A stretch of 64,000 bases of DNA from a virus: IMG/VR virus record IMGVR_UViG_3300027749_000096, positions 1 to 64,000 of that record; one strand, 5' to 3'. The notes under the pieces were generated by a model, which did no database searches, was not told the DNA's origin, and saw only the letters and a list, made by a program, of their open reading frames with translations. Below, piece by piece: positions 1 to 64,000 of the stretch (position 1 is its first letter; each line of letters starts with the position of its first letter). Both the position numbers and the translations under genes were made by a program.

Positions 1-384
1 ACTAGAGCTACATAAATATTTTCTTTGACCACTTAATAGTGTACCTTCTATAGGAATTCCATCACATGGAACATGTTCATATCCTTGTGAACTTTCTGTA
101 TTATTAATTAACAAATAACATAGACAATCAATAGGAATGGTTGTAGTACAATCAATAAGATTTAAGCTAGTATAAATAATGTTCATTATTTCAGTAACTG
201 TCATACCACTTATAATACCTGCACAATCATAATGATTTCCATTATAAATTATACAATCTGTTTCTATAGTTTGGTTACAGGGTTGTGTAGCAGGACATTG
301 TGTTGTAGTGCATACTACGGCAGTTCCTGTTGAACAGCAACAAGGAATTTTATTATCATATTTAGCATTACAATTACAAGACAT
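1..384 (-). CDS. Cys-rich putative fibre/virion protein (partial, runs off window)
   Basis: Manually read ORF from ATG 384, open to base 1: MSCNCNAKYDNKIPCCCSTG...TDCIIYNGNHYDCAGI. Shares the CI/VxY/WxG..C motif with the three adjacent genes. Confidence 0.75.
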   Translation of the reverse strand, partial: MSCNCNAKYDNKIPCCCSTGTAVVCTTTQCPATQPCNQTIETDCIIYNGNHYDCAGIISGMTVTEIMNIIYTSLNLIDCTTTIPIDCLCYLLINNTESSQGYEHVPCDGIPIEGTLLSGQRKYLCSSS

Positions 385-401
385 ATTTTATATTTTTATT
401 T

Positions 402-1577
402 TTAACACCATGTTCCTATAATATTAATAATAGCTATAGCACCATTACCTCCAGTATATGTAACTCCAGGAGAAGATTTATAAGAATATATAGTTAAAGG
501 AAAATTTACTCCATCTTGTGACCAACGTTGTCCATCACAAGCAATCCAACTAACCCTACAAGTATCTCCTGGGTCTGGTGTAAATATACCTTTATAACAA
601 TTACAATCTACAGGAGCAACTGTTGTAGTTGTTGATGTAGTTGTTGATGTACTTGTTGTTGAAGTTGTTGATGTAGTACTACTAGTTGTAGTAGGATTAG
701 GGAATGGTGCTCTTGTAGTAGTTGTAGTTGAAGTACAATTTGAAGAACAAAGACCTAAATCAGTTACACTAACATTATTAGTATCATAATTAATTAATCC
801 TTTTGTACAGATATTTTTAGTAGTATTAGGAGCAATAGATCCAGAACTAGTATTATTAGTATTACAATCTTTATATGTAAAAGATGAAACTGATGGTGAC
901 ATTCCAGCATCATAATATAAACTTAAACATTTACAAGGTAGAGTTGTAGTAGTAGATGTAGTTGGAGATATAGTAGTTGTAGTGGTTGTACTAGTGGTGG
1001 TTATAGGAGCACAAGCTCCACTTAAAGAACTTAATATAATATAAGTTGAATTAACAATAATCCAAGAAGATGGATTTATAGGTAAAGAAAAAGGAAGTTC
1101 TAAAATAGCATATACTGTATTAATACTACCTAACTGATCAGAAAATTGCCATATATTTGAAACAGAGTTCCAATAAACATATCCTATTAAATTTGTACAA
1201 TTGTTAATTTGTATTTTATAATAAGGTTTACCATTCCATAACTCTGAAGATGCAATAGATAAACAAGATTCTGTAATATCACCTCCATCATAATTAATTG
1301 TAAAACAAATATTTCTATCAATACAATCTGTTAAATTAGAAGCAATAATATTTATAATATCAGATAAAGAATCATTAGTTTTTAATCCATAACATGAAAT
1401 ATTTGGTCCTTTATATAAAATACAATCAGCATTATATAACTCATCACAAGGCTCACCTATACAAGGAGTTGTAGTTGTAGTGGTTATATTGTTAGTTGTA
1501 CTACAGCAGCTAGATGGAACAGTGTTACATCCACAGTCATAATTACAACCACAACCACAATTTGATGAATAATGCAT
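402..1577 (-). CDS. Cys-rich, poly-Thr linker putative virion/fibre protein
   Basis: 391 aa; DCILYKGPNISC motif; three Thr/Ser-rich tracts. Confidence 0.7.
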   Translation of the reverse strand: MHYSSNCGCGCNYDCGCNTVPSSCCSTTNNITTTTTTPCIGEPCDELYNADCILYKGPNISCYGLKTNDSLSDIINIIASNLTDCIDRNICFTINYDGGDITESCLSIASSELWNGKPYYKIQINNCTNLIGYVYWNSVSNIWQFSDQLGSINTVYAILELPFSLPINPSSWIIVNSTYIILSSLSGACAPITTTSTTTTTTISPTTSTTTTLPCKCLSLYYDAGMSPSVSSFTYKDCNTNNTSSGSIAPNTTKNICTKGLINYDTNNVSVTDLGLCSSNCTSTTTTTRAPFPNPTTTSSTTSTTSTTSTSTTTSTTTTVAPVDCNCYKGIFTPDPGDTCRVSWIACDGQRWSQDGVNFPLTIYSYKSSPGVTYTGGNGAIAIINIIGTWC

Positions 1578-1590
1578 TTTTTATTTAATA

Positions 1591-2079
1591 TTAAATGTTA
1601 AAATCAGTATAAGGACAGCTAAGATTAACAGATTGTAATCTTACAGTAGCTGTACCAACTGGTAATGTAATAGAATAACCTGGAGTAGTAAAAGCAGATT
1701 TAATTACATTTTGATCTCCATTTGTTATATTTCCCACTCCATCAATATAAAAAATATTATAAGGTCCTATATCAGGTCCAGAACTAAGTATTATTAATTT
1801 ATAAATATAACCATCTTCTTGATTAAGTTCACCAATTATATTACAACAATATGTTAAAGGAAATAATATATCTAATACTTTTAAAATCATACCACTTAAA
1901 GGATCTAAGTGAGTAATGTCAGAACATGTATGAGTTTCTCCTGAATATAAAACACAATCCAAATTAATCTTTTCTGGACACGGATCTGGAGGAACACATG
2001 TTGTTAGACATGTAACTCCAGGAGGTGTACAGAATGCACACGGTTCACAAAGAGGATTAGTTTTACAAGTACAAGACAT
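1591..2079 (-). CDS. Cys-rich putative virion protein (paralog)
   Basis: 162 aa; DCVLYSGETHTC motif. Confidence 0.7.
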   Translation of the reverse strand: MSCTCKTNPLCEPCAFCTPPGVTCLTTCVPPDPCPEKINLDCVLYSGETHTCSDITHLDPLSGMILKVLDILFPLTYCCNIIGELNQEDGYIYKLIILSSGPDIGPYNIFYIDGVGNITNGDQNVIKSAFTTPGYSITLPVGTATVRLQSVNLSCPYTDFNI

Positions 2080-2098
2080 ATTAGTTAATTAGTTTTTA

Positions 2099-3673
2099 TT
2101 ATGGAGCAAAACATTCAGTAGCTGTAATTGTAGTATATGAACCTGATGTTAAAGGTATAGCAGAAGAACTTCCTGTAACAAATTTATATAGTTGTGGTAT
2201 AGTTCCTGGTTTAACACATATTGGATCTGGACTAGTAGTATTAATTGCAGTAACAGTAAAATCAGGACTATCACATAAATAATATTGTACATATACTATA
2301 TTACCAACAGCTGTTTCTAAATCATATGAATTTATAGTTATGTTATATAAAAAACATCTAGCAACTGTAGTTGTAGTGGTAGTAGTTGGAGTAATAGGAG
2401 GACGAACTATAGAAACTGTTTTACTACAAGTTCCAGCATCATTCATTATACAACCTGTCACTGTAATAGTCCATGGTAAAGTACCATCTAAAGTTGCTCC
2501 TGTTATTTCAAAAGTAACTCCTCCACTAGCTGTACTAGCATAAATTAAACTAAAATTATTACTAGTACTACTGTTATATACATTTCCATTAGGGTCTTCA
2601 ATTCTTACAGAAGAAAGAATAGGACAATCAATGTATCCAGCACCTTCTGGTATGTAAGTTAGCATAGGATCATTAAATTGTAATGTTATATAATCTGTAC
2701 TTGCAGAACTTACTGTAAATCCTAATAAAAAAGAAGAACATCTATTACCTCCACAACAAGATTTTAAATCATTAATTACACCTCTCATATCACACACTGT
2801 AATCCATAAGTTCTGCATTGATTGAGCAACAGTATTAATAGTGTTATTCCAACCAGCAATACTAGACATTGTACCTGATTGACTTAGTGCATTTAAAGCC
2901 CCTAAGTTAGCACATTGAGAACCAGCAGCAGATAATAATTGAGTATTAGTTCCTAAAGTATATCTAAGGTTACAATATTCAACATCTAATGAAGCAACAA
3001 CATCATCTATTTGAGTAATTCTACCTCCCACTATACTTCCATATGTACAATTGGGTATAATTGTTGGAGCTACATAACAACAAGGAGCATCTTCTAATGC
3101 TGTAACTCTTCCATCAAGATCACTAAGTTGACTTGTATGTTCTTCCACTGTAGCTTTTAATGCACAAAATGCATTAGCTAAATTAATTACATAAGGAGTT
3201 AATGGAAGTGTTGTTACAAGCTGTTCTGTAAAAGGATCATTATATTGTAAACAAGCAGGTAAATCTAAAATAGGTTCAGAAGAACCACCAGGTCTTCCTG
3301 CAGTATTACCTGTTGTACTACCACCAGTACTAGTTGCTAAATTATTAATAGCTGTAGTAAGCTCCTCATATGTACAACATATTTTATTTATAATAAGTTG
3401 TAATACAGCAGCTGTTGTTATTTCAGGTGCAGCAGTGGTAGAGCATAATTGTAATAAACAATCAAGTTGTAAAAGAGAAACACCATTAGGTTCAGTGAGA
3501 GCTGTGGTTGTTTGTATGCTACAAAGTTCTACAGCTAGTTTATAAACTATATCAGATACACTATCTCCTTTACATAAGTTAATACATGAGATATTAGGTC
3601 CCTGCCATATCACACAATTAGATGATATAGGAGAACAGTTTTCTTTATCTGAACTTGATTGATATGGTTTCAT
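2099..3673 (-). CDS. Cys-rich coiled-coil putative fibre protein
   Basis: 524 aa; NCVIWQGPNISC motif, heptad segment LSDLDGRVTALE, poly-Thr tract. Confidence 0.7.
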   Translation of the reverse strand: MKPYQSSSDKENCSPISSNCVIWQGPNISCINLCKGDSVSDIVYKLAVELCSIQTTTALTEPNGVSLLQLDCLLQLCSTTAAPEITTAAVLQLIINKICCTYEELTTAINNLATSTGGSTTGNTAGRPGGSSEPILDLPACLQYNDPFTEQLVTTLPLTPYVINLANAFCALKATVEEHTSQLSDLDGRVTALEDAPCCYVAPTIIPNCTYGSIVGGRITQIDDVVASLDVEYCNLRYTLGTNTQLLSAAGSQCANLGALNALSQSGTMSSIAGWNNTINTVAQSMQNLWITVCDMRGVINDLKSCCGGNRCSSFLLGFTVSSASTDYITLQFNDPMLTYIPEGAGYIDCPILSSVRIEDPNGNVYNSSTSNNFSLIYASTASGGVTFEITGATLDGTLPWTITVTGCIMNDAGTCSKTVSIVRPPITPTTTTTTTVARCFLYNITINSYDLETAVGNIVYVQYYLCDSPDFTVTAINTTSPDPICVKPGTIPQLYKFVTGSSSAIPLTSGSYTTITATECFAP

Positions 3674-3679
3674 ATTATA

Positions 3680-3841
3680 TTAAGGGTTTATTTCTTCTAC
3701 TATTGGTTTTTCTTCAACAGCTTTTTTCTGTTCTTGAATTTTTGAATTTAAAAAATTTAACAAAGGAAGCCCGTGTTTTACAGGAAGTTCTTGAATGTAA
3801 TTGTTTAATTCATTTAGATCTTTTTCATTAAGTGTTAACAT
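3680..3841 (-). CDS. small hypothetical protein (53 aa)
   Basis: Manually read: MLTLNEKDLNELNNYIQELPVKHGLPLLNFLNSKIQEQKK...; lies downstream of a late-promoter-like motif. Confidence 0.7.
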   Translation of the reverse strand: MLTLNEKDLNELNNYIQELPVKHGLPLLNFLNSKIQEQKKAVEEKPIVEEINP

Positions 3842-3872
3842 AACTTTAGTTGGTTTTTAATTATTAAATGTA

Positions 3873-3907
3873 TAATATAATATACGTTATTATTTTATTA
3901 TTTCAAA
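3873..3907 (-). promoter_or_regulatory. putative phage late promoter
   Basis: Minus strand TTTG-N18-GTATATTATATTA; repeated upstream of several minus-strand genes. Confidence 0.6.
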
Positions 3908-3918
3908 ATTAGAAAATT

Positions 3919-4143
3919 TTAATTATTTATTTTAGATACATATGCTGCTATCTCAGATTGTCTCTGTGCATCCACTTCAAAACCTGTCATTGAGTTATTA
4001 CTTATAACAACAATATCTTTAGAAAAATCAGGTGCTATCCCATCTGTAGGATGTAAAGCTAAAGTTATTGTAACTGAGTAATTACCATTTTCATCAGAAG
4101 ATGTTTCAATACTATAATCATATTTTATTAATTCGTATTTCAT
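3919..4143 (-). CDS. hypothetical protein (possible tail-fibre accessory)
   Basis: 74-aa ORF directly downstream of the tail fibre. Confidence 0.65.
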   Translation of the reverse strand: MKYELIKYDYSIETSSDENGNYSVTITLALHPTDGIAPDFSKDIVVISNNSMTGFEVDAQRQSEIAAYVSKINN

Positions 4144-4154
4144 ATTTATTTATT

Positions 4155-7100
4155 TTATTGTACTAAAAGCCAATCAAACGCAACTGTACCTGTTAATCCT
4201 GTTAAAAAAGTAACTGTAAAAGTTGTTGTTGTTTTAGATGTCACATATAATACTGCTGCTGTTAAAGCATTAGTAGGAGTTATTAAAACTTGATAAGTTG
4301 AATTGGGTTGAGTACCTCCAAATGTAACAGTAAAAGCTGTTGTTGCAGTTCCTGTTGCACTAAAACTACCACTATATCCTTTTAAAGCATTTTGTCTAGT
4401 TCCATTAGCTGTACAATAAAAATTATTTCCATCAAATTCAATAGCTCCATTTTCAACAACAGTTAAATTTGTACCACTTGTAAATTTTAAAGGAGCTGTA
4501 TTTGCAGTAGCAGTACCAGCTTTAATATGTACTAATGCAGTAATAGTAGTTAATCCAAAACCTGTTTTACCTGATGTAGAATTAAAAACATTATCTCCAA
4601 CAGTATTTTCAAAAGCTCTATGTGTAAACCCACTTGTCAATCCTGTTACATCAGGTGCATAATAAATTCCTCTAAAAAATACACCTGTAGCAGCATCTTT
4701 AGTTAAAGTTGGTCTTAAATCAATAACTCTAGCATCCCCTGTAGATTGTGTTGAAATAGCAGAGGTTGTACCTATAATTGAAGCAATACCAACAGCCCCA
4801 AATTGAGCATTAAAATTAAATTTTATACCTGTATTAGCACTTGTTCCATTTGTAAAAACTAAAGTTGTTCCAATTGATGATAAATTTGTTACTCTAACAT
4901 CAGCACCTGCAACTATACTTATTCTATTATTGGTTGTTGTAATAGAACATCCACCTGTTGCTCCATTAGTTATCATTGTAGCTGCATCTATAGCTAATGT
5001 ACCTGTTGTTCTTACTGCACCATTAATATCTAATTTATATGTAGCACTAGGAACATTACCTATTCCAACGTTACCACTAGTTGAACATAAATATACATCC
5101 CCTGTTGTATTTTCCCAAGCTCTATGAGTAGTATTTGTTAAACTTGTTAATGTAGGAGCATAATAAACACCTCTTGCTATAATACCTGTTTGAGTTCCTG
5201 TAAAATTATAGGTTGGAGATAACCATAATGTATTACCTGATACACTAGCAATATTACCATCTGTGAATCCCCCATATACTCTCATTACAGAAAATGAAGT
5301 ACTTGTTAATGCAGCAGTACTTGATGTTCCTGTATAGCTTCTAAACTGAAACATATCAGTAGCATTACTTAATGATGAACCTTGAAACTGAACAGTTCTA
5401 TCTACTCCTGTTACTGTAATACCTTGTCCTGTAGTACTTGCATTACCACTTGTTAATATCTCAAAATTTCCAAATCTATGTCCATTTGCTGTTGCTGTAA
5501 TACTACCATTAAAAGTTTTAGCTCCTGCAAAAGTTTGAGCTGATATATTTACAAATCCTCTAACTGAAGCACTTGCATCAGGAATAGTTAATACACCTGC
5601 ATTAGATAGAGCAAATGCTCCTGTAGCTGAGTCAAGAGTTAGTGCTACTCCTGTAGCTACACCACTACCATTACCTACAAATATATTTGTACTTGCAAGA
5701 GATGAAGTACCTGCTCCAATAGCTGTTCTAAAATCAGATGCATTTAAAGTAGAAACTGTATTATCAGCATTTATTCTTGGGAAAGTTATTGCTGATGGAT
5801 TAGTAAGAGTAAAGAAATTATCACCAACTGTTGTAGAACCTAAATTAGTTCTTGCTCCTGCTGCTGTTGTTGCTCCTGTACCACCATATAAAATACCTAT
5901 GGCACTACCATTCCAAGTTCCTCCTGTAAATGAACCAACATAACTAAAAGTATTTGTTGACCAACTAACATTTGAAGGTGCTTGAAAATGGGCATCCCAA
6001 CTTCCAGCAGCTATTGAATTATCTATTAAAGTTAATACTAAGTATCCTCCTGATGGAATAGATTTTACTAAAGTATTAGAATTATTATTTACAAGTATTG
6101 CTCCACTACTTTGATTATTATTAAAATCATATACTGCTCCATTTGGTAAAGTGGTAGCATCTGGTAGTTTAATTGTTTGTCCACCACTTCCTGTGACTAA
6201 ATAAGATGGAGTAGAATTAACTGTTAAAGTTATTAATGTACCTGAAGCAACAACTGAAGTAAATCCATCAAAAAAGTTATTAGCTAATACATTATTTGTA
6301 CCATAAGTACTATAAGGAACGTATCCTGATAAACTAATAGTATTAGTTAATATACCTGCACTTAAACTTAATCCTGTACCAATAGATATTTCTTCCATCA
6401 CACCTACACCTGCTGTACTTCTACCAATAAGTTTATTAGTAGCCATTGAAGTGGAAATAACAGGAGTGTTACCACCACTAGATGTAATAGGACTTGTAGC
6501 TGTAACAGCAGTGACAGCAGAAGTTAAATATGTAGGAGTAAAATATTCTAAAGCTGTTGCTCCAGAGTTTACTCTAATAAGTTGATTAGCAGTACCTAAA
6601 GCAGTTAAATTTGTTCCTCCTTTAGAAATACCTAATGTTCCTCCAATATTATTTAAAGATAGATTAGCTTCATTAACATCAATACTGAATGCTTGTAAAG
6701 CTGCCCCAGTTGGTGTTCCTGCTAATGTAATTTTAGTAGAAGCTGCTGTAACATTTGAAGGAATTACTGTAGGAATAGAAAGAGTTATACTACCATCTGT
6801 CCCAGCAAATACACCATTAACTGATAAAGCTAATGTACCATCAGCATTTGGAAATTTATGAAGTCTTGAAGCAGTTAAAAGATCTGTTCCAAGTCTTTCC
6901 ATAATAGTACCATCTTTTGAAAATACTGTTTGACCATCAGCTGTTGCTGTAGTATTAGCTCCAAAAAAATTTACATAAGAAAATATATTACCTTGGATAG
7001 TAGAAGAATTATATCCTGCATTTTCTCCAAGAGCATTTACAAAAGAACCTGTATTTTGATCTAAAGCATGATCTCCTATAGCAACAATAGCAGATCCAGT

Positions 7101-7532
7101 ATTTTGTAATGCTGCTTGATAACCTATTGCTTTTACATCATATCCTGTACTTAATCCTGCTGCATTAGTACCTATTGCTACTGTAGTGTCTTCAATTAAC
7201 ACAGAAGGTCCATCTCCAATTTTAATAAAATTATCATTACCATGAAAAGGAACATTATTTATTATAATATCATTAGTAGTATTACTTCCTATATCTGTTA
7301 CCTGTTGTAAATTTGGTATAGTTCCTCCTCCACCACTTGCTACCCAATTACTTCCATCCCAAAAATATTGTACATCCTCATCTGTATCATAACATACATA
7401 TCCTTGGTCAGCAGCAGTTAAACTACCACCAACAGTAGTTCTATCAGCTGTAGATAGAGGGTTTAATAAAAGATTAATTATCTTATTATTTCCTATATCA
7501 AGAGTATGTAGATATTTTTTTATTTCTGCCAT
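4155..7532 (-). CDS. tail fibre / receptor-binding protein
   Basis: 1125 aa, rich in Gly/Thr/Ser/Ala; LQQVTDxG, KGGT and YGGTGA fibre motifs, GNVGIG, and an internal repeat RGxYYAP...THRAxENTxGD. Confidence 0.75.
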   Translation of the reverse strand: MAEIKKYLHTLDIGNNKIINLLLNPLSTADRTTVGGSLTAADQGYVCYDTDEDVQYFWDGSNWVASGGGGTIPNLQQVTDIGSNTTNDIIINNVPFHGNDNFIKIGDGPSVLIEDTTVAIGTNAAGLSTGYDVKAIGYQAALQNTGSAIVAIGDHALDQNTGSFVNALGENAGYNSSTIQGNIFSYVNFFGANTTATADGQTVFSKDGTIMERLGTDLLTASRLHKFPNADGTLALSVNGVFAGTDGSITLSIPTVIPSNVTAASTKITLAGTPTGAALQAFSIDVNEANLSLNNIGGTLGISKGGTNLTALGTANQLIRVNSGATALEYFTPTYLTSAVTAVTATSPITSSGGNTPVISTSMATNKLIGRSTAGVGVMEEISIGTGLSLSAGILTNTISLSGYVPYSTYGTNNVLANNFFDGFTSVVASGTLITLTVNSTPSYLVTGSGGQTIKLPDATTLPNGAVYDFNNNQSSGAILVNNNSNTLVKSIPSGGYLVLTLIDNSIAAGSWDAHFQAPSNVSWSTNTFSYVGSFTGGTWNGSAIGILYGGTGATTAAGARTNLGSTTVGDNFFTLTNPSAITFPRINADNTVSTLNASDFRTAIGAGTSSLASTNIFVGNGSGVATGVALTLDSATGAFALSNAGVLTIPDASASVRGFVNISAQTFAGAKTFNGSITATANGHRFGNFEILTSGNASTTGQGITVTGVDRTVQFQGSSLSNATDMFQFRSYTGTSSTAALTSTSFSVMRVYGGFTDGNIASVSGNTLWLSPTYNFTGTQTGIIARGVYYAPTLTSLTNTTHRAWENTTGDVYLCSTSGNVGIGNVPSATYKLDINGAVRTTGTLAIDAATMITNGATGGCSITTTNNRISIVAGADVRVTNLSSIGTTLVFTNGTSANTGIKFNFNAQFGAVGIASIIGTTSAISTQSTGDARVIDLRPTLTKDAATGVFFRGIYYAPDVTGLTSGFTHRAFENTVGDNVFNSTSGKTGFGLTTITALVHIKAGTATANTAPLKFTSGTNLTVVENGAIEFDGNNFYCTANGTRQNALKGYSGSFSATGTATTAFTVTFGGTQPNSTYQVLITPTNALTAAVLYVTSKTTTTFTVTFLTGLTGTVAFDWLLVQ

Positions 7533-8155
7533 TATGATAAGTGTGCTGTACCAGCTTGAGGAGTGCTGAAGGTTATACTAATAGTGTTTGTATTAACTAC
7601 GGCTAATGTACCACTGATGTCATGTCCATCACAATCTTCTGTCCAAACATTTGGAGTGTATCCTAAATTATGGTTAATATACCATACAGCTTGTGGATCA
7701 GAACAGTTTTGAGCATATGTAAATGAAGTACCATTATTAATAGTGATGGAAGGATTTACATTTATACGTGTAATACATCCTCCAGCATTCACTTCTATAA
7801 TATTAGCTGACCCATTATTATCTGCATAAGACATTCCTATAGAAGAAGGACCTCTATTACATCTTTGAATTTGGTACCTACTTGTATCCATCCAAGGTGG
7901 TTGATAATCACAACTCTCATCATGTGTAGGATAGTATACAGGCAGCCAACCCATTTGTTGAATAGATACTTCACATAGAGCCCCTCCATCATCAGTGTAC
8001 TGATAATTAACTAAGTCTTTACGGATTTCATCCATCCATAGTTTACCACTTTTTCTACAAGATTGAATACCATACTTCTGTCTACGAAATTCATCATAAA
8101 CAGAGTTAGCAAAATTTACTAAGTATTTTTCTCTTTGTGGTAATAAGTTTCTCAT
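7532..8155 (-). CDS. crAss-like structural protein (ring/tail hub-associated)
   Basis: 207 aa; C-terminal WxIxHNLG..P.V beta-domain common in virion proteins; gene context. Confidence 0.55.
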   Translation of the reverse strand: MRNLLPQREKYLVNFANSVYDEFRRQKYGIQSCRKSGKLWMDEIRKDLVNYQYTDDGGALCEVSIQQMGWLPVYYPTHDESCDYQPPWMDTSRYQIQRCNRGPSSIGMSYADNNGSANIIEVNAGGCITRINVNPSITINNGTSFTYAQNCSDPQAVWYINHNLGYTPNVWTEDCDGHDISGTLAVVNTNTISITFSTPQAGTAHLS

Positions 8156-8157
8156 TA

Positions 8158-8289
8158 TTAAGGTTTTTTAGCATTAGCCAGCTTTTGTTCATAAGCATTA
8201 ATACATGCTGAACAACATTGTTTCCCATCTGAAGCTGATCTTTTTTGACAACCACAACTAATTGGGGCATTACAATTTGGACAATTCAT
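8158..8289 (-). CDS. small Cys-rich metal-binding peptide (43 aa)
   Basis: Manually read: MNCPNCNAPISCGCQKRSASDGKQCCSACINAYEQKLANAKKP. Confidence 0.7.
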   Translation of the reverse strand: MNCPNCNAPISCGCQKRSASDGKQCCSACINAYEQKLANAKKP

Positions 8290-8315
8290 TTTATTTGGTT
8301 TTTTTTATGAATAAA

Positions 8316-8858
8316 TTAACAATAACTTCCGTATTTCTGTAATCTTGATTGAGCATACATAAGCAGTTCCATCCCTTCTTGTAAATCATTACATTGTTCC
8401 ACTTTAGCTTTAGCTGCATCAATATAAGATTTAATAAGTCTAAGTTCATTTAGCTGATCTTTTACATCAGGTTCTGGTTCACATGCTGCTAGTTCCACCT
8501 TACAAAGTTCATTATAATATTTATTTGTAATCATACAAACTCTAAGATAATGATATTGAACAAACACTTTATCATTTGGACTTACAGAATATCTTATAGT
8601 GTAGATACCATCAGGTAGACGTTCACTAATTGTACCACATCCAGCACTTTGTATACCAAGAGTACATCCGTTTAGAATAAGATTGAATCCTGATATAACA
8701 TCTATAGCCACTGGTTCATTAAAACCTGGGGATGTAATTTCTAATTTGTTACAAGTAACAGGCACATGAGGGTCATATATACTAGTATCTAGTACACGGA
8801 ACACTGAACAATTATTTGTATCTGGTACATCTAAACTTAACTGGTGTTTGTAAGCCAT
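8316..8858 (-). CDS. crAss-like structural (tail hub-like) protein
   Basis: 180 aa; LPDGIYTIRYSV motif seen in crAss-like tail proteins; gene context. Confidence 0.6.
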   Translation of the reverse strand: MAYKHQLSLDVPDTNNCSVFRVLDTSIYDPHVPVTCNKLEITSPGFNEPVAIDVISGFNLILNGCTLGIQSAGCGTISERLPDGIYTIRYSVSPNDKVFVQYHYLRVCMITNKYYNELCKVELAACEPEPDVKDQLNELRLIKSYIDAAKAKVEQCNDLQEGMELLMYAQSRLQKYGSYC

Positions 8859-8898
8859 TTTATAAACTTTATAGATTTAAAGAGAAAGTATCTCCTCA

Positions 8899-8932
8899 AT
8901 AATAATATACTATTTTTTGAGCAGTTTTCAAA
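8899..8932 (-). promoter_or_regulatory. putative phage late promoter
   Basis: TTTG-N18-GTATATTATTAT on the minus strand. Confidence 0.55.
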
Positions 8933-8933
8933 A

Positions 8934-8969
8934 TAAAAAAAGGGAGAGACATGAAGTCTTCTCCCTTTT
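8934..8969 (-). terminator. Rho-independent terminator
   Basis: AAAAGGGAGA...TCTCCCTTTT stem with a T-run on the minus strand, after the 676-aa gene. Confidence 0.8.
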
Positions 8970-8989
8970 CGGTTTTAAGGATTATGATA

Positions 8990-11020
8990 TTAATAAGTTT
9001 CCAAAGTAACTGTATTACCAGCTGCTGTACAAGCACCAACTACATAGTTAGTTAAAGATGCTGTTGAAGTACCAGTTGGAACATTGAACACTAACAAATA
9101 TTGATCGTTATCAAAAGTACCACTTGGGTTATTAAATCTAGGAACACTGTGTAAAACCATAACTTGATCATACAATGAAGTTCTAGAAATGTTAGCCAAA
9201 GCTGGGTTTTGTTCAATCTCTCTCATTCTTAAGCTTTCTACACGAGCACTATCAGGATAAGCTAATTGTAAGTAACGGTCAGATAAGATCATGTCACGTA
9301 GTACAGTTTCACCACTACCTGAAGTTTGTACAGCTGGTTGAATTATTGTAGCAGTATTAGCTGTAGTATTTACACCAGTGTTACTATTTGAAGTAGTAAA
9401 GCAGTTAACAGCACAAGGATCACCAGACTCATCAGTTAATGAAGTGTAGATTAACAATGGTTCTAAATCATATTTATCTGTTGGAGTGAAAGTACAAATA
9501 CCAAATTTAGTTTCAATATAAGCAGCACTTAATTCAATATGTGGGGGTTGTGTATAACTAAATGAAGCAGCATCAGTAGCAGCTTGATAAATTATAGCAC
9601 CATTTGTAGTACCACTTAAGTTAGCAGCAATTGTTGCATTAGTTGCAATTCCAGCAGAAACTACAGCTGAACCCCCAACACCAACTTGAGTACCTGTACC
9701 TGGGATAACTGTAGCAGCACCTACTTGAGGAGTGTCAATTGCACCAGAATAAAGATCATTGTAATAGTTAACACTAACAGTAGAACTAATTGTAGGAGCA
9801 ATTTGTTGAGCTGGATAAGTAATTGTAATATCAGTATTAGTAGTAAATGCAGTTACAAATGCATTAGGAGGAATACCTTGACCAGCTGTTGTTCCAGAAA
9901 TTGGAACCCAAGCTACAGAACCTACAGCTTTTTGACCTATAGCAACACCAGTTGTACTAGAGACAGCTAATTTAACTGAAGTAGTTGTAGCAGCAGTTAA
10001 AATAGAACTAGCAGAAATATTTACAGAATATTTATATACTCTAGCTTGAACCATTGTATTAAAAATAGGACTCAAATTAATTTGATCAGCCCAATTTAAT
10101 AATGTAACAACTGGATCTTTTTGTAAAGTAGGATCTACAGTGCTGCAACAACCTGTATAAGAATCTAATGTTCTATACATGTTGTGAGATAAGAAACGTA
10201 AAGCTGGACTACCTTTAACATCTACACGTAGACGGTAAGTACTGTCACAAGCTAAACCACAAGTTACTGGAACTTGAACAACATTTTGTAAAGCTTGTTT
10301 AGCAGCAATTTTAATTACACGGCTAACATACTTAGGGTTGATTGTTTTAGTCTTTACAGATTCTTTGTAACCACCAAGAGCAGGACTAATTTTATCACTG
10401 TTAAAGTAAGAACCTTGAGCAATGATGAATGGTTGAGCACTTACTGATTGAACAGCTGTACCATTTGGATTAAAGAAACCAATTTGACCAGCAGTTAAAG
10501 ATGCAGTTGAACCACTAGATAATGTTGGAACTGAAAGTCCAAAAGTAATAGGAGCAGTTGTAGCAATTGTAGCAGTTACAGAATTAGATAAAGTAACTAA
10601 AGTAGAAGTAACAGCAGTAACAGTAGTGTTAGCTGGAATACTTGTACCTGTTACTGTTTGACCTACTGAAACACCAGTTGTAGCAGTAAACTCTAATACA
10701 TTTGGAGCATTAAAAGAAGCACTTGGAGTAGTAGCCAACGGAGTTGTTGGAACACCAATAGTAATTACTGTTACACCAGATACTAATTTAGCAGTAATTG
10801 GAAGTGACAAAGTAATTGTATTAGTTCCAGGGACTGCTGCAACAACTGTTGTACCAGGTTGAATACCAATACCAGAAACTGATTGACCAGCTAATACACC
10901 AGTATCATCAGTTAAAGTTATTACAGTACCTGTTGTGGTACCTAATGTAGCTGTACTAAGTGAAGCAACAGCTACTGAAGAAGGAAGGAAGCTCTTCCTA
11001 AAAGCGTGAGGAAAATACAT
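8990..11020 (-). CDS. auxiliary capsid / major structural protein with inserted beta-repeat domains
   Basis: 676 aa; crAss-like C-terminus (GSGETVLRD...LHSVPRFNNPSGTFDNDQY); three TGVxxGQxxxG..GIP repeats; followed by a terminator. Confidence 0.65.
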   Translation of the reverse strand: MYFPHAFRKSFLPSSVAVASLSTATLGTTTGTVITLTDDTGVLAGQSVSGIGIQPGTTVVAAVPGTNTITLSLPITAKLVSGVTVITIGVPTTPLATTPSASFNAPNVLEFTATTGVSVGQTVTGTSIPANTTVTAVTSTLVTLSNSVTATIATTAPITFGLSVPTLSSGSTASLTAGQIGFFNPNGTAVQSVSAQPFIIAQGSYFNSDKISPALGGYKESVKTKTINPKYVSRVIKIAAKQALQNVVQVPVTCGLACDSTYRLRVDVKGSPALRFLSHNMYRTLDSYTGCCSTVDPTLQKDPVVTLLNWADQINLSPIFNTMVQARVYKYSVNISASSILTAATTTSVKLAVSSTTGVAIGQKAVGSVAWVPISGTTAGQGIPPNAFVTAFTTNTDITITYPAQQIAPTISSTVSVNYYNDLYSGAIDTPQVGAATVIPGTGTQVGVGGSAVVSAGIATNATIAANLSGTTNGAIIYQAATDAASFSYTQPPHIELSAAYIETKFGICTFTPTDKYDLEPLLIYTSLTDESGDPCAVNCFTTSNSNTGVNTTANTATIIQPAVQTSGSGETVLRDMILSDRYLQLAYPDSARVESLRMREIEQNPALANISRTSLYDQVMVLHSVPRFNNPSGTFDNDQYLLVFNVPTGTSTASLTNYVVGACTAAGNTVTLETY

Positions 11021-11071
11021 AGTTTTTAAAATTTAAGGGGTTTATAAATAAAATTTTTTAATGTGTGTTTA

Positions 11072-11084
11072 TAATATAATATAA
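11072..11084 (-). promoter_or_regulatory. putative phage late promoter core
   Basis: TTATATTATATTA about 50 nt upstream of the ATG at 11020. Confidence 0.45.
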
Positions 11085-11088
11085 GGAA

Positions 11089-11553
11089 TTATTTTAAGAA
11101 TAACAATTTATATTTTGTTGAATCAATTAAACTTTTAACATTGTCAAGTTCATTAACTATTTCACTGTGTGGCATAACTGATTGTAAAGACTGTACTTTA
11201 TCTTTTATTTTTCTAAGATAGTCTATACCTTCTTCTACAGTATTTAATTCTGCTGGGGCTGTATTAGGAAGTTCTAATATTTTTTCTTCAGCTCCTTGGA
11301 AGTGTTCTACTAAATCATCAGCATGTTCACCTATTTCATCATAAAAATGACCTAAAGCTTTATGAGCTGCATAAGAACCAAGCCCAGTCACTTTAAGATG
11401 TAATTTATGAAAGCTTGTTACACAGTTTAACAAGTCTTGAGCTAATGCTGCTGTTTGCATACATAGAGCACATGTTTCAGATCCACCATCCATAGAAACC
11501 ATAACAGTTACTGGATTAGATGAAAATATACTATTTCTAGATATTTTTTGCAT
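11089..11553 (-). CDS. ferritin/Dps-like four-helix-bundle protein (DUF5856-like)
   Basis: HKLHLKVTG...YAAHKALGHFYDEIGEHADDLVEHFQG matches the Dps-like H/D/E pattern; C-terminal TKYKLLFLK. Confidence 0.75.
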   Translation of the reverse strand: MQKISRNSIFSSNPVTVMVSMDGGSETCALCMQTAALAQDLLNCVTSFHKLHLKVTGLGSYAAHKALGHFYDEIGEHADDLVEHFQGAEEKILELPNTAPAELNTVEEGIDYLRKIKDKVQSLQSVMPHSEIVNELDNVKSLIDSTKYKLLFLK

Positions 11554-11563
11554 ATTTTATAAT

Positions 11564-12265
11564 TTAACTATTTGTTTGTACAGCTTGTTGTTCTCTTTGA
11601 TATTGTGTAACACTTTCAATATCACCAGCTAATATCATAGCTGTATTGTCAGCTATTATTTCAGCTACATCATCATTAAACTCACATTCTTGATCTGATG
11701 TATAAAAAGTACCTGTTGCTATATCTATACAACCATTGAATTTAATTTCTCTAGGTTTTCTATAATATATTAAATGACATTCAGGAATAGTAAATTCACC
11801 ATTTGTATAAACTTTAAGTTTATTACTCATTATAGTTGAAACAGTTTCAGCCCAGTCAAAGTTAGGTTGTTTATTTTTATCATCTAATATGATTGATATA
11901 TTAGCTTCTTCTACTTGATACACTGTCATCCTACGTGGAGGACAACATTCTTTCTCAGCAAATACATCTGTTCTAACATAGTGAAGATAATCATCTGGTA
12001 GATTAGAGCATTCATAATAAATACCTTTATCCACCATTGTTACTTCTACATGTTTTAATAACTTCTGTACATCATCAACTATTCCACTACTTTGTTCAGC
12101 ACCTTCTTTACGAGTATTAATAGCATATAGTTGTCTTCTAGTCCACTCAATCTGAGCTTTATTAGCTGCTTCTTGAATCTGCCAACATTCTAGATTATCA
12201 TAATCCAATGAGGCTAACTTATTCAGTCTCTGCTTTATTTTAATCTGTAAGAGGTTATTATTCAT
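11564..12265 (-). CDS. head-tail connector / ring protein
   Basis: 233 aa; NKAQ and YYRKP motifs typical of crAss-like ring proteins; gene context. Confidence 0.6.
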   Translation of the reverse strand: MNNNLLQIKIKQRLNKLASLDYDNLECWQIQEAANKAQIEWTRRQLYAINTRKEGAEQSSGIVDDVQKLLKHVEVTMVDKGIYYECSNLPDDYLHYVRTDVFAEKECCPPRRMTVYQVEEANISIILDDKNKQPNFDWAETVSTIMSNKLKVYTNGEFTIPECHLIYYRKPREIKFNGCIDIATGTFYTSDQECEFNDDVAEIIADNTAMILAGDIESVTQYQREQQAVQTNS

Positions 12266-12268
12266 AGT

Positions 12269-12514
12269 TTAACATTTCCATTTTTTTCTTGCTAATCTTA
12301 ATCTACTATTTGGATCTTTTGCTGCATTAGGAAACTTTTTCATTTGACCTGCAGATCTAGCACAAAATGATTTTTTTCTAGGACCTCCTTGAGGTTGAGG
12401 AGCTTTGAGATGAGAACCTGGATGACTACTATTATAAGAAGCTCTACCTTTAGCATTTAAACCACCTGTAGGATTTTTACCTTCTTTTCTGGTCCAAGCT
12501 GGAGTCTTTGCCAT
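12269..12514 (-). CDS. small basic phage protein (DUF6321-like)
   Basis: AWTRKEGKNPTGGLNAKGRASY...RKKSFCAR...NSRLRLARKKWKC, a widespread phage family. Confidence 0.75.
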   Translation of the reverse strand: MAKTPAWTRKEGKNPTGGLNAKGRASYNSSHPGSHLKAPQPQGGPRKKSFCARSAGQMKKFPNAAKDPNSRLRLARKKWKC

Positions 12515-12518
12515 ATTA

Positions 12519-12752
12519 TTATTTTTTATAAGGATGTTCTTTATGCCATTTTTTAACTGAAGCTACTCCCTGTTTAACAGTTTTAGCTTTAGATTTTTGA
12601 GTAAGGTCTATAGTGTCCCATTTTCCTTTATCTGATGTAGGATGAGTAACCATAATATCACCCTTCTTACCTTTACCTAAACCTGTAGCACTTTCTTTTT
12701 TATATACTACATGTTTCTCACCACCTGCTGTAACTTTAGTTTTCTTAGCCAT
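12519..12752 (-). CDS. small basic hypothetical protein
   Basis: 77 aa, Lys-rich; its start overlaps the upstream stop (TAATG). Confidence 0.75.
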   Translation of the reverse strand: MAKKTKVTAGGEKHVVYKKESATGLGKGKKGDIMVTHPTSDKGKWDTIDLTQKSKAKTVKQGVASVKKWHKEHPYKK

Positions 12753-13726
12753 TATTTTGGTAATCCTGCTTTAAAAGTTGTTGTTAAATCAGTAAAAGTT
12801 GATGCTCCTTTTGCTAGTTTTTGAAAACTAACTACATCTATATATGCTTCATATCCATCATCTACATTTATAAAAGTACCACTCATAAAAAATATATCTC
12901 TTGTACTACCATTAATTAAATTTGCTCCACCTATTGATTTTATACCTGTAGTACCTACTAAAAATGTTTGACCAGCAGCTCTTATAATTTCTGTAGCTAT
13001 TACCATTTGAGCAGGTGTAACTGATCCAGTTAATGGAGCTAGTAATGTTCTATTAGCTGGTTGTGCTATTATATTAGTTAAAAAGAATTGTTGATAATCA
13101 TCAACAAAATTTGATTGTACAGGTGTACCAGCATTACTAATAGCCCAACTTACAGCTGCAGCCACTGCACCACATGAAGTATTTTGTCCTGTTTGTCCTC
13201 TTCTAATTATAGAACCAACTGTCCCATTACTAGATATACCTATATGAGGCATATTCATAACAAACAGATTTCCTGTATTAGTGACATGACTAGCATAAGC
13301 TCCCAGTCCAGTGATACCTGTATGAGGATAACCAGCTAAACCACCAGACATAAATGGTCCTAAAAAATCATTCAATGATAAAGGATGTTGTCCTAAGTTA
13401 TCATTATCTACAAAATTAGCAGCATTAATATCATCAGAACAAACTGATAAAGACATCAATGTATCATTAGCAGGATAGCCTAAGTTCTTTAAAAACTTCT
13501 TGGTATATTCTCCAAATGCTTGAGCTGATACAGCATTAGGGTATGTAACTCTAACTGTATTAGTATAAGAAGTTGGATTTCTATATTCTGTGTTTTCATT
13601 TATCACCTCAATCCAATCTCCTGGTTTAGGTTTTCTAAATGAATAAGTTAATGTACCAGCAGCTATTGAACCATCTGGCTTACGTAGTACATAAGGTTTT
13701 TTAGGTTTGGTATTATTACTTCTCAT
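12752..13726 (-). CDS. theta-class (LCIB/LCIC-type) carbonic anhydrase with a basic N-terminal extension
   Basis: SVCSDD (C96, D98), FMSGGLAGYPHTGITGLGAYASH (H147), PHIGISSNGTVG (H161), RRGQ...SCGA (C185): the LCIB/theta-CA motif order with Cys/His/Cys Zn ligands. Confidence 0.85.
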   Translation of the reverse strand: MRSNNTKPKKPYVLRKPDGSIAAGTLTYSFRKPKPGDWIEVINENTEYRNPTSYTNTVRVTYPNAVSAQAFGEYTKKFLKNLGYPANDTLMSLSVCSDDINAANFVDNDNLGQHPLSLNDFLGPFMSGGLAGYPHTGITGLGAYASHVTNTGNLFVMNMPHIGISSNGTVGSIIRRGQTGQNTSCGAVAAAVSWAISNAGTPVQSNFVDDYQQFFLTNIIAQPANRTLLAPLTGSVTPAQMVIATEIIRAAGQTFLVGTTGIKSIGGANLINGSTRDIFFMSGTFINVDDGYEAYIDVVSFQKLAKGASTFTDLTTTFKAGLPK

Positions 13727-13727
13727 T

Positions 13728-13871
13728 TTATTTTTTAGATTTTATTTTCTTTTCTTGTTTAAGCATTTCAGCAGATGGTTTTTTTCCAGAGCCTTTATTT
13801 TCACGGATGGAATCCCATAATCCATGTTGAGAAACAGAACCATCTTTACGTTTAATCATTTGCTTACTCAT
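13728..13871 (-). CDS. small basic protein (47 aa)
   Basis: Manually read: MSKQMIKRKDGSVSQHGLWDSIRENKGSGKKPSAEMLKQEKKIKSKK. Confidence 0.75.
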   Translation of the reverse strand: MSKQMIKRKDGSVSQHGLWDSIRENKGSGKKPSAEMLKQEKKIKSKK

Positions 13872-13872
13872 A

Positions 13873-14055
13873 CTATTTTACTTTAATAAGACTAGCCACT
13901 TTAACAGTATCAATCTTAATACTGTCTTTTACTTTTACACTGTCAATACCTTTTAAAGAAACTGTATCAACAGAATTAACTACTTCTGAATTAGATTGAC
14001 AACTATTTAATGCAACTAATGATACTAACACTAAACTTACAATTACTTTTTTCAT
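13873..14055 (-). CDS. small lipoprotein
   Basis: MKK plus a hydrophobic stretch and LNSC lipobox; repeated VDT/IDS/IDT units. Confidence 0.7.
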   Translation of the reverse strand: MKKVIVSLVLVSLVALNSCQSNSEVVNSVDTVSLKGIDSVKVKDSIKIDTVKVASLIKVK

Positions 14056-14075
14056 GTTTTTATTTTGAGGGTTTA

Positions 14076-14447
14076 TTACTTTTTTTTCTTAGCACCTGCT
14101 ATTTTATCAGCAAATGTTATTTTATTTTTAGGGGGAGCTAATGCAGCAAACTTCTTTTGAGATGGTGTCATACTTTTAACAGTTCCACCTTTTTTCATTT
14201 GAGTGTCTCTCATCATAGTTCCATTAGACATACCACCCATTTCCATTTTCTTTTTAATAGATCCACCAATTTTCATATAACCCATTTTAATTGCAGCTTT
14301 TTTATCAGCAGCCATATCTTTTTCAGAACCTTCTTTGTCATGAGCTCCTTTAGCATCCATCTTCTTATCATAAGAAGATTTTTCATAAGCAGCCATTCCA
14401 CCTTTTTTCTTGGGACCTATTGATCCACCTTTTTTCATGCTATACAT
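14076..14447 (-). CDS. Lys/Met/Gly-rich basic protein with repeated xxxGG motifs
   Basis: 123 aa; MKKGG, KKKGG, MKIGG, MEMGG, MKKGG. Confidence 0.75.
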   Translation of the reverse strand: MYSMKKGGSIGPKKKGGMAAYEKSSYDKKMDAKGAHDKEGSEKDMAADKKAAIKMGYMKIGGSIKKKMEMGGMSNGTMMRDTQMKKGGTVKSMTPSQKKFAALAPPKNKITFADKIAGAKKKK

Positions 14448-14480
14448 ATTATTTATTTTTTTCTATTTTTAGCCATTGCT

Positions 14481-14999
14481 TTAAAAGTCTTTATGTTTTT
14501 GAAGATACTCCAGTAATCTTTCTGCAGTGTTTACATTATCATCAATTTGTCCAAGAAATCTATTACAATTTCCACATAACAAACCTCTAACTTTTCCTGT
14601 CTTGTGACAGTGATCAACTGCTAATGATCTATCTAGCTTATCTTCATGTTTATGACAAATATAACATCTGGAATCTTGTTCAGATAACATTTCATTATAT
14701 TTCTCAGGAGTAATACCATATTTTTTCTTAAGTATATGTGCTCTCTGCTTATCTAAGTTATATAGTTTTTTACTTCTAGTTATATAACATTCTTTACAAT
14801 ACCAGCCATTTTTAGGTCTATCTAAAATATCTTTCCAAGTATCACAATTTGTACAAAAGAATTTACCATTTTTATATAAATTATAAGTTTCAGCTTCAAT
14901 TTTAAGTAACTCTTCAATAGATATACCTTTTCTTTTAGCTCTTCTAGCTATTTGATAAGGATGTTGATTTCTTATAGATTCTTTTTTAATTCCACTCAT
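14481..14999 (-). CDS. Endonuclease VII-family (HNH-like) homing endonuclease
   Basis: KYGITPEKY..MLSEQ..CYIC...LAVDHCHKTGKVRGLLCGNCN. Confidence 0.9.
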   Translation of the reverse strand: MSGIKKESIRNQHPYQIARRAKRKGISIEELLKIEAETYNLYKNGKFFCTNCDTWKDILDRPKNGWYCKECYITRSKKLYNLDKQRAHILKKKYGITPEKYNEMLSEQDSRCYICHKHEDKLDRSLAVDHCHKTGKVRGLLCGNCNRFLGQIDDNVNTAERLLEYLQKHKDF

Positions 15000-15154
15000 T
15001 TTTTCTTACTCATCTTGCGAAAAGTCTTAGCTAAATTATAACGTTTAGAACCAGGAGGACATGTAGAACTACCAAACTTAGAACCTGTACAAGGTTTATC
15101 AGTTCTCATTCCTTTAACAGCTCCTTGTATCCAATTTTTTTTACCTTTAGCCAT
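14996..15154 (-). CDS. small basic protein (52 aa)
   Basis: Manually read: MAKGKKNWIQGAVKGMRTDKPCTGSKFGSSTCPPGSKRYNLAKTFRKMSKKK; ATGA overlap with the endonuclease. Confidence 0.75.
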   Translation of the reverse strand: MAKGKKNWIQGAVKGMRTDKPCTGSKFGSSTCPPGSKRYNLAKTFRKMSKKK

Positions 15155-15167
15155 AACTTATAAATTT

Positions 15168-16184
15168 TTATTGATTCCAATGTTTTTCTACTTTCTTAGT
15201 TAAGTCCCCAAGAATTTCTTCATTTAAAGGATTTCTAAGATATTCAACTACATCAGTTAGGTTACGTCCTAATAATGTTGTAGTTTGCATATGATAAATA
15301 AATCCATCAGCTTTGGTAGCAATATATCTATAGTAATTACTTTCTTTCACTATAGCTTTAATTTTCAAAGCTTCCATATCTAAATTAGCAGCCTCAATAA
15401 ACTTCTCTGCAGTTTTTCTTTTGTTCTTATCTACAGACTCTCCGTTAATAAACTTATCCATGTTATCATAGATGATGTCATTAGGAGTGGTTTTTTTATA
15501 CTGAGCACCGTTGATGTCAAGTGTCTTAGCTACTAAGAATAACTTATTCTGATTTTTATTATAAAGTTTCTCTAATTCAGAAAGAGCTTTATTTCTAAGT
15601 TTCTTAACTTCTGTATTAACCGATGCACTCTCTTCAAGTCTATCTAAATAAAACTTAGGAGGGGTAGCCATTCTACGTGCTTCTTCTAAAGATTTAGCCA
15701 CCATAGAAAATCCACCAGCTTCAATTGCATAAAGTCTAATTAAATCATATGGGTCTGTAGCTGGTTCTAAATGAACTGGTTCATTTCCACATCTGATTTT
15801 AATCTTATCCCAGAAATCACTATTATCTAGTTTAAGTAATTTTACTTTATTCCAGAACATTTCATCATTAGCATCAATAACATTAGCAGCTAGTTCTTTT
15901 TCTAACTGAGCCACTATGCTTCTAATTTGTTTCACCTTAGCTTCTTGATCTTCTAAAGGAAGATTCTTAACTTCAGGAGCATACTCATTTAATCCTGTAA
16001 GGTATCTTTTAATACCATTAATTTCTAAACAAGCAATAGTTTCTTCATGAAAAGCTCCATCAAAAAGACTAAGTCCATATTTCTGTAAGCCCATGTTATC
16101 TACTTGAACATCAAAATAAGGACGGATTGCAATACTAGATTTCTTGTTCTGTGGATACTTTTCCACAATTGTTACATTACTCAT
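15168..16184 (-). CDS. conserved crAss-like capsid-module protein
   Basis: 338 aa; position downstream of the MCP; RYLTGLNE motif. Confidence 0.6.
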   Translation of the reverse strand: MSNVTIVEKYPQNKKSSIAIRPYFDVQVDNMGLQKYGLSLFDGAFHEETIACLEINGIKRYLTGLNEYAPEVKNLPLEDQEAKVKQIRSIVAQLEKELAANVIDANDEMFWNKVKLLKLDNSDFWDKIKIRCGNEPVHLEPATDPYDLIRLYAIEAGGFSMVAKSLEEARRMATPPKFYLDRLEESASVNTEVKKLRNKALSELEKLYNKNQNKLFLVAKTLDINGAQYKKTTPNDIIYDNMDKFINGESVDKNKRKTAEKFIEAANLDMEALKIKAIVKESNYYRYIATKADGFIYHMQTTTLLGRNLTDVVEYLRNPLNEEILGDLTKKVEKHWNQ

Positions 16185-16258
16185 TGGTTGGTTTTTTGTT
16201 TTTTTTATATATCTAATTCGGATTTATTCCGAATAAAGTATTCTGTTTTTACATCAAA

Positions 16259-16798
16259 TTATGATGTAGCAAAAGGGGTAGTTATTGTACCACTTGCTAA
16301 AATTGTACCACTTACATTCCATACTGTTGAAGAAATACATTCTACAACAATTCTAGTTCCTTTAAGACCACCAGTTGTAGTACCACTTTGGGTAATAGCA
16401 ACATGTGTAGATCCATCTCCTGAAAATAATTTAGGACCAGCTGTAGAACCAGGAGTTGTAGCTTCTAATCCAATTAAAACTGTTCCTTGTAAAAACTGAC
16501 TAGCAGAAGCAGTTATAACTTTAAAATTATTACTTGTTATAGTGGTATTTACTATAAATGTATATTTTAATCCAACTTTTGCAGAAGGAAGAGTAAACAC
16601 AATACCAGCTGCTCTATCAGATAAAACTACAGAACCAGATTGAGTTTCACTTAATGTTACAGTGGAACTTGACCCTGAAATTGTATTAATTTTATTTAAA
16701 TTGTCAATAATAGTATTTAAATGACCAAACTTTGCTAAAGACATATCAGCTCCTTTTATTAAATTATCATCTGGTGATTTTGGACTAAATTTTTTCAT
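16259..16798 (-). CDS. putative head fibre/decoration protein
   Basis: 179 aa; SGSVV..FTLPSA..GLKYTFIV beta-sandwich pattern of phage fibre proteins. Confidence 0.55.
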   Translation of the reverse strand: MKKFSPKSPDDNLIKGADMSLAKFGHLNTIIDNLNKINTISGSSSTVTLSETQSGSVVLSDRAAGIVFTLPSAKVGLKYTFIVNTTITSNNFKVITASASQFLQGTVLIGLEATTPGSTAGPKLFSGDGSTHVAITQSGTTTGGLKGTRIVVECISSTVWNVSGTILASGTITTPFATS

Positions 16799-16831
16799 TG
16801 TTATATTTTTTTAATTTGTCTTAAATAATTG

Positions 16832-16889
16832 AACCTAAGAAGAGTTGCCAGCTCTCTATGTGATCAGCATAGTGGGCATACCTTAGATT
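16832..16889 (-). ncRNA. candidate tRNA-like/pseudoknotted small RNA
   Basis: Closing stem AATCTAAGG/TCTTAGGTT encloses hairpins CTATG-CTGATCA-CATAG and AGAG-CTGGCAA-CTCT; the linker TGCC is complementary to the loop GGCA. Confidence 0.45.
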
Positions 16890-16917
16890 GTATACAGATG
16901 CTATCTGTATAGGGGGA

Positions 16918-17097
16918 TTAACATTTTTTTCCTTTCATACTACCACCCATTTTCATTTTAGTCATTGCTGACTTAGGTGCAGAAGAAGAAACTACTCCTT
17001 TACCAGCATTCTTACCTACCATAACACCTTTTGTAGATGCAGCAGGACGACCACTAGTTGGAGCAGAAGATTTTGGGGTTTTTGGATTACCAGCCAT
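16918..17097 (-). CDS. small basic protein (59 aa) with MKMGG motif
   Basis: Manually read: MAGNPKTPKSSAPTSGRPAASTKGVMVGKNAGKG...MKMGGSMKGKKC. Confidence 0.75.
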   Translation of the reverse strand: MAGNPKTPKSSAPTSGRPAASTKGVMVGKNAGKGVVSSSAPKSAMTKMKMGGSMKGKKC

Positions 17098-17101
17098 GTT
17101 A

Positions 17102-18046
17102 TTATAATTTTAAATTGTTTGTAAAATATGTTTTATAAATTTGATATTTTCGGTCTAAAGATATACAAGAATCTTTATATAAATAGTTTGCTATTTTTTT
17201 AGCATCTTCTCCATAATAAGAAACTCTGTAAAAATTTTTACCAGAAACTTGTGTTGGATACTTTTTATCAGTTTGAATTATTTTAGAACAAAAAAATATA
17301 AATTCAAATATTGTTTCAAGAGTTCCACATAACATTAAATGTTTCATTTTATCTTTAGTAAAATAAATACCCCCATCTCCATCTATACATCCTCTCCAAA
17401 AATCTTTGGATTGTTTTAATAAATCATGAGGAATTATAGAAACACTTTTATTATGTGTAAAACCTAAATCAACTAAACGATCTCTAATTTTTTTAGAATT
17501 AACTCTCATTCTTGAACAATCACCTTTACCTTTTTTAACATCTCTATTAGATTTTAGAAAAGCTTTAAATTTTTCTAAATGATCTATATCATTGTTATGT
17601 AAGGTTAGTTCAATAGAAGCTTCTTTATTTTGTTCTATGTGACCGTCTGTATATAACATCCCAATCCAATATAAAGCTTCACAAGTTAACTCATCAAAAA
17701 CATTATGATCTATTTCAGTTTCATACCTAATGTGAGCCTGGTTTGAAAGATTCCTATATTCTACATCTTTAGATTTAAGAAATTCTCTTATAGTTTTACG
17801 TGTTAAATTTAACTCTTTTTCTATAAAAATTTGAGACTTCCCCTCCTGATATAAAGATAAGACTTTTTCAAAACATTCTTTTCTTTTTTCTTCTTGTTCT
17901 AGATTATAATCTATACCAACATTTGAAAGAACTTTTTTAACACTTGGTTGTGAGGAAGATGTTAACTTACATATTTCAGTTAACATCTTTCCTTCTTTGT
18001 ACAACCTTATTATTTCTTCGGATTTTTCTAAACTTATTTTTTTCAT
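17102..18046 (-). CDS. free-standing LAGLIDADG homing endonuclease with N-terminal HTH repeats
   Basis: YWIGMLYTDG and FWRGCIDGDG motifs; C-terminal LDRKY; inserted just after the MCP. Confidence 0.9.
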   Translation of the reverse strand: MKKISLEKSEEIIRLYKEGKMLTEICKLTSSSQPSVKKVLSNVGIDYNLEQEEKRKECFEKVLSLYQEGKSQIFIEKELNLTRKTIREFLKSKDVEYRNLSNQAHIRYETEIDHNVFDELTCEALYWIGMLYTDGHIEQNKEASIELTLHNNDIDHLEKFKAFLKSNRDVKKGKGDCSRMRVNSKKIRDRLVDLGFTHNKSVSIIPHDLLKQSKDFWRGCIDGDGGIYFTKDKMKHLMLCGTLETIFEFIFFCSKIIQTDKKYPTQVSGKNFYRVSYYGEDAKKIANYLYKDSCISLDRKYQIYKTYFTNNLKL

Positions 18047-18062
18047 TTGTATCTATTTAATA

Positions 18063-18094
18063 CAAATGTAATCATAAATCATCAATAATCCAAA
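18063..18094 (-). promoter_or_regulatory. Bacteroidota housekeeping-type promoter
   Basis: TTTG-N20-TACATTTG matches the -33/-7 consensus (TTTG / TAnnTTTG), just upstream of the LAGLIDADG ATG. Confidence 0.7.
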
Positions 18095-18105
18095 TTTATT
18101 TTTAT

Positions 18106-19725
18106 TTAAAAGGATCCACCAGTAACAGGGTTTCTCATAACTATTTTCAATACCTTAGTTGGATCTTTAACCCAGATAGCAGGCATTGTTTGAGTCATAA
18201 ATACTCTATAACCATTGAAGTTACCAGAGCTTTGGAAACCTTGTGTTCTACCCATATAGTCCATTGTACCATTTTGATAGAACCATTTCAATTGATTATC
18301 CCAGCTTAATTTCAACAAGAAGATGTTGTCATTAGTATTATCTGTGATGTCAAAGATAATGAAATTATATGAACTTAATGGGAAACCATCAATAATTGGA
18401 TTCTCAATATCATTTGTATGAACATTGTCAAATGCAGGGTTCAATACAAATTTAACGTTAGCTAAGAATGGGATGATGTAACTAGTGTATGCAAAACCAA
18501 AGTTTAAATCCATACCTGTACCAGTAACAGCTCCTAGTTCATGAGCATTAAGAACTAAACCAGAATTAACTGCTTCTTTCTTAATTGCTTCATTAACAAG
18601 TTTCATACCACCCATACCTGTTTGTACAATCAAAGATCTTTGAGGATCTGGTCCTTTAAATTCAACTTTACCATTGAAGAAGTTGAAGATTTCAGATTTA
18701 AACAAGTCTAAGTTGAAAGAAGCTTTGTTATAGATTCTCTTATAAGAGTTATCTAATTGCTTCCAAAGACCCACTGATAAACGAATATCATCTGGTCCAT
18801 CTTGTCTAACCTTACCACCTTGACCCCACATTAAGTAAGTTTCAATGTCATTAGCAATCTTAGTTAAGTGTGCTGCTTCTAATGTAGTTAAGAAAGAACG
18901 TGTAAGTTGACCATTAGCATAAGCTTTCTTTACATAGTCTTTACCCATTTTCTCAGCCATTGTTTCCAAGTTGGTAACAGATGGATCTACATTTTTGTCA
19001 AAGTTTCTCCACATTTCAATAACTGGGATAGTACCATCAGCTTTCATACCACCTTTCATCATTAAGTCTGCACGACTAGAAATAGAATAGTGTACGTGAG
19101 CTTCTGCTCCACCAACATAGTTATAGAATTCACGGAAACCAGCTGATACATTACCTAAGTCTGAGAATCTTTCTCCATACTCTCCACGAGCAGAACCTTT
19201 TCTGAAAACTTTAGTACCAACTTTCAAATACTTATTGTCTAAGTATTTAGTGTTGTCATTGTTCACCAACTGTACAGTGTAGATAAAACCATCACCAGCT
19301 GGGATGATATCATCAACTGTAATGTACATTTCCACACCATTGTACTTGTCATAAGTGATAATATCACCATGACCAAATGAACGTTTGTTCAATTTGATTT
19401 TAAATGTTTGACCATCAATACCTTTAGTAGCATTACCTGTTTCAATGTCTTCAGTAATGTAAGGAAGATCCTGAGCTACAGGTATCTGCCATTTGTACTC
19501 ACCACGGTTATTATCTACTGAAATAACATTCTTTCCACCAAAACTAGACATTTGGTATAACGGCATTTCTACTTTTTGAGCCATTGCCCATAAGTCCACT
19601 GGACCTAAATCTGTAGGTTCAGCTGATTTAAGGAGGTTAGAAAGGTGATAAGAGTCTACGTGTGAGCTTGTTTGATAATGGTTATCACGTAGAAATATAC
19701 CATTATTTAAAACTGGAGTTGCCAT
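18106..19725 (-). CDS. major capsid protein (crAss-like)
   Basis: 539 aa; portal-scaffold-MCP order; biased codon use; crAss-like MCP motifs (EYKW, LMWG, GLWKQL, IWVKDPTK). Confidence 0.85.
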   Translation of the reverse strand: MATPVLNNGIFLRDNHYQTSSHVDSYHLSNLLKSAEPTDLGPVDLWAMAQKVEMPLYQMSSFGGKNVISVDNNRGEYKWQIPVAQDLPYITEDIETGNATKGIDGQTFKIKLNKRSFGHGDIITYDKYNGVEMYITVDDIIPAGDGFIYTVQLVNNDNTKYLDNKYLKVGTKVFRKGSARGEYGERFSDLGNVSAGFREFYNYVGGAEAHVHYSISSRADLMMKGGMKADGTIPVIEMWRNFDKNVDPSVTNLETMAEKMGKDYVKKAYANGQLTRSFLTTLEAAHLTKIANDIETYLMWGQGGKVRQDGPDDIRLSVGLWKQLDNSYKRIYNKASFNLDLFKSEIFNFFNGKVEFKGPDPQRSLIVQTGMGGMKLVNEAIKKEAVNSGLVLNAHELGAVTGTGMDLNFGFAYTSYIIPFLANVKFVLNPAFDNVHTNDIENPIIDGFPLSSYNFIIFDITDNTNDNIFLLKLSWDNQLKWFYQNGTMDYMGRTQGFQSSGNFNGYRVFMTQTMPAIWVKDPTKVLKIVMRNPVTGGSF

Positions 19726-19754
19726 AGGGCTTTAAATTTTAAGGGGTTATTAAA

Positions 19755-21023
19755 TTATCTTTTAAAAATATTTTGAGGTTTACTTATTTTTCTAGGTTTA
19801 TCTTGTTCTTCTTCCTGATAAGTAGATATGTTCTTACGAGACTGTTCAGTTTTTAATTGTCTAACTGTTTGTTCTACAGCTTGAGTTTTACCTTGTTTCA
19901 TAAGATTACCACGGTATTCATCAGGGTTGGATAGTAACCAAAGAGCTTCTGCTATTAAAGGATAGTTAGGTTCTACAAATTGATACCTCTCTAAAAGATG
20001 TCCTAATAAGTTAGTAGGTTTACCTGATATAGAAGCATATTGTGGTTGAACCAATCCTGTATATAACTGAGCTTGAACTTTCTTATCCAATTTAAGACCA
20101 TTAATTTCTGCTGGTCTTAAAGCTTCAAATACATTCTTCTGATATGCATCAGCAGCATTTTGTTGTTGTTGTTTTCTGTATTCTTGTTCCTGAAGTTGAG
20201 ACAAAACAATTTTTTCCTGCATCTGATCAAGCTTAGGTTTAAACTGTTTAGCTTTCTTTTCAAGTGTACCAAGATCTTTCCAAGTTGTTAATTCTTCATC
20301 AATTTCTTCAGGTGTACCAAAGTTAGTAGCTTGTAAATATTGACGTACAATATGTTCTTGGTCATTATCATCAGATGGATCCATTTCTCTAACAGCTTCC
20401 ACTTGAGCTAAAGCTTGAAACAATCCTTTTAAATCTTGTCCTCCATCAGCTACATATTTAGCAGCATATTGAAGTTCTTCTGGAAGAGACTGAAAAAACT
20501 CTTGTGGAGTAGAAGCAGCCACTTCATCTTTTATGTTATTAACATTAGCTTGCCAAAGTTCTTCTACATCTTTTTCTCCAAGTCCACCAAGATAGTCATC
20601 AAGAGATTGTTTAGTTTCATCATAATCATCAAAAGCAAACATCTCACTGTTCTCTATCCTTTTCTTTAAGAATTCAACTAATCCAGATTTTTCTGTTTTA
20701 GGTCTTCCTTTTTTAGGAGATTCATCTATTTCTGTAGGATCAGACTCATCTAAAATTTCATTTAAAGCTGCTTTAATATCATCATTACCTTCTACATTAT
20801 TTGTTGTAGAATTAAATGTTTTAGCACTGTCTTTTTTAGAATCATCCTCATCTAAAAAATCTAGATTAACTTGTTTTTTACTGAAGATGTTGGGTTTAAT
20901 TTCTGTAGGTTCTCCACTTGGAGTAACTATACTACTAGCTGCTGGAGCCCCATCAAATAAACTATCAATATCTAAATCTACTTGTTGTACATTTGTCTGT
21001 ACATTTCCTTGATTAAATTCCAT
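19755..21023 (-). CDS. putative capsid scaffolding protein
   Basis: 422 aa, acidic and coiled-coil, between portal and MCP. Confidence 0.6.
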   Translation of the reverse strand: MEFNQGNVQTNVQQVDLDIDSLFDGAPAASSIVTPSGEPTEIKPNIFSKKQVNLDFLDEDDSKKDSAKTFNSTTNNVEGNDDIKAALNEILDESDPTEIDESPKKGRPKTEKSGLVEFLKKRIENSEMFAFDDYDETKQSLDDYLGGLGEKDVEELWQANVNNIKDEVAASTPQEFFQSLPEELQYAAKYVADGGQDLKGLFQALAQVEAVREMDPSDDNDQEHIVRQYLQATNFGTPEEIDEELTTWKDLGTLEKKAKQFKPKLDQMQEKIVLSQLQEQEYRKQQQQNAADAYQKNVFEALRPAEINGLKLDKKVQAQLYTGLVQPQYASISGKPTNLLGHLLERYQFVEPNYPLIAEALWLLSNPDEYRGNLMKQGKTQAVEQTVRQLKTEQSRKNISTYQEEEQDKPRKISKPQNIFKR

Positions 21024-21056
21024 TTTTCTGTTGGTTTTTTATGTGTATCTCTACAT

Positions 21057-21070
21057 TAATAATATAATAC
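21057..21070 (-). promoter_or_regulatory. putative phage late promoter core
   Basis: GTATTATATTATTA upstream of the scaffold/MCP genes. Confidence 0.45.
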
Positions 21071-21116
21071 TTTAAACTATATAAATTTACATTTAGTTAT
21101 TTTTAAATAACGAAGG

Positions 21117-21136
21117 TGTGGATTATAGAGCTATAA
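21117..21136 (-). repeat. dispersed 20-nt motif TTATAGC-N6-ATCCACA, copy 1
   Basis: TTATAGCTCTATAATCCACA right after the portal stop; 18-nt identical copy at 41903-41920; variant at 33038-33057. Confidence 0.7.
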
Positions 21137-23890
21137 TTATTTTTCTTTCTTTTTATCAGATTGTTTAAAGTCATATTTGTTCTTATTTTCTCTAGCTATC
21201 TGAAGTTGTTTATCAGCTATCTGTTGTTGAGCCTGAAGCTTCTCTCTTTCTATATTATGTTTTTCTTGAGTTTGAGCAGTTCTATTAATTTCCTTTTCAC
21301 GGTCAAAATTCATAGCTTCCTGATAGTTCTGTTGTTCTTGAATTTTAGACATAGCATCTATATAATCAGACTGGTTATTTTTATTAAGATCAACCATAGC
21401 TCCCATACCAGAAGCTCTAATCTGAGCCTCAAGAATTCTAGCTTTTCTATCTTTCTCAGACTCATCAGCTTTAAATTGATTAGAAGCTTGTAATGCAGCT
21501 TGTTCAGCTTGGATTTGTTTATCCTGCATTTCTTGTTGATGTTGTTGTTCCTGTTGTTTCTGAGCATTAACTTTTTCTTCAGCAGATTTAAGAACACCTG
21601 TAAGTTCAGCAATAGACTCTGATTTAATTACATTACCTAAGTCATATATAGAAGCTCCTGTAGCATTATTAGTGAGAGCTAGTTGTTTAAGCTGCTCCAT
21701 TATAGCACGAGAATTAGTTTTAGTTGTACAGAATATATTTAAATCTCTAAGAAGTAAATCTGTTCCATTCATTTGGAAATTTATCTTCTCATCAGCTCCA
21801 GTGATATATTGTAGACGTAAACTAGGTTTTTTAGAATTATAATATTGAGCTAAATCAGTTCTCATTTGATGCACTCTAGGCATCAAGTTATCTGAGTGTT
21901 GTATAAAGTATTGTTCTGTTTGAGCATAAGAAGCATTAGCTGCTTGTTCCACCCCTGTAGCAGTTTGTTGTTGAGCAATCTGCATACCCATCCTTTGTTG
22001 ATTCAATCCAATAACTTCAAAAGCTTGAGTTTTAAAATAGGTGGCTAATTGTATCCTAGATAGTAAACGTTGAGTTTGTTCTAAGTTCAACACTTGATAG
22101 TGCTGAAAATTAAGAGCATTCTCTGTATTAGTGATACTAGTGTCTAAAGGAAGCATTTGGAAGTTTTTCATAGCTACATAAGCTTTAGCTAGATTGTTCT
22201 TACCCCAATCTTCTCCCAATGAGTGACGTGGTAAAGCATTCTGATCTAACATAATAACTGTACCTAATTCATCCACAAGAATATCTGCTATCTGATTGTT
22301 TACAATGTTATATCCAATCTGAAATGGTTTCATTAAATCTACAAGAGATACTGAACGGGTATTTCTATCCCCAAATACAGATCCTTCTACAGGAAGTTTA
22401 CATCCATAAACTGTAGCATCCCCTTTAAACTGAAAAGGTACACGTCCAGGTCTACCACCATTAAGTCCTAAATATATAGGATTTATACCTCCAGGATTAT
22501 TCATACCCCAGAAAGCTGGTCTGTTAGGTCCAATCTTTACACCACCCCAAACTTCATTAATCCATATCCAATCTATATGTTCTCCAAACACTAAATTATC
22601 TTTAGTATTTTGTTTCCATATAGAATTATCATATTGTGGTTTGTCTGTAACCTTATATTCTTCTGATATAATATCTTGTATAATATCTCCTTCTGTAGTT
22701 ATCTTAGTAAGGTGCCCAACTTTTCTTTGACTCTTCCAATAAATAGTTGACACTCTAAGCATATAACTTTTACCAAAATCTTGCAAGTCTTCTGAGTCTG
22801 AAAGTATCCACTGTACAATATCTCCAAATTGACTTCCAGCATCATATAAAGACGTAAACTGTCTATACCCCAAACTAGGCATTTGTGTATTCCATTCATG
22901 AGTTCTCTTTGGGTCATAATAGCTTCCATCATTTTGCATTCCTTGTATAGCATACCCAGCTGAACGTGCAGGATATATAGCTTCTAAAGCTTCTAATTGT
23001 TGATCATTCATCATCCATCCATACTTATCTACAACATCTGATATAGACATCATATCTAATTTACCCACCCAATTACCTTGGGATACATAACGTACATCAG
23101 GACTTTTATGGTAGAAAGTAAGTAGGGGATTCCATAGTTCCACCTCATAATCATCTTCCATCATATTAAAATGCCAGAACTCTCTATCTGTAATAAGACT
23201 ATCTCTAAAAGCTCTTTCTTCTAATTCCTGCATTCTAAATCTTTCTTCATCAACTTTCATTTGATGATCAGCCCATTCTTCAATCATTGATCTATAATCT
23301 TTCTTAAAGAACTGTTCTATTTCAGGAAGGCTTTTAAGTTTTTCAGGATTTAATTGTTGTTGAGCTTCTTCACTAGATGGATCTAATCCCATCTCCATTA
23401 TAGTAGCCATTTGTTTTTGTTGAGCCTGTTGTAATAACACCTTCTCAATCATTCCTCTTTTCTCTTCTAACATCTCATTATATGACATGTCATCAACAGC
23501 TCTAAACATTATTCTTGAACTTCTTTTAGAAAATTCATTTGTAAGAACATTAATTACATTAGGAATAATAGGATAGAATTTAAGCTCAAATGCTGATACA
23601 TCTTCTTTAGTTAATGTATCAATAAGATCAGCCATCTCATTATCTTCTTCTACAATATAATCTTGTTTATCAATAATACCTTTAGCTAATTTATAATTCT
23701 TCATTAAACGTCTAGCATTACGTCTAAGTTGTTTCATACCCTGAAACTCTAACCAGTCAAGATTCCATGCTCTCCATTGATCATCCTTTTCTTTTTCTGG
23801 TACAAACTGAAATGGTTGGATTAAAGTTCCCATCTTGTTGTACTCAACCTTTGCCCCCTTTTTGAGATCTAATGCATTATATATCTTCAT
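21137..23890 (-). CDS. portal protein
   Basis: 917 aa; FYPIIPNVINVL and SLVDLMKPFQIGYNIVNNQI crAss-like portal motifs; Gln-rich C-terminus; adjacent to the terminase. Confidence 0.85.
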   Translation of the reverse strand: MKIYNALDLKKGAKVEYNKMGTLIQPFQFVPEKEKDDQWRAWNLDWLEFQGMKQLRRNARRLMKNYKLAKGIIDKQDYIVEEDNEMADLIDTLTKEDVSAFELKFYPIIPNVINVLTNEFSKRSSRIMFRAVDDMSYNEMLEEKRGMIEKVLLQQAQQKQMATIMEMGLDPSSEEAQQQLNPEKLKSLPEIEQFFKKDYRSMIEEWADHQMKVDEERFRMQELEERAFRDSLITDREFWHFNMMEDDYEVELWNPLLTFYHKSPDVRYVSQGNWVGKLDMMSISDVVDKYGWMMNDQQLEALEAIYPARSAGYAIQGMQNDGSYYDPKRTHEWNTQMPSLGYRQFTSLYDAGSQFGDIVQWILSDSEDLQDFGKSYMLRVSTIYWKSQRKVGHLTKITTEGDIIQDIISEEYKVTDKPQYDNSIWKQNTKDNLVFGEHIDWIWINEVWGGVKIGPNRPAFWGMNNPGGINPIYLGLNGGRPGRVPFQFKGDATVYGCKLPVEGSVFGDRNTRSVSLVDLMKPFQIGYNIVNNQIADILVDELGTVIMLDQNALPRHSLGEDWGKNNLAKAYVAMKNFQMLPLDTSITNTENALNFQHYQVLNLEQTQRLLSRIQLATYFKTQAFEVIGLNQQRMGMQIAQQQTATGVEQAANASYAQTEQYFIQHSDNLMPRVHQMRTDLAQYYNSKKPSLRLQYITGADEKINFQMNGTDLLLRDLNIFCTTKTNSRAIMEQLKQLALTNNATGASIYDLGNVIKSESIAELTGVLKSAEEKVNAQKQQEQQHQQEMQDKQIQAEQAALQASNQFKADESEKDRKARILEAQIRASGMGAMVDLNKNNQSDYIDAMSKIQEQQNYQEAMNFDREKEINRTAQTQEKHNIEREKLQAQQQIADKQLQIARENKNKYDFKQSDKKKEK

Positions 23891-23895
23891 GATTA

Positions 23896-23997
23896 TTAAT
23901 TAGTTATAGTGTAAAATATTTCTGTAATAGAAGATGTAGCATTTGAATATACAAATTCACCAGCACATACATCTGAAAGTGTCATAGTGTATTCCAT
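23896..23997 (-). CDS. possible 33-aa peptide
   Basis: MEYTMTLSDVCAGEFVYSNATSSITEIFYTITN; TAATG overlap with the terminase stop. Confidence 0.4.
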   Translation of the reverse strand: MEYTMTLSDVCAGEFVYSNATSSITEIFYTITN

Positions 23998-26219
23998 TAT
24001 CTTATGTTTTTAAAAGGATTTCTTGATGGTCTCATCATTGATGACCCTGCTCTACCAGTCCCCATATGTTTAAAGGGACTATAGTTTAATTTACTAAATT
24101 TTTGTGAGTTATCCAAATGTATATTTGTAACTTCTGTACGTTTAGACATTCCTCTGTTAGATTGTTGTACTTTAGCAAAAGCTACAAGAGAACAAAATGC
24201 TACAAGTCTATCCACGTTTAGTCCATCTTGGTACATCTCCATTTCTTTTAATAACATAGGATCAGGGATTCTTTCCACTCCATATATTATTTTTATTATG
24301 TTTCCATTTACATCTGTTTCATGATCAAGCTCCTCTTGTAGATATTCTATACCATAGGAAAGAATGTTTCCTTTAAAGAGTGTACCAACGTTTTTCCAAC
24401 CATATTCTTGGAATACATTTCTATTAGCTCCAATGTCTTTTAAAAATAACACCATGTCTTTTGGTACCAAATACCTTTGCTTTCTTTGAGAAATCATGTA
24501 TTGTATAAACAAAGCTACGTTGTTCTCTACAAGTGTCCAGGCATTATACCATTCTATAAGTATTTCTAAACGTTCATGTGTTTTTTTAATATCATCAAAT
24601 CTACCACACCAGCTTGCTACTATTCCATCTCTTTCTATATGACTTTTAACATCTCCGTTATCATCATCCTTTATAATCTCTACAGGATTTTTATATACAT
24701 ATATAGAACATAAAGAATCTGATGTATTTGTTTTACCCTCACTCACTGGATCCACACTAGCATAGTACATACCAAATGTTGGATTCTTACATGGACGTTC
24801 ATACACACATATAACTCCTTCTTTATCTTCAGCTTTTTTATTAAAAGGAAACTCCATAATAGGAGCTTTTCTAGATTGTTTATCTATAATTTTACCTTCA
24901 TCATTTCTTGTAAGTTCCAGATACTCAACACTATAGGTCTTTTCTTCTATACGTTGCATTTGTTTAGAAACCAAATGGGGAGGAAATATAGATTCTTTTC
25001 TTGTAGCAAAAGCTTCTTCTATATTAGTGGGTTTCTGAGATATACGTAGTTGGTACTGGTCTGGGGGTAAATCTTTATACCACTGTTTTCTTTCTTCTAT
25101 TATAGCCTCTAAAGCTTCTTTAACTAAAGAGTTACCAGCTTCATCTATATAAGGAGGCATACTCCATTGTTCAGGAATAAACAGTCCTGTTTCTCCAATA
25201 GTTCCTTTCTTATCTATTAGATTAGTTTTAACAGCAAACATTCCATATCTGTGTGGGAACAACATCATACTCTTTAAGGGTTGACATTGTTCTAAATCAC
25301 CCACAGATCCTGCTGCTATAAATGTACCAGTGGTCACCATACCACTCTGCATAGCTGGTCTCATAAACTCATAAGTGTCCATCATCTTAGGAGCAATACC
25401 TGCCTCCTCATGGAAGAAATAAGTTACAGGACCACCCACACCATTTGTAGGATCTTTCTCAAAAGATGTACCTGTGATGATAGACTTATTTCCTTTATAA
25501 GTGTCACGGTTGTTTATCCTAACTTTAATACGTTGCTGCCAAGAGAATATTTTATCTGGTTCAGATGGTCTATACCAAGCTGTATGTTCATTAAGGAAGT
25601 TTCTATATTCATTTAGCATTCTCCAAGAACCTTTCTCAGAAATGTAGTCTTTAAGGCTGGCACCTATTTTATTTACAGATCCTTCTTCAAACCAATATTG
25701 ATTAATCAACTTAGCCATATGGAAATATGAAGAAGCTATCTGACGTTTCTTTAATATAGAAATATGTTTATAAGATAGTTCTCCTAACACTTCATATAAA
25801 GCCATATGGTATTGAGTGTCTCTTACATCAGCAAACCCAAACTTTTTTATTTCTTTATTATAAATAGGTAGGAAGTTTATCCACATGTAATAGTCTCTAG
25901 TGAGGTACCATGTTACTCCATTCTCTATGAATATCACTCCCCATCTACATTTAGCTTTTTGATCATTCCAATATTCTATAAAGTCTTTACTCTTTAAAGG
26001 AGCTTGACAATAGAATCCATAAGATTGAAATCTTCTAGCTTCATTATTAAAATGTCTAGAAATATTTACAGTGAAGTTATATCCCTCATCAGGACCAGCA
26101 TCTTTAAATACTGAACGTACAAAGTCTCTAAGTTCTTCTCTAGTTTGAAATGTTGTAGTTCCCCATTTACCATCTGTCCATGTAGGAATTTCAGCATATA
26201 ATTTGTTTGTATTAAGCAT
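23997..26219 (-). CDS. terL: terminase large subunit
   Basis: LKKRQIASSY Walker A-like, FFHEEAG Walker B, YASVDPV RNase H-like nuclease motif, VENN, NVDRLVAF. Confidence 0.9.
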   Translation of the reverse strand: MLNTNKLYAEIPTWTDGKWGTTTFQTREELRDFVRSVFKDAGPDEGYNFTVNISRHFNNEARRFQSYGFYCQAPLKSKDFIEYWNDQKAKCRWGVIFIENGVTWYLTRDYYMWINFLPIYNKEIKKFGFADVRDTQYHMALYEVLGELSYKHISILKKRQIASSYFHMAKLINQYWFEEGSVNKIGASLKDYISEKGSWRMLNEYRNFLNEHTAWYRPSEPDKIFSWQQRIKVRINNRDTYKGNKSIITGTSFEKDPTNGVGGPVTYFFHEEAGIAPKMMDTYEFMRPAMQSGMVTTGTFIAAGSVGDLEQCQPLKSMMLFPHRYGMFAVKTNLIDKKGTIGETGLFIPEQWSMPPYIDEAGNSLVKEALEAIIEERKQWYKDLPPDQYQLRISQKPTNIEEAFATRKESIFPPHLVSKQMQRIEEKTYSVEYLELTRNDEGKIIDKQSRKAPIMEFPFNKKAEDKEGVICVYERPCKNPTFGMYYASVDPVSEGKTNTSDSLCSIYVYKNPVEIIKDDDNGDVKSHIERDGIVASWCGRFDDIKKTHERLEILIEWYNAWTLVENNVALFIQYMISQRKQRYLVPKDMVLFLKDIGANRNVFQEYGWKNVGTLFKGNILSYGIEYLQEELDHETDVNGNIIKIIYGVERIPDPMLLKEMEMYQDGLNVDRLVAFCSLVAFAKVQQSNRGMSKRTEVTNIHLDNSQKFSKLNYSPFKHMGTGRAGSSMMRPSRNPFKNIR

Positions 26220-26460
26220 TAAGTATTTTTTCTATAAATTCTTTATTTCCTTTAACCTTATGTAATAAATCTAATAAGGTATCTAATTCTTTACTTCTTA
26301 GTATATCAGGAGATGAAAAATCATTCCAATATTCATTATATGTTTCACGTGGAATAGCTGCCCATTGATCTCTTAAAGAGTTATAATGAAACACCCAATC
26401 TTCTAAATAAGATTTTGAATTATAAAATGGTTCTGAATCCTGGTAAGTTTCTTGTATCAT
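26212..26460 (-). CDS. hypothetical protein
   Basis: ORF track 26212..26496; likely start at ATG 26460 (MIQETY). Confidence 0.65.
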   Translation of the reverse strand: MIQETYQDSEPFYNSKSYLEDWVFHYNSLRDQWAAIPRETYNEYWNDFSSPDILRSKELDTLLDLLHKVKGNKEFIEKILNA

Positions 26461-26470
26461 AATTTTAATT

Positions 26471-26590
26471 TTAAATAATTCCTTTAGATTTAGCAATAGG
26501 GTAGCCTATATTTTCCATACCTATTCTTATAGACTTACACATTTTTGTTTTAATCTTCTTAAGTTTTTTTTTAGTTTTTGTTTTTAACAT
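26471..26590 (-). CDS. small basic peptide (39 aa)
   Basis: Manually read: MLKTKTKKKLKKIKTKMCKSIRIGMENIGYPIAKSKGII; fills the intergenic gap. Confidence 0.45.
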   Translation of the reverse strand: MLKTKTKKKLKKIKTKMCKSIRIGMENIGYPIAKSKGII

Positions 26591-26597
26591 TATAAGT

Positions 26598-26891
26598 TTA
26601 TTTATTAGAAGCTTGATCTTTTAATAATTCATTAAATTGTTTCATTGCATCATTAATTTTAGTTTGATAATGTGATACAAATGATTCAAACTCAGGATTG
26701 GTTTTTTTCAAGTTATCTAAATTTGTAATTGACTCATTGAATTTACCTAGTATCATATCTACAGGTACTTCTCCTGTTTTTAATTTATCTACAACATCAG
26801 TGATAAATTTCTTTTCCTCTTCAGTTTTAACTGTAGGATCATTCAAATACTCATTTAGTTTTTCTTCAATTTCTTTAGAATTTTCTGTCAT
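26598..26891 (-). CDS. hypothetical protein
   Basis: 97-aa helical ORF in the operon. Confidence 0.65.
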   Translation of the reverse strand: MTENSKEIEEKLNEYLNDPTVKTEEEKKFITDVVDKLKTGEVPVDMILGKFNESITNLDNLKKTNPEFESFVSHYQTKINDAMKQFNELLKDQASNK

Positions 26892-26915
26892 GTTTTTTTA
26901 TTTTATAATTAATAA

Positions 26916-27428
26916 TTATTGGTCATAAGCAAGATTTTGATTCCCTCTTACAGAAGATTGTTGTTCTTCCATTAAGTCTTTAAATACTCCTTTAAAAGAT
27001 TGTCTTACAGCATCATACTTCTCAGCCATTCTAAGAAGAGCTGGACTTGACCCATCCCTACCAAATGTTAAAGTTTCTGTAGCCATACTTTTAGCCATGT
27101 TATCTAAGAATATTTTAATTCCATAATAAGCTCTAAATGTAGGAGTTTCATACATCTTCTTACACATGTTTAAAGCATGTATTATTTTATCATCATCTAA
27201 ACTAAAGTCAGCATTTATTTCTCTTAATATCATAGATTCCTTATCTTCTTCAGGTATATCAAAGAATGGATTCATATCTGGGTTAGGACAAGACATATAA
27301 AAAATATACGTATATATCTGTAAATATTCATCTGGATACGTATCCATTATGTCTTTAAGAAACTTTAATGTATAACAATGTTCACTAGGAATCACCTTAC
27401 CATTACTTATATCAAATATCCGTACCAT
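26916..27428 (-). CDS. conserved crAss-like protein near terminase (possible small subunit)
   Basis: 170 aa; C-terminal VRG..LAYD; position upstream of TerL. Confidence 0.5.
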   Translation of the reverse strand: MVRIFDISNGKVIPSEHCYTLKFLKDIMDTYPDEYLQIYTYIFYMSCPNPDMNPFFDIPEEDKESMILREINADFSLDDDKIIHALNMCKKMYETPTFRAYYGIKIFLDNMAKSMATETLTFGRDGSSPALLRMAEKYDAVRQSFKGVFKDLMEEQQSSVRGNQNLAYDQ

Positions 27429-27432
27429 AATT

Positions 27433-27627
27433 TTATTTTCTTTCTAATGAAATGTTTTTACAAAATTTTAATTCTTTATTATTCAATGTCCATATTTCCC
27501 CATCATCCATAGCACAAGTAAATAATAAGTTATGCTCTTGACTATAATCTATAACTAAGAAAGCATACCCCTCCATATTATCTGATATTCTTTTTATGGG
27601 GAGCATTGGGTTTAACTGGATTATCAT
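27433..27627 (-). CDS. hypothetical protein
   Basis: 64 aa; QLNP..P...GYAF.VIDYSQEH..GEIW motif common in phages. Confidence 0.7.
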   Translation of the reverse strand: MIIQLNPMLPIKRISDNMEGYAFLVIDYSQEHNLLFTCAMDDGEIWTLNNKELKFCKNISLERK

Positions 27628-27859
27628 TATTTACTATTTGAGGTTGTCTTAAAAAATCTCTATTTGAACTCTTCCCCATTTTTCTAAGAAGAGAATGTCC
27701 TCTTAGTTCATGATCATGCACCCATGTAACAATTCCTTTATGCTGATGTAGTTCTGTAAGATAACACTTATGTGCATTATTCTCTGGTGTAAGAAGTCCA
27801 TCATCAAAACTATTAAGAAGGTCTTCTAATAATTTAATTTCATTATTCTCCATATTCAA
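27578..27859 (-). CDS. hypothetical protein
   Basis: 93-aa ORF overlapping both neighbours. Confidence 0.5.
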   Translation of the reverse strand: MNMENNEIKLLEDLLNSFDDGLLTPENNAHKCYLTELHQHKGIVTWVHDHELRGHSLLRKMGKSSNRDFLRQPQIVNNDNPVKPNAPHKKNIR

Positions 27860-28493
27860 AGTTTAAAATTTTTCCCACTAAGTCACTTCTGTGATTGTGC
27901 TTAAGTTTAACCCATTCAATGCCTTCAATCTTTTTACTAAGTTCTATAGCATAAGATAACCCATTAAAAGGATCTTTAATATCTGTTTGTTCATTATCTC
28001 CATTGATAATTATCTTACCATGTTTTCCAAGCCTAGTTAGAATAGCTAACATCTCAGCTTTAGAAAGGTTTTGGGCTTCCTCTACAATAAGAACATCATC
28101 AATAGTTTTACCTCTGATAAATTGTACAGGAAGAGCATTAACTTTTTTACTAGATATGATTTCATCTATCCTCACCTTATCATAACACTTAATTAAGTTC
28201 TCTTGGAAAGCTTCTAAATAAGGATCAAACTTTTCATTTAAACTTCCTGGTAGAAAACCTAATGAATGACCCACTTCTACAGCAGCTCTAGTAACTAAGA
28301 TTTGTTCATATTGTTTTTTAAATAAAAAATCTAAAGCTGTTACAGCTGACACTAAACTTTTACCACATCCTGCTCTACCTGTAATAATAACTATTTGATT
28401 ATCAATGATTAATCTTTTAGTATCTTTCTGTTCTTCATTGAGTGATATTTTATATTTAATTTCACCCTTTAAAACTTTCTTTTCTTTTTCCAT
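27843..28493 (-). CDS. phoH: PhoH-family ATPase
   Basis: GRAGCGKS, LGFLPG, FIRGKT, IVEEAQN, LTRLG, GDNEQTD and HRS motifs. Confidence 0.92.
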   Translation of the reverse strand: MEKEKKVLKGEIKYKISLNEEQKDTKRLIIDNQIVIITGRAGCGKSLVSAVTALDFLFKKQYEQILVTRAAVEVGHSLGFLPGSLNEKFDPYLEAFQENLIKCYDKVRIDEIISSKKVNALPVQFIRGKTIDDVLIVEEAQNLSKAEMLAILTRLGKHGKIIINGDNEQTDIKDPFNGLSYAIELSKKIEGIEWVKLKHNHRSDLVGKILNFEYGE

Positions 28494-29323
28494 TAAGATT
28501 TAACTTTTAGATTATGTTTATTATCTTCCAACCAATGTATAATATCAATAGTTTCTTTCTTTAAATAAGGCAAATCATATTGCACTACTTCAGTGACAAT
28601 AGGATTACCATCAGTATCAAGAGCAGATATAGGGTTGTCAAACCTATCCCGTCCTGCCTCTTCAAACATGATGTGATGAATTGTAATGGTACCTGCAGTA
28701 AGCTTAGGATTATGTTTAAGAATAATAAACATATACATACTAAGCTGAATAGCATAATGATTAAGATTACAATCATCAAGATGATTGAGAGGAGAAGACA
28801 TTTTTTGAGAAACACCTTCCCAATTAGTAAATCCTTCAAGTTTAATTTCTTTATTAGTTTTATAATCTGTTATATGTACCACCCCATTAATAACTTCCAC
28901 TAAATCAGATTGACCACAGATGCCAGCAGATTTTAAATACACCATGTGTTCAGGGTAGACACCATTACCTATTTTTTGATTAGGTGAATATTTAATTCCT
29001 TCTTTCTCTATAGGTTTAAAAATAGGAACAGTGGTTCCATATCTTTCCATGTTCTCTAATCCACATATATCAGCTTCACGTTGGTTGTGATACCAAGTAC
29101 CTAAAGTTGTAGCTCTATTAGCTTCAGACTTCCAAGCTTCTTTAATTTCTGCAGGGGTCATCCCATACCATTTACTCTTTTTACTTTTAGCCACTTTAGC
29201 AGCTATTTTTTCTGCATCAAATGGTTGTTTAAAGTTTGATATTAAACTAGTTACACTTAACCAATTAGTATCATCCCCACTTGTGTATTTGTGATTGTGT
29301 GCTGTAAATTGTAATATACTCAT
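28493..29323 (-). CDS. PD-(D/E)XK exonuclease
   Basis: SVT, GTWYH, ICGQSDLV, ITDYKTN and YAIQLSMY motifs. Confidence 0.85.
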   Translation of the reverse strand: MSILQFTAHNHKYTSGDDTNWLSVTSLISNFKQPFDAEKIAAKVAKSKKSKWYGMTPAEIKEAWKSEANRATTLGTWYHNQREADICGLENMERYGTTVPIFKPIEKEGIKYSPNQKIGNGVYPEHMVYLKSAGICGQSDLVEVINGVVHITDYKTNKEIKLEGFTNWEGVSQKMSSPLNHLDDCNLNHYAIQLSMYMFIILKHNPKLTAGTITIHHIMFEEAGRDRFDNPISALDTDGNPIVTEVVQYDLPYLKKETIDIIHWLEDNKHNLKVKS

Positions 29324-29655
29324 AATGCTAATTTTAAATTTAGTTGGTCTTCCTCTTGTTGAGAAAGTTCAGCATCCCAATAGTTATTAGGACAAGCAGA
29401 ACTAAGACTTCTTGTTTTAAATGATAGTGAACATCCACATCCTCCTTTAAGTTGGTTGCAACATGGAGCAGTTCCTACCACCATACATCCATCCCCTGAT
29501 TCATCATATAAATCAGATGGGCATAATCTACAAATCCTCATTCTCTCTGCAGCTATTTCTTCTACGTCCTCACGTTTAAATACACTATTAGTAATACCCT
29601 CTATTATCTGTCCTTTGTTTTTCCAAATAGATATTATATTATTTTTTAATGACAT
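29320..29655 (-). CDS. Cys-rich Zn-binding hypothetical protein
   Basis: RMRICRLC...CGCSLSFKTRSLSSACP..W. Confidence 0.7.
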   Translation of the reverse strand: MSLKNNIISIWKNKGQIIEGITNSVFKREDVEEIAAERMRICRLCPSDLYDESGDGCMVVGTAPCCNQLKGGCGCSLSFKTRSLSSACPNNYWDAELSQQEEDQLNLKLAL

Positions 29656-30031
29656 TGGTACGTTTTTTATGTAATTTAATAAAATCTTTTCTCTGACCTT
29701 CTTCCTTCATAACTTCTTTAACAGCTTTTAAGTTTAATAAGTTTTCCACTGTTTTAAATCTAGCTGTCATTTGCTGCAATCCTTTTTGTTTATTAGACTC
29801 TTCCCATTTTTCTAAAAACTTAATTTCTTCATCTAGCTTCCAATGCTTTACAACAAAATCTCCTAAATTAGAAATATGTATTCTAGAATGTTTCATACTA
29901 CTAAGAGACTTTCTAACTTCTTGCCAGTAGTAGTTTATTACATCTTCTACAAGCTTATCAGGTATAGATAGTTCTTCAGCTACTACAGGAATATACTCTT
30001 TAGATTTTTTAGGTCTCAGCAACGTATACAA
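29639..30031 (-). CDS. HU/IHF-like DNA-binding protein
   Basis: VAEELSI...VEDVI....VRKSL...IHISNLGDF resembles the HU fold; typical of crAss-like terminase modules. Confidence 0.6.
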   Translation of the reverse strand: MYTLLRPKKSKEYIPVVAEELSIPDKLVEDVINYYWQEVRKSLSSMKHSRIHISNLGDFVVKHWKLDEEIKFLEKWEESNKQKGLQQMTARFKTVENLLNLKAVKEVMKEEGQRKDFIKLHKKRTNVIKK

Positions 30032-30374
30032 ATTTAAAATTAAGAAGAATGTTTCCTACAGAACAAACCTTCATCTCTGGATTAATAAATATTTTTTTCT
30101 TATTCTTCCCTTCCTTTACAAGAAGGTTTTTCTTTTCCACCTTTCTAAGAGAGTTACGTACAGATTGAATAGAAGAAAATATATTCTTAGAAAAAGCTTT
30201 CTGACAAAAACTAGAAAGTTCTTGATCTCCTTCTATAGCAAGATAGGTGAGACAGTTTAAATCTGCTTCACTAATTGATATTTTATTTATATAACAATGT
30301 GTAAGTATTTGGTACTGTACAATTTCCCATTTATTCAACTTTGCTTTCTTATCTATTTGATTTACAATAGCCAT
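30009..30374 (-). CDS. winged-helix DNA-binding protein
   Basis: SIQSVRNSLRKVEKKNLLVK..IFINP pattern. Confidence 0.55.
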   Translation of the reverse strand: MAIVNQIDKKAKLNKWEIVQYQILTHCYINKISISEADLNCLTYLAIEGDQELSSFCQKAFSKNIFSSIQSVRNSLRKVEKKNLLVKEGKNKKKIFINPEMKVCSVGNILLNFKFVYVAET

Positions 30375-30811
30375 TATAGTTCTAATTTAAAACTCATATA
30401 ATCTTCTTTAGTGTTGTTCCAGTCTTTATATAAAAGAATAGGAACAGCTCCAAAGTTTTCAAATATTTTCCAGCTGGCTCCCTTACGGGCTTCCCCTATT
30501 AAATATTTAAATTCAGAATTAGTCCCCCACTCTATAGCTAGTTTTATAAGGTCATGACCTATTCCTTTTCTCTGATGTGATGGAAGAACAGTGAAACTAT
30601 CTACATGTAGCACGTTGGTTGATTGCCACGATAGTAATACTTCTGCTATCAATTCAGAGTTTTCTTTAAGCCATATACCCTGGAAGTTTTTTTCCTCTTG
30701 TAACATATACAGTTTATATCCAGTGTCCCATCTAAGTTCTTTAGGATGTTCCTTTTCAAACTTAATGGTTTCATTATAATCCTTTAATTTATACAGGGGG
30801 GACATATTCAT
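30374..30811 (-). CDS. GNAT-family N-acetyltransferase
   Basis: FTVLPSHQRKGIGHDLI, acetyl-CoA-binding motif A. Confidence 0.85.
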   Translation of the reverse strand: MNMSPLYKLKDYNETIKFEKEHPKELRWDTGYKLYMLQEEKNFQGIWLKENSELIAEVLLSWQSTNVLHVDSFTVLPSHQRKGIGHDLIKLAIEWGTNSEFKYLIGEARKGASWKIFENFGAVPILLYKDWNNTKEDYMSFKLEL

Positions 30812-30813
30812 TC

Positions 30814-31203
30814 TTATACTTTTCTAAGTGTACGTTCTTTTTTTACTGGTTCTTCTTCTTTTGTTTCAACTGTTGATTCTGGTTCTTGTGTTCCTTGTCC
30901 AGGAATTAACACCTCATCTCCTAGTTGTACACCAGCCTCTACTAAGTCTGGGTTATTATCCAAATCTTCTTGAGTGATGGTATGAGGAATAGCTCCTTCT
31001 GGTACATCACTAGACTGACGTTGAGGGTTGGTGATCTGAGCAATCATACTCAAAGCCTTAAGCTCCTCCATTCTTTGTACTGCTAACCTAGTGTTAAGTT
31101 CTTGTAATTCAACTTGAACTTTCTTCACTTCAATTTGTTCAGATAGAAATTTAATAACTTCTTCTTTAGTTGGAGCTTGTTGCTCTGTCTGTTCTTTTTT
31201 CAT
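30814..31203 (-). CDS. hypothetical coiled-coil protein
   Basis: 129 aa; HTITQEDLDNNPDLVEAGVQLGD module. Confidence 0.7.
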   Translation of the reverse strand: MKKEQTEQQAPTKEEVIKFLSEQIEVKKVQVELQELNTRLAVQRMEELKALSMIAQITNPQRQSSDVPEGAIPHTITQEDLDNNPDLVEAGVQLGDEVLIPGQGTQEPESTVETKEEEPVKKERTLRKV

Positions 31204-31209
31204 TGTTTT

Positions 31210-31467
31210 TTATTTAAGTGTTAATACTTTTACTACATTCATTTGAGCATTAAGAATTTCTCCTATAGTATGACTATACAATTGATTTCTTAATTGAACT
31301 GTATTTATATTATGTCCATCATATGCATCAAATTGTTTCCAATGTTCATTTAATAAATCAGCAAGTTCTGCACACAGCTCTTTAGCTCTATTTACTTTAG
31401 GATCTCCACTAGGATTAAATGTTAGCCCTACTAATTTTTCTCCAAATGTCATTTCTCTTGTTTCCAT
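31210..31467 (-). CDS. Acb2/Tad1-like helical-hairpin protein (candidate immune-signal sponge)
   Basis: TFGEKLVGLTFNPSG..KV..AK...AELADLL...ILNAQMNVVKVLT resembles the Acb2/Tad1 hairpin family. Confidence 0.6.
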   Translation of the reverse strand: METREMTFGEKLVGLTFNPSGDPKVNRAKELCAELADLLNEHWKQFDAYDGHNINTVQLRNQLYSHTIGEILNAQMNVVKVLTLK

Positions 31468-31482
31468 TATTTTATTTTTTAA

Positions 31483-31785
31483 TTATAAATCTAAATCATT
31501 ATCTGAGCCTGGGATATCCTCATCTTCTGTATCATAATAAAATTCTTTATACTTCTTAAAGAACTCTTTATAAGGAGTGTCTATAATATATGTATCCCCT
31601 CCCTTAGTATATATAGATGTACACCCATATGCAAGAGCTCCCTCTTCATCTGATGTAAGTTTGGCTGCCTCAATACAATCCATATCAAATATAAAAGGCA
31701 TCCATTTACCATTATCCTCTATACCAAGAGCCTCCAGCTTAGAGAGGTCTAAAGAAACACATTGTAAATTACATTCATGTAACAT
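31483..31785 (-). CDS. hypothetical protein
   Basis: 100-aa ORF with an acidic tail. Confidence 0.7.
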   Translation of the reverse strand: MLHECNLQCVSLDLSKLEALGIEDNGKWMPFIFDMDCIEAAKLTSDEEGALAYGCTSIYTKGGDTYIIDTPYKEFFKKYKEFYYDTEDEDIPGSDNDLDL

Positions 31786-31786
31786 A

Positions 31787-31990
31787 TTATATAGTTGTTT
31801 GTTGTTTAGGTGAAACTGAATACTTATTATAGTTTATATACTTACTCTTGTTATTCCCCTTAATAATACCAGCTACAATCATTCTTTCTGTTATTCCATC
31901 CCTTACATCAATAACAGGAATTATTCTTTTCATCCCATCCCTGTTTATACTTTCTCTATAATGGGAATCTGTGTGTGGAGTCTTACTCAT
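31787..31990 (-). CDS. hypothetical protein
   Basis: 67 aa; the ATG abuts the promoter-like motif. Confidence 0.45.
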   Translation of the reverse strand: MSKTPHTDSHYRESINRDGMKRIIPVIDVRDGITERMIVAGIIKGNNKSKYINYNKYSVSPKQQTTI

Positions 31991-32025
31991 AATATAATAT
32001 ACTTTAAATGTTTAAACTTAGCAAA
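31990..32025 (-). promoter_or_regulatory. putative phage late promoter at the head of the structural module
   Basis: TTTG-N19-GTATATTATATTA. Confidence 0.6.
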
Positions 32026-32029
32026 TTTA

Positions 32030-32240
32030 TTATTCTAATTTATATACCCCTATATAAACTTATCCCCCCTTTATTCACATACATATTACACCCCCTCCCT
32101 CTTTTTTATATTAATTTTTTTTTGTAGAAAAAAGTTTGATGTTAGAGAATGGGATTACCTATTGGTCAAAACCCCCACTCCGTTTTGGTGGACAGGTGTG
32201 TCCCCCATAATTCATATTTATAAACGCATAAAACTTAACA
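32030..32240. other. strand-switch region with C-tracts and a DnaA-box match (possible origin or genome end)
   Basis: Divergence point of coding direction; five C4-C6 runs in an AT-rich genome; TTATTCACA at 32071-32079. Confidence 0.4.
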
Positions 32241-32242
32241 AA

Positions 32243-32548
32243 ATGCAAAAAGAATTTAAAGCAGTAGTAGAAACAGTATCTGATGTAGTGAAAACTAAAA
32301 AGAATGACAGCAGAAGTACATATAATGTATGTACAGTTAAATTTCTTAACGGTAGTCTACAAGGTAAAACTTACTTTGCACAACGTACTTTAACAAACAA
32401 AGACGGTGTAGAGAAGAAACCTGTTACCAAAGGACAAGAAGTACTTGTGTATTTATCACTTGTAGATAACAAACCGTTCTTTGAAATCAGTTCTGGTAGC
32501 AGTGATGTAGACAGTGCTGATGACATTATGGCTGCACTTGGGTTATAG
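32243..32548 (+). CDS. hypothetical beta-rich (OB-fold-like) protein
   Basis: Likely start at ATG 32243 (MQKEFKAVV) after an A-rich leader; followed by a terminator. Confidence 0.7.
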   Translation: MQKEFKAVVETVSDVVKTKKNDSRSTYNVCTVKFLNGSLQGKTYFAQRTLTNKDGVEKKPVTKGQEVLVYLSLVDNKPFFEISSGSSDVDSADDIMAALGL

Positions 32549-32560
32549 AACCCAAACACA

Positions 32561-32595
32561 ACACACACATATTAAACAATATGTGTGTGTTTTTT
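32561..32595 (+). terminator. Rho-independent terminator
   Basis: ACACACACATATT-AAAC-AATATGTGTGTGT followed by a T-run. Confidence 0.75.
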
Positions 32596-32676
32596 AATTG
32601 ACCTTACAAGAGTCTACCAACAGATTCTACCTATACATATTTCTTTTATTTCTTAACACACTAAATTCATTTAACA

Positions 32677-32814
32677 ATGAAACAAATTAATCTCACAATC
32701 AGAGAATGGTTCACCTTTAAAGAAATTGCTACCTTCATGTATGAGTTTACAGTTAATAAAGACTCTGTCATAATTAAGTGTGAAGCTCATTACTTAGAAC
32801 CACTAGGTTACTAA
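32677..32814 (+). CDS. small hypothetical protein (45 aa)
   Basis: Manually read: MKQINLTIREWFTFKEIATFMYEFTVNKDSVIIKCEAHYLEPLGY. Confidence 0.65.
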   Translation: MKQINLTIREWFTFKEIATFMYEFTVNKDSVIIKCEAHYLEPLGY

Positions 32815-33037
32815 ACAAATTAAGACCTGTATAATATACATATATAAACTCATATAGACATATTTATTTTATACAGGTCTTTGTTACTATTTTAGCCTAA
32901 AAAAGTTGTCTCCAGCCTGTGGACATACCTGACTTTACTATTGATAATCAATTAGTTGTGTGTGAGGGTGATGATGGGTGGAAACACCTCAATCTATTCT
33001 ATTAACACACAGAATGTGCTGAAAAAAACAAAAAATT

Positions 33038-33057
33038 TGTGGATGAGATGGCTATAA
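33038..33057 (-). repeat. dispersed 20-nt motif, copy 2 (variant)
   Basis: TTATAGCCATCTCATCCACA, 16/20 identical to copy 1. Confidence 0.55.
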
Positions 33058-33518
33058 CTCTTTAGAGATGAATAAACTCTTACAAACTTGTGGGGCTTCT
33101 ATGTTATTTATACATTAGTATTATCAGTACTACGTATATATTCAAACACTCTGATAAGGTGTTAATAACAAGATGGTGCAGACTTAAAAATCAAGTAGTG
33201 CTTATATATAGGGATAACAGATACCTATTTATATAGCTCTTTAAGGCAGTGATGTCACAATTCTGTAATGTTGTACAAACCACCTCAACATTTAGTCTAT
33301 AGGTTTGTGGTAAACCTAACTAACAATATCTATTTATCTATAAGGATAAATTAGATGCTTCTGATGTTTAGATGTTAGACCGTCACTTCTTATATGGTTA
33401 TAAGGAGATACATTAGCAGTTTATTATTATTTATGACACATTTAACGGGGCTGAGACCACAGCCCAAAGTCTTAACTCAAATCCTTTGTCTGTAGGATAT
33501 ATACAGATGACAACAATT

Positions 33519-33731
33519 ATGAAAAGTTTTAGAATTGAATGGGATACATTAAGAAATGGTCAATTCCCAACAGAACAAATGGAATCTTGTGGATTATCTG
33601 TATCTGTAACTAAGTTATCTGTATTTAAACAAGAGATAGAGTTAACTTCTACTACAGATGAAGATATTACACCATATTTAGCATTTGAAATAGGATGTTT
33701 AGTCACTGCTAGTGTTTATTCTAATAGATAA
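33519..33731 (+). CDS. hypothetical protein
   Basis: ORF track 33486..33731; likely start MKSFRIEW at 33519. Confidence 0.55.
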   Translation: MKSFRIEWDTLRNGQFPTEQMESCGLSVSVTKLSVFKQEIELTSTTDEDITPYLAFEIGCLVTASVYSNR

Positions 33732-33876
33732 ACTCCGTCTGATCAACGGGGGCTTAATTATAGTGGTTAAGCAGGAAAAGAGTTATGGGTAACAACCATA
33801 AATGTTGATTATGACTCAAACAAAAGGTGAAGACCATTCCTAGAGGGTAAAACTAATCCTATAAATCAACTGTAGG

Positions 33877-34120
33877 TATTCCCTGGAAGACTGGCTATTA
33901 AGGAAGCATAGTTAACACTCATATTGTCTGATGTATCAGAAGTGTTCTACCTTTTTACCAGTCTTTACGGAATAAAAGCAGTTGTAACAAATACTAGTTA
34001 GTAAGCATATAAACTGTGAAGGTTTATGTTGAAATAAGGCTGGAAGAGTGTTACCACAAAACTTGTAATTCAGAGGTCAAGAACCTGCTTACATGTTACA
34101 ACTGAGTGCAGAGGGGAATA
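33877..34120 (+). ncRNA. candidate structured RNA A
   Basis: Stems GAAGACTGG/CCAGTCTTT and CAGTTGTAACA/TGTTACAACTG (33979-34104), inner GTAAGCA/TGCTTAC; 3' TGCAGAGGG. Confidence 0.5.
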
Positions 34121-34226
34121 AAGTATTGTTGCTTTTTCTTTAACCAAGCAAACATCCAGTAAGTTACTGGCGTTGGGTCACCATAACAGACAAGTGACAT
34201 TTTTTAAAAAACTTAATAACTTTGCA

Positions 34227-34397
34227 AGTTGTTGAGCACACCAGTTTCTTTGAGACCTTCTAAACAACTTTCTAAAATTATTTATATTACCTAGGAATCT
34301 GATATAAATAAGGGTACAATCCATTAAGTAATGATATAGGTATATTGCCGAACTGTTTAGAAATAAAACTCAAAGTTTTAGGTGTAAAACACAAACT
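34227..34397 (+). ncRNA. candidate structured RNA C (nested long stem)
   Basis: Nested pairs ACACC/GGTGT, CTTTGAG/CTCAAAG and TTCTAAACA/TGTTTAGAA. Confidence 0.5.
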
Positions 34398-34436
34398 CAA
34401 AAAGGATATGTCTTCCTTATAATAGACAGGAATGTT

Positions 34437-34619
34437 ATGATTAGTTCAAAAATTGATTTAGATGAAATTGAACATTTAAAAATGGAACAATACATCAAAA
34501 GAATTGCAGAAATAAGAAGTGAAATAGAATTAACATATTCTAATCCCTCATTATCTGGTACAGCTAAAGATTTAGCTACAATTGCTGATCAAGAAGAAGA
34601 AATGAAGTATCAACAATAA
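34437..34619 (+). CDS. hypothetical protein
   Basis: 60-aa ORF. Confidence 0.5.
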   Translation: MISSKIDLDEIEHLKMEQYIKRIAEIRSEIELTYSNPSLSGTAKDLATIADQEEEMKYQQ

Positions 34620-34673
34620 CTATTTGAGTTTAGGGGGAGATGTGAAAACATTGAACCCTAAGCTTTAAACTAA

Positions 34674-34860
34674 TTCCTTTTGCATATTCTTCTTGATTAA
34701 TAAAGTCCTGTATTTAAATGGGATGCTGGAATACCAGATAATTAAAAGAAGACAGTTGTAATAGATGGCTTATAGCAAAGTAACCTAACCATTTCCTTTA
34801 GGAAAATAAAAGTAGAGTAGGTCTAGACTTCCAATATTACAACTGTTTATGCAAAGGGTA
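34674..34860 (+). ncRNA. candidate structured RNA B (three-way junction)
   Basis: CCTTTTGCATA/TATGCAAAGGG closing stem, TCTTCTT..TAAT/ATTA..AAGAAGA arm, and a perfect 12-bp ACAGTTGTAATA/TATTACAACTGT arm. Confidence 0.55.
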
Positions 34861-34892
34861 TAATATTTAATCAATTTTTAAAACAAAAAACA

Positions 34893-35228
34893 ATGAAAAT
34901 AATTTATGATAAGGATCTTTCTGGTAATCTAGCAGTATATATCCACTGTAAAACTGCTGGGGATTATTATGACATCAATAACAAAATGTATGTACACTCT
35001 GAATATGATACAGAATGGGATCAATTAATGGCTAGATTAGTAGAATTAAAATACTTTAACCATTATGACAAACAAGAATTAAAAAGTGCTGGTAATGTTA
35101 TTATACTTCTTGAATTTATAAGCTGTTCTCAAAAAGATATGCTTATAAAAGAACTTAATGTTTATTTAGAAGGAATAAAAGACGGACATTGTATATATGA
35201 AGTTAAATTTAGAAATCTTGACAATTAA
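34893..35228 (+). CDS. hypothetical protein
   Basis: 111-aa ORF with an A-rich leader. Confidence 0.7.
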   Translation: MKIIYDKDLSGNLAVYIHCKTAGDYYDINNKMYVHSEYDTEWDQLMARLVELKYFNHYDKQELKSAGNVIILLEFISCSQKDMLIKELNVYLEGIKDGHCIYEVKFRNLDN

Positions 35229-35241
35229 AAACAAAACAACA

Positions 35242-35469
35242 ATGAAATATTCAAACACAAGAATGTTTATAGAATACATTCTAATTGCATTTAGTACATA
35301 TCTTATTCTATCTTTGGTTATATCTATTATAGGGGGATTTAATTATAGAGAAGTATTATGCTCCACTAATCAAATCTGTGCTCTTATGTTTATTTATTGG
35401 TGGATTCCACTACCTAGAATGATAGATATGGAAAATGAAAACAACAATTTTATAACAAAAACAAAATAA
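35242..35469 (+). CDS. small membrane protein
   Basis: Likely start MKYSNTRM; two hydrophobic segments. Confidence 0.6.
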   Translation: MKYSNTRMFIEYILIAFSTYLILSLVISIIGGFNYREVLCSTNQICALMFIYWWIPLPRMIDMENENNNFITKTK

Positions 35470-35471
35470 AA

Positions 35472-35597
35472 ATGAAAAAAGAATTAACTCTAGGACAAAT
35501 TTTCCTAATTATGTTATTAATTATTGGTATGTGTAGCTGTAGTAGAACAAGCTGCCCTTCACATGACAGTAAATACTTCTATCATAATAGAATGTAA
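35472..35597 (+). CDS. small lipoprotein-like peptide (41 aa)
   Basis: Manually read: MKKELTLGQIFLIMLLIIGMCSCSRTSCPSHDSKYFYHNRM. Confidence 0.6.
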   Translation: MKKELTLGQIFLIMLLIIGMCSCSRTSCPSHDSKYFYHNRM

Positions 35598-35686
35598 TAT
35601 GAACAGATTTATTCAATTTATTAGGCTAATTAAATACCTATTCACAAAATGACATTTAAATTCATTATACAAAAAATAAACAAACA

Positions 35687-36094
35687 ATGAACACTATAAG
35701 ACAATTAGCAATGCAATGGAGTAATAATTTACCACCAGCAAATAAAGATTATTTAATGTATATTTATTATAATATTAGTGGTAGAGATTTTTCTGATTTA
35801 ACAGGTAGAGAAATAGAAAACATATTCTATAATGAGGTAATTCTAAAATGGTATGTTGATAAATTTGGTAAGATAGAATTTGATTATATTGAAGAAGAAA
35901 TAGAAAACATCTACCTTAAAGAACATTCTAAAGAAGAACCTAAACAAGAAACTACTCTTGAAGATATTAAACTTGAAGTAGTTTTAGAAAGTTCACATTG
36001 TCAATTTTCTGTGGTTGAAAATAAATTAGCAACAATATACAGAAATCAAGAAAAAATATTAACAGCTATTAAACTATTAAACAATGGAAAATAA
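35687..36094 (+). CDS. hypothetical protein
   Basis: 135 aa; LTGREIENI motif repeated as EEIENIY. Confidence 0.7.
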   Translation: MNTIRQLAMQWSNNLPPANKDYLMYIYYNISGRDFSDLTGREIENIFYNEVILKWYVDKFGKIEFDYIEEEIENIYLKEHSKEEPKQETTLEDIKLEVVLESSHCQFSVVENKLATIYRNQEKILTAIKLLNNGK

Positions 36095-36299
36095 AGAAAC
36101 ACTTGAAGAAGCTGCTGAAAAGTATGCTGAACCATTTGACAATAGATTTTGGGTATCAGCAACATTTAAAGAAGGTGCTGAATGGCAAGCTGAAAGAATG
36201 TATAGTGAGGAAGATATGAAATCAGCATTTTTTAGTGGTGGTGATATGAGAGATATAGAAGAATTTAACTATTGGTTTAAACAATATAAAAAGAAATAA
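36084..36299 (+). CDS. hypothetical protein
   Basis: ETLEEAAE...GAEWQAERMYSEED family common in Bacteroidota phages. Confidence 0.7.
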   Translation: MENKETLEEAAEKYAEPFDNRFWVSATFKEGAEWQAERMYSEEDMKSAFFSGGDMRDIEEFNYWFKQYKKK

Positions 36300-36353
36300 A
36301 ATTATTTATAACAAACAACAAGAGAGACCCTCTTAAAACTGTATCAATGGAGA

Positions 36354-36569
36354 ATGAATCATTCAAAGAAGTTGTATAATGGCTTAGAAGCTGTTAAAAC
36401 AAGACGTAGAGCTGTTATTGAAAGACTGGACAGACAAATAGCTGCTGGCACTAAAATAGTGTCTAAAAAAGCCTCTAATGGAGTCAGACTGATTGCTGAA
36501 GAAGAATTAACAGAATCTGATGTTAAACGTATTAAAAAAGAACTATCTGTTCTTAAGGAAAGAATCTAA
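36354..36569 (+). CDS. hypothetical protein
   Basis: 71-aa ORF. Confidence 0.65.
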   Translation: MNHSKKLYNGLEAVKTRRRAVIERLDRQIAAGTKIVSKKASNGVRLIAEEELTESDVKRIKKELSVLKERI

Positions 36570-36570
36570 G

Positions 36571-36659
36571 GGATACCAGGCAAAAATGAGCTCTAAGTAA
36601 TACCATTATATTATATATATATTTATGGTAATACTAGGGGCTCAAATTTGCCTGGTACC
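36571..36659. repeat. long imperfect inverted repeat
   Basis: TACCAGGCAAA..TGAGCTCTA.GTA.TACCAT / ATGGTA.TAC.TAGGGGCTCA..TTTGCCTGGTA around a TA-only loop. Confidence 0.8.
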
Positions 36660-36706
36660 AAAACAGTAAAAAATCACATTAACAAACACAAATTAAATTT
36701 ATTATT

Positions 36707-36964
36707 ATGATGGAATTAGTAGCTATGTTAGCTAAAACAATGTCTTATGATCAAATTGTAGAAAAAATACAAATTGATATTGATGAGTATAAAGAAGCTA
36801 AACTTCTTGGTAAAGACTTAGAGAAAAGTCAAGATCTTTTAAAATTCACTTGTTATCTATTAATACTAAACACTATGGAAGGTGAAGCTAAAGATATTAT
36901 TAAAGATATGGATAGAGTGAAGACACGTATGAGCATGTTTGAAGAAGGGACCAACAAGAACTAA
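36707..36964 (+). CDS. hypothetical protein
   Basis: 85-aa ORF. Confidence 0.7.
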   Translation: MMELVAMLAKTMSYDQIVEKIQIDIDEYKEAKLLGKDLEKSQDLLKFTCYLLILNTMEGEAKDIIKDMDRVKTRMSMFEEGTNKN

Positions 36965-36990
36965 TTTTATAACATTAAATATTTATAGAA

Positions 36991-38130
36991 ATGGAAATAA
37001 TCCAAATACTTAATTTTTCAGAAGGATATACACAGTTTATGTCTATGGAAAGTGGTGTAGCTAAAAACATACAATTCTATAAGAATATATGTCATGCTAC
37101 ATTTAGTGAAGCTAACATTTTAAAAAAAGATGGATGTATTCATTATTCTTATAGCACTGTTAAAATACAAAAAACAAAGGATAGTTATTACATTAAACGT
37201 GTTGGTAAAGATGGTTTCACTATTGATGAAAAAGGTAAATTAAAAATATGGTTTAACAAGAGTGTATTCCAAATACCTTTAATTCAAGAAATATTCAAAT
37301 ATTTTAGATTTAATTGGTTAAATCCGTGTGTTATTCCTTATATTACTAAAACTATTCTTGAAAAAATGTTTGCTGGTAAAATAACTAATAATTTAGATGT
37401 TGTTAAACAATATCTTAAACTTATGAAAATTAAAGCCAGCCCTGCATTATTTTATAAACTGATCAATTTTAATTATTTTAGTAAACAAAATATATTACAA
37501 CATATTTCTGTTGCTGAAAATGTTGATAATTTTATAAAATATGCTCTTTTTATGAGTAGTAAAAAGTATCCAGTTAGAATACCTGAAGAAGTAAAAGAAA
37601 AAGAAAGTATTATATCAGATATGATAAAGGAAGCACAGATTTTAAATAAAAAGATTAATTATAACTGGTCATTATTAAGACTGAAAACAGAACATAGTAA
37701 ATGGACTAAGGAAATAATGAAAGCAGAAATGGATCTTTTAGAAGATGTGTCTGTACCAAATGCTGATATCATTGATAAATATACACCTGCAGAATTTAAA
37801 CTTTTAAAAACACAGAAAGAAGTTTTTGTTGAAGGTACTATAATGAATCATTGTTTGTATACAGCATATTGGCATAGTATTAAAACTGGTAGATATTTAG
37901 CTTATCATGTAAAATATAATAATGAAGAATGTACTCTTGGTTTAACTTTAAATGTTAATAATGATAAACTAGATGTTACATATCAACAATGTTATTTAGC
38001 ACATAATAAACTAATTACACCAACTATGAAGAACTTTACAACTAGTTTTGTTGAGGATTTAAACCAAAAAATTAAGACAGAAAAAATTATTATTAATCAA
38101 CCTGAAACATCTGAAATGTCATGGGTATAA
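36991..38130 (+). CDS. PcfJ-like domain protein
   Basis: C-terminal L...H....EGTIMNHCL...Y...T(L)GL..Q...N pattern. Confidence 0.65.
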   Translation: MEIIQILNFSEGYTQFMSMESGVAKNIQFYKNICHATFSEANILKKDGCIHYSYSTVKIQKTKDSYYIKRVGKDGFTIDEKGKLKIWFNKSVFQIPLIQEIFKYFRFNWLNPCVIPYITKTILEKMFAGKITNNLDVVKQYLKLMKIKASPALFYKLINFNYFSKQNILQHISVAENVDNFIKYALFMSSKKYPVRIPEEVKEKESIISDMIKEAQILNKKINYNWSLLRLKTEHSKWTKEIMKAEMDLLEDVSVPNADIIDKYTPAEFKLLKTQKEVFVEGTIMNHCLYTAYWHSIKTGRYLAYHVKYNNEECTLGLTLNVNNDKLDVTYQQCYLAHNKLITPTMKNFTTSFVEDLNQKIKTEKIIINQPETSEMSWV

Positions 38131-38144
38131 CAAAAAATTTATTT

Positions 38145-38282
38145 ATGGAAGAAAGAGAATTTCCCCCACATATAGAAGAACAAAATGATGGGAAAAAACT
38201 ATGGATTATAGAAGACTATAGAATTTGGGCATTTAGTTATGAACAAGCTCTTGAACTTCTATCTCTTATTAAATCATTTTAA
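38145..38282 (+). CDS. small hypothetical protein (45 aa)
   Basis: Manually read: MEEREFPPHIEEQNDGKKLWIIEDYRIWAFSYEQALELLSLIKSF. Confidence 0.65.
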   Translation: MEEREFPPHIEEQNDGKKLWIIEDYRIWAFSYEQALELLSLIKSF

Positions 38283-38284
38283 AA

Positions 38285-38464
38285 ATGAAAACAATGAATT
38301 ACATTAAAGAATTATTTTTTGGTGTAAGGGCTCAGGGACAACGTGTTTCTGAGCCTATGTTACCAAAAGAAAGACCTATGAATGATAAAGATTTTAATCA
38401 ATGGTCTAAAAAGTTTAACGTTGGTGCAAGGTATGGACACAGAGGCTCATTTTATAACAATTAA
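38285..38464 (+). CDS. small hypothetical protein (59 aa)
   Basis: Manually read: MKTMNYIKELFFGVRAQGQ...GSFYNN. Confidence 0.6.
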   Translation: MKTMNYIKELFFGVRAQGQRVSEPMLPKERPMNDKDFNQWSKKFNVGARYGHRGSFYNN

Positions 38465-38469
38465 TCAAT

Positions 38470-39036
38470 ATGAACAAAAGAAAAATAGACTATTCTAAGT
38501 CTTATAAAAAAAAAATTGTTCAACAAATAGTATTTGATAGTTTTAAAGAAAGAGGATTTACACAATTAATTGGACTAGCAGGTCCAAATATTACAGACTA
38601 TCTTTCTTTTGTTAAATCTAAAGGAATAAAACAAGCAGAAGTGTATGAAAGAGATTATATTAATCTCATCTACCAAATGCAAGATTTTAAACCACCAATC
38701 AAAACCACTGTTAAATATCAAGATATATTACATGCTGATATAAAAGAAAATGTAATATATGATCTTGATTTTTGTTGCACTATTACAAATGCAGAAGAGC
38801 ATATAAAAAAGTTTAAAAAGAATGCTATTTTTACATTAGCCTTAAGAGGTATAGGATTAGTGCCTACATTGGAAAAATTTTGTGAATTAGTAAGCAAAAT
38901 TAAATCTAATATACATTTAAATGTACATCAGACACCTAATTTCAAAATGCATTTAATGTATTTTGAAAAAACATCATACACTGTGTATCATTATTGTGAT
39001 ACTAGTGCAATGATTGTTATCAAACCAAATTTTTAA
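38470..39036 (+). CDS. possible class I SAM-methyltransferase-fold protein
   Basis: LIGLAGP, VYERD, QDI, YDLDFC order resembles Rossmann MTase motifs I-IV. Confidence 0.45.
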   Translation: MNKRKIDYSKSYKKKIVQQIVFDSFKERGFTQLIGLAGPNITDYLSFVKSKGIKQAEVYERDYINLIYQMQDFKPPIKTTVKYQDILHADIKENVIYDLDFCCTITNAEEHIKKFKKNAIFTLALRGIGLVPTLEKFCELVSKIKSNIHLNVHQTPNFKMHLMYFEKTSYTVYHYCDTSAMIVIKPNF

Positions 39037-39060
39037 AAAATCAATTTAAATTAAAAAAAC

Positions 39061-39408
39061 ATGAGAAAAACAGTAAAATTTTATTCAGAACAAGAATCAG
39101 AACAAGTTAGAGAATTTGCAATGACAGGATTACCAGTTAAAGGACTAATTGAAGATTTTTGTAGAATAAGTGATAGATCTTTTCATTCAGTGGCATGTAG
39201 AATCTATGAGATAAGAAATAGACTTAATATTCCTAGAAATATTAAAACAGGAAAAACAATAAAAGATGTTAAAACTTCCAAAGCTGAATTAACACCTGTA
39301 AAAGATCAAAGTAAAGTGAACATAGGCATAGGAGAATTTAATATCCCAATTAAAAGTTGGGGAATTACTCAACATAAAGACGGATTTTATTTTAATGTAA
39401 AGTTCTAA
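39061..39408 (+). CDS. hypothetical protein (N-terminal HTH-like)
   Basis: YSEQE...RSFHSVACRI. Confidence 0.6.
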   Translation: MRKTVKFYSEQESEQVREFAMTGLPVKGLIEDFCRISDRSFHSVACRIYEIRNRLNIPRNIKTGKTIKDVKTSKAELTPVKDQSKVNIGIGEFNIPIKSWGITQHKDGFYFNVKF

Positions 39409-39410
39409 TA

Positions 39411-39686
39411 ATGAATCCAAGACTTAAAAATGGATATGGAATGGTCTCTAGCTCTGTAGTTAGAGACCCTTCTATTTCATTAAGAGATAAGGGTCTTTAT
39501 GCTTATTTAGCTAGTTATGCTGATACAGATAATACACTTACAGTTAGTGTAAACAAAGCAGCCTCTGAATGTAATGTAGATGTTTCTACAATAAGAAGGA
39601 TTATAAGCCAGCTTAAAAAAGATGGTGTTATAATTAGAGAATCTAGAAAGACTGGAGAGTCTTATAAAACAATTTTAAATAAATAA
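39411..39686 (+). CDS. helix-turn-helix protein (replication-initiator-type wHTH)
   Basis: DPSISLRDKGLYAYL...SVNKAASECNVDVSTIRRIISQLKKDGVI. Confidence 0.75.
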   Translation: MNPRLKNGYGMVSSSVVRDPSISLRDKGLYAYLASYADTDNTLTVSVNKAASECNVDVSTIRRIISQLKKDGVIIRESRKTGESYKTILNK

Positions 39687-39714
39687 ATTAAAAAACAAAA
39701 CAAAAAAACAAGTT

Positions 39715-40281
39715 ATGGACTTAAAACAAACAAACAATTTAGACCTATCTATTAATAAAGATGATTTAATAGATATAATGATTGATAACAAGCTTACAGA
39801 GCTTGAAGCAGAACTTAATGTGGTTACAAATAAGAAAGAATCTTTAGATAAAGTAATTTCAAATAATCATAATGAAGTGGGTGAAAAACATACTAAGTAT
39901 TTGTTAAAGAAATATTTACCAAAAACTATTGTTACAGATGAAGTTCCTGTTGTTAATGCTACTTATTATTCTAATGCTACATTAAAATTTAAATACTCAG
40001 AGTATGATGTTGTAATAAATAATTGTGATTGTAGAGATTTATCAGCTTTTAGTAAAACTAAAGAAAAAGAAAATGAGAAGTTAAGAGAACAAATTAAAGA
40101 ATTGAATACTAAAATTGCAGAAATTAATCTTGAAATAACTAATATTCAAAAATCTCCTAAACGTTTAAAAGCTCAAATGCTTAAAAACTTCTTAGGAACT
40201 TCTAAAGATGGACAACAAGTGTTGGAATTAATTAATTCAAAAACTAAAATTACTGCTAAATCATTATTAGCTGGTAACTAG
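39715..40281 (+). CDS. coiled-coil hypothetical protein
   Basis: 188-aa ORF. Confidence 0.7.
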   Translation: MDLKQTNNLDLSINKDDLIDIMIDNKLTELEAELNVVTNKKESLDKVISNNHNEVGEKHTKYLLKKYLPKTIVTDEVPVVNATYYSNATLKFKYSEYDVVINNCDCRDLSAFSKTKEKENEKLREQIKELNTKIAEINLEITNIQKSPKRLKAQMLKNFLGTSKDGQQVLELINSKTKITAKSLLAGN

Positions 40282-40289
40282 TAACATAA

Positions 40290-40457
40290 TTACACGATTT
40301 AGGGAGCCGTTTTAGTATAAACTAGAATCTTGGAGTCAAGCAATGAACAATAGTAAAAGTATATAGCCTGCAAAACTGTTGTGTATGTTTTTTATTAAGT
40401 AATCAAGAAGACTTTAGCAGAATTATGACACAGAAAAAACGTCCCCTAAATGTGTAA
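40290..40457 (+). ncRNA. candidate structured intergenic RNA D
   Basis: TTACAC(G)ATTTAGGG..CGTTTT pairs with AAAACG.CCCTAAATGTGTAA, enclosing about 120 nt. Confidence 0.45.
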
Positions 40458-40490
40458 ATAATTAAAATAATAATTAAAAAACTAAAAAAC

Positions 40491-40826
40491 ATGAGAAAAT
40501 TCAGAGTTTATGACACTTTTAATGATGGTGGTGAAACACATGATTATGATGTAACTATTGAAGACACTGATAAAGGTGATAAATACACTTTATTTAGAAG
40601 TAATGGTGGTAATTGGGCTGATGATTGTAAAGGAGAAGAAATGTTTTCTTTATTAGATACAGGTAATGGAGTTATATTTCCTAAAAATATTTATTCTAAA
40701 GACGTAGATTATCATACTTTAGCTGAGTTGTTTGTTCTGTTATCAGTTATAAACAAAACAGATCCTTTTCCTATATATGGAGGCAGGGTAGAAGAAGTTA
40801 TTGAATCAACTAATTTTAATATATAA
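40491..40826 (+). CDS. hypothetical protein
   Basis: 111-aa ORF. Confidence 0.7.
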   Translation: MRKFRVYDTFNDGGETHDYDVTIEDTDKGDKYTLFRSNGGNWADDCKGEEMFSLLDTGNGVIFPKNIYSKDVDYHTLAELFVLLSVINKTDPFPIYGGRVEEVIESTNFNI

Positions 40827-40828
40827 CA

Positions 40829-41155
40829 ATGGATGCATTTTCATTAGCTAAAGGACTCCACAATATTAATATGGCTCTTATGTATTTTAAAATTGTGAAA
40901 ATAGATTGTGAAGGACAGGTTAAAAATAGCTTTAATGGATATATAAACAAATGTGAATATATCATTAATGATGTTAAATCTAGTTTAGGAAAAGAAATAC
41001 GTGATGTATTTAATGAAGAATTAAGAGATTCTTTAGAGATATTTGATATTAATGATAAAATATTACATTTAAACTCTGATCAAAGAGTATTGATTGATAA
41101 TATTTTAGATGACATTATCAAAGGAAAAGATGTAAAAATTATTGTAGAAGATTAA
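40829..41155 (+). CDS. hypothetical protein
   Basis: 108-aa ORF. Confidence 0.7.
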   Translation: MDAFSLAKGLHNINMALMYFKIVKIDCEGQVKNSFNGYINKCEYIINDVKSSLGKEIRDVFNEELRDSLEIFDINDKILHLNSDQRVLIDNILDDIIKGKDVKIIVED

Positions 41156-41165
41156 AATAAAAAAA

Positions 41166-41732
41166 ATGACTAAAGAACAAATTAAAATGGTAAGGGAAGA
41201 CTATTTAAGTTTTATAACAGGAACTGTACAAGAACATGGAGAAATAGGAGCAGCAATTGCTGTATTTGCTGATGTTATTGATAGTAAGGATGATAAGCCA
41301 GCTCTTATAGAAATTCCTATACCTAGTGAGTTTTTAAAAGATGATAGCACTAAAGAACATTTTGTTGAGAGAGTTCTTCCTGATCTCATCAAGGAATTTA
41401 AAAAACGTTTTGTAGCTCATTCTGTACTTTGGACTTGTGAAGCTTGGTTAAGAACAGCTCCAAAAGAAGAAATAGATAGTATAGAAAACTATAAAGATAT
41501 TCCTATTAAGACTGAAGCTATTGTAATAATTATTGATTCTAAAGATGAAACAGAAGCTGTAATTTATGAAATAGTACGTCCTGCTTTATCTGTTTCTGAT
41601 ACTGGGGAGTTAGTAGAAAAAGAACAAAAGAACAAAGTTGAGTTAGTAGAAATGCCAGAATTATGTAGTGTTTTTAAAGACGAAGGTTTTTCTGGTAGAT
41701 TTTCAAACCTTTATAAAAAGTTTACTGATTAA
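41166..41732 (+). CDS. hypothetical protein
   Basis: 188 aa; EAW motif. Confidence 0.7.
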   Translation: MTKEQIKMVREDYLSFITGTVQEHGEIGAAIAVFADVIDSKDDKPALIEIPIPSEFLKDDSTKEHFVERVLPDLIKEFKKRFVAHSVLWTCEAWLRTAPKEEIDSIENYKDIPIKTEAIVIIIDSKDETEAVIYEIVRPALSVSDTGELVEKEQKNKVELVEMPELCSVFKDEGFSGRFSNLYKKFTD

Positions 41733-41902
41733 TGAATTTAAAACATCTGTTTGGTCCTTACATAAAAAACTTAGAAAAAGAATGTGATGACTTGAAAAAA
41801 GAAGTTAGTGATATTAGAATGAAGCTTGCAGAAAAACAAGAACATATTAACACCACTAATAAATATTATAAAAAGAAGATAAAAGAACTAACTAAAAATT
41901 AG
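41732..41902 (+). CDS. small coiled-coil protein (56 aa)
   Basis: Manually read: MNLKHLFGPYIKNLEKECDDLKKEV...; TAATG overlap with the upstream gene. Confidence 0.65.
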   Translation: MNLKHLFGPYIKNLEKECDDLKKEVSDIRMKLAEKQEHINTTNKYYKKKIKELTKN

Positions 41903-41920
41903 TTATAGCTCTATAATCCA
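41903..41920 (+). repeat. dispersed motif, copy 3
   Basis: TTATAGCTCTATAATCCA, identical to 21119-21136 (minus strand), again right after a stop codon. Confidence 0.7.
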
Positions 41921-41988
41921 TGGAATATGTTGGTTTTGAATTTTATATAAATTTTTTTTATTATTTTTATTAGATAAAATTAGATAAA

Positions 41989-42240
41989 ATGCATTACCAA
42001 CTTCCTAATGGACGAGTGATAGAAATGAGTACTGAACAATATTTTGAAATGTCTGATGAAGAATTAGAATACTTAATAGCCTTTAATTATGGGGATTTAA
42101 TAGAAAACCCCTGGCACGGTTCTATATTGAACAAGATAGATTTAACAGAAGATGATGTTAAAATATTCAAAGAACTCACAGATATACCTGATTTGGAAAA
42201 ACTTTCAGATTTAGATATAGACTTTGAAGTTGATGATTAA
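41989..42240 (+). CDS. acidic hypothetical protein
   Basis: 83-aa ORF. Confidence 0.7.
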   Translation: MHYQLPNGRVIEMSTEQYFEMSDEELEYLIAFNYGDLIENPWHGSILNKIDLTEDDVKIFKELTDIPDLEKLSDLDIDFEVDD

Positions 42241-42258
42241 CATAAAAAACAAAAAAAC

Positions 42259-42729
42259 ATGAGTAAAGTTACAGTTGTAGCAGACAAAAACGGAAATGTA
42301 ATTGGTATTTCCCAAAATAACCCTGATTATGGTTATATGAGAGTAGAACAACAAGCTATTCAGATTAATAATGAAGGCTGGTTGAGAAATGTAAAAAGAT
42401 CTGCCCTAATAAAAGGTAGAACAGAAGATCTTTTAAGTACAGGATATGTTGAAGGAACAACTCTTCCTGGTAAAATTGTAGTGGTGGAATCATTAATTCC
42501 ATTTAACACTGAAAATCCTGATAGAGATTTAAAAATAGCTGGTGATACAGGTATTATATGTCGTGTAGATGATCAACCTATTTATAGACAATCATTCTAT
42601 ACATCAAATCCTAATGCTGTAGATGAGTTATTAACTCATGATAATAGCACTGAAATCAAAGAAGTTTTAGCTGCACAGAAAGCAATGAGTTCTATGATGG
42701 GTAGTAAACAAGGAGAACCAGTTTTATAG
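42259..42729 (+). CDS. conserved hypothetical protein
   Basis: 156 aa; followed by a terminator. Confidence 0.75.
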   Translation: MSKVTVVADKNGNVIGISQNNPDYGYMRVEQQAIQINNEGWLRNVKRSALIKGRTEDLLSTGYVEGTTLPGKIVVVESLIPFNTENPDRDLKIAGDTGIICRVDDQPIYRQSFYTSNPNAVDELLTHDNSTEIKEVLAAQKAMSSMMGSKQGEPVL

Positions 42730-42750
42730 AACAACAATTATAGAAATGTA

Positions 42751-42780
42751 AAGGGAGTCTAATAAAGGCTCCCTTTTTTT
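42751..42780 (+). terminator. Rho-independent terminator
   Basis: AAGGGAGTCT-AATAA-AGGCTCCCTT followed by a T-run. Confidence 0.8.
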
Positions 42781-42806
42781 ATATTCACAATTAAATAAAT
42801 TTTAAA

Positions 42807-43334
42807 ATGACAAAATTTAATGAACAGAAATCAATTTCTGCTAACTCCAATGGTATAATAGTATCTTATGGAGAAAACAACAAACACCAATTTATGAGGT
42901 ATGACTTCATAAAAAAGATTCAACAAGAAGGTACTGTTAAGTATCAAAAGATTGAGGAAAATGTTTTAAAACTATCTCTAAAACAACAAGACATTTATTC
43001 TAAAGTTGTTTATGGTTTCACTGCATATTCTATACATGAAATTAATGTAATGACTGAAGAACAGAAAAGAAATGTTAAAATAACATTTACTAAAGCTCAG
43101 AGAATACTACGTAATTGGAAACAAGACATCACTTTTACAAACGTAGATAATTTTCTATTAGCATTATTTCCTAATAGTAAAATAGTAAAACACCTAACTA
43201 ATGTTAAAGGACATTTAGATGAACTAGAAGATGATACATTTAGTTTTAAAGAACTGGGGCTTAAAAAGATTGACATTATTAATAAACTTTTAGAAGTTGG
43301 TTTATTACCAAAAAACTTTTATCAATTAAGATAA
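42807..43334 (+). CDS. hypothetical protein
   Basis: 175-aa ORF. Confidence 0.7.
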   Translation: MTKFNEQKSISANSNGIIVSYGENNKHQFMRYDFIKKIQQEGTVKYQKIEENVLKLSLKQQDIYSKVVYGFTAYSIHEINVMTEEQKRNVKITFTKAQRILRNWKQDITFTNVDNFLLALFPNSKIVKHLTNVKGHLDELEDDTFSFKELGLKKIDIINKLLEVGLLPKNFYQLR

Positions 43335-43355
43335 TAATATTATTTTTACAGCCTT

Positions 43356-43757
43356 ATGGGAATACAAGCTAAATTGAAAATATGTACAGGATGTGAAGAA
43401 CCTAGTTACATATACAAGTCTGAAGGTAAGAATGGGAAGTATTGCAAAAGTTGTTGGTTTAAAAAAGAAAAGCCTAAAGCTATTGCTCCTGTTTCTAAAA
43501 AGAAAAAGGAAGAAATGGATATTTATTCTAAACTTAGAACAGCTTTTTTTGTTATTCACCCATATTGTGAAGTAAAACTTCCTGGTTGTACAGGAGAAGC
43601 TACAGATGTACATCATAAAGCTGGTAGAATAGGTGAATACTATTTAAAAACTTCTGAATGGTTAGCTGTTTGTAGGACTTGTCATAAATTTATAGAAGAA
43701 AATCCTATTATTGCAAAAGAATTAAATTTTTCAAAAAATAGATTAGGAAATATGTAG
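43356..43757 (+). CDS. HNH-like Zn-finger nuclease protein
   Basis: CxxC..CxxC N-terminus; CEV...C...ATDVHH..GR...WLAVCRTCH. Confidence 0.75.
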   Translation: MGIQAKLKICTGCEEPSYIYKSEGKNGKYCKSCWFKKEKPKAIAPVSKKKKEEMDIYSKLRTAFFVIHPYCEVKLPGCTGEATDVHHKAGRIGEYYLKTSEWLAVCRTCHKFIEENPIIAKELNFSKNRLGNM

Positions 43758-43792
43758 ATAATGTCATATATTGTATATATAACATATCAATT

Positions 43793-44539
43793 ATGACACT
43801 ATCTACATATACTACTGAAAATATTGAATCTTTAAAAAAAACAGGTGTTTATAAAATATACCACAATTTTTTTCCAGATAAAATATATATAGGTAGTGCT
43901 GCATCTACAAATTTTAGAAATGATAATAAAGGATTTTTAGGAAGATGGAAATCACATCTTTCACAATTAAAACTAAATAAGCATCATTCAAAGTATTTAC
44001 AAAGAGTTGTAAATAAATATGGTATTGATAATCTTAAATTTGAAATTTTAGAAATATGTGACTTTTTAGAATGTTTAACTAAAGAACAATTTTATATTGA
44101 TTTATATAATCCTGTATATAACAGTTGCAAAATTGCAAAAAGCTGTTTAGGAATAAAACGTCATAATTTATATAAAAATGTACATCAATATAATATGTTT
44201 GGAGTTTATATTAAATCTTATGATAATATTACAAATGCAGAAATTGAAACAAAAATAGATAGAGCATCTATATCAAAAGCTGCAAAAGGTACTAGACCTA
44301 GTGCTGGAGGTTTTATGTGGAGTTTTGATATTACAAAACCTCCTATACCGTTAAGAGTAATTGAACAATATAATTTAAATAATGAACTTATTAATAGATA
44401 TACATCTTTAGAAGAAGTAAAAAAGACATTAAACATTAAAAGTAGTACTGCTATAAGAAATTGTTTTATTGGTAAACAAAAACAAGCATATGGTTTTAAA
44501 TGGATTGATGTTATAAACAATTGGACATTTAGTTCATGA
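43793..44539 (+). CDS. GIY-YIG homing endonuclease with NUMOD1-like repeats
   Basis: GVYKI...IYIGS, RWKSH..L, EQFYID..YN; two C-terminal QY..G..SI..A...G...AxGFxW repeats. Confidence 0.9.
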   Translation: MTLSTYTTENIESLKKTGVYKIYHNFFPDKIYIGSAASTNFRNDNKGFLGRWKSHLSQLKLNKHHSKYLQRVVNKYGIDNLKFEILEICDFLECLTKEQFYIDLYNPVYNSCKIAKSCLGIKRHNLYKNVHQYNMFGVYIKSYDNITNAEIETKIDRASISKAAKGTRPSAGGFMWSFDITKPPIPLRVIEQYNLNNELINRYTSLEEVKKTLNIKSSTAIRNCFIGKQKQAYGFKWIDVINNWTFSS

Positions 44540-44594
44540 TGAACTATCTTCAGAAGAAGCTGTATCATTAGGACTTAAACTTATAGATAGTTAA
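44526..44594 (+). pseudogene. orphaned 3' end of the upstream HNH-like gene
   Basis: Alternate frame HLVHDELSSEEAVSLGLKLIDS* parallels the current tail HKFIEENPIIAKELNF. Confidence 0.45.
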
Positions 44595-44614
44595 TTTTTT
44601 TTGTATTAAATTGC

Positions 44615-44649
44615 GTCCCTGTATTTCTATACTGGGGACTTTTATTTTT
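44615..44649 (+). terminator. Rho-independent terminator
   Basis: GTCCC.GTAT..ATAC.GGGAC followed by a T-run. Confidence 0.65.
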
Positions 44650-44776
44650 AACAACTAAATAAATCAAATATGAAGATTTGTAAATTTATAGACAAGATAG
44701 GGGATTGGATTAATAACCATCCTTTTGAGATAATTTCAATAATTATAGTATTAATCATAATTTTAAAATAATTATT

Positions 44777-45085
44777 ATGTGTACAGCAATATGTATTAGT
44801 GATAAAAACCGTCCTAAAGAAATACCACAAAATAAATGGTTAAAAGAAGGACAGGAGTATGAGATTATATTTACAACATTATGTAAACCCCAAAATGAAG
44901 TGGGAGTGCATCTTGCTGAAATAGATTTAGATGAGTCTTGTGCACCCTATGAGTTTTTTTTATTAAACAGATTTGCTTTTACAGAAGAAAATTTAAAACT
45001 ATTACAAGAGCTAATAAAAAACTGCAATGACACTGATTTCTCAATTACAGAATTATTGGAACAAACTGTTCTCCAGGAGGTATAA
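44777..45085 (+). CDS. hypothetical protein
   Basis: 102-aa ORF. Confidence 0.7.
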   Translation: MCTAICISDKNRPKEIPQNKWLKEGQEYEIIFTTLCKPQNEVGVHLAEIDLDESCAPYEFFLLNRFAFTEENLKLLQELIKNCNDTDFSITELLEQTVLQEV

Positions 45086-45262
45086 AGTAGGAGATAAAGT
45101 AGAATTTATATACAAAGTAAATAATATTCCTAATAAAATGACAGGAGTTATTTATGAGATAAATGAAAGATCTATGTTTCCATATTGTATAAAACTTTGC
45201 AATTCTTTTAGTTATAATGGTTGGCAAGTTAGTTATATAAACATAGATAAAAAACACATATT

Positions 45263-46804
45263 ATGCAAAACTTAAAAAATAAGTATATAGAAATTTCTTC
45301 AGAGGAAGAAATGCAGAAAGCCTCTAATTGGCTTACATTATTAGGATATAAAAATGAATATTCAAATCCACAAATAAATAAAGAGACTTTTGTATATTTA
45401 TTTATAGGAATAGGTAAAAATTTTCATTTTAATGATACTTCTGAAAAAAGTTCTCATTGGAAACCATTCTCTCTATTATATGAGGAAGGAATGCCTTGGG
45501 ATAAGGAAGAAGATTTATTATCTAAAGCTAAAAGACTCTATCCTATAGGTACACAATATAAATGTGCTACTGGAGGTTATGAGGTATATACAGTGGAAAG
45601 TATGGATTGGGCTCCTTCTCCAGCCGATACTGTGTATGGAGAAGATGGTAAAGGATGTATATATAAACATGGTAAATGGGCAGAGATTGTAGATGAAATT
45701 AAACTTATAGAGAAATGGAGTGCTAGTACTTATGTAGTTTTCTTTAACAATTCAACTCTTCATGGAGTTAAATTAGGCACTATAGATAAAATTAAATATA
45801 ATTTAGATAGCTCTAAAGATTCTTTCTTTGTGGATTATGGATGTTGTTCTAGAAGTAGATTAGATGTAGATGTTAAATGGTTTGCTACATTAGAAGAAGC
45901 AAAGAAGTTTGCAGCTACAATTAAACAATCTGTAGAAAAGAAAGAATTTATTCCTGATGATAATCTTTCTAGTTATATAGGTAGATATTTAGAAGCTTTA
46001 GTAGATCTTCCAAATGGAGGAAAAGTTAAAAAAGGAGAATATGGTTTAATTATAAATCATTCCCAAGCAAACTTTCCTTCTCATGTAGGTTATTGTTGTT
46101 CTGAAGCTTTAAAAAAGAATAATTTAAATATAAGATATAGACTTATGCCTGAAGGATTTACACCACTTGTTAAAGAAGAAGAATGGAAACCACAAGTAGG
46201 AGATTGGGTAGTTACAGATAATTTATCTAATGGAAGGGGTGGAATGTATTATGGAAATTTAGGACAAGTGTGGCAAATAGGAAGTATTAATGATGATTGG
46301 TATAAACCTATTGAAAGTATGAAATTTACAGGAGGTTCTTTAAAGTTACACAATTTAAGAAAAGTTATTCTAGCAGAAATAAATTCTGTAAGTTATATAG
46401 GTAAAAAAGAAGAACTATTAGAACAAGCTAAGAAGAAATATCCTGTAGGAACAAGATATAAATCTGCTAGCTATAGTGAAACAGAATATGTTGTTGAGAA
46501 ACAGACATTTGAATACACTAGTGATGGTGATATACATGGTGAAGATGGTAAAGGTATTTTATATAGAAAGGGTAAGTGGGCAGAGATTATAGAACCACCT
46601 AAAGCAGAGGTTCTTACATCAAATCAAACCACTTATCAACCAATAGTAACATCCTATTCATATAATGGGGTTAAAGCAACATTAGAAAACATGTATCCAG
46701 ATTTTAAATCAACAGAAACACATCAATCAATCAATATAGCAGGTAAACAATTCTCACCTATTAAAGCAGAATTAATCAAAGTAAAACAATTAAAAATTAA
46801 TTAA
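45263..46804 (+). CDS. multi-repeat hypothetical protein (SH3-like modules)
   Basis: Two copies of LL..AK..YP.GT.YK...GEDGKG..Y..GKWAEI; also WKPQVGDWVV. Confidence 0.75.
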   Translation: MQNLKNKYIEISSEEEMQKASNWLTLLGYKNEYSNPQINKETFVYLFIGIGKNFHFNDTSEKSSHWKPFSLLYEEGMPWDKEEDLLSKAKRLYPIGTQYKCATGGYEVYTVESMDWAPSPADTVYGEDGKGCIYKHGKWAEIVDEIKLIEKWSASTYVVFFNNSTLHGVKLGTIDKIKYNLDSSKDSFFVDYGCCSRSRLDVDVKWFATLEEAKKFAATIKQSVEKKEFIPDDNLSSYIGRYLEALVDLPNGGKVKKGEYGLIINHSQANFPSHVGYCCSEALKKNNLNIRYRLMPEGFTPLVKEEEWKPQVGDWVVTDNLSNGRGGMYYGNLGQVWQIGSINDDWYKPIESMKFTGGSLKLHNLRKVILAEINSVSYIGKKEELLEQAKKKYPVGTRYKSASYSETEYVVEKQTFEYTSDGDIHGEDGKGILYRKGKWAEIIEPPKAEVLTSNQTTYQPIVTSYSYNGVKATLENMYPDFKSTETHQSINIAGKQFSPIKAELIKVKQLKIN

Positions 46805-46818
46805 AAAAAACAATTAAC

Positions 46819-47244
46819 ATGGTAAATTTAACTATTACACAAAGAGTATTAGCATTTTTAGGATTAACAGCTGAAGACCGTATAAATGGGTTTTATTTAA
46901 AGCAGCAATCTCAGTTGAACAAAGACATCAAGAATTTAAATAAAAATCTTGATACAATATCTGACAACCATGAAGAAGCATTAGAAGATTTACAGGAAAA
47001 ATTAGATGATGCTAAGATTAGAGTGGAAGAAGCTTATCAAGGAGTAACACCTGAAGATGTAGCTACAAATGAGAAAGCAGCTAGTTTTGCTGATAAGTAT
47101 TGGTATACTGTAGAACAAGCTGAATATGTTGTAGCTAGTATAGAAAAACAAATAGAAAAAGCTAAAGAACAATATACAGCTACTATAGAGTCTGTTCAAA
47201 AACAAATTACTGAAAGACAAAGAAGACTTGCTAAATTAGCATAA
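46819..47244 (+). CDS. coiled-coil hypothetical protein
   Basis: 141-aa ORF. Confidence 0.7.
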   Translation: MVNLTITQRVLAFLGLTAEDRINGFYLKQQSQLNKDIKNLNKNLDTISDNHEEALEDLQEKLDDAKIRVEEAYQGVTPEDVATNEKAASFADKYWYTVEQAEYVVASIEKQIEKAKEQYTATIESVQKQITERQRRLAKLA

Positions 47245-47263
47245 TTTTTTAATTGATGTGTGT

Positions 47264-47297
47264 AAAGGGAGTGTATGAAATACTACACTCCTTTTTT
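47264..47297 (+). terminator. Rho-independent terminator
   Basis: AAAGGGAGTGTA...TACACTCCTTTTTTT. Confidence 0.8.
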
Positions 47298-47310
47298 ATA
47301 AATTTATTTT

Positions 47311-47508
47311 ATGAGTAAACAACAAACAGCAGTAGAATGGTTAATAGAACAATATGTTAATGAAAATTATGGCAACGAAGTAGGAGAACAAGCTAAAGAA
47401 ATGGAAAAGCAGCAGATAATTGATGCTTATGATAGAGCCAAGTTTTATGACTATTTGATTGGATATGGTAAAAAATATTATAATGAAACTTTTAATAAAC
47501 AAAAATGA
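47311..47508 (+). CDS. hypothetical protein
   Basis: QTAVEWL...QAKEMEKQQIIDAY..YYNETF family. Confidence 0.75.
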   Translation: MSKQQTAVEWLIEQYVNENYGNEVGEQAKEMEKQQIIDAYDRAKFYDYLIGYGKKYYNETFNKQK

Positions 47509-47521
47509 ATAAACTAACAAA

Positions 47522-47722
47522 ATGAGTTATATAAAATGCACGTCTTGTAAAAAACAAGTATTTAAGGACTATTCAAATCCCAATATACATTATTCATCAA
47601 AAGAAAATGATACTAAGAATTTTAAGTGTAGCTGGTGTGAAAATTATGAATCTTTAAAAGTAGGGGATTGGTATCAAAATGAAAAAGGTGAGTATCATCA
47701 AAAGAAAAAAAGTAAACAATGA
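47522..47722 (+). CDS. small Zn-ribbon protein
   Basis: CTSC...CSWC. Confidence 0.65.
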   Translation: MSYIKCTSCKKQVFKDYSNPNIHYSSKENDTKNFKCSWCENYESLKVGDWYQNEKGEYHQKKKSKQ

Positions 47723-47821
47723 ATAAACTATTACTAGCAATATTAGTTTGGGAAACAACTAAATACTTTGCAAAAAAGATTTGGTATTATTTACATAATA
47801 AATTTTAAAACTGAAACAATT

Positions 47822-48145
47822 ATGATACAACCTAAAATACAAGAAGTATATATAGAATTTACAGACTCAGTATTTAATGAAGAATACGATGGATTTACAT
47901 TATGTAATTCTAATGGAAAATATATTCAAGATTTAGTTGAAATGAATTGCTATTGTTTCACACCAGAAGAATTTGAAACATTTAAAAGAGAATTTGGTAA
48001 AGGGTTATTAGAGAAAGCAGCAGATTCAGCTTATATTGATAATAATCATCAACAAGGAGATTATTGGGATTCAGATGATTTTGAAGTAAACAAAGAATCA
48101 ATTACTGAAGTATTAGATGATTATTTACTAAATAATAAAATATAG
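47822..48145 (+). CDS. hypothetical protein
   Basis: ORF track 47768..48145; likely start MIQPKIQ. Confidence 0.65.
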   Translation: MIQPKIQEVYIEFTDSVFNEEYDGFTLCNSNGKYIQDLVEMNCYCFTPEEFETFKREFGKGLLEKAADSAYIDNNHQQGDYWDSDDFEVNKESITEVLDDYLLNNKI

Positions 48146-48149
48146 AATT

Positions 48150-48455
48150 ATGAAAATAACAGCAACATTATTTGAAAAGACATATCGTGGAGAGAGAGTT
48201 TCTATACCTATTTCTGATTTACCTCCAGAGTTATTAACACCTGAGAATAATATAATGATAAATGTTGAAAGAGGAGAATTTGGTAATAGTGGTTGGGATG
48301 AAGGAGAAACTTCTGTAGTTATAACTCATTATAGAGAACAAACAGAAGAAGAGAAGAAACAATTTAAACTTCATTTGGAAGCATTAAAAGCTAAACGTAC
48401 AGAAGAAAGATATACAGAGTATCTAAAACTTAAAAAAGAATTTGAAACAAATTAA
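48150..48455 (+). CDS. hypothetical protein
   Basis: 101 aa; EYLKLKKEFE tail. Confidence 0.7.
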   Translation: MKITATLFEKTYRGERVSIPISDLPPELLTPENNIMINVERGEFGNSGWDEGETSVVITHYREQTEEEKKQFKLHLEALKAKRTEERYTEYLKLKKEFETN

Positions 48456-48461
48456 TTATTT

Positions 48462-48701
48462 ATGACAGTAGAACAATTTAACGAAAAATATAAAGACTAT
48501 TTAGAGAAAGGTCATTATGGATTATCCGTTGATGGTGATGAATTTATTGAGTGGTTAGACGGACAATTTGAAAAGTTTATTACATATCCAGGATTTAAGT
48601 TTACACAAATAAAAGAAAAATTTGGAATGGGTAGATTTTATTGTGATGGATTACCAGGTGAATTAATTGATGAAGTGGAAGATAAAATAAGTAAATTATG
48701 A
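48462..48701 (+). CDS. hypothetical phage protein
   Basis: QIKEKFG..RFY motif widespread in phages. Confidence 0.7.
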   Translation: MTVEQFNEKYKDYLEKGHYGLSVDGDEFIEWLDGQFEKFITYPGFKFTQIKEKFGMGRFYCDGLPGELIDEVEDKISKL

Positions 48702-49060
48702 AAATTAGAATAAACAATCTTGAATTTAAAAGATACACATCTACTAAAAAAGATAAACCATTATATGAAATAGTAAAATGGTATACAAATATTTATTTTG
48801 GTAAAGAAGAAGAATACAGAAAAGATGGGTATGTAGATAGTTTTGGTGATAATTTTTTACAGAAAGGAGAAAGTAGTATTTCAAAGGGTTCTTTTATCTT
48901 ACCAGAAACTTGTATTGTTATTGCTTTTATAGAAAAGGGCAGTGAAGACTGGGAATTAAGAAGTGTTGGAGAAAGACTATTAGAACTAACACCTGAAGAA
49001 TGGGAAGACTTTCATCAAGTGTATACAATAGGACAATCTAAACTGAATAAAAGTATTTAA
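48698..49060 (+). CDS. hypothetical protein
   Basis: 120-aa ORF. Confidence 0.7.
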   Translation: MKIRINNLEFKRYTSTKKDKPLYEIVKWYTNIYFGKEEEYRKDGYVDSFGDNFLQKGESSISKGSFILPETCIVIAFIEKGSEDWELRSVGERLLELTPEEWEDFHQVYTIGQSKLNKSI

Positions 49061-49068
49061 AAATAGTG

Positions 49069-49220
49069 AACCCAGATGTTTTCATTTTACCTTGTACCCT
49101 TGCCTCATGGTTGGTTTAGACATAGTTCATCTGCATATATTGAAACTATCAACTGGGTTTTTTGAATCTAAATATAAGGTGATCAGGGGGGTCTAGCTGT
49201 ACCAGAACAGCTATTTTTTT
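49069..49220 (+). ncRNA. structured intergenic element E / tandem terminators
   Basis: AACCCAG..GTTTTCA / TGAAAC..CTGGGTT plus T-run, then TAGCTGT/ACAGCTA plus T7. Confidence 0.4.
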
Positions 49221-49232
49221 AAACATTTTAAA

Positions 49233-49562
49233 ATGAACAAAAAAGATATTGATATAGATATAGTAAAACAATTTGTAGATAATGATACTTTAGTTAAAAT
49301 GGCAACTCTTCAAGCAGAAAAAAAAGCTAAAGAGTTTAAGTATCTATTAAATGTTATTAAAGATAAAAAATATCATGATAAGTTATACGGTCAGTTAAAA
49401 GGTACTATTGGATATGATGGTAAAACTAAACTTTGGGTTAACCAATATATAGGTAGAATAAACAAAGATACAGTTGTAGATAAATCTGCAATATGTTTAA
49501 AGTATTCTTCTATTATGAGAAATAAAGCTAAAGATGCTATATTAAAAGAACTTTTAAAATGA
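49233..49562 (+). CDS. hypothetical protein
   Basis: 109-aa ORF. Confidence 0.65.
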   Translation: MNKKDIDIDIVKQFVDNDTLVKMATLQAEKKAKEFKYLLNVIKDKKYHDKLYGQLKGTIGYDGKTKLWVNQYIGRINKDTVVDKSAICLKYSSIMRNKAKDAILKELLK

Positions 49563-50680
49563 ATAAGAGAGAACAAATTCAAGCTGATGCTTTAAAAATA
49601 GCATTAGATAATAGAAGATCAAGTGCTGCAGTTAGCATGGGGGTTGGTAAAACTCTTATAGGACTAAAGTATATTGATCATTTACAGAAAGCAAATATGA
49701 ATAAGCTTAATGTGTTAGTAGTAGCACCTAAACTTAGTATATTTAAATCTTGGAAGGATGATGCTTTGAAGTTTAACATGGATATACTAGGATTAGAGTT
49801 TACAACCTATCTCTCTTTAAATAAGTTTGATCCAAATAAATATGATGTTCTTGTTCTAGATGAAGCCCACTCTTTATTAAATTCACATATAGGATTTTTA
49901 GGTCACTACAATGGTAGAATACTAGGACTCACTGGTACACCCCCAAGATATGCTGATTCTGAAAAAGGACTAATGATGAATACATTTTGTCCTGTAAAGT
50001 TTAAATACATCACTGATGATGCTGTAGATGATGACATTCTTAATGATTATAGAATTATAGTGCACAAGATGAGGCTTTCTAGTAGTAATACTATAAAGGT
50101 GACTCTTAAAAGTAATAAAGAATTTTATACATCAGAAACTAAAAACTATAATTATTGGACAGAAAGAGTGTATGAAGCTAATGGACCTAAACAAAAACAG
50201 ATAGCTTCTATAATGAGAATGAAAGCTTTAATGGATTTTCAAACCAAAGAGAATTATGCTAATAAGTTATTTAAGGATATGGATCAGAAATGTATTCTAT
50301 TCTGTAATACACAAGCCCAGGCTGATAGAATGTGTACTCATTCAGTTCATTCTAACAATGTAGATTCTGATGAAAATTTAGAATTATTTAAAGAAGGAAT
50401 GATTGAAAGACTATCTTGTGTCAATCAACTTAATGAAGGAGTTAATATACCAGAACTAAGAAGTGCTATTATTATGCATTCTTTTGGTAATGAACGTAAA
50501 GCCCAACAAAAGCTGGGTAGATTGTTAAGACTTAACCCAACAGAAATAGCTACAGCTCATATACTATGTTATAAAGACACTGTAGATGAACAATGGGTTA
50601 ATGAAGCTTTAAAAGATTTGGATGAAAATAAAATTAAATATTTTGACGTAGATGACTCAACATTTAAACGGAAAGTATAG
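49559..50680 (+). CDS. superfamily 2 (DEAH) helicase
   Basis: MGVGKT, LDEAH, GLTGT, EGVNIP and QKLGRLLR motifs. Confidence 0.9.
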   Translation: MNKREQIQADALKIALDNRRSSAAVSMGVGKTLIGLKYIDHLQKANMNKLNVLVVAPKLSIFKSWKDDALKFNMDILGLEFTTYLSLNKFDPNKYDVLVLDEAHSLLNSHIGFLGHYNGRILGLTGTPPRYADSEKGLMMNTFCPVKFKYITDDAVDDDILNDYRIIVHKMRLSSSNTIKVTLKSNKEFYTSETKNYNYWTERVYEANGPKQKQIASIMRMKALMDFQTKENYANKLFKDMDQKCILFCNTQAQADRMCTHSVHSNNVDSDENLELFKEGMIERLSCVNQLNEGVNIPELRSAIIMHSFGNERKAQQKLGRLLRLNPTEIATAHILCYKDTVDEQWVNEALKDLDENKIKYFDVDDSTFKRKV

Positions 50681-51044
50681 AAAAGTAAATGGAATACTAG
50701 AACCTACTAGTTTAGGAATGAAGAAACAATATGAATTGTTTGTTTCTAGTTTAAAAGATGGAGCCATTATAGAATTCTTCTATGAAGAACAACATGATGA
50801 TGGAACACTTCCACAATTAGCTAAGATACATGTTATGATTAAACATCTATCTATGCATATAGGAGAATCAGTAGAAAATATGAAGTTGTTAGTTAAAGAC
50901 AGAGCTGGGCTTTGTATAGCTAGAGAAGTATCTGGTAAAGAATACTTTCTAGCTAAAAGTTTTGCAGATTGTTCTAGAGAAGAACTAGCTTTAGCTATAC
51001 AAGCAGCTACAGAAATAGGAGAACAAGTTGGTTTCATCTTTTAA
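50652..51044 (+). CDS. hypothetical protein (NinB/Orf-like?)
   Basis: QLAKIH..I..L...G....MK...KSFADCSREEL pattern. Confidence 0.5.
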   Translation: MTQHLNGKYRKVNGILEPTSLGMKKQYELFVSSLKDGAIIEFFYEEQHDDGTLPQLAKIHVMIKHLSMHIGESVENMKLLVKDRAGLCIAREVSGKEYFLAKSFADCSREELALAIQAATEIGEQVGFIF

Positions 51045-51774
51045 TATTAATACTGTGACAGAACAAGTAAATCTTGAAGAAATAAAAATCAAACTTATAG
51101 AAAAGCTTAAACCATCTGGTTGGGCTGTTAAATTAAAAGGATTTGTACAAAGCTCAGACTTTGACAAAGTGTTAGAAACATTACATAATCTAAGAGAAGA
51201 TGGTAAAAGATTCACTCCTCCTCTTAAACTTGTATTTAGAGCATTTGAAGAATGTCCTGTAGATAAATTAAAGATTGTAATGATAGGGATGGATCCATAT
51301 CCATATTTATCAGTGGCTGATGGGATTGCATTTAGTTGTAGTTTGACAGACAAGGTACAACCAAGTCTAAAGAACATATTTGCTTCTATAAACAGTACAG
51401 TGTACCCAGATCAAAGTGTAGAACATGACCCAGATCTTAAAAGATGGTCTAACCAAGGAGTGTTATTATTAAACTCAGCTTTAACATGTCAAGTGGATAA
51501 AATAGGAAGTCATTTCAATGTATGGAAAGACTTTATAGCTTACACATTAGATACACTAAATTACACTAACAGTGGACTTGTGTTTGTTCTAATGGGTAAA
51601 CAAGCCCAAGATTTAGAATCATTAATTAATGAGGAAAAACATCACATAATTAAAGTGAGCCATCCAGCTTCTGCAGCTTATACTAAAACTATATGGGATT
51701 GTCAAGACTTATTTAATAAATGTAATTCTATTATAGAAGGACAGAATGGAAAAGACTTTAAAATAGTATGGTAG
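51028..51774 (+). CDS. ung: uracil-DNA glycosylase (family 1)
   Basis: GMDPY, GIAFS, PSLKNI, QGVLLLN and HPAS motifs; the start may be the GTG near 51055. Confidence 0.92.
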   Translation: MVSSFNINTVTEQVNLEEIKIKLIEKLKPSGWAVKLKGFVQSSDFDKVLETLHNLREDGKRFTPPLKLVFRAFEECPVDKLKIVMIGMDPYPYLSVADGIAFSCSLTDKVQPSLKNIFASINSTVYPDQSVEHDPDLKRWSNQGVLLLNSALTCQVDKIGSHFNVWKDFIAYTLDTLNYTNSGLVFVLMGKQAQDLESLINEEKHHIIKVSHPASAAYTKTIWDCQDLFNKCNSIIEGQNGKDFKIVW

Positions 51775-51775
51775 T

Positions 51776-51937
51776 ATGGAACATTTAGAATTTAACAAAG
51801 AAAAATTTATAGATTTTAAGAAAGAATATAAAAAGGCTGTAGATAATGAAGAGCCGTCTTTTATATTCCAAAATAAAGAAATAGTAACAGGATATGCAAA
51901 ATATCTTATTGAGTATTTAGAAACACAAATTAATTAA
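51776..51937 (+). CDS. small hypothetical protein (53 aa)
   Basis: Manually read: MEHLEFNKEKFIDFKKEYKKAV...YAKYLIEYLE. Confidence 0.7.
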   Translation: MEHLEFNKEKFIDFKKEYKKAVDNEEPSFIFQNKEIVTGYAKYLIEYLETQIN

Positions 51938-51954
51938 TTAAAAAACACAACAAA

Positions 51955-52293
51955 ATGGCAATCAACAAAGTAGACTTAACAGTTAGTCAATTATTAAATG
52001 ACCTTAATGAAGGGTATACATGGCTTAAGAAAGATGATTTAGGGTATGGTAGTATAGAAATGAAGTATGGTGCTAATCCAGTGCAGATAGCAACAATTAG
52101 AAAACACCCAGCTCTTAAAGATGCTGAAACAACTTTAACTGTGTTTAATATTATAGATGATACAGCTAAACAAGATGTAAAAGTAACTCCTAAAGTTAAT
52201 AAAACAATAGAGAGAATAGAAAAAGTAGAAGAACAACAGCCTGAATTAGTTGTAGAAACATCTAATGCTGTAGATCTTTTCTCAAACCTTTAA
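51955..52293 (+). CDS. hypothetical protein
   Basis: 112-aa ORF. Confidence 0.7.
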   Translation: MAINKVDLTVSQLLNDLNEGYTWLKKDDLGYGSIEMKYGANPVQIATIRKHPALKDAETTLTVFNIIDDTAKQDVKVTPKVNKTIERIEKVEEQQPELVVETSNAVDLFSNL

Positions 52294-52298
52294 TAAAT

Positions 52299-53756
52299 AT
52301 GATGAGTACTAATAATACAAAATATGTTAGACCATCTAACTTAGTATATAAATTTAATGTAGGAGATAAAGTGAAAGTGATCTATCCTGGTTCAGGATGT
52401 GGAGATTATGATATAGGAAAAGAAGTTAGAATAGTAAGAAAAGGTAAATATGCAGATGATCCTGCTTATGAAGTGTCTCCAGCTATAGGAAATAGTAAAA
52501 CAGGAAGTTTTGATAAAATGATAGGAGAGAAGGCTTTTGTACTAGTAGAATCAGTACAAGATTTACTTGATAGAACAAAAAATTTAAATTTAAACACACA
52601 CACAAAGTCAATTAAAATGGCAAAAATTAGAACAAAATCAATTACAAAGAAAGTTACTCAAGAAGTAAGAACAATTGAAACATCCTTAATTAATAAGGAA
52701 GAAGTATTTAAAATGTTAGCATTAGCAGAAGCTACAGGGCTTCCATGTTTATTAATTGGTGAACCAGGTACAGGTAAAACCAAAACTGTTATAGATTATG
52801 CTAAAGCATGGTTGAATAAAGATGGTAATATGACAGCAGAAGACTTTATGAGTAAAATCTATATTCTAGAAACTGATGAAGGTACTAAATCAAGTGAGGT
52901 GAAGGGTATTCCTGATCTTCAAGAGTTGTTTACAAATAACAACTATAAACTTAACACCCCAATTGCTGAAGCAGAAATTGTAATCATCAATGAGGTGGAT
53001 AAAGCTAGTAGTGGTATCAGAAATGCTATGTTGGGTGTGATGAATGAGAAGTTCTTATTTAATGGTAAACATAAAATACCTTGTAAATGGAAGTTATTTA
53101 TTGCTACATGTAATGAAATACCTAAAGATGAACAAGATAGTCCATTCTGGGATAGATTTATGTTAAAGACTAATGTAAATAGAGTATCTGCAGGTGATAT
53201 TAGTAAGTATTATTCTAAAGGAGATAGAAACTACAGAGAAAGTTTTAAAATGGGTATTCCAAATAAAGCTGAACTAGACACTGTAGATGTACCAGTTAAG
53301 AAATTAGATAAATATCTAGAAGTGGGTTATCAACACAGTAGTGATAGAACTTTGACTTTTGTACCTAAATTAGCAAAAGCTGTTAGTTATATCTGGGATA
53401 TTAGTATTGATAAAGCTCTTGTAAAAACTGCTCAAATTATGATTGGTCAATCTGCAGGTAGTGAATTACAAAATAAACTAATGTCTGCTGAGGTTAAAGC
53501 TGTTATGAGTAAGGTGGAAATGCTTCAATCATTTACAACTAATGAACAACTAGAACAAGCTGTAGTTGAAATTGAGAGCTTAATTAATGTTTATGCTACT
53601 AGAGATTCTATTGATGAAGATCAAGTACAAGAAATAGAAAGGTCTATGCATTATATTTTAAGTAATCATTCTGCACGTAAAGATGATTATCAAACAGCTG
53701 AAGCATTTGATAGTATGCTAGAAGGAGAAGAAGAAACTACTAAAATCCCTTTTTAG
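52299..53756 (+). CDS. MoxR/RavA-like AAA+ ATPase (N-terminal SH3-like extension; probable second start at 52617)
   Basis: GEPGTGKT, IINEVDKA, NE.P and FWDRF motifs; followed by a VWA gene. Confidence 0.85.
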   Translation: MMSTNNTKYVRPSNLVYKFNVGDKVKVIYPGSGCGDYDIGKEVRIVRKGKYADDPAYEVSPAIGNSKTGSFDKMIGEKAFVLVESVQDLLDRTKNLNLNTHTKSIKMAKIRTKSITKKVTQEVRTIETSLINKEEVFKMLALAEATGLPCLLIGEPGTGKTKTVIDYAKAWLNKDGNMTAEDFMSKIYILETDEGTKSSEVKGIPDLQELFTNNNYKLNTPIAEAEIVIINEVDKASSGIRNAMLGVMNEKFLFNGKHKIPCKWKLFIATCNEIPKDEQDSPFWDRFMLKTNVNRVSAGDISKYYSKGDRNYRESFKMGIPNKAELDTVDVPVKKLDKYLEVGYQHSSDRTLTFVPKLAKAVSYIWDISIDKALVKTAQIMIGQSAGSELQNKLMSAEVKAVMSKVEMLQSFTTNEQLEQAVVEIESLINVYATRDSIDEDQVQEIERSMHYILSNHSARKDDYQTAEAFDSMLEGEEETTKIPF

Positions 53757-53785
53757 GTAAAGGTCTTTGGCAAACAATGACAGAA

Positions 53786-53819
53786 CAGGGGAATACAATA
53801 ACTTATTCCCCTCTTTCTT
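53786..53819 (+). terminator. hairpin / possible terminator between the AAA and VWA genes
   Basis: AGGGGAATA...TATTCCCCT followed by a pyrimidine run. Confidence 0.5.
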
Positions 53820-53864
53820 ATTCTTATACAGCTAATGATCTTAAACACTTATTAAATAATATTT

Positions 53865-55373
53865 ATGGCAGCAGGTAGACAATATAAGAATGCATATACC
53901 ATTCTTGAAAAAGTAAAGAAAGGAGAGATAGACTCCTATTATAGAAATGAAGATAGTTTATTTAGTAAAATAAATTTCTACAAAAAACCAGATCTTATAA
54001 ATCCACATCTTCATTATATTGATGAAAGTAGACTTAAACGTATTGTAAGTGATCATATGGTTGACCAAAAAATAGTTACTAATATATATGAAAGTTTTCA
54101 CAAAGGAGTTGAGAATAAAAAATTACCTACAGATAAACAACCTGGGTTTGGTAGTTTTTATGAAAAGTTTCAAGAAAACTATACTAAGTTTCCAAAGCAT
54201 TTGAGTAATGATATATTTAAAATGTATTATAATCAAATGGAGAAACTTAATTTTGAAGATAGAGATGATACAAACACCACTAAGTTTAAAATCTTAGAAA
54301 AAGCTAATAATCCTGTTGGTAAGATAATGAGTGAGAACAGTAGTTTGAAGTCAGCTATTTTTACTAGAAATGTAGTTTCTTATTTTGTTGGAAGAATGAC
54401 TATAATGGATTTTATAGAACCTGAAACTTCTGAAGATTTTAAAAATGATATAAATGGAGATGGAGATTCAGGTGGAGGGGATGGTCTTCTAGATAAAATG
54501 ATGAATAGTAAACAAGCTAATAATGACTTTGATAAAACTATTCAAGATGCTCAAGACTTATGTAACAAAATGGATGGAGCTATGGATGAAGAAACCCAGC
54601 AGCAAATGTTTGATAATATTCTTAAAGGAGGAAATCAAGCTGGTAAAATAAGTCCTGAATATCTTAATAAAATGATAGCTAAGCTTGAAAACATCACTCT
54701 TTCTATGGATAGTGTTAAAAATCAAATTAAAAAACTTGTAGATAAATCTGTAAGTTATTTTAGTGCTAAGAAAATAACCATCTATGAAGATTTGTTTAAT
54801 AGTGATAATATAGCAGGACTAGATGAGTTTGAGTTATTACATCCTAAGATTAGAAAAATATTTGCTGAGGATTTACAGATTAAGAGTACTAAAAGTATTG
54901 GTAAAATAGATATTTATATTGATATTTCTGGTAGTATGAGTAGTAGATCTGGAACTATAAATAAAGATGGTAATCCTATAAACAAACTAGAGTTTTGTAA
55001 AGCATTTGCTGCTAAGCTTAAACAAATGGATATGTTGAATAACATTTATACTTTTAATACTAAAGTTAATAAGATTAAAAATAATATGTTATCCATATCT
55101 ATGATAGATGATGATGGAGGCACTGATATTGATACTGTAATTAAGAGTATAGAAGCTAATAATGAAAATGCTTTAGTATTAACTGATGCTGAAGACCGTT
55201 GTAATTTATATTCAGATAAAGCATATTTTATTGGTGTACAGGGTGCTAGATTTAGTTATTTTAAAGATGATGTTATTAAAGAATATTCTCAAAAAGACCA
55301 AGTTATAGTATTTGATGGTACTAAAATAAGTAAGGTGGATACTGAAGGTGAAATAGTTAAGGAAAACAAGTAG
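53865..55373 (+). CDS. VWA (MIDAS) domain protein, ViaA-like partner
   Basis: DISGSM, GGTD and LTDAE MIDAS motifs. Confidence 0.85.
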   Translation: MAAGRQYKNAYTILEKVKKGEIDSYYRNEDSLFSKINFYKKPDLINPHLHYIDESRLKRIVSDHMVDQKIVTNIYESFHKGVENKKLPTDKQPGFGSFYEKFQENYTKFPKHLSNDIFKMYYNQMEKLNFEDRDDTNTTKFKILEKANNPVGKIMSENSSLKSAIFTRNVVSYFVGRMTIMDFIEPETSEDFKNDINGDGDSGGGDGLLDKMMNSKQANNDFDKTIQDAQDLCNKMDGAMDEETQQQMFDNILKGGNQAGKISPEYLNKMIAKLENITLSMDSVKNQIKKLVDKSVSYFSAKKITIYEDLFNSDNIAGLDEFELLHPKIRKIFAEDLQIKSTKSIGKIDIYIDISGSMSSRSGTINKDGNPINKLEFCKAFAAKLKQMDMLNNIYTFNTKVNKIKNNMLSISMIDDDGGTDIDTVIKSIEANNENALVLTDAEDRCNLYSDKAYFIGVQGARFSYFKDDVIKEYSQKDQVIVFDGTKISKVDTEGEIVKENK

Positions 55374-55380
55374 AAAAAGT

Positions 55381-55411
55381 AAAGACCCTATAAACAATAG
55401 GGTCTTTTTTT
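55381..55411. terminator. bidirectional terminator at convergent genes
   Basis: AAAGACCCTAT-AAACA-ATAGGGTCTTTTTTT. Confidence 0.8.
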
Positions 55412-55465
55412 CTTTTATCCTGTAGCAGAGAGGGTTATTCTACAAGAGTGGTTGTATATAGAGGG

Positions 55466-55591
55466 TTATTTTCCTTGTCCTTTGTAAGGTTTAGGTCTTG
55501 AGTTATGTTTGTTATAAGATTTTTTAGCAGACCCACCTTTACGTCTACCAAAGTTTACTTTTGTTGATACAGAATTAGAACCTTTTGCCAT
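55466..55591 (-). CDS. small basic peptide (41 aa)
   Basis: Manually read: MAKGSNSVSTKVNFGRRKGGSAKKSYNKHNSRPKPYKGQGK. Confidence 0.7.
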   Translation of the reverse strand: MAKGSNSVSTKVNFGRRKGGSAKKSYNKHNSRPKPYKGQGK

Positions 55592-55595
55592 TAGC

Positions 55596-56090
55596 TTATA
55601 TATTTACGTATTGAGTATTAGTTATAAAGTCTTTATTTTGATATTTAGCATATAGCTGTTTCCAAGACAGTCCAAATGTTTTCTCAAAATGTGGTGTGTC
55701 TATAATAGTTTTCCAATCACCACCCCATGTATATCCAGCTTCTTTAAATATTTTTATCACTTTAAAGAAATTAGGACCTGTCTTCCATGATTTTGAGTCA
55801 TCATATTTATATGTTCCATCTGGTTGTTTAAATAACCAGCAGATGTCTATAGCCAGTCCATAATTGTGTAAAGAACTTCCTCCTTTAGCATTTGTTACAA
55901 TGCTTCCTGGTTTAGTTCTTCCTTGAGCATACAAATCATTTTGTTCTTCTATGGTTCTTAATCCTTGTACCACTCTGATAGCTAAATTATCTTCTACAGC
56001 AGACTCAGCTTTATCAATAAGCTGTTTCACTTCTTCTCTGATTTTAGGGTGAAGATGTGATATTCTTTCTTCTGATATTTTATCTTTCAT
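55596..56090 (-). CDS. endolysin, M15 family L-Ala-D-Glu peptidase
   Basis: GLRT.EEQ..LYAQGR, SLHNYGLAID, WGGDW and D.PHFE motifs. Confidence 0.92.
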   Translation of the reverse strand: MKDKISEERISHLHPKIREEVKQLIDKAESAVEDNLAIRVVQGLRTIEEQNDLYAQGRTKPGSIVTNAKGGSSLHNYGLAIDICWLFKQPDGTYKYDDSKSWKTGPNFFKVIKIFKEAGYTWGGDWKTIIDTPHFEKTFGLSWKQLYAKYQNKDFITNTQYVNI

Positions 56091-56093
56091 GTG

Positions 56094-56699
56094 TTACAGT
56101 TTTATTTTCCAGAAAGTAGATACACCATAGTTAACTATTCCATTAGGAGAAATACCAGCCTGTACACCAAATATTTGTTCTTTCTTATTCTTTAATAGGA
56201 AAGAAGTTGTAAATTGGTTAAGCTGTTGTTTATTACCTTGTATTCCTATTCCCCAGAACACTTGTGTTTTAGGAGGAGGAATTATTGTAATAGTTTCTTT
56301 TATAATTGGATATTTAAATTTATAATTAATCTGTCTAGCTCTAACTAAATTAGAACTAACAGTGTCAGTAATCTTTATATATCCTATAGAATCTATTCTA
56401 AGAGAATCTTTTTGTATATTGGTTGCTAGAAACTTAGCCACTAATGCTTGATATTGTAACACTAGTTTATTATAATTAGTGTCAGCAATATACTCTTTAG
56501 TGTAATGATCTACAGGAAAAGGTATAGACTCTACAATTTGTGGTTTAGATGTTGTAGTGGACTCTTTCTTAATCCATACAGTGTCTCTAACAGTTGTAAT
56601 ACTAGGAGCTATAGTGTTTTTTCCTCCACATTTTTGTAGAAAAAGAATAACTATTAATACAATTATAACTATGTCTGTAATTCTAAGCTGTTGTTTCAT
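56094..56699 (-). CDS. membrane-anchored lysis protein (spanin-like)
   Basis: N-terminal TM followed by Cys (LQKC); C-terminal beta-strands; lies between holin and endolysin. Confidence 0.55.
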   Translation of the reverse strand: MKQQLRITDIVIIVLIVILFLQKCGGKNTIAPSITTVRDTVWIKKESTTTSKPQIVESIPFPVDHYTKEYIADTNYNKLVLQYQALVAKFLATNIQKDSLRIDSIGYIKITDTVSSNLVRARQINYKFKYPIIKETITIIPPPKTQVFWGIGIQGNKQQLNQFTTSFLLKNKKEQIFGVQAGISPNGIVNYGVSTFWKIKL

Positions 56700-56889
56700 T
56701 TGTAAAGAAGTTTGATGTAAATTTAGCTATTGCTGCAATTATCATTACACCTGTAGCTAGTTTAGTGTGTTCACTAAATGCTGCAAATGATGCTATTGTA
56801 ACAGAAGCTGCTAAAATACTATCAGCTATTTTTCTAATAAATTTAGGAGTTGGAGCCCAATACGAGCTGGATGTAATATTAAATTTCAT
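56683..56889 (-). CDS. putative holin
   Basis: 68 aa with two TM segments; APTPKF.RKI motif; lysis context. Confidence 0.7.
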   Translation of the reverse strand: MKFNITSSSYWAPTPKFIRKIADSILAASVTIASFAAFSEHTKLATGVMIIAAIAKFTSNFFTNETTA

Positions 56890-56902
56890 ATATTATTGAT
56901 TT

Positions 56903-57286
56903 TTAAACTAATGTTACTGCTCTCCATACACCATTAATAGAAACAAGAATGATATAACTAGTAGCAGGTATGACAGTCAATGGATCAGTATTTCCATATT
57001 GTAATGGTTGATTAATTTCACTAACAACTTGACTACTTACAGTATCTGTATTAATAACAGTTATTGTTTGTCCATTGCAAAGAGCTGGATCAGGAAAAAT
57101 AATAGGAAAAGCTATACTATTAGCTGCAATAATTTCATAAATACCTCTACCAGGCATAGTATATGAAGTAACAGAACTATTTAATGAAATATTTGAATAA
57201 GTGGGTTGTTTCTGAAGAGCAAGTATTTTAACTTTCTTTAGAAGATATTGCAAACTTTGAAATATTCCTTGAGGATATTGTGCCAT
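56903..57286 (-). CDS. hypothetical (fibre-like beta domain) protein
   Basis: 127 aa; FPDP...GQTITVIN...GVW. Confidence 0.6.
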   Translation of the reverse strand: MAQYPQGIFQSLQYLLKKVKILALQKQPTYSNISLNSSVTSYTMPGRGIYEIIAANSIAFPIIFPDPALCNGQTITVINTDTVSSQVVSEINQPLQYGNTDPLTVIPATSYIILVSINGVWRAVTLV

Positions 57287-57296
57287 TATATTAAGT

Positions 57297-57638
57297 TTAT
57301 AAGGTTGTGTTATTAATTGTTTTAGTTATTAGTAATGATTGTTCATCAGGTTTAACAGCTACTATTTTAGTAAACAATGGACTGTTATCTTTAACAGGCT
57401 CTTCTGGAATGTTATTAGTATTTTTAACAATTACAGGTTGTTTATATATAACAGTTTCAAGTCTGTCCACTCTCCTTTGTAAATTTTCAACATTAGTTTT
57501 ATTTACAATGCTAGTTGAAGTATTGAGAGCAACACTTGTCTTAATTGTTTGAAGATCAGTCCATATCATTAGCCCTAGTATACTAACCAATGATGGAAAT
57601 AACCAAATTTTAACTTTGTCAGCTGAGGGTAGAGCCAT
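57297..57638 (-). CDS. membrane protein with coiled coil
   Basis: Likely start MALPSAD; TM segment followed by LQRRVDRLE. Confidence 0.65.
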   Translation of the reverse strand: MALPSADKVKIWLFPSLVSILGLMIWTDLQTIKTSVALNTSTSIVNKTNVENLQRRVDRLETVIYKQPVIVKNTNNIPEEPVKDNSPLFTKIVAVKPDEQSLLITKTINNTTL

Positions 57639-57717
57639 TATTAAATAGATTAAAAAATTTTTACAAAATATATATAGTATATAACAAAAGAACATAAATT
57701 TGCTGCCCTTTTATATA

Positions 57718-57730
57718 TAATATAATATAC
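57718..57730 (-). promoter_or_regulatory. putative phage late promoter of the lysis cassette
   Basis: GTATATTATATTA, identical to the copies at 3873 and 31990. Confidence 0.6.
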
Positions 57731-57765
57731 GAATATTACATGACTTTTTAAAAAATAATAAATTA

Positions 57766-58263
57766 ATGAATACAAAGAAATATGCCATCTCATTAGAAGG
57801 TAAGCTTATAGAAGAATTTAAAAGAAAATTCTTTGATAAATTAGGGTATGAACCTGTTGTCCATGCTGGTTCTAGATTGAAGACAGAAGATGGTAAAGAT
57901 GTAGCAACAATATCATTAGGTGAACTAAAAGATTGTTTTACTCCATTTCTACCTCTTCTTAGGGGAGTACCTGCAGAACTTGATAATAGATCAAGAAAGA
58001 AAGACTTAGTAGAACTAAGGGTGATATTTTCATTTATTGCTAGAAGTATGGGATATACTTTAGAAGATATTGGAGATGTGTTAGGTAAAAAAGATCACAC
58101 CACTGTTATACATTCTATAACATGTTTTAAAAACTGGGTAGCTGTTGATCCTATTTTTAGAGATAAATTTAATATAATCCTTAATTACATAGTAGTTATA
58201 CAAAACAAACAAAATGAGTCATCAACATTGGAACACACTGATCAAATGGAACATCAGTCCTAA
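57766..58263 (+). CDS. DnaA C-terminal (domain IV)-like DNA-binding protein
   Basis: SRKKDLVELR..F..AR..GYTLEDIGDVLGKKDHTTVIHS matches the DnaA signature (SL..IG..FG.RDHTTV.HA). Confidence 0.85.
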   Translation: MNTKKYAISLEGKLIEEFKRKFFDKLGYEPVVHAGSRLKTEDGKDVATISLGELKDCFTPFLPLLRGVPAELDNRSRKKDLVELRVIFSFIARSMGYTLEDIGDVLGKKDHTTVIHSITCFKNWVAVDPIFRDKFNIILNYIVVIQNKQNESSTLEHTDQMEHQS

Positions 58264-58786
58264 TCAAATCTATTTATTAGATTGTTACCGTAGTAAGATT
58301 AAACCTTCTAAAATAATTAATGAAGAAGGTGAACGTTTAGTATGTCAAGCAAAAGATTTATTGGATGGAAATAATAATCTAACTAATAAAGCAAGTATAA
58401 TATTAGATGAGTATGAAACTTTTCTTGTAAAAGCTAAGAAAGTGGTGGCTAGTCAAGTACTAGGGGAAGATATGAATGAACGTATTAAAGAATACAGAGA
58501 AATATTTCCTCCTAAAAGACTTCCATCTGGACAATTAGCTAGACAAAGTGTTCAAGAATTGAAAGACAAGTTTGTATGGTTCTTTAAAACATACCCAGAA
58601 TATGACTGGGATTTAGTATTAGATGCTACAGACTATTATAATGAAATCTTTAGTAAAAAAGATTATGCATATATGGCTACCAGTAGTAATTTTATTAAAA
58701 AAACAGAAATAACTAAAGAGGTGTCTTCAAAACTTGCTGATTATTGTCAGCAAATAATAGATGACCCTAAAATTTTAAATCAATAA
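58214..58786 (+). CDS. hypothetical replication-module protein
   Basis: 190 aa; located upstream of DnaB. Confidence 0.65.
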   Translation: MSHQHWNTLIKWNISPNQIYLLDCYRSKIKPSKIINEEGERLVCQAKDLLDGNNNLTNKASIILDEYETFLVKAKKVVASQVLGEDMNERIKEYREIFPPKRLPSGQLARQSVQELKDKFVWFFKTYPEYDWDLVLDATDYYNEIFSKKDYAYMATSSNFIKKTEITKEVSSKLADYCQQIIDDPKILNQ

Positions 58787-58790
58787 ACAC

Positions 58791-58979
58791 ATGACTAGAA
58801 AAGAAAAGATGATTCACAGTTTAATAATATCATGTTTGTTTAGTTTATTAAGTTGGTTTACAATAGATAGATTTATAATAAAAGTATCATTTTGGCAATA
58901 CTTTTTTATTGAATTTATTTTGATTTTATCACTTAAATTATTTAACTTTACAAAGCAAAGATTAAACCTAAATTTATAA
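58791..58979 (+). CDS. small membrane protein
   Basis: 62 aa with two hydrophobic segments. Confidence 0.6.
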   Translation: MTRKEKMIHSLIISCLFSLLSWFTIDRFIIKVSFWQYFFIEFILILSLKLFNFTKQRLNLNL

Positions 58980-60907
58980 TGAATTTACTAAATACACCTA
59001 TTAAAGATAGACCTTTTGGTATAAGGAGTTATGTAGAAATTCTTGAAGAAGGTTTAAATTACATTGAGGATAGAAGACTAGGTAAGATTAAATCTTTAAC
59101 ATTACCGTGGGATGGATTAAATAATGCAGGTGTAGCTGGTTTAGAATGGGGATCAATGATAACTATAGGTGCTAGACCTGGTTGTTTATCTGGAGATACT
59201 GTTCTTGATATTTATAGACACTACAATAAAAAAAATCATAGAAATGGATCTAGAAAATACACATTAAAAGAATTATACTATAAATTTAACGGCTTACTTG
59301 TACCAAGAAATTCCAAAAATGATAAAAGAAATGGTAATTATTGGGATTTAACAGTGCCTTCAAAACTTTATAGTTATAATAAGAATGAACAGTATTTAGA
59401 TTTAAATAATATTGTTAATGTTATAGAATCAGGTATAAAAGAAACTTTTACTGTTATAACAGAATCAGGAAAACAATTAAGAGCAACAAAAGATCATAGA
59501 TTTTTAATATCTGAAAATGATGAATATCTTGAATTAGAAAATTTAAACATTGGGGATTATGTATATTGTAGAACTGACAAACATATAAATAAAGGAAGAA
59601 AACCAAGACCTTATAGATTTGAATATACTACAAAAATGCCATATTATCCATCAGCTAAAGAAAAAAAAGTTAAATGTAATAATATTGAATATACACATCA
59701 TAGAATTAAAAAGACTAGAGCTGTTTATGATGCTGCTTTAAACAATGTTACATTAGATGTATTTTTAGAAAATGTAAAAACTAATCCTAATCATAATTAT
59801 AAGTTTTCAGATCTTAATATGGACATTCATCATATAGATGAAAACCATCAAAATGATGTTCCTGAAAACTTAATTTTGCTTAGTAAAGAAGAACATGCTA
59901 GATTACATTCATCGGTTACTTATATAGATAGAATTAACAGAAAGAAAATTGTTAAAGAAAAAATCATATCAATTGTAAGTTTTGGAAAAGAAATGACTTA
60001 TGATATAGAAATGACCAGTCCTTATAATAATTTTGTTGCTAATGAATTTGTTGTTCATAATTCAGGTAAGACAATGTTTGTATCTCAAATACTAAGAGAA
60101 TCTAAAATGCTTAATCCAACACAAAATTTTAATATTTTAGAATTTCAATTTGAGATGGGAGCTAGACAAACTGCAGCTAGAGATTTTGCTTCCCAGGTTA
60201 GTTTAGATTATAATCAAGTACTTAGTACTCATAAACAATTAGATGAGTTTTCTGTAAAACTTATGAGACAATATATTGCAGACACTAAAGTGTTTCAAGG
60301 TTTTGGTAACTATAGAGTTCAGATTAATGACCCTCTTACAGTTACTAATATGGAACAAGCCATATATAAAACTTATGAAGGACTTGGTGGTAAGCCTCTT
60401 ATTGTATCTATAGATCATAGCTTCTTAGTAAAAAAAGATAGAGATGAGAAAGAAAAACTTAACACTTTATATAACACTGTAGAAATGTTAATGAAGGTGA
60501 AGAATAAACTACCAATAGTGGTATTTATGATTTCACAATTAAACAGAAGTATTGATGACCCATTAAGAAAAATGCCTGGTACAGTGGGTAACTACCCTAC
60601 TAGTGCAGATATATTTGGTGGTGATGCTTTACAACAGGGTTCTGATATGGTGTTAGTTCTTACAAGACCTTTTAAAGCTGATATAGAAATATATGGTAGA
60701 AAAGAGTATGTTTGCAAAACTGATGATATTTTTGGTCACATTCTTAAAGCTAGAAATAGTGCTGATGATACTAACTTATTGTTTCTTAAAGCAGAGTTTT
60801 CTAAACAAAGAATGATAGAAATTCCTGAACCTGTTTCTAATAACCCAACAGGAGCTCCACCAAAAAGAAGAACAGCTCAAAAATATAATAATTCACAAAC
60901 CCCATAA
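58979..60907 (+). CDS. dnaB: replicative DnaB-like helicase containing an intein
   Basis: GARPG|intein|SGKT Walker A; FEM, IDH, SQLNR, D.L.Q.SD and KARN motifs. Confidence 0.9.
   Translation: MNLLNTPIKDRPFGIRSYVEILEEGLNYIEDRRLGKIKSLTLPWDGLNNAGVAGLEWGSMITIGARPGCLSGDTVLDIYRHYNKKNHRNGSRKYTLKELYYKFNGLLVPRNSKNDKRNGNYWDLTVPSKLYSYNKNEQYLDLNNIVNVIESGIKETFTVITESGKQLRATKDHRFLISENDEYLELENLNIGDYVYCRTDKHINKGRKPRPYRFEYTTKMPYYPSAKEKKVKCNNIEYTHHRIKKTRAVYDAALNNVTLDVFLENVKTNPNHNYKFSDLNMDIHHIDENHQNDVPENLILLSKEEHARLHSSVTYIDRINRKKIVKEKIISIVSFGKEMTYDIEMTSPYNNFVANEFVVHNSGKTMFVSQILRESKMLNPTQNFNILEFQFEMGARQTAARDFASQVSLDYNQVLSTHKQLDEFSVKLMRQYIADTKVFQGFGNYRVQINDPLTVTNMEQAIYKTYEGLGGKPLIVSIDHSFLVKKDRDEKEKLNTLYNTVEMLMKVKNKLPIVVFMISQLNRSIDDPLRKMPGTVGNYPTSADIFGGDALQQGSDMVLVLTRPFKADIEIYGRKEYVCKTDDIFGHILKARNSADDTNLLFLKAEFSKQRMIEIPEPVSNNPTGAPPKRRTAQKYNNSQTP
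59183..60061 (+). mobile_element. intein (293 aa) with HNH endonuclease
   Basis: Begins CLSGDT; block B RATKDHRFL; HHIDE...N...NL..L...EH..LH; ends TYDIEM..NNFVANEFVVHN|S. Confidence 0.92.
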
Positions 60908-60931
60908 TTCACAATTTAAAAAACACAGAGT

Positions 60932-61519
60932 ATGTCAATCATGCACAGTATGTCTGAAGAAGACAAAACAAAGTACAAGTTCCAAAAGACAAAAGAAATG
61001 AGAGATTTTAACAAAGATCTCATTAATGATTTAGGAATTTCAATTTATGAGTTCAACATGAAAACACAGTTTTATGATGAACAAGGTAGACTGGTGGTAG
61101 GAATCTTTCCATCAGAGTTTAAAAAACCAAAAGGATTTTTCTTTGAGCTTATAGACTCAAACTTAAATCCAATAGATTCAGAAAGAAAAGTTTATAGAAT
61201 TCCTCCTACAGAAGGATTTGAGGATGAATATGAACTTACAGCCAAAGGTTCTTTTTTAGTTCCTATTGAAGAATTGAAGACAGTACACAGAAGTTCTGTT
61301 GCAATTAGTAAGTTGTCTGCTTTTACAGGTACAGAGAAGCCTGTATTTAAAGTGACAGAGAAAGCTCAAGAAATTCAAAAGTCAATTCCTAAAGCTCCTG
61401 CTCTTATGGAGGATGCTTTATATAGTGAAATGACTATTAGAGATTTTTATGCTATCAAAACAGGTAAACCAGTTAGTACAAGACAATGGTTGAATGAATT
61501 AGTAAGAAACACAAAATAA
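60932..61519 (+). CDS. hypothetical protein
   Basis: 195 aa; MTIRDFYAI...PVS..WLN tail. Confidence 0.75.
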   Translation: MSIMHSMSEEDKTKYKFQKTKEMRDFNKDLINDLGISIYEFNMKTQFYDEQGRLVVGIFPSEFKKPKGFFFELIDSNLNPIDSERKVYRIPPTEGFEDEYELTAKGSFLVPIEELKTVHRSSVAISKLSAFTGTEKPVFKVTEKAQEIQKSIPKAPALMEDALYSEMTIRDFYAIKTGKPVSTRQWLNELVRNTK

Positions 61520-61530
61520 ACAAAACACAT

Positions 61531-62220
61531 ATGGCTGCAACAAGAGTGCTGATTCTAGCTGAATCAGGTGGTGGTAAATCCACTAGTATAGAAACTTTAG
61601 ACCCTAAAGAAACATTTATTATAAATGTAGCAAGTAAAGGATTACCATTTGCTAAATGGAAGTCAAAGTATAAAGAATGGAGTAAAGAAAACCCTACAGG
61701 TAATCTTTATCAAAATTCTAGTGCTCCTTCTATTATAGCTTGTATGGAGTATGTTAATTCAAAAAGACCAGAAATAAAAACTCTCATTATAGATGATTTA
61801 TTTTATATGTCAGCTTTTGAATTATTTGACAAAGCAAATGAAACAGGGTATGCTAAGTTTACTAGTATTGCAATTTCTTTAAAGAAGGTGGCAACACTTC
61901 CTCAAACATTTAGAGAGGATCTATCTGTATTTTATCTAACTCATCCAGAAGAGTCTACAGACATTGAAGGACGTAGAATCATTAAAACAAAAATGACAGG
62001 TAAAATGGTGGAGCAACAATTAAATTTTGAAGGACTTTTTGAAACTGTTCTTTATGCAAGACCTAGAAAGAGTAAGGAAACTAAAGAAATGGAATATGGT
62101 TTTGAAACAAAAACAGATGGTACAACTCCTACTAAAACTCCAAAAGGAATGTTTACAGAGAGCTTTATACCAAATGATTTATTGTATGTAAAATCTGCAA
62201 TCCATAAGTATGAAAATTAA
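61531..62220 (+). CDS. AAA_24 / Sak4-like ATPase
   Basis: AESGGGKST, IIDD, GKM, EGLF and KTP.GMF motifs. Confidence 0.8.
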   Translation: MAATRVLILAESGGGKSTSIETLDPKETFIINVASKGLPFAKWKSKYKEWSKENPTGNLYQNSSAPSIIACMEYVNSKRPEIKTLIIDDLFYMSAFELFDKANETGYAKFTSIAISLKKVATLPQTFREDLSVFYLTHPEESTDIEGRRIIKTKMTGKMVEQQLNFEGLFETVLYARPRKSKETKEMEYGFETKTDGTTPTKTPKGMFTESFIPNDLLYVKSAIHKYEN

Positions 62221-62254
62221 TAATTTATTTTAAACAAAACAAAAACAAAACAAC

Positions 62255-62866
62255 ATGTTTAGTACAGCAGGACAAGAAGTAAAAGGTGGAGGATTAGGAA
62301 AATCTTTTAACCCAGGAGTAGTTTATGCACACATCTATAGTGCAACAGTTAGAACATCTCAGTCAGGTAAGAAGTCTTTAGAGATAACTCTTGAGGGACC
62401 ATCTATTCCTAACTTTGAAGGATGGGCTATTGATAAAGAAAATCCAGAAGGAGCTAAGTTTGCAGGACAAACAGCAAGAGTTAGTGCAACAGTTTATACC
62501 ACTGAATTTAATAGTGATGATATTAATAAGAATGATATTCTTAATAAAATCATTATTATTTCTAATGAGTTAGGATTTAGAAAAGAAATTGATGCTTTAT
62601 CTGATGATGGTTCAATTACATCAATTGAACAATGGGTAGAAGCAGCTGTTGAAGTTCTTAAAGGACAAGATGCTTATTGGTTCTTAGCAGGTAAAGAAGA
62701 TGAGTATAATGGAAAGGTGATTACTAAATTATCTCTTCCTAAATACAAGTTTTGTTCTACTGATGAATCAAAAGTTCCTAAGTTTGATAAAACAAACAAA
62801 TATCATTTTACTGCACTAGCTAGTAAAGCAGTTACTAGTTTTGAAGCAAATGATTTTGAAATGTAA
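62255..62866 (+). CDS. putative single-stranded DNA-binding protein
   Basis: Follows the Sak4-like gene; beta-rich; acidic-aromatic tail (ANDFEM); followed by a terminator. Confidence 0.55.
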   Translation: MFSTAGQEVKGGGLGKSFNPGVVYAHIYSATVRTSQSGKKSLEITLEGPSIPNFEGWAIDKENPEGAKFAGQTARVSATVYTTEFNSDDINKNDILNKIIIISNELGFRKEIDALSDDGSITSIEQWVEAAVEVLKGQDAYWFLAGKEDEYNGKVITKLSLPKYKFCSTDESKVPKFDKTNKYHFTALASKAVTSFEANDFEM

Positions 62867-62895
62867 AATTTAAAATTTAAAATTTTATTTATAAG

Positions 62896-62925
62896 AAGGA
62901 GTGTATATTTTTACACTCCTTTTTT
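62896..62925 (+). terminator. Rho-independent terminator
   Basis: AAGGAGTGTA...TACACTCCTTTTTT. Confidence 0.8.
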
Positions 62926-62937
62926 ATTTATTAGAAT

Positions 62938-63903
62938 ATGTTTAACACCAAGAATTTAGTACATGATGTAAAGAATGTTCCTGTCCCTTGGATATTTGAA
63001 CACTTTGCATCCCTTAAAGAAAAATTAGTTGGGCAGGATGTAAAGATTAAAAGTGTTTTTAATAAAGCTGATAAAGTTCCTAGTATGTGTATATACACGG
63101 ATAGAGCTAACAGCTATAGATATAAAGATTTTTCATCTGGTAAAAGTGGTAGTGCAATAGATTTTGTAAAAGAACTAAAGCATCTATCTTTTTATGAAGC
63201 TGCTCAGTTAATAGTACAAGTATATAATGATTATGTTCTACATAATAATGGAGGATATGATTTAAAGGAATTTCAAAAGGCTTCTAGATATAAAGTGACT
63301 AGTTATGCTTTTAGAACATGGACTACACAGGATCAATATTTCTGGACTCAGTTTAATATTGGATCTAAACTACTAGAAGAATATTGTGTAAGACCTTTAG
63401 ATTATTATTGTATGACTAAAGATGATAAAAATCTTTGTATAACAGGACTTTATCTCTATGGTTATTTTAAGAAAGACGGCACACTATATAAAATATATCA
63501 GCCTAAAACTTTAGATAAGAAATTTATTAAAGTGACAGACTATATTCAAGGATTTGAACAGATACATCATCATAAAAATTTACTTATTACATCCAGTCTT
63601 AAAGATGTAATGTCTATAAAGTCTCTCAAACTTAAAATAGATGTTATAGCTCCAGACAGTGAGAACACTATGATTAAAGATGACATCATGGATGACTTTA
63701 TTGAAAGCTATGATAAAATAATTATTATGTTTGACAATGATGAACCAGGTATAAAAGCTATGAAAACTTATAAGGAAAAGCATCCTTTTGTAGAAATAGC
63801 TCTTCTTCCTATGAGTAAAGATGTATCAGATAGTATTAAAGATTTTGGAGCTAAAGAAGTTAGAAACAGAATAGTTCCTATATTAGACAAAAAAATAAAC
63901 TAA
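62938..63903 (+). CDS. DNA primase (TOPRIM)
   Basis: S.F..DK.PS, YKDFSSG, KIYQP, ITSSLKDVM, FDNDEPG and KDVSD motifs typical of crAss-like primases. Confidence 0.85.
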   Translation: MFNTKNLVHDVKNVPVPWIFEHFASLKEKLVGQDVKIKSVFNKADKVPSMCIYTDRANSYRYKDFSSGKSGSAIDFVKELKHLSFYEAAQLIVQVYNDYVLHNNGGYDLKEFQKASRYKVTSYAFRTWTTQDQYFWTQFNIGSKLLEEYCVRPLDYYCMTKDDKNLCITGLYLYGYFKKDGTLYKIYQPKTLDKKFIKVTDYIQGFEQIHHHKNLLITSSLKDVMSIKSLKLKIDVIAPDSENTMIKDDIMDDFIESYDKIIIMFDNDEPGIKAMKTYKEKHPFVEIALLPMSKDVSDSIKDFGAKEVRNRIVPILDKKIN

Positions 63904-64000
63904 TGGCTAAAATAAAATCAGTTAGGAAAAACACTTCTCCTAAGAAACCCAAAAAAGTAATTAATAAACCTTTTGCTGATGGTACAATGAGCAGTAGTCA
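63903..64000 (+). CDS. partial ORF (runs off window)
   Basis: TAATG overlap; MAKIKSVRKNTSPKKPKKVIIKPFADGTMSSS... Confidence 0.6.
   Translation, partial: MAKIKSVRKNTSPKKPKKVINKPFADGTMSSS

Follow-up and report, generated by a model that had tools for sequence, protein, structure and literature searches.

A phage-encoded LCIB/theta-type carbonic anhydrase with a probable N-terminal docking module

Introduction

Modular systems for display or targeting in phages include T4 Hoc, T5 pb10 and the targeting peptide of the T4 internal proteins. In the table of one review (PMC7215798), carbonic anhydrases (CAs) of the LCIB/theta family appear under diatoms and green algae alone. According to PMC5876011, Chlamydomonas LCIB and LCIC were inactive as CAs in vitro although their site is intact; the account there proposes a role as a non-catalytic barrier and describes H162 and R194 of LCIB (CrLCIB) as important. 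Residue conservation in this family is therefore no guarantee of activity.

Viral CAs of other classes have been described. [quoted passage not shown] The giant-virus beta-CAs of Pandoravirus and Harvfovirus are present in BFVD, in which none of at least 500 matches counted at E ≤ 0.001 was an LCIB-like viral structure. No paper on a phage LCIB/theta CA came up in the searchable literature; the first-pass annotation, made from the sequence alone, had likewise known of no characterized example.

Here, we describe such a gene from an uncultured freshwater phage, in a window of 64,000 nucleotides, positions 1 to 64,000 of the IMG/VR virus record IMGVR_UViG_3300027749_000096 (72,005 bases; 56% complete according to CheckV). 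The window's stretch is present in sequencing runs of 18 studies. Coordinates of all features are collected in Table 1.

Table 1. Features of the locus, in coordinates of the window
Feature	Position	Strand	Details and basis
Whole gene: N-terminal module, linker and LCIB-type CA domain	12752..13726	-	324 aa; ORF list, PF18599, AF2
N-terminal module ('anchor'), residues 1-44	13595..13726	-	Basic, three predicted beta-strands; AF2, alignment A3, pI
LCIB-fold catalytic domain, residues 52-319	12770..13573	-	VIA-align, Foldseek
Active-site codon stretch	13172..13441	-	Conservation and PtLCIB4 register
C96 codon	13439-13441	-	
D98 codon	13433-13435	-	
H147 codon	13286-13288	-	
H161 codon	13244-13246	-	
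R175 codon	13202-13204	-	
C185 codon	13172-13174	-	
Phage loop, residues 103-118	13373..13420	-	Gaps in structure-derived sequences, phmmer alignments
Accessory island between two core structural genes	12269..15154	-	About 2.9 kb; Lbo-JY46 comparison, L001-L007, RNA contig. Contents: 52-aa basic ORF, endonuclease VII/HNH gene, 123-aa Lys-rich ORF, lipoprotein-like ORF, 47-aa basic ORF, LCIB gene, 77-aa basic ORF, 81-aa DUF6321 ORF
47-aa basic protein directly upstream of LCIB	13728..13871	-	pI 10.3; 1 base from LCIB start
77-aa basic protein directly downstream of LCIB	12519..12752	-	pI 10.1; start overlaps LCIB stop (TAATG)
DUF6321 protein	12269..12514	-	81 aa, pI 11.4; PF19846 E 1.7e-18
Core structural-module gene flanking the island	15168..16184	-	338 aa, without family match; conserved in L001-L007 and Lbo-JY46
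Virion structural protein, other island flank	11564..12265	-	phrog_29507 E 1.6e-7; conserved in Lbo-JY46
Major head protein, same late cluster	18106..19725	-	phrog_11589 E 6.6e-32

Catalytic domain and fold

The open reading frame agrees exactly with that given in the first-pass annotation, which had read it as an LCIB/theta-type CA and had proposed a profile search and a structure comparison. The LCIB_C_CA profile (PF18599) matched residues 66-253 (profile positions 2-177 of 223) with 117.5 bits (cutoff 25; E 7e-34), and the same family was returned with 118 bits by a Pfam search of the whole record. Solved LCIB-family structures were matched by phmmer, down to E 3.6e-20. A search of the whole 324-aa protein against PHROGs gave nothing meaningful (E 0.34).

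An AF2 model of the whole protein (pLDDT 91.2, pTM 0.85) was superposed on known structures using VIA-align. The closest was PtLCIB4 (5b5y_B), with Z 28.0 and an r.m.s.d. of 2.2 Å over 236 of 241 residues (model range 52-319), followed by 6kfs (Z 27.9), Chlamydomonas LCIB (Z 22.4) and LCIC (Z 21.9). The solved structures of the family (5b5y, 5k5w for LCIB, 5b5x for LCIC, 6kfs and 9vzj) share the predicted fold at Z 22-28 and r.m.s.d. 2.0-2.9 Å with 17-24% sequence identity to the phage protein. The best canonical beta-CA reached Z 12.9. Foldseek gave E 1.9e-16 and TM 0.83 for residues 52-319. As modelled, this domain is of the LCIB type and resembles LCIB structures more closely than it does canonical beta-CAs. 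On the profile match, the fold and motifs that lie far beyond chance, the gene is a real phage-encoded member of the LCIB/theta family.

Canonical beta-CAs such as E. coli Can and Coccomyxa CA (3ucj) have the core fold (Z 10-13) and a Cys/His/Cys site in common with the phage protein. Their C-x-D-x-R motif is absent from it, the corresponding stretch reading C96-S-D-D-I-N with no Arg at +4, as is H-x-x-C, H161 and C185 being 24 residues apart. It departs from the known LCIBs in its extra N-terminal module, a putative docking unit, and in a longer, conserved loop.

Active site and phage loop

The motifs of the family were found where they had first been placed by eye: C-S-D at 96-98, GGLAGYP at 128, S-H at 146-147, P-H-I-G-I at 160-164, R-R-G at 175 and S-C-G-A at 184-187. 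Residues C96, D98, H147, H161, R175 and C185 are invariant across 89 homologues (23-85% identity) and in the 24 phage-type sequences of alignment A2. The register with PtLCIB4 was fixed by its S47R and H88A mutant chains. C96, H161 and C185, the Cys/His/Cys ligands named in the first-pass annotation, align with C46, H102 and C126, reportedly the zinc ligands of PtLCIB4 (Jin et al., 2016). The catalytic residues fall into the same register: D98 is the catalytic Asp beside the first Cys, H147 aligns with the residue altered in the H88A chain (equivalent to CrLCIB H162) and R175 is the equivalent of CrLCIB R194. In the proposed mechanism C96, H161 and C185 would hold the zinc ion, and its bound water or hydroxide would be placed by D98, H147 and R175.

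The loop 103-118 is nine residues longer than in PtLCIB4, 6kfs and 9vzj. Within A2, G112 is invariant, and conservation is 90% or more at N110, Q113 and P115.

Values of dN/dS were 0.20-0.44 in all 15 pairs drawn from six close alleles; we take this as selection in favour of a working protein, although it is relaxed for a core enzyme. The L002 allele of the gene is a mosaic.

N-terminal module

A basic extension of about 45 aa outside the CA domain had been noted at the outset, and every alignment with an LCIB structure indeed leaves it out. It has a pI of 10.0 (nine Lys and Arg versus four Asp and Glu) and its predicted strands (residues 10-15, 27-29 and 37-40) form a block with pLDDT 88-92; the linker after it, at residues 44-46, is of low confidence (pLDDT <50). 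The same strands are predicted in a 138-aa protein without LCIB. In alignment A3, G19, G24, L26, P33, K34, G36, W38, E40 and V41 are invariant. Residues 1-44 would be expected to fold independently and to be joined to the enzyme by a short flexible linker.

When the N-terminus was searched alone for fusions, as the first-pass annotation had proposed, it was found on other cargos in related phages. A profile of the module matched 450 proteins at E ≤ 0.01 (8000 scored). The 120 matches listed comprise 33 LCIB fusions and 87 other proteins, the latter of 87-90 aa (14), 133-148 aa (55), 172 aa (one) and 243-250 aa (17). In 80 viral loci, 130 of the 133 ORFs with the module have it at the N-terminus. 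These ORFs carry 102 distinct cargos, 33 of them short (25 of these rich in Thr, Ser or Pro); the other 69 fall into 22 clusters, one of which is LCIB. Bare poly-Thr or Thr-rich tails follow the module in some related phages. The carriers are widespread freshwater phages of 100-130 kb. In 115 of 130 relatives a Cys-Cys pair comes next after the module; the window protein has none there.

A near-length word search that used residues 1-48 recovered LCIB proteins only (27 of 36 candidates), and the complete 128-kb relative G001 has one match to the module. Going by the sequences, the module occurs only on LCIB within the window's own phage family. In other phage lineages LCIB is fused to different N-terminal segments, which recur on further proteins of the respective phage and are in some cases followed by long Pro/Thr linkers. 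Pfam was run on ten proteins from L009, L013, L032 and L033, among them five with an N-terminal segment in common with LCIB; a subtilase in L033 was the one family matched.

Nothing below E 0.015 was found for eight N-terminal extensions in PHROGs, and when the first 51 aa were compared with 50,697 phage records by tblastn, all matches were at chance level (E ≥ 2). In a fold search of the 138-aa protein against 48,161 PDB representatives the highest Z was 5.7, and no row reached 8; all rows lay on the cargo (residues 44-138) and none on the module. Virus NIOZ-UU157 supplied the third-ranked match in BFVD, a protein of 142 aa (35% identity over 52 columns) that probably shares the module. Prediction of the N-terminal module in complex with the major head protein, run without controls, scored 0.00 (mark 0.32) and speaks neither for nor against binding. 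A candidate prohead-protease site at the module boundary (I42-N43-E44; S-x-E in L013 and L033) was rejected, the motif being inconsistent across groups.

We consider it highly probable that the N-terminal region is a separable docking module. It would act as an interchangeable unit placed in front of unrelated cargos and of bare Thr-rich tails. T4 Hoc, T5 pb10 and the T4 targeting peptide likewise combine a short conserved N-terminal unit with interchangeable C-terminal domains in a setting of structural genes; no sequence or fold relationship to them was found, and the cargo of the putative docking unit here is a complete enzyme.

Genomic neighbourhood

The LCIB gene lies on the same strand as the portal, large terminase, major head and virion structural protein genes. 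This agrees with its earlier assignment to a late structural cluster, which can be refined: the gene belongs to a variable accessory island. In Leptolyngbya phage Lbo-JY46 the homologues of the two flanking genes are adjacent, and L001-L007 differ in which genes the island contains and in how these are arranged. The close coupling to small basic genes that had been described is also present, with a stop/start overlap on one side, a one-base gap on the other and neighbours of pI 10.1-11.4. Homologues of the upstream 47-aa protein occur in 59 of the 80 loci with the module, of the DUF6321 protein in 55 and of the downstream 77-aa protein in 17. The DUF6321 protein matches eight PHROG families of unknown function at their C-termini. 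No terminator-like site was found in the 11-20 kb region.

In the window and in L001-L007 the LCIB gene is located between the capsid gene and the virion structural protein gene; in T4-like relatives it directly follows the portal gene (L016) or the major head gene (L025). In the complete 114-kb relative G003 over 50 kb separate it from the capsid gene, and in group A its neighbour is an ATPase-like protein, so that adjacency to the head module is recurrent but not universal.

A contig from an RNA library joins position 12490 to 13734 without the LCIB gene, and one close relative thus appears to lack it. A hint of expression is that three of the four RNA libraries yielded contigs reaching into the 5' part of the gene; parts of the gene had no such contig, from which nothing follows. 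The libraries may contain DNA and their contigs differ from the window by 12-31 letters. Given the relaxed dN/dS, the mosaic L002 allele and the relative apparently without it, the gene is dispensable; it is an accessory and not a core structural gene.

Phylogeny and distribution

In a tree of 175 rows, all 17 viral rows form one clade together with 21 metagenome representatives and a 1.5-kb MAG contig (SH-aLRT 100, stem length 0.72). Several of the nearest named rows outside it are Bacteroidota. Long representatives (442-1544 aa) were considered as phage-like and rejected; they contain tandem LCIB domains of a different type (C-P-D-E-I-N).

A search for cellular homologues confirmed 97 of 121 candidate stretches as LCIB relatives, a single pattern (the GG..G.P..G motif) having been used, which biases recovery. 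The genome-derived homologues recovered have at most 33% identity to the phage sequences, except for the 1.5-kb MAG contig (48%), which is inside the phage clade. Bacterial and MAG LCIBs (Balneolaceae, Prolixibacteraceae, Planctomycetota, Chloroflexota, Saprospirales and Chitinophagaceae) have the same domain and motifs; they are single-domain proteins of 159-379 aa without the N-terminal module and lie outside the phage clade.

No match to the whole protein was found in 50,697 phage records by DNA search and tblastn, and hence no isolate homologue among them. Tandem LCIB paralogues, one anchored and one unanchored, occur in six loci, with such pairs in groups A and D, and hint at heteromers. 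From these sequences, the phage LCIBs are a distinct, well-conserved clade across unrelated lake phage lineages.

Proposed function and alternatives

The gene product is proposed to be a two-part late protein consisting of a zinc enzyme (residues 52-319) and a docking unit (residues 1-44). The conserved site and the modelled fold make it very probable that the enzyme is a genuine, active LCIB-type hydratase, and the reaction would most probably be the interconversion of CO2 and bicarbonate. As the same docking unit fronts many unrelated cargos, the CA would be tethered to a phage assembly; its presence on LCIB suggests a tethered enzyme rather than an ordinary metabolic gene. The assembly would most likely be the virion, the gene being presumably co-transcribed with structural genes and the other cargos resembling exposed fibres or tails; we put the virion as docking target at even odds, and the reading as a whole, an LCIB-type CA tethered to a phage assembly and most likely to the virion, may or may not hold with about equal probability. 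Weighing against it are the inactivity of Chlamydomonas LCIB and LCIC in vitro, the distance from the capsid gene in G003, the restriction of the module to LCIB in the window's own family, the missing Cys-Cys pair, the dispensability of the gene and the lack of bicarbonate-consuming carboxylases in four complete LCIB phage genomes.

The turnover of the CA class is very high, and a few tethered copies could for this reason bring CO2 and bicarbonate to equilibrium within or beside a small cell. As a benefit, respiratory CO2 would most likely be trapped as bicarbonate and used in those host carboxylations on which the synthesis of purines and pyrimidines depends, a supply role that we put forward tentatively. 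The analysis establishes the family, the fold, the conserved residues, the modular build, the genomic position and the accessory status; zinc binding, activity, virion tethering and physiological benefit are what we infer from these features.

The strongest competitor is a soluble auxiliary enzyme that acts on bicarbonate or pH in the cytoplasm late in infection, its module serving oligomerization, stability or nucleic-acid binding. The auxiliary CAs of the vOTU preprint (bioRxiv 10.64898/2026.01.21.700432) offer a precedent in other classes; the gene is accessory and mosaic and, in G003, distant from the capsid gene, the module has a strongly basic composition and tandem paralogues exist without any extension. 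Against a soluble enzyme, the module occurs on at least 22 cargo clusters and on bare Thr-rich tails, which cannot be enzymes; independent lineages use other shared N-termini with long Pro/Thr linkers, and in T4-like relatives LCIB repeatedly adjoins portal or capsid genes. The phages examined also lack a bicarbonate-using carboxylase: four complete LCIB phage genomes contain neither an ATP-grasp carboxylase nor PurE. We regard this alternative as possible but distinctly less probable than the tethered enzyme.

Some enzymes of the beta-CA fold hydrolyse COS or CS2, and the phage protein might have kept the fold and metal site and changed its substrate through a remodelled active-site loop. The longer loop beside C-S-D, with its conserved N110, G112, Q113 and P115, would suit such a change, as would the long stem branch of the phage clade; a CS2 hydrolase (VIA-align) and a COS hydrolase (Foldseek) are distant structural relatives. 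The CS2 hydrolase reaches Z 7.3 versus 22-28 for LCIB-family structures, the full set of LCIB catalytic residues is kept and the gene neighbourhood gives no pointer to sulfur metabolism. A different substrate is improbable.

The host bears on a further alternative, in which the enzyme is a weapon against the cyanobacterial CO2-concentrating mechanism: a CA in the cytosol would dissipate the bicarbonate pool and stop carbon fixation. Expression of a cytosolic CA reportedly rendered cyanobacteria high-CO2-requiring (Price and Badger, 1989). By capsid, portal and terminase the nearest isolate is Leptolyngbya phage Lbo-JY46, and for the T4-like LCIB carriers the nearest are Synechococcus phages (32-36% identity). 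These identities to cyanophage proteins are low, and Lbo-JY46 itself has no LCIB gene. The major head protein is 29% identical to its Lbo-JY46 counterpart over 99% of its length; with crAss-like capsid proteins the identity is 24%. The photosystem gene psbA (PF00124) was found in none of ten LCIB-bearing viral records, four of them at least 90% complete and including complete T4-like genomes of 203 and 217 kb, the Synechococcus control being positive. The window has a GC content of 27-34%, and several of the nearest named rows outside the phage clade are Bacteroidota. In these ten records, unlike the algal LCIB setting, there is no sign of a CO2-concentrating mechanism. We consider a role as such a weapon very unlikely. 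The heterotrophic host presumed in the first-pass annotation agrees, weakly, with the missing psbA; by capsid protein, a Leptolyngbya cyanophage is the nearest isolate, at 29% identity.

Poxvirus D8 is a CA-like virion protein that is inactive, and a structural or binding module on the particle with a metal site kept for stability alone would fit the seemingly non-enzymatic other cargos (Thr-rich tails and small beta-rich domains) and the barrier role proposed for Chlamydomonas LCIB/LCIC (PMC5876011), but D98, H147 and R175, which are not ligands, are as invariant as the ligands in the 89 sequences and the active-site motifs are retained in the unanchored paralogues, so that this use, too, is very improbable.

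Implications

Returning to the tethered CA, a wider and more doubtful extension can be drawn. In the 100-130 kb phages the module might be a universal tag that loads Thr-rich 'hairs', small binding domains and, in some lineages, a fully active theta-CA onto the particle, so that the virion would bring its own catalyst for CO2 and bicarbonate to the next host, on its surface or inside it; an enzyme on a tag might have arisen independently in T4-like and other phages, with different tags and sometimes as a heterodimer of an anchored and an unanchored subunit. We consider this full picture rather unlikely.

The module may be of more consequence than the enzyme, as it defines a large unannotated phage protein family, with 450 matches and at least 22 cargo types and without a Pfam or PHROG name. 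One docking unit with many passengers would be relevant to particle decoration and protein delivery and as a natural display scaffold. Theta/LCIB CAs have been discussed almost only as parts of the algal CO2-concentrating mechanism and are found here in phages; if the enzyme is active, phages would manipulate inorganic carbon with a CA class that is undescribed for them in the searchable literature.

Enzyme family and fold

The motifs from which the first-pass annotation had proposed an LCIB/theta-type carbonic anhydrase (CA) were all present at the residues claimed in ORF 12752–13726, and the LCIB_C_CA Pfam model matched the protein with a bit score of 117.5, against a cutoff of 25 (E = 7e-34). 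Using phmmer, the solved LCIB-family chains 6kfs (3.6e-20), 9vzj (1.8e-18) and PtLCIB4 (2.3e-17) were matched, as were Chlamydomonas LCIB (6.5e-7) and LCIC (4.1e-6). The top Foldseek rows for an AlphaFold2 model from 89 homologues (mean pLDDT 91.2, pTM 0.85) were PtLCIB4 and 6kfs (E about 1e-16, target TM 0.83). Comparison with VIA-align superposed model residues 52–319 on PtLCIB4 with Z = 28.0 (r.m.s.d. 2.2 Å, 236 residues aligned) and gave Z values of 22 for LCIB and LCIC, 10–13 for canonical beta-CAs and 7.3 for CS2 hydrolase. The canonical beta-CA motifs C-x-D-x-R and H-x-x-C are missing from the protein. From the Pfam, phmmer, Foldseek and VIA-align results, the protein was assigned to the LCIB subgroup and not to the canonical beta-CAs.

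The alignment register was set by the S47R + H88A mutant PDB chains of PtLCIB4 (S47 corresponds to S97 of the phage protein), and PtLCIB4 C46, D48, H88, H102 and C126 are therefore equivalent to C96, D98, H147, H161 and C185. Zinc is reportedly bound by C46, H102 and C126 in PtLCIB4.

Genomic context

The IMG/VR virus record containing the window comprises 72,005 bases and has an estimated completeness of 56%; the window (GC 27–34%) is its first 64 kb. Bases 1–31,800 form a single minus-strand block that includes the structural genes, and tail genes may be among its large unannotated genes. A plus-strand replication block occupies 32–64 kb of the window.

Features of the late cluster and of the replication block
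Feature	Position	Strand	Length (aa)	Match
Large terminase	23997–26219	-		
Portal	21137–23890	-		
Major head protein	18106–19725	-		
Homing-endonuclease-like gene	17102–18046	-		phrog_4645, E 3e-47
Endonuclease VII/HNH gene	14481–14999	-		phrog_307, E 6e-34
ORF with lipoprotein-like signal	13873–14055	-	60	
Very basic protein	13728–13871	-	47	
LCIB-type CA	12752–13726	-	324	LCIB_C_CA
Very basic protein	12519–12752	-	77	
Very basic DUF6321 protein	12269–12514	-	81	DUF6321
Virion structural protein	11564–12265	-		
Dps/ferritin-like protein	11089–11553	-		phrog_858, E 6e-20
Thr/Val/Gly-rich protein, internal repeats	8990–11020	-	676	no PHROG or Pfam match
DnaB-like helicase, interrupted by an intein with HNH endonuclease domain	58979–60907	+		Intein_splicing, E 1.1e-12; HNH_3, E 5e-6

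Portal, capsid, LCIB, virion protein, Dps and the 676-aa protein follow one another alike in the window and in seven IMG/VR loci (L001–L007), in which capsid identity to the window is 93–100% and LCIB identity only 62–90%; the small genes flanking LCIB are shuffled in order. The LCIB allele of L002 (8001–8975) shows 92–99% DNA identity to the window at the gene ends and 33–83% in the centre, roughly 87 codons at the start and roughly 75 at the end being almost identical; the L002 capsid protein is 100% identical. Judged from these alignments, the allele is a recombinant with the catalytic centre of a more distant one.

The closest isolate, Leptolyngbya phage Lbo-JY46 (capsid identity 29%), has the same order of terminase, portal and capsid. 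Homologues of the genes at 15168–16184 and 11564–12265 adjoin in Lbo-JY46 and LCIB was not found there, so bases 12269–15154 were identified as an inserted island and LCIB as an accessory gene. An RNA-library contig connects 12490 to 13734 via 34 other letters, and the relative behind it seems to lack LCIB and the 77-aa gene. The endonuclease VII/HNH gene, 750 bases upstream of LCIB, may add to the mobility of the island. The 60-aa ORF (a hydrophobic stretch followed by Cys) occurs in L002 and L003 only. The tiny Lys-rich genes (47, 77 and 81 aa) are conserved across otherwise diverged phages: in L009/L010 they are 67–90% identical to those of the window, where LCIB identity is only 41%, and tblastn matched no window protein there beyond these three and LCIB.

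The homing-endonuclease-like gene directly downstream of the capsid gene is missing from all of L001–L007, and an RNA-library contig fuses 17125 to 18113 without it; it was therefore taken to be a recent mobile insertion. In the replication block the intein splits a DnaB-like helicase. The Dps homologue within the structural cluster is kept in L001, L002, L006 and L007 (69–94% identity) and adjoins LCIB in L197, and the 676-aa protein is kept in L001, L006 and L007 (64–73% identity). Lbo-JY46 has a 631-aa ORF at the position matching the 676-aa gene; tblastn similarity between the two was not found.

Relatives and phylogeny

A near-length word search gave 227 matches among 3163 candidates; all 120 matches listed were PF18599 proteins of 309–332 aa, on contigs reaching 124 kb. 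Exhaustive searching of 1.84 billion representatives gave 861 matches at E<=1e-3, 40 of them with E<=1e-30, and in IMG/VR 34 loci with a relative were obtained from 42 pattern matches. The prokaryote scan (one genome per species), biased because a single motif pattern was used, confirmed 97 of 121 candidate stretches as relatives, mostly from Balneolaceae, Prolixibacteraceae, other Bacteroidota, Planctomycetota, Chloroflexota and Spirochaetota. Their identity was at most 33%, with the exception of one 1.5-kb MAG contig (48%).

A fast maximum-likelihood phylogeny (LG+G4, with SH-aLRT as the only support measure) was calculated from 175 rows (17 viral, 107 representatives and 51 genome-derived), leaving out representatives of <200 or >420 aa and genome ORFs of <215 aa and thinning the loci after L076 to one in three. 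The 17 viral rows were all placed in one clade (SH-aLRT support 100, stem length 0.72) with 21 representatives and the MAG contig; Chitinophagaceae and Cyclobacteriaceae sequences were among the nearest named rows outside it. The contig (L036, 1,571 bases), the sole 'cellular' sequence inside the clade, is probably a mis-binned viral fragment. A loop of the phage clade (residues 103–118) is nine residues longer than in the solved proteins, with G112 invariant and N110, Q113 and P115 at least 90% conserved. In many long representatives (442–1544 aa; P0137–P0171), two or three LCIB domains stand in tandem; these are of a C-P-D-E-I-N type, unlike the phage type.

The window stretch was present in freshwater/lake metagenomes of 18 studies (a possible source sample being left aside). 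The 5' third of the LCIB gene was overlapped by contigs from three of four RNA libraries, in which DNA can also occur.

N-terminal module

Residues 10–40 of the AlphaFold2 model form three confident strands, and pLDDT falls below 50 at residues 44–46; the segment is basic (pI 10.0). The segment was read as a separable module: as the first-pass annotation had suggested looking for, it was also found on non-LCIB proteins, such as a 245-aa protein of two phages (G002, 102 kb; G003, 114 kb) that opens with it. Scored against 8000 longer proteins, a profile of this segment (the anchor) gave 450 matches at E<=0.01; the 120 matches listed comprised 33 LCIB fusions and 87 other proteins without a Pfam domain, with lengths of 87–90 aa (14 proteins), 133–148 aa (55), 172 aa (one) and 243–250 aa (17). 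The 87–90-aa proteins consist of the module and a Thr/Ser run. In the model of a 138-aa member the three strands recur, confidence again dips at the linker, and an alpha/beta domain follows as a separate unit.

Of 259 IMG/VR pattern matches, 235 were relatives. The 80 loci kept, mostly on 100–117 kb contigs, contain 133 unique anchor ORFs, the module being N-terminal in 130. Of their 102 distinct cargos, 33 are short (25 of these Thr/Ser/Pro-rich); the 69 longer cargos form 22 clusters, one of which is LCIB (four members). A Cys-Cys pair follows the module in 115 of the 130 ORFs and is missing from the window protein. Up to four different anchor genes occur per locus (e.g. L155). Homologues of the 47-aa, 77-aa and DUF6321 proteins lie near anchor genes in 59, 17 and 55 of the 80 loci, the 47-aa and DUF6321 homologues within a few kilobases, and L197 mirrors the surroundings seen in the window, with an anchor gene, Dps, the 47-aa gene, LCIB and DUF6321. 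Within the window's own phage family the module was seen on LCIB only.

The remaining LCIB loci encode proteins of 332–406 aa with unrelated N-terminal extensions. The first roughly 35 residues of the LCIB protein are repeated on three other proteins in L033 (7842–16858) and on two others in L013 (5105–10558), several with Pro/Thr linkers of up to about 200 aa after the segment; these are thus two further types of shared N-terminal segment. The shared-segment genes flank a 425-aa protein matching a 'protease' PHROG in L013 and are interspersed with a subtilase gene in L033. In distant T4-like LCIB phages, with portal and capsid 32–36% identical to cyanomyovirus proteins, LCIB directly follows the portal gene (L016; same ORF layout in L017 and L020, similar in L021) or the major head gene (L025; similar in L026, L027 and L030).

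Interpretation

The protein is built from a putative docking module and a predicted enzyme, and its gene belongs to a variable island within the late cluster. The module would tether the enzyme to some phage assembly, the particle being the likeliest one. A rival reading is a free auxiliary enzyme. As counter-examples to the structural neighbourhood, LCIB lies >50 kb from the capsid gene in G003 (complete, 114 kb) and has an ATPase-like protein as upstream neighbour in L011. Six loci (L008, L011, L012, L023, L028 and L031; about 7600–9800 per 8-kb-flank locus) carry two tandem LCIB genes, the upstream copy with a long N-terminal extension and the downstream copy starting at the catalytic domain. 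An anchored/unanchored heterodimer is possible because both copies keep the catalytic motifs; the pair recalls the LCIB–LCIC heteromer mentioned in PMC5876011.

The putative enzyme would act on CO2 and bicarbonate, a rival being another substrate. ATP-grasp carboxylase domains and PurE were not found in five viral records (G000, G001, G003, G005 and G008). A further rival is sabotage of a cyanobacterial CCM; psbA was found in none of ten LCIB-bearing viral records, four of them at least 90% complete. A non-catalytic role of the domain, also a rival, has to be set beside the invariance of C96, D98, H147, H161, R175 and C185 in 89 sequences (23–85% identity to the query) and in 24 phage-type sequences. 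The review PMC5876011 supports a key part for the equivalents of His162 and Arg194. Values of dN/dS were 0.20–0.44 in all 15 pairs among six close alleles and point to purifying, though relaxed, selection.

Viral alpha, beta and gamma CAs are described from vOTUs in bioRxiv 10.64898/2026.01.21.700432. BFVD contains giant-virus beta-CAs, but an LCIB-like viral model was not found there at E<=0.001; nor was a report of a phage LCIB found in full-text searches of the main texts of openly accessible papers. The alignments and the model describe a bona fide LCIB-fold protein of a phage-specific clade with a fully conserved catalytic set: a known enzyme family, fused here to a modular, as yet undescribed domain at the N terminus. 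A possible use of such a phage CA would be bicarbonate supply.
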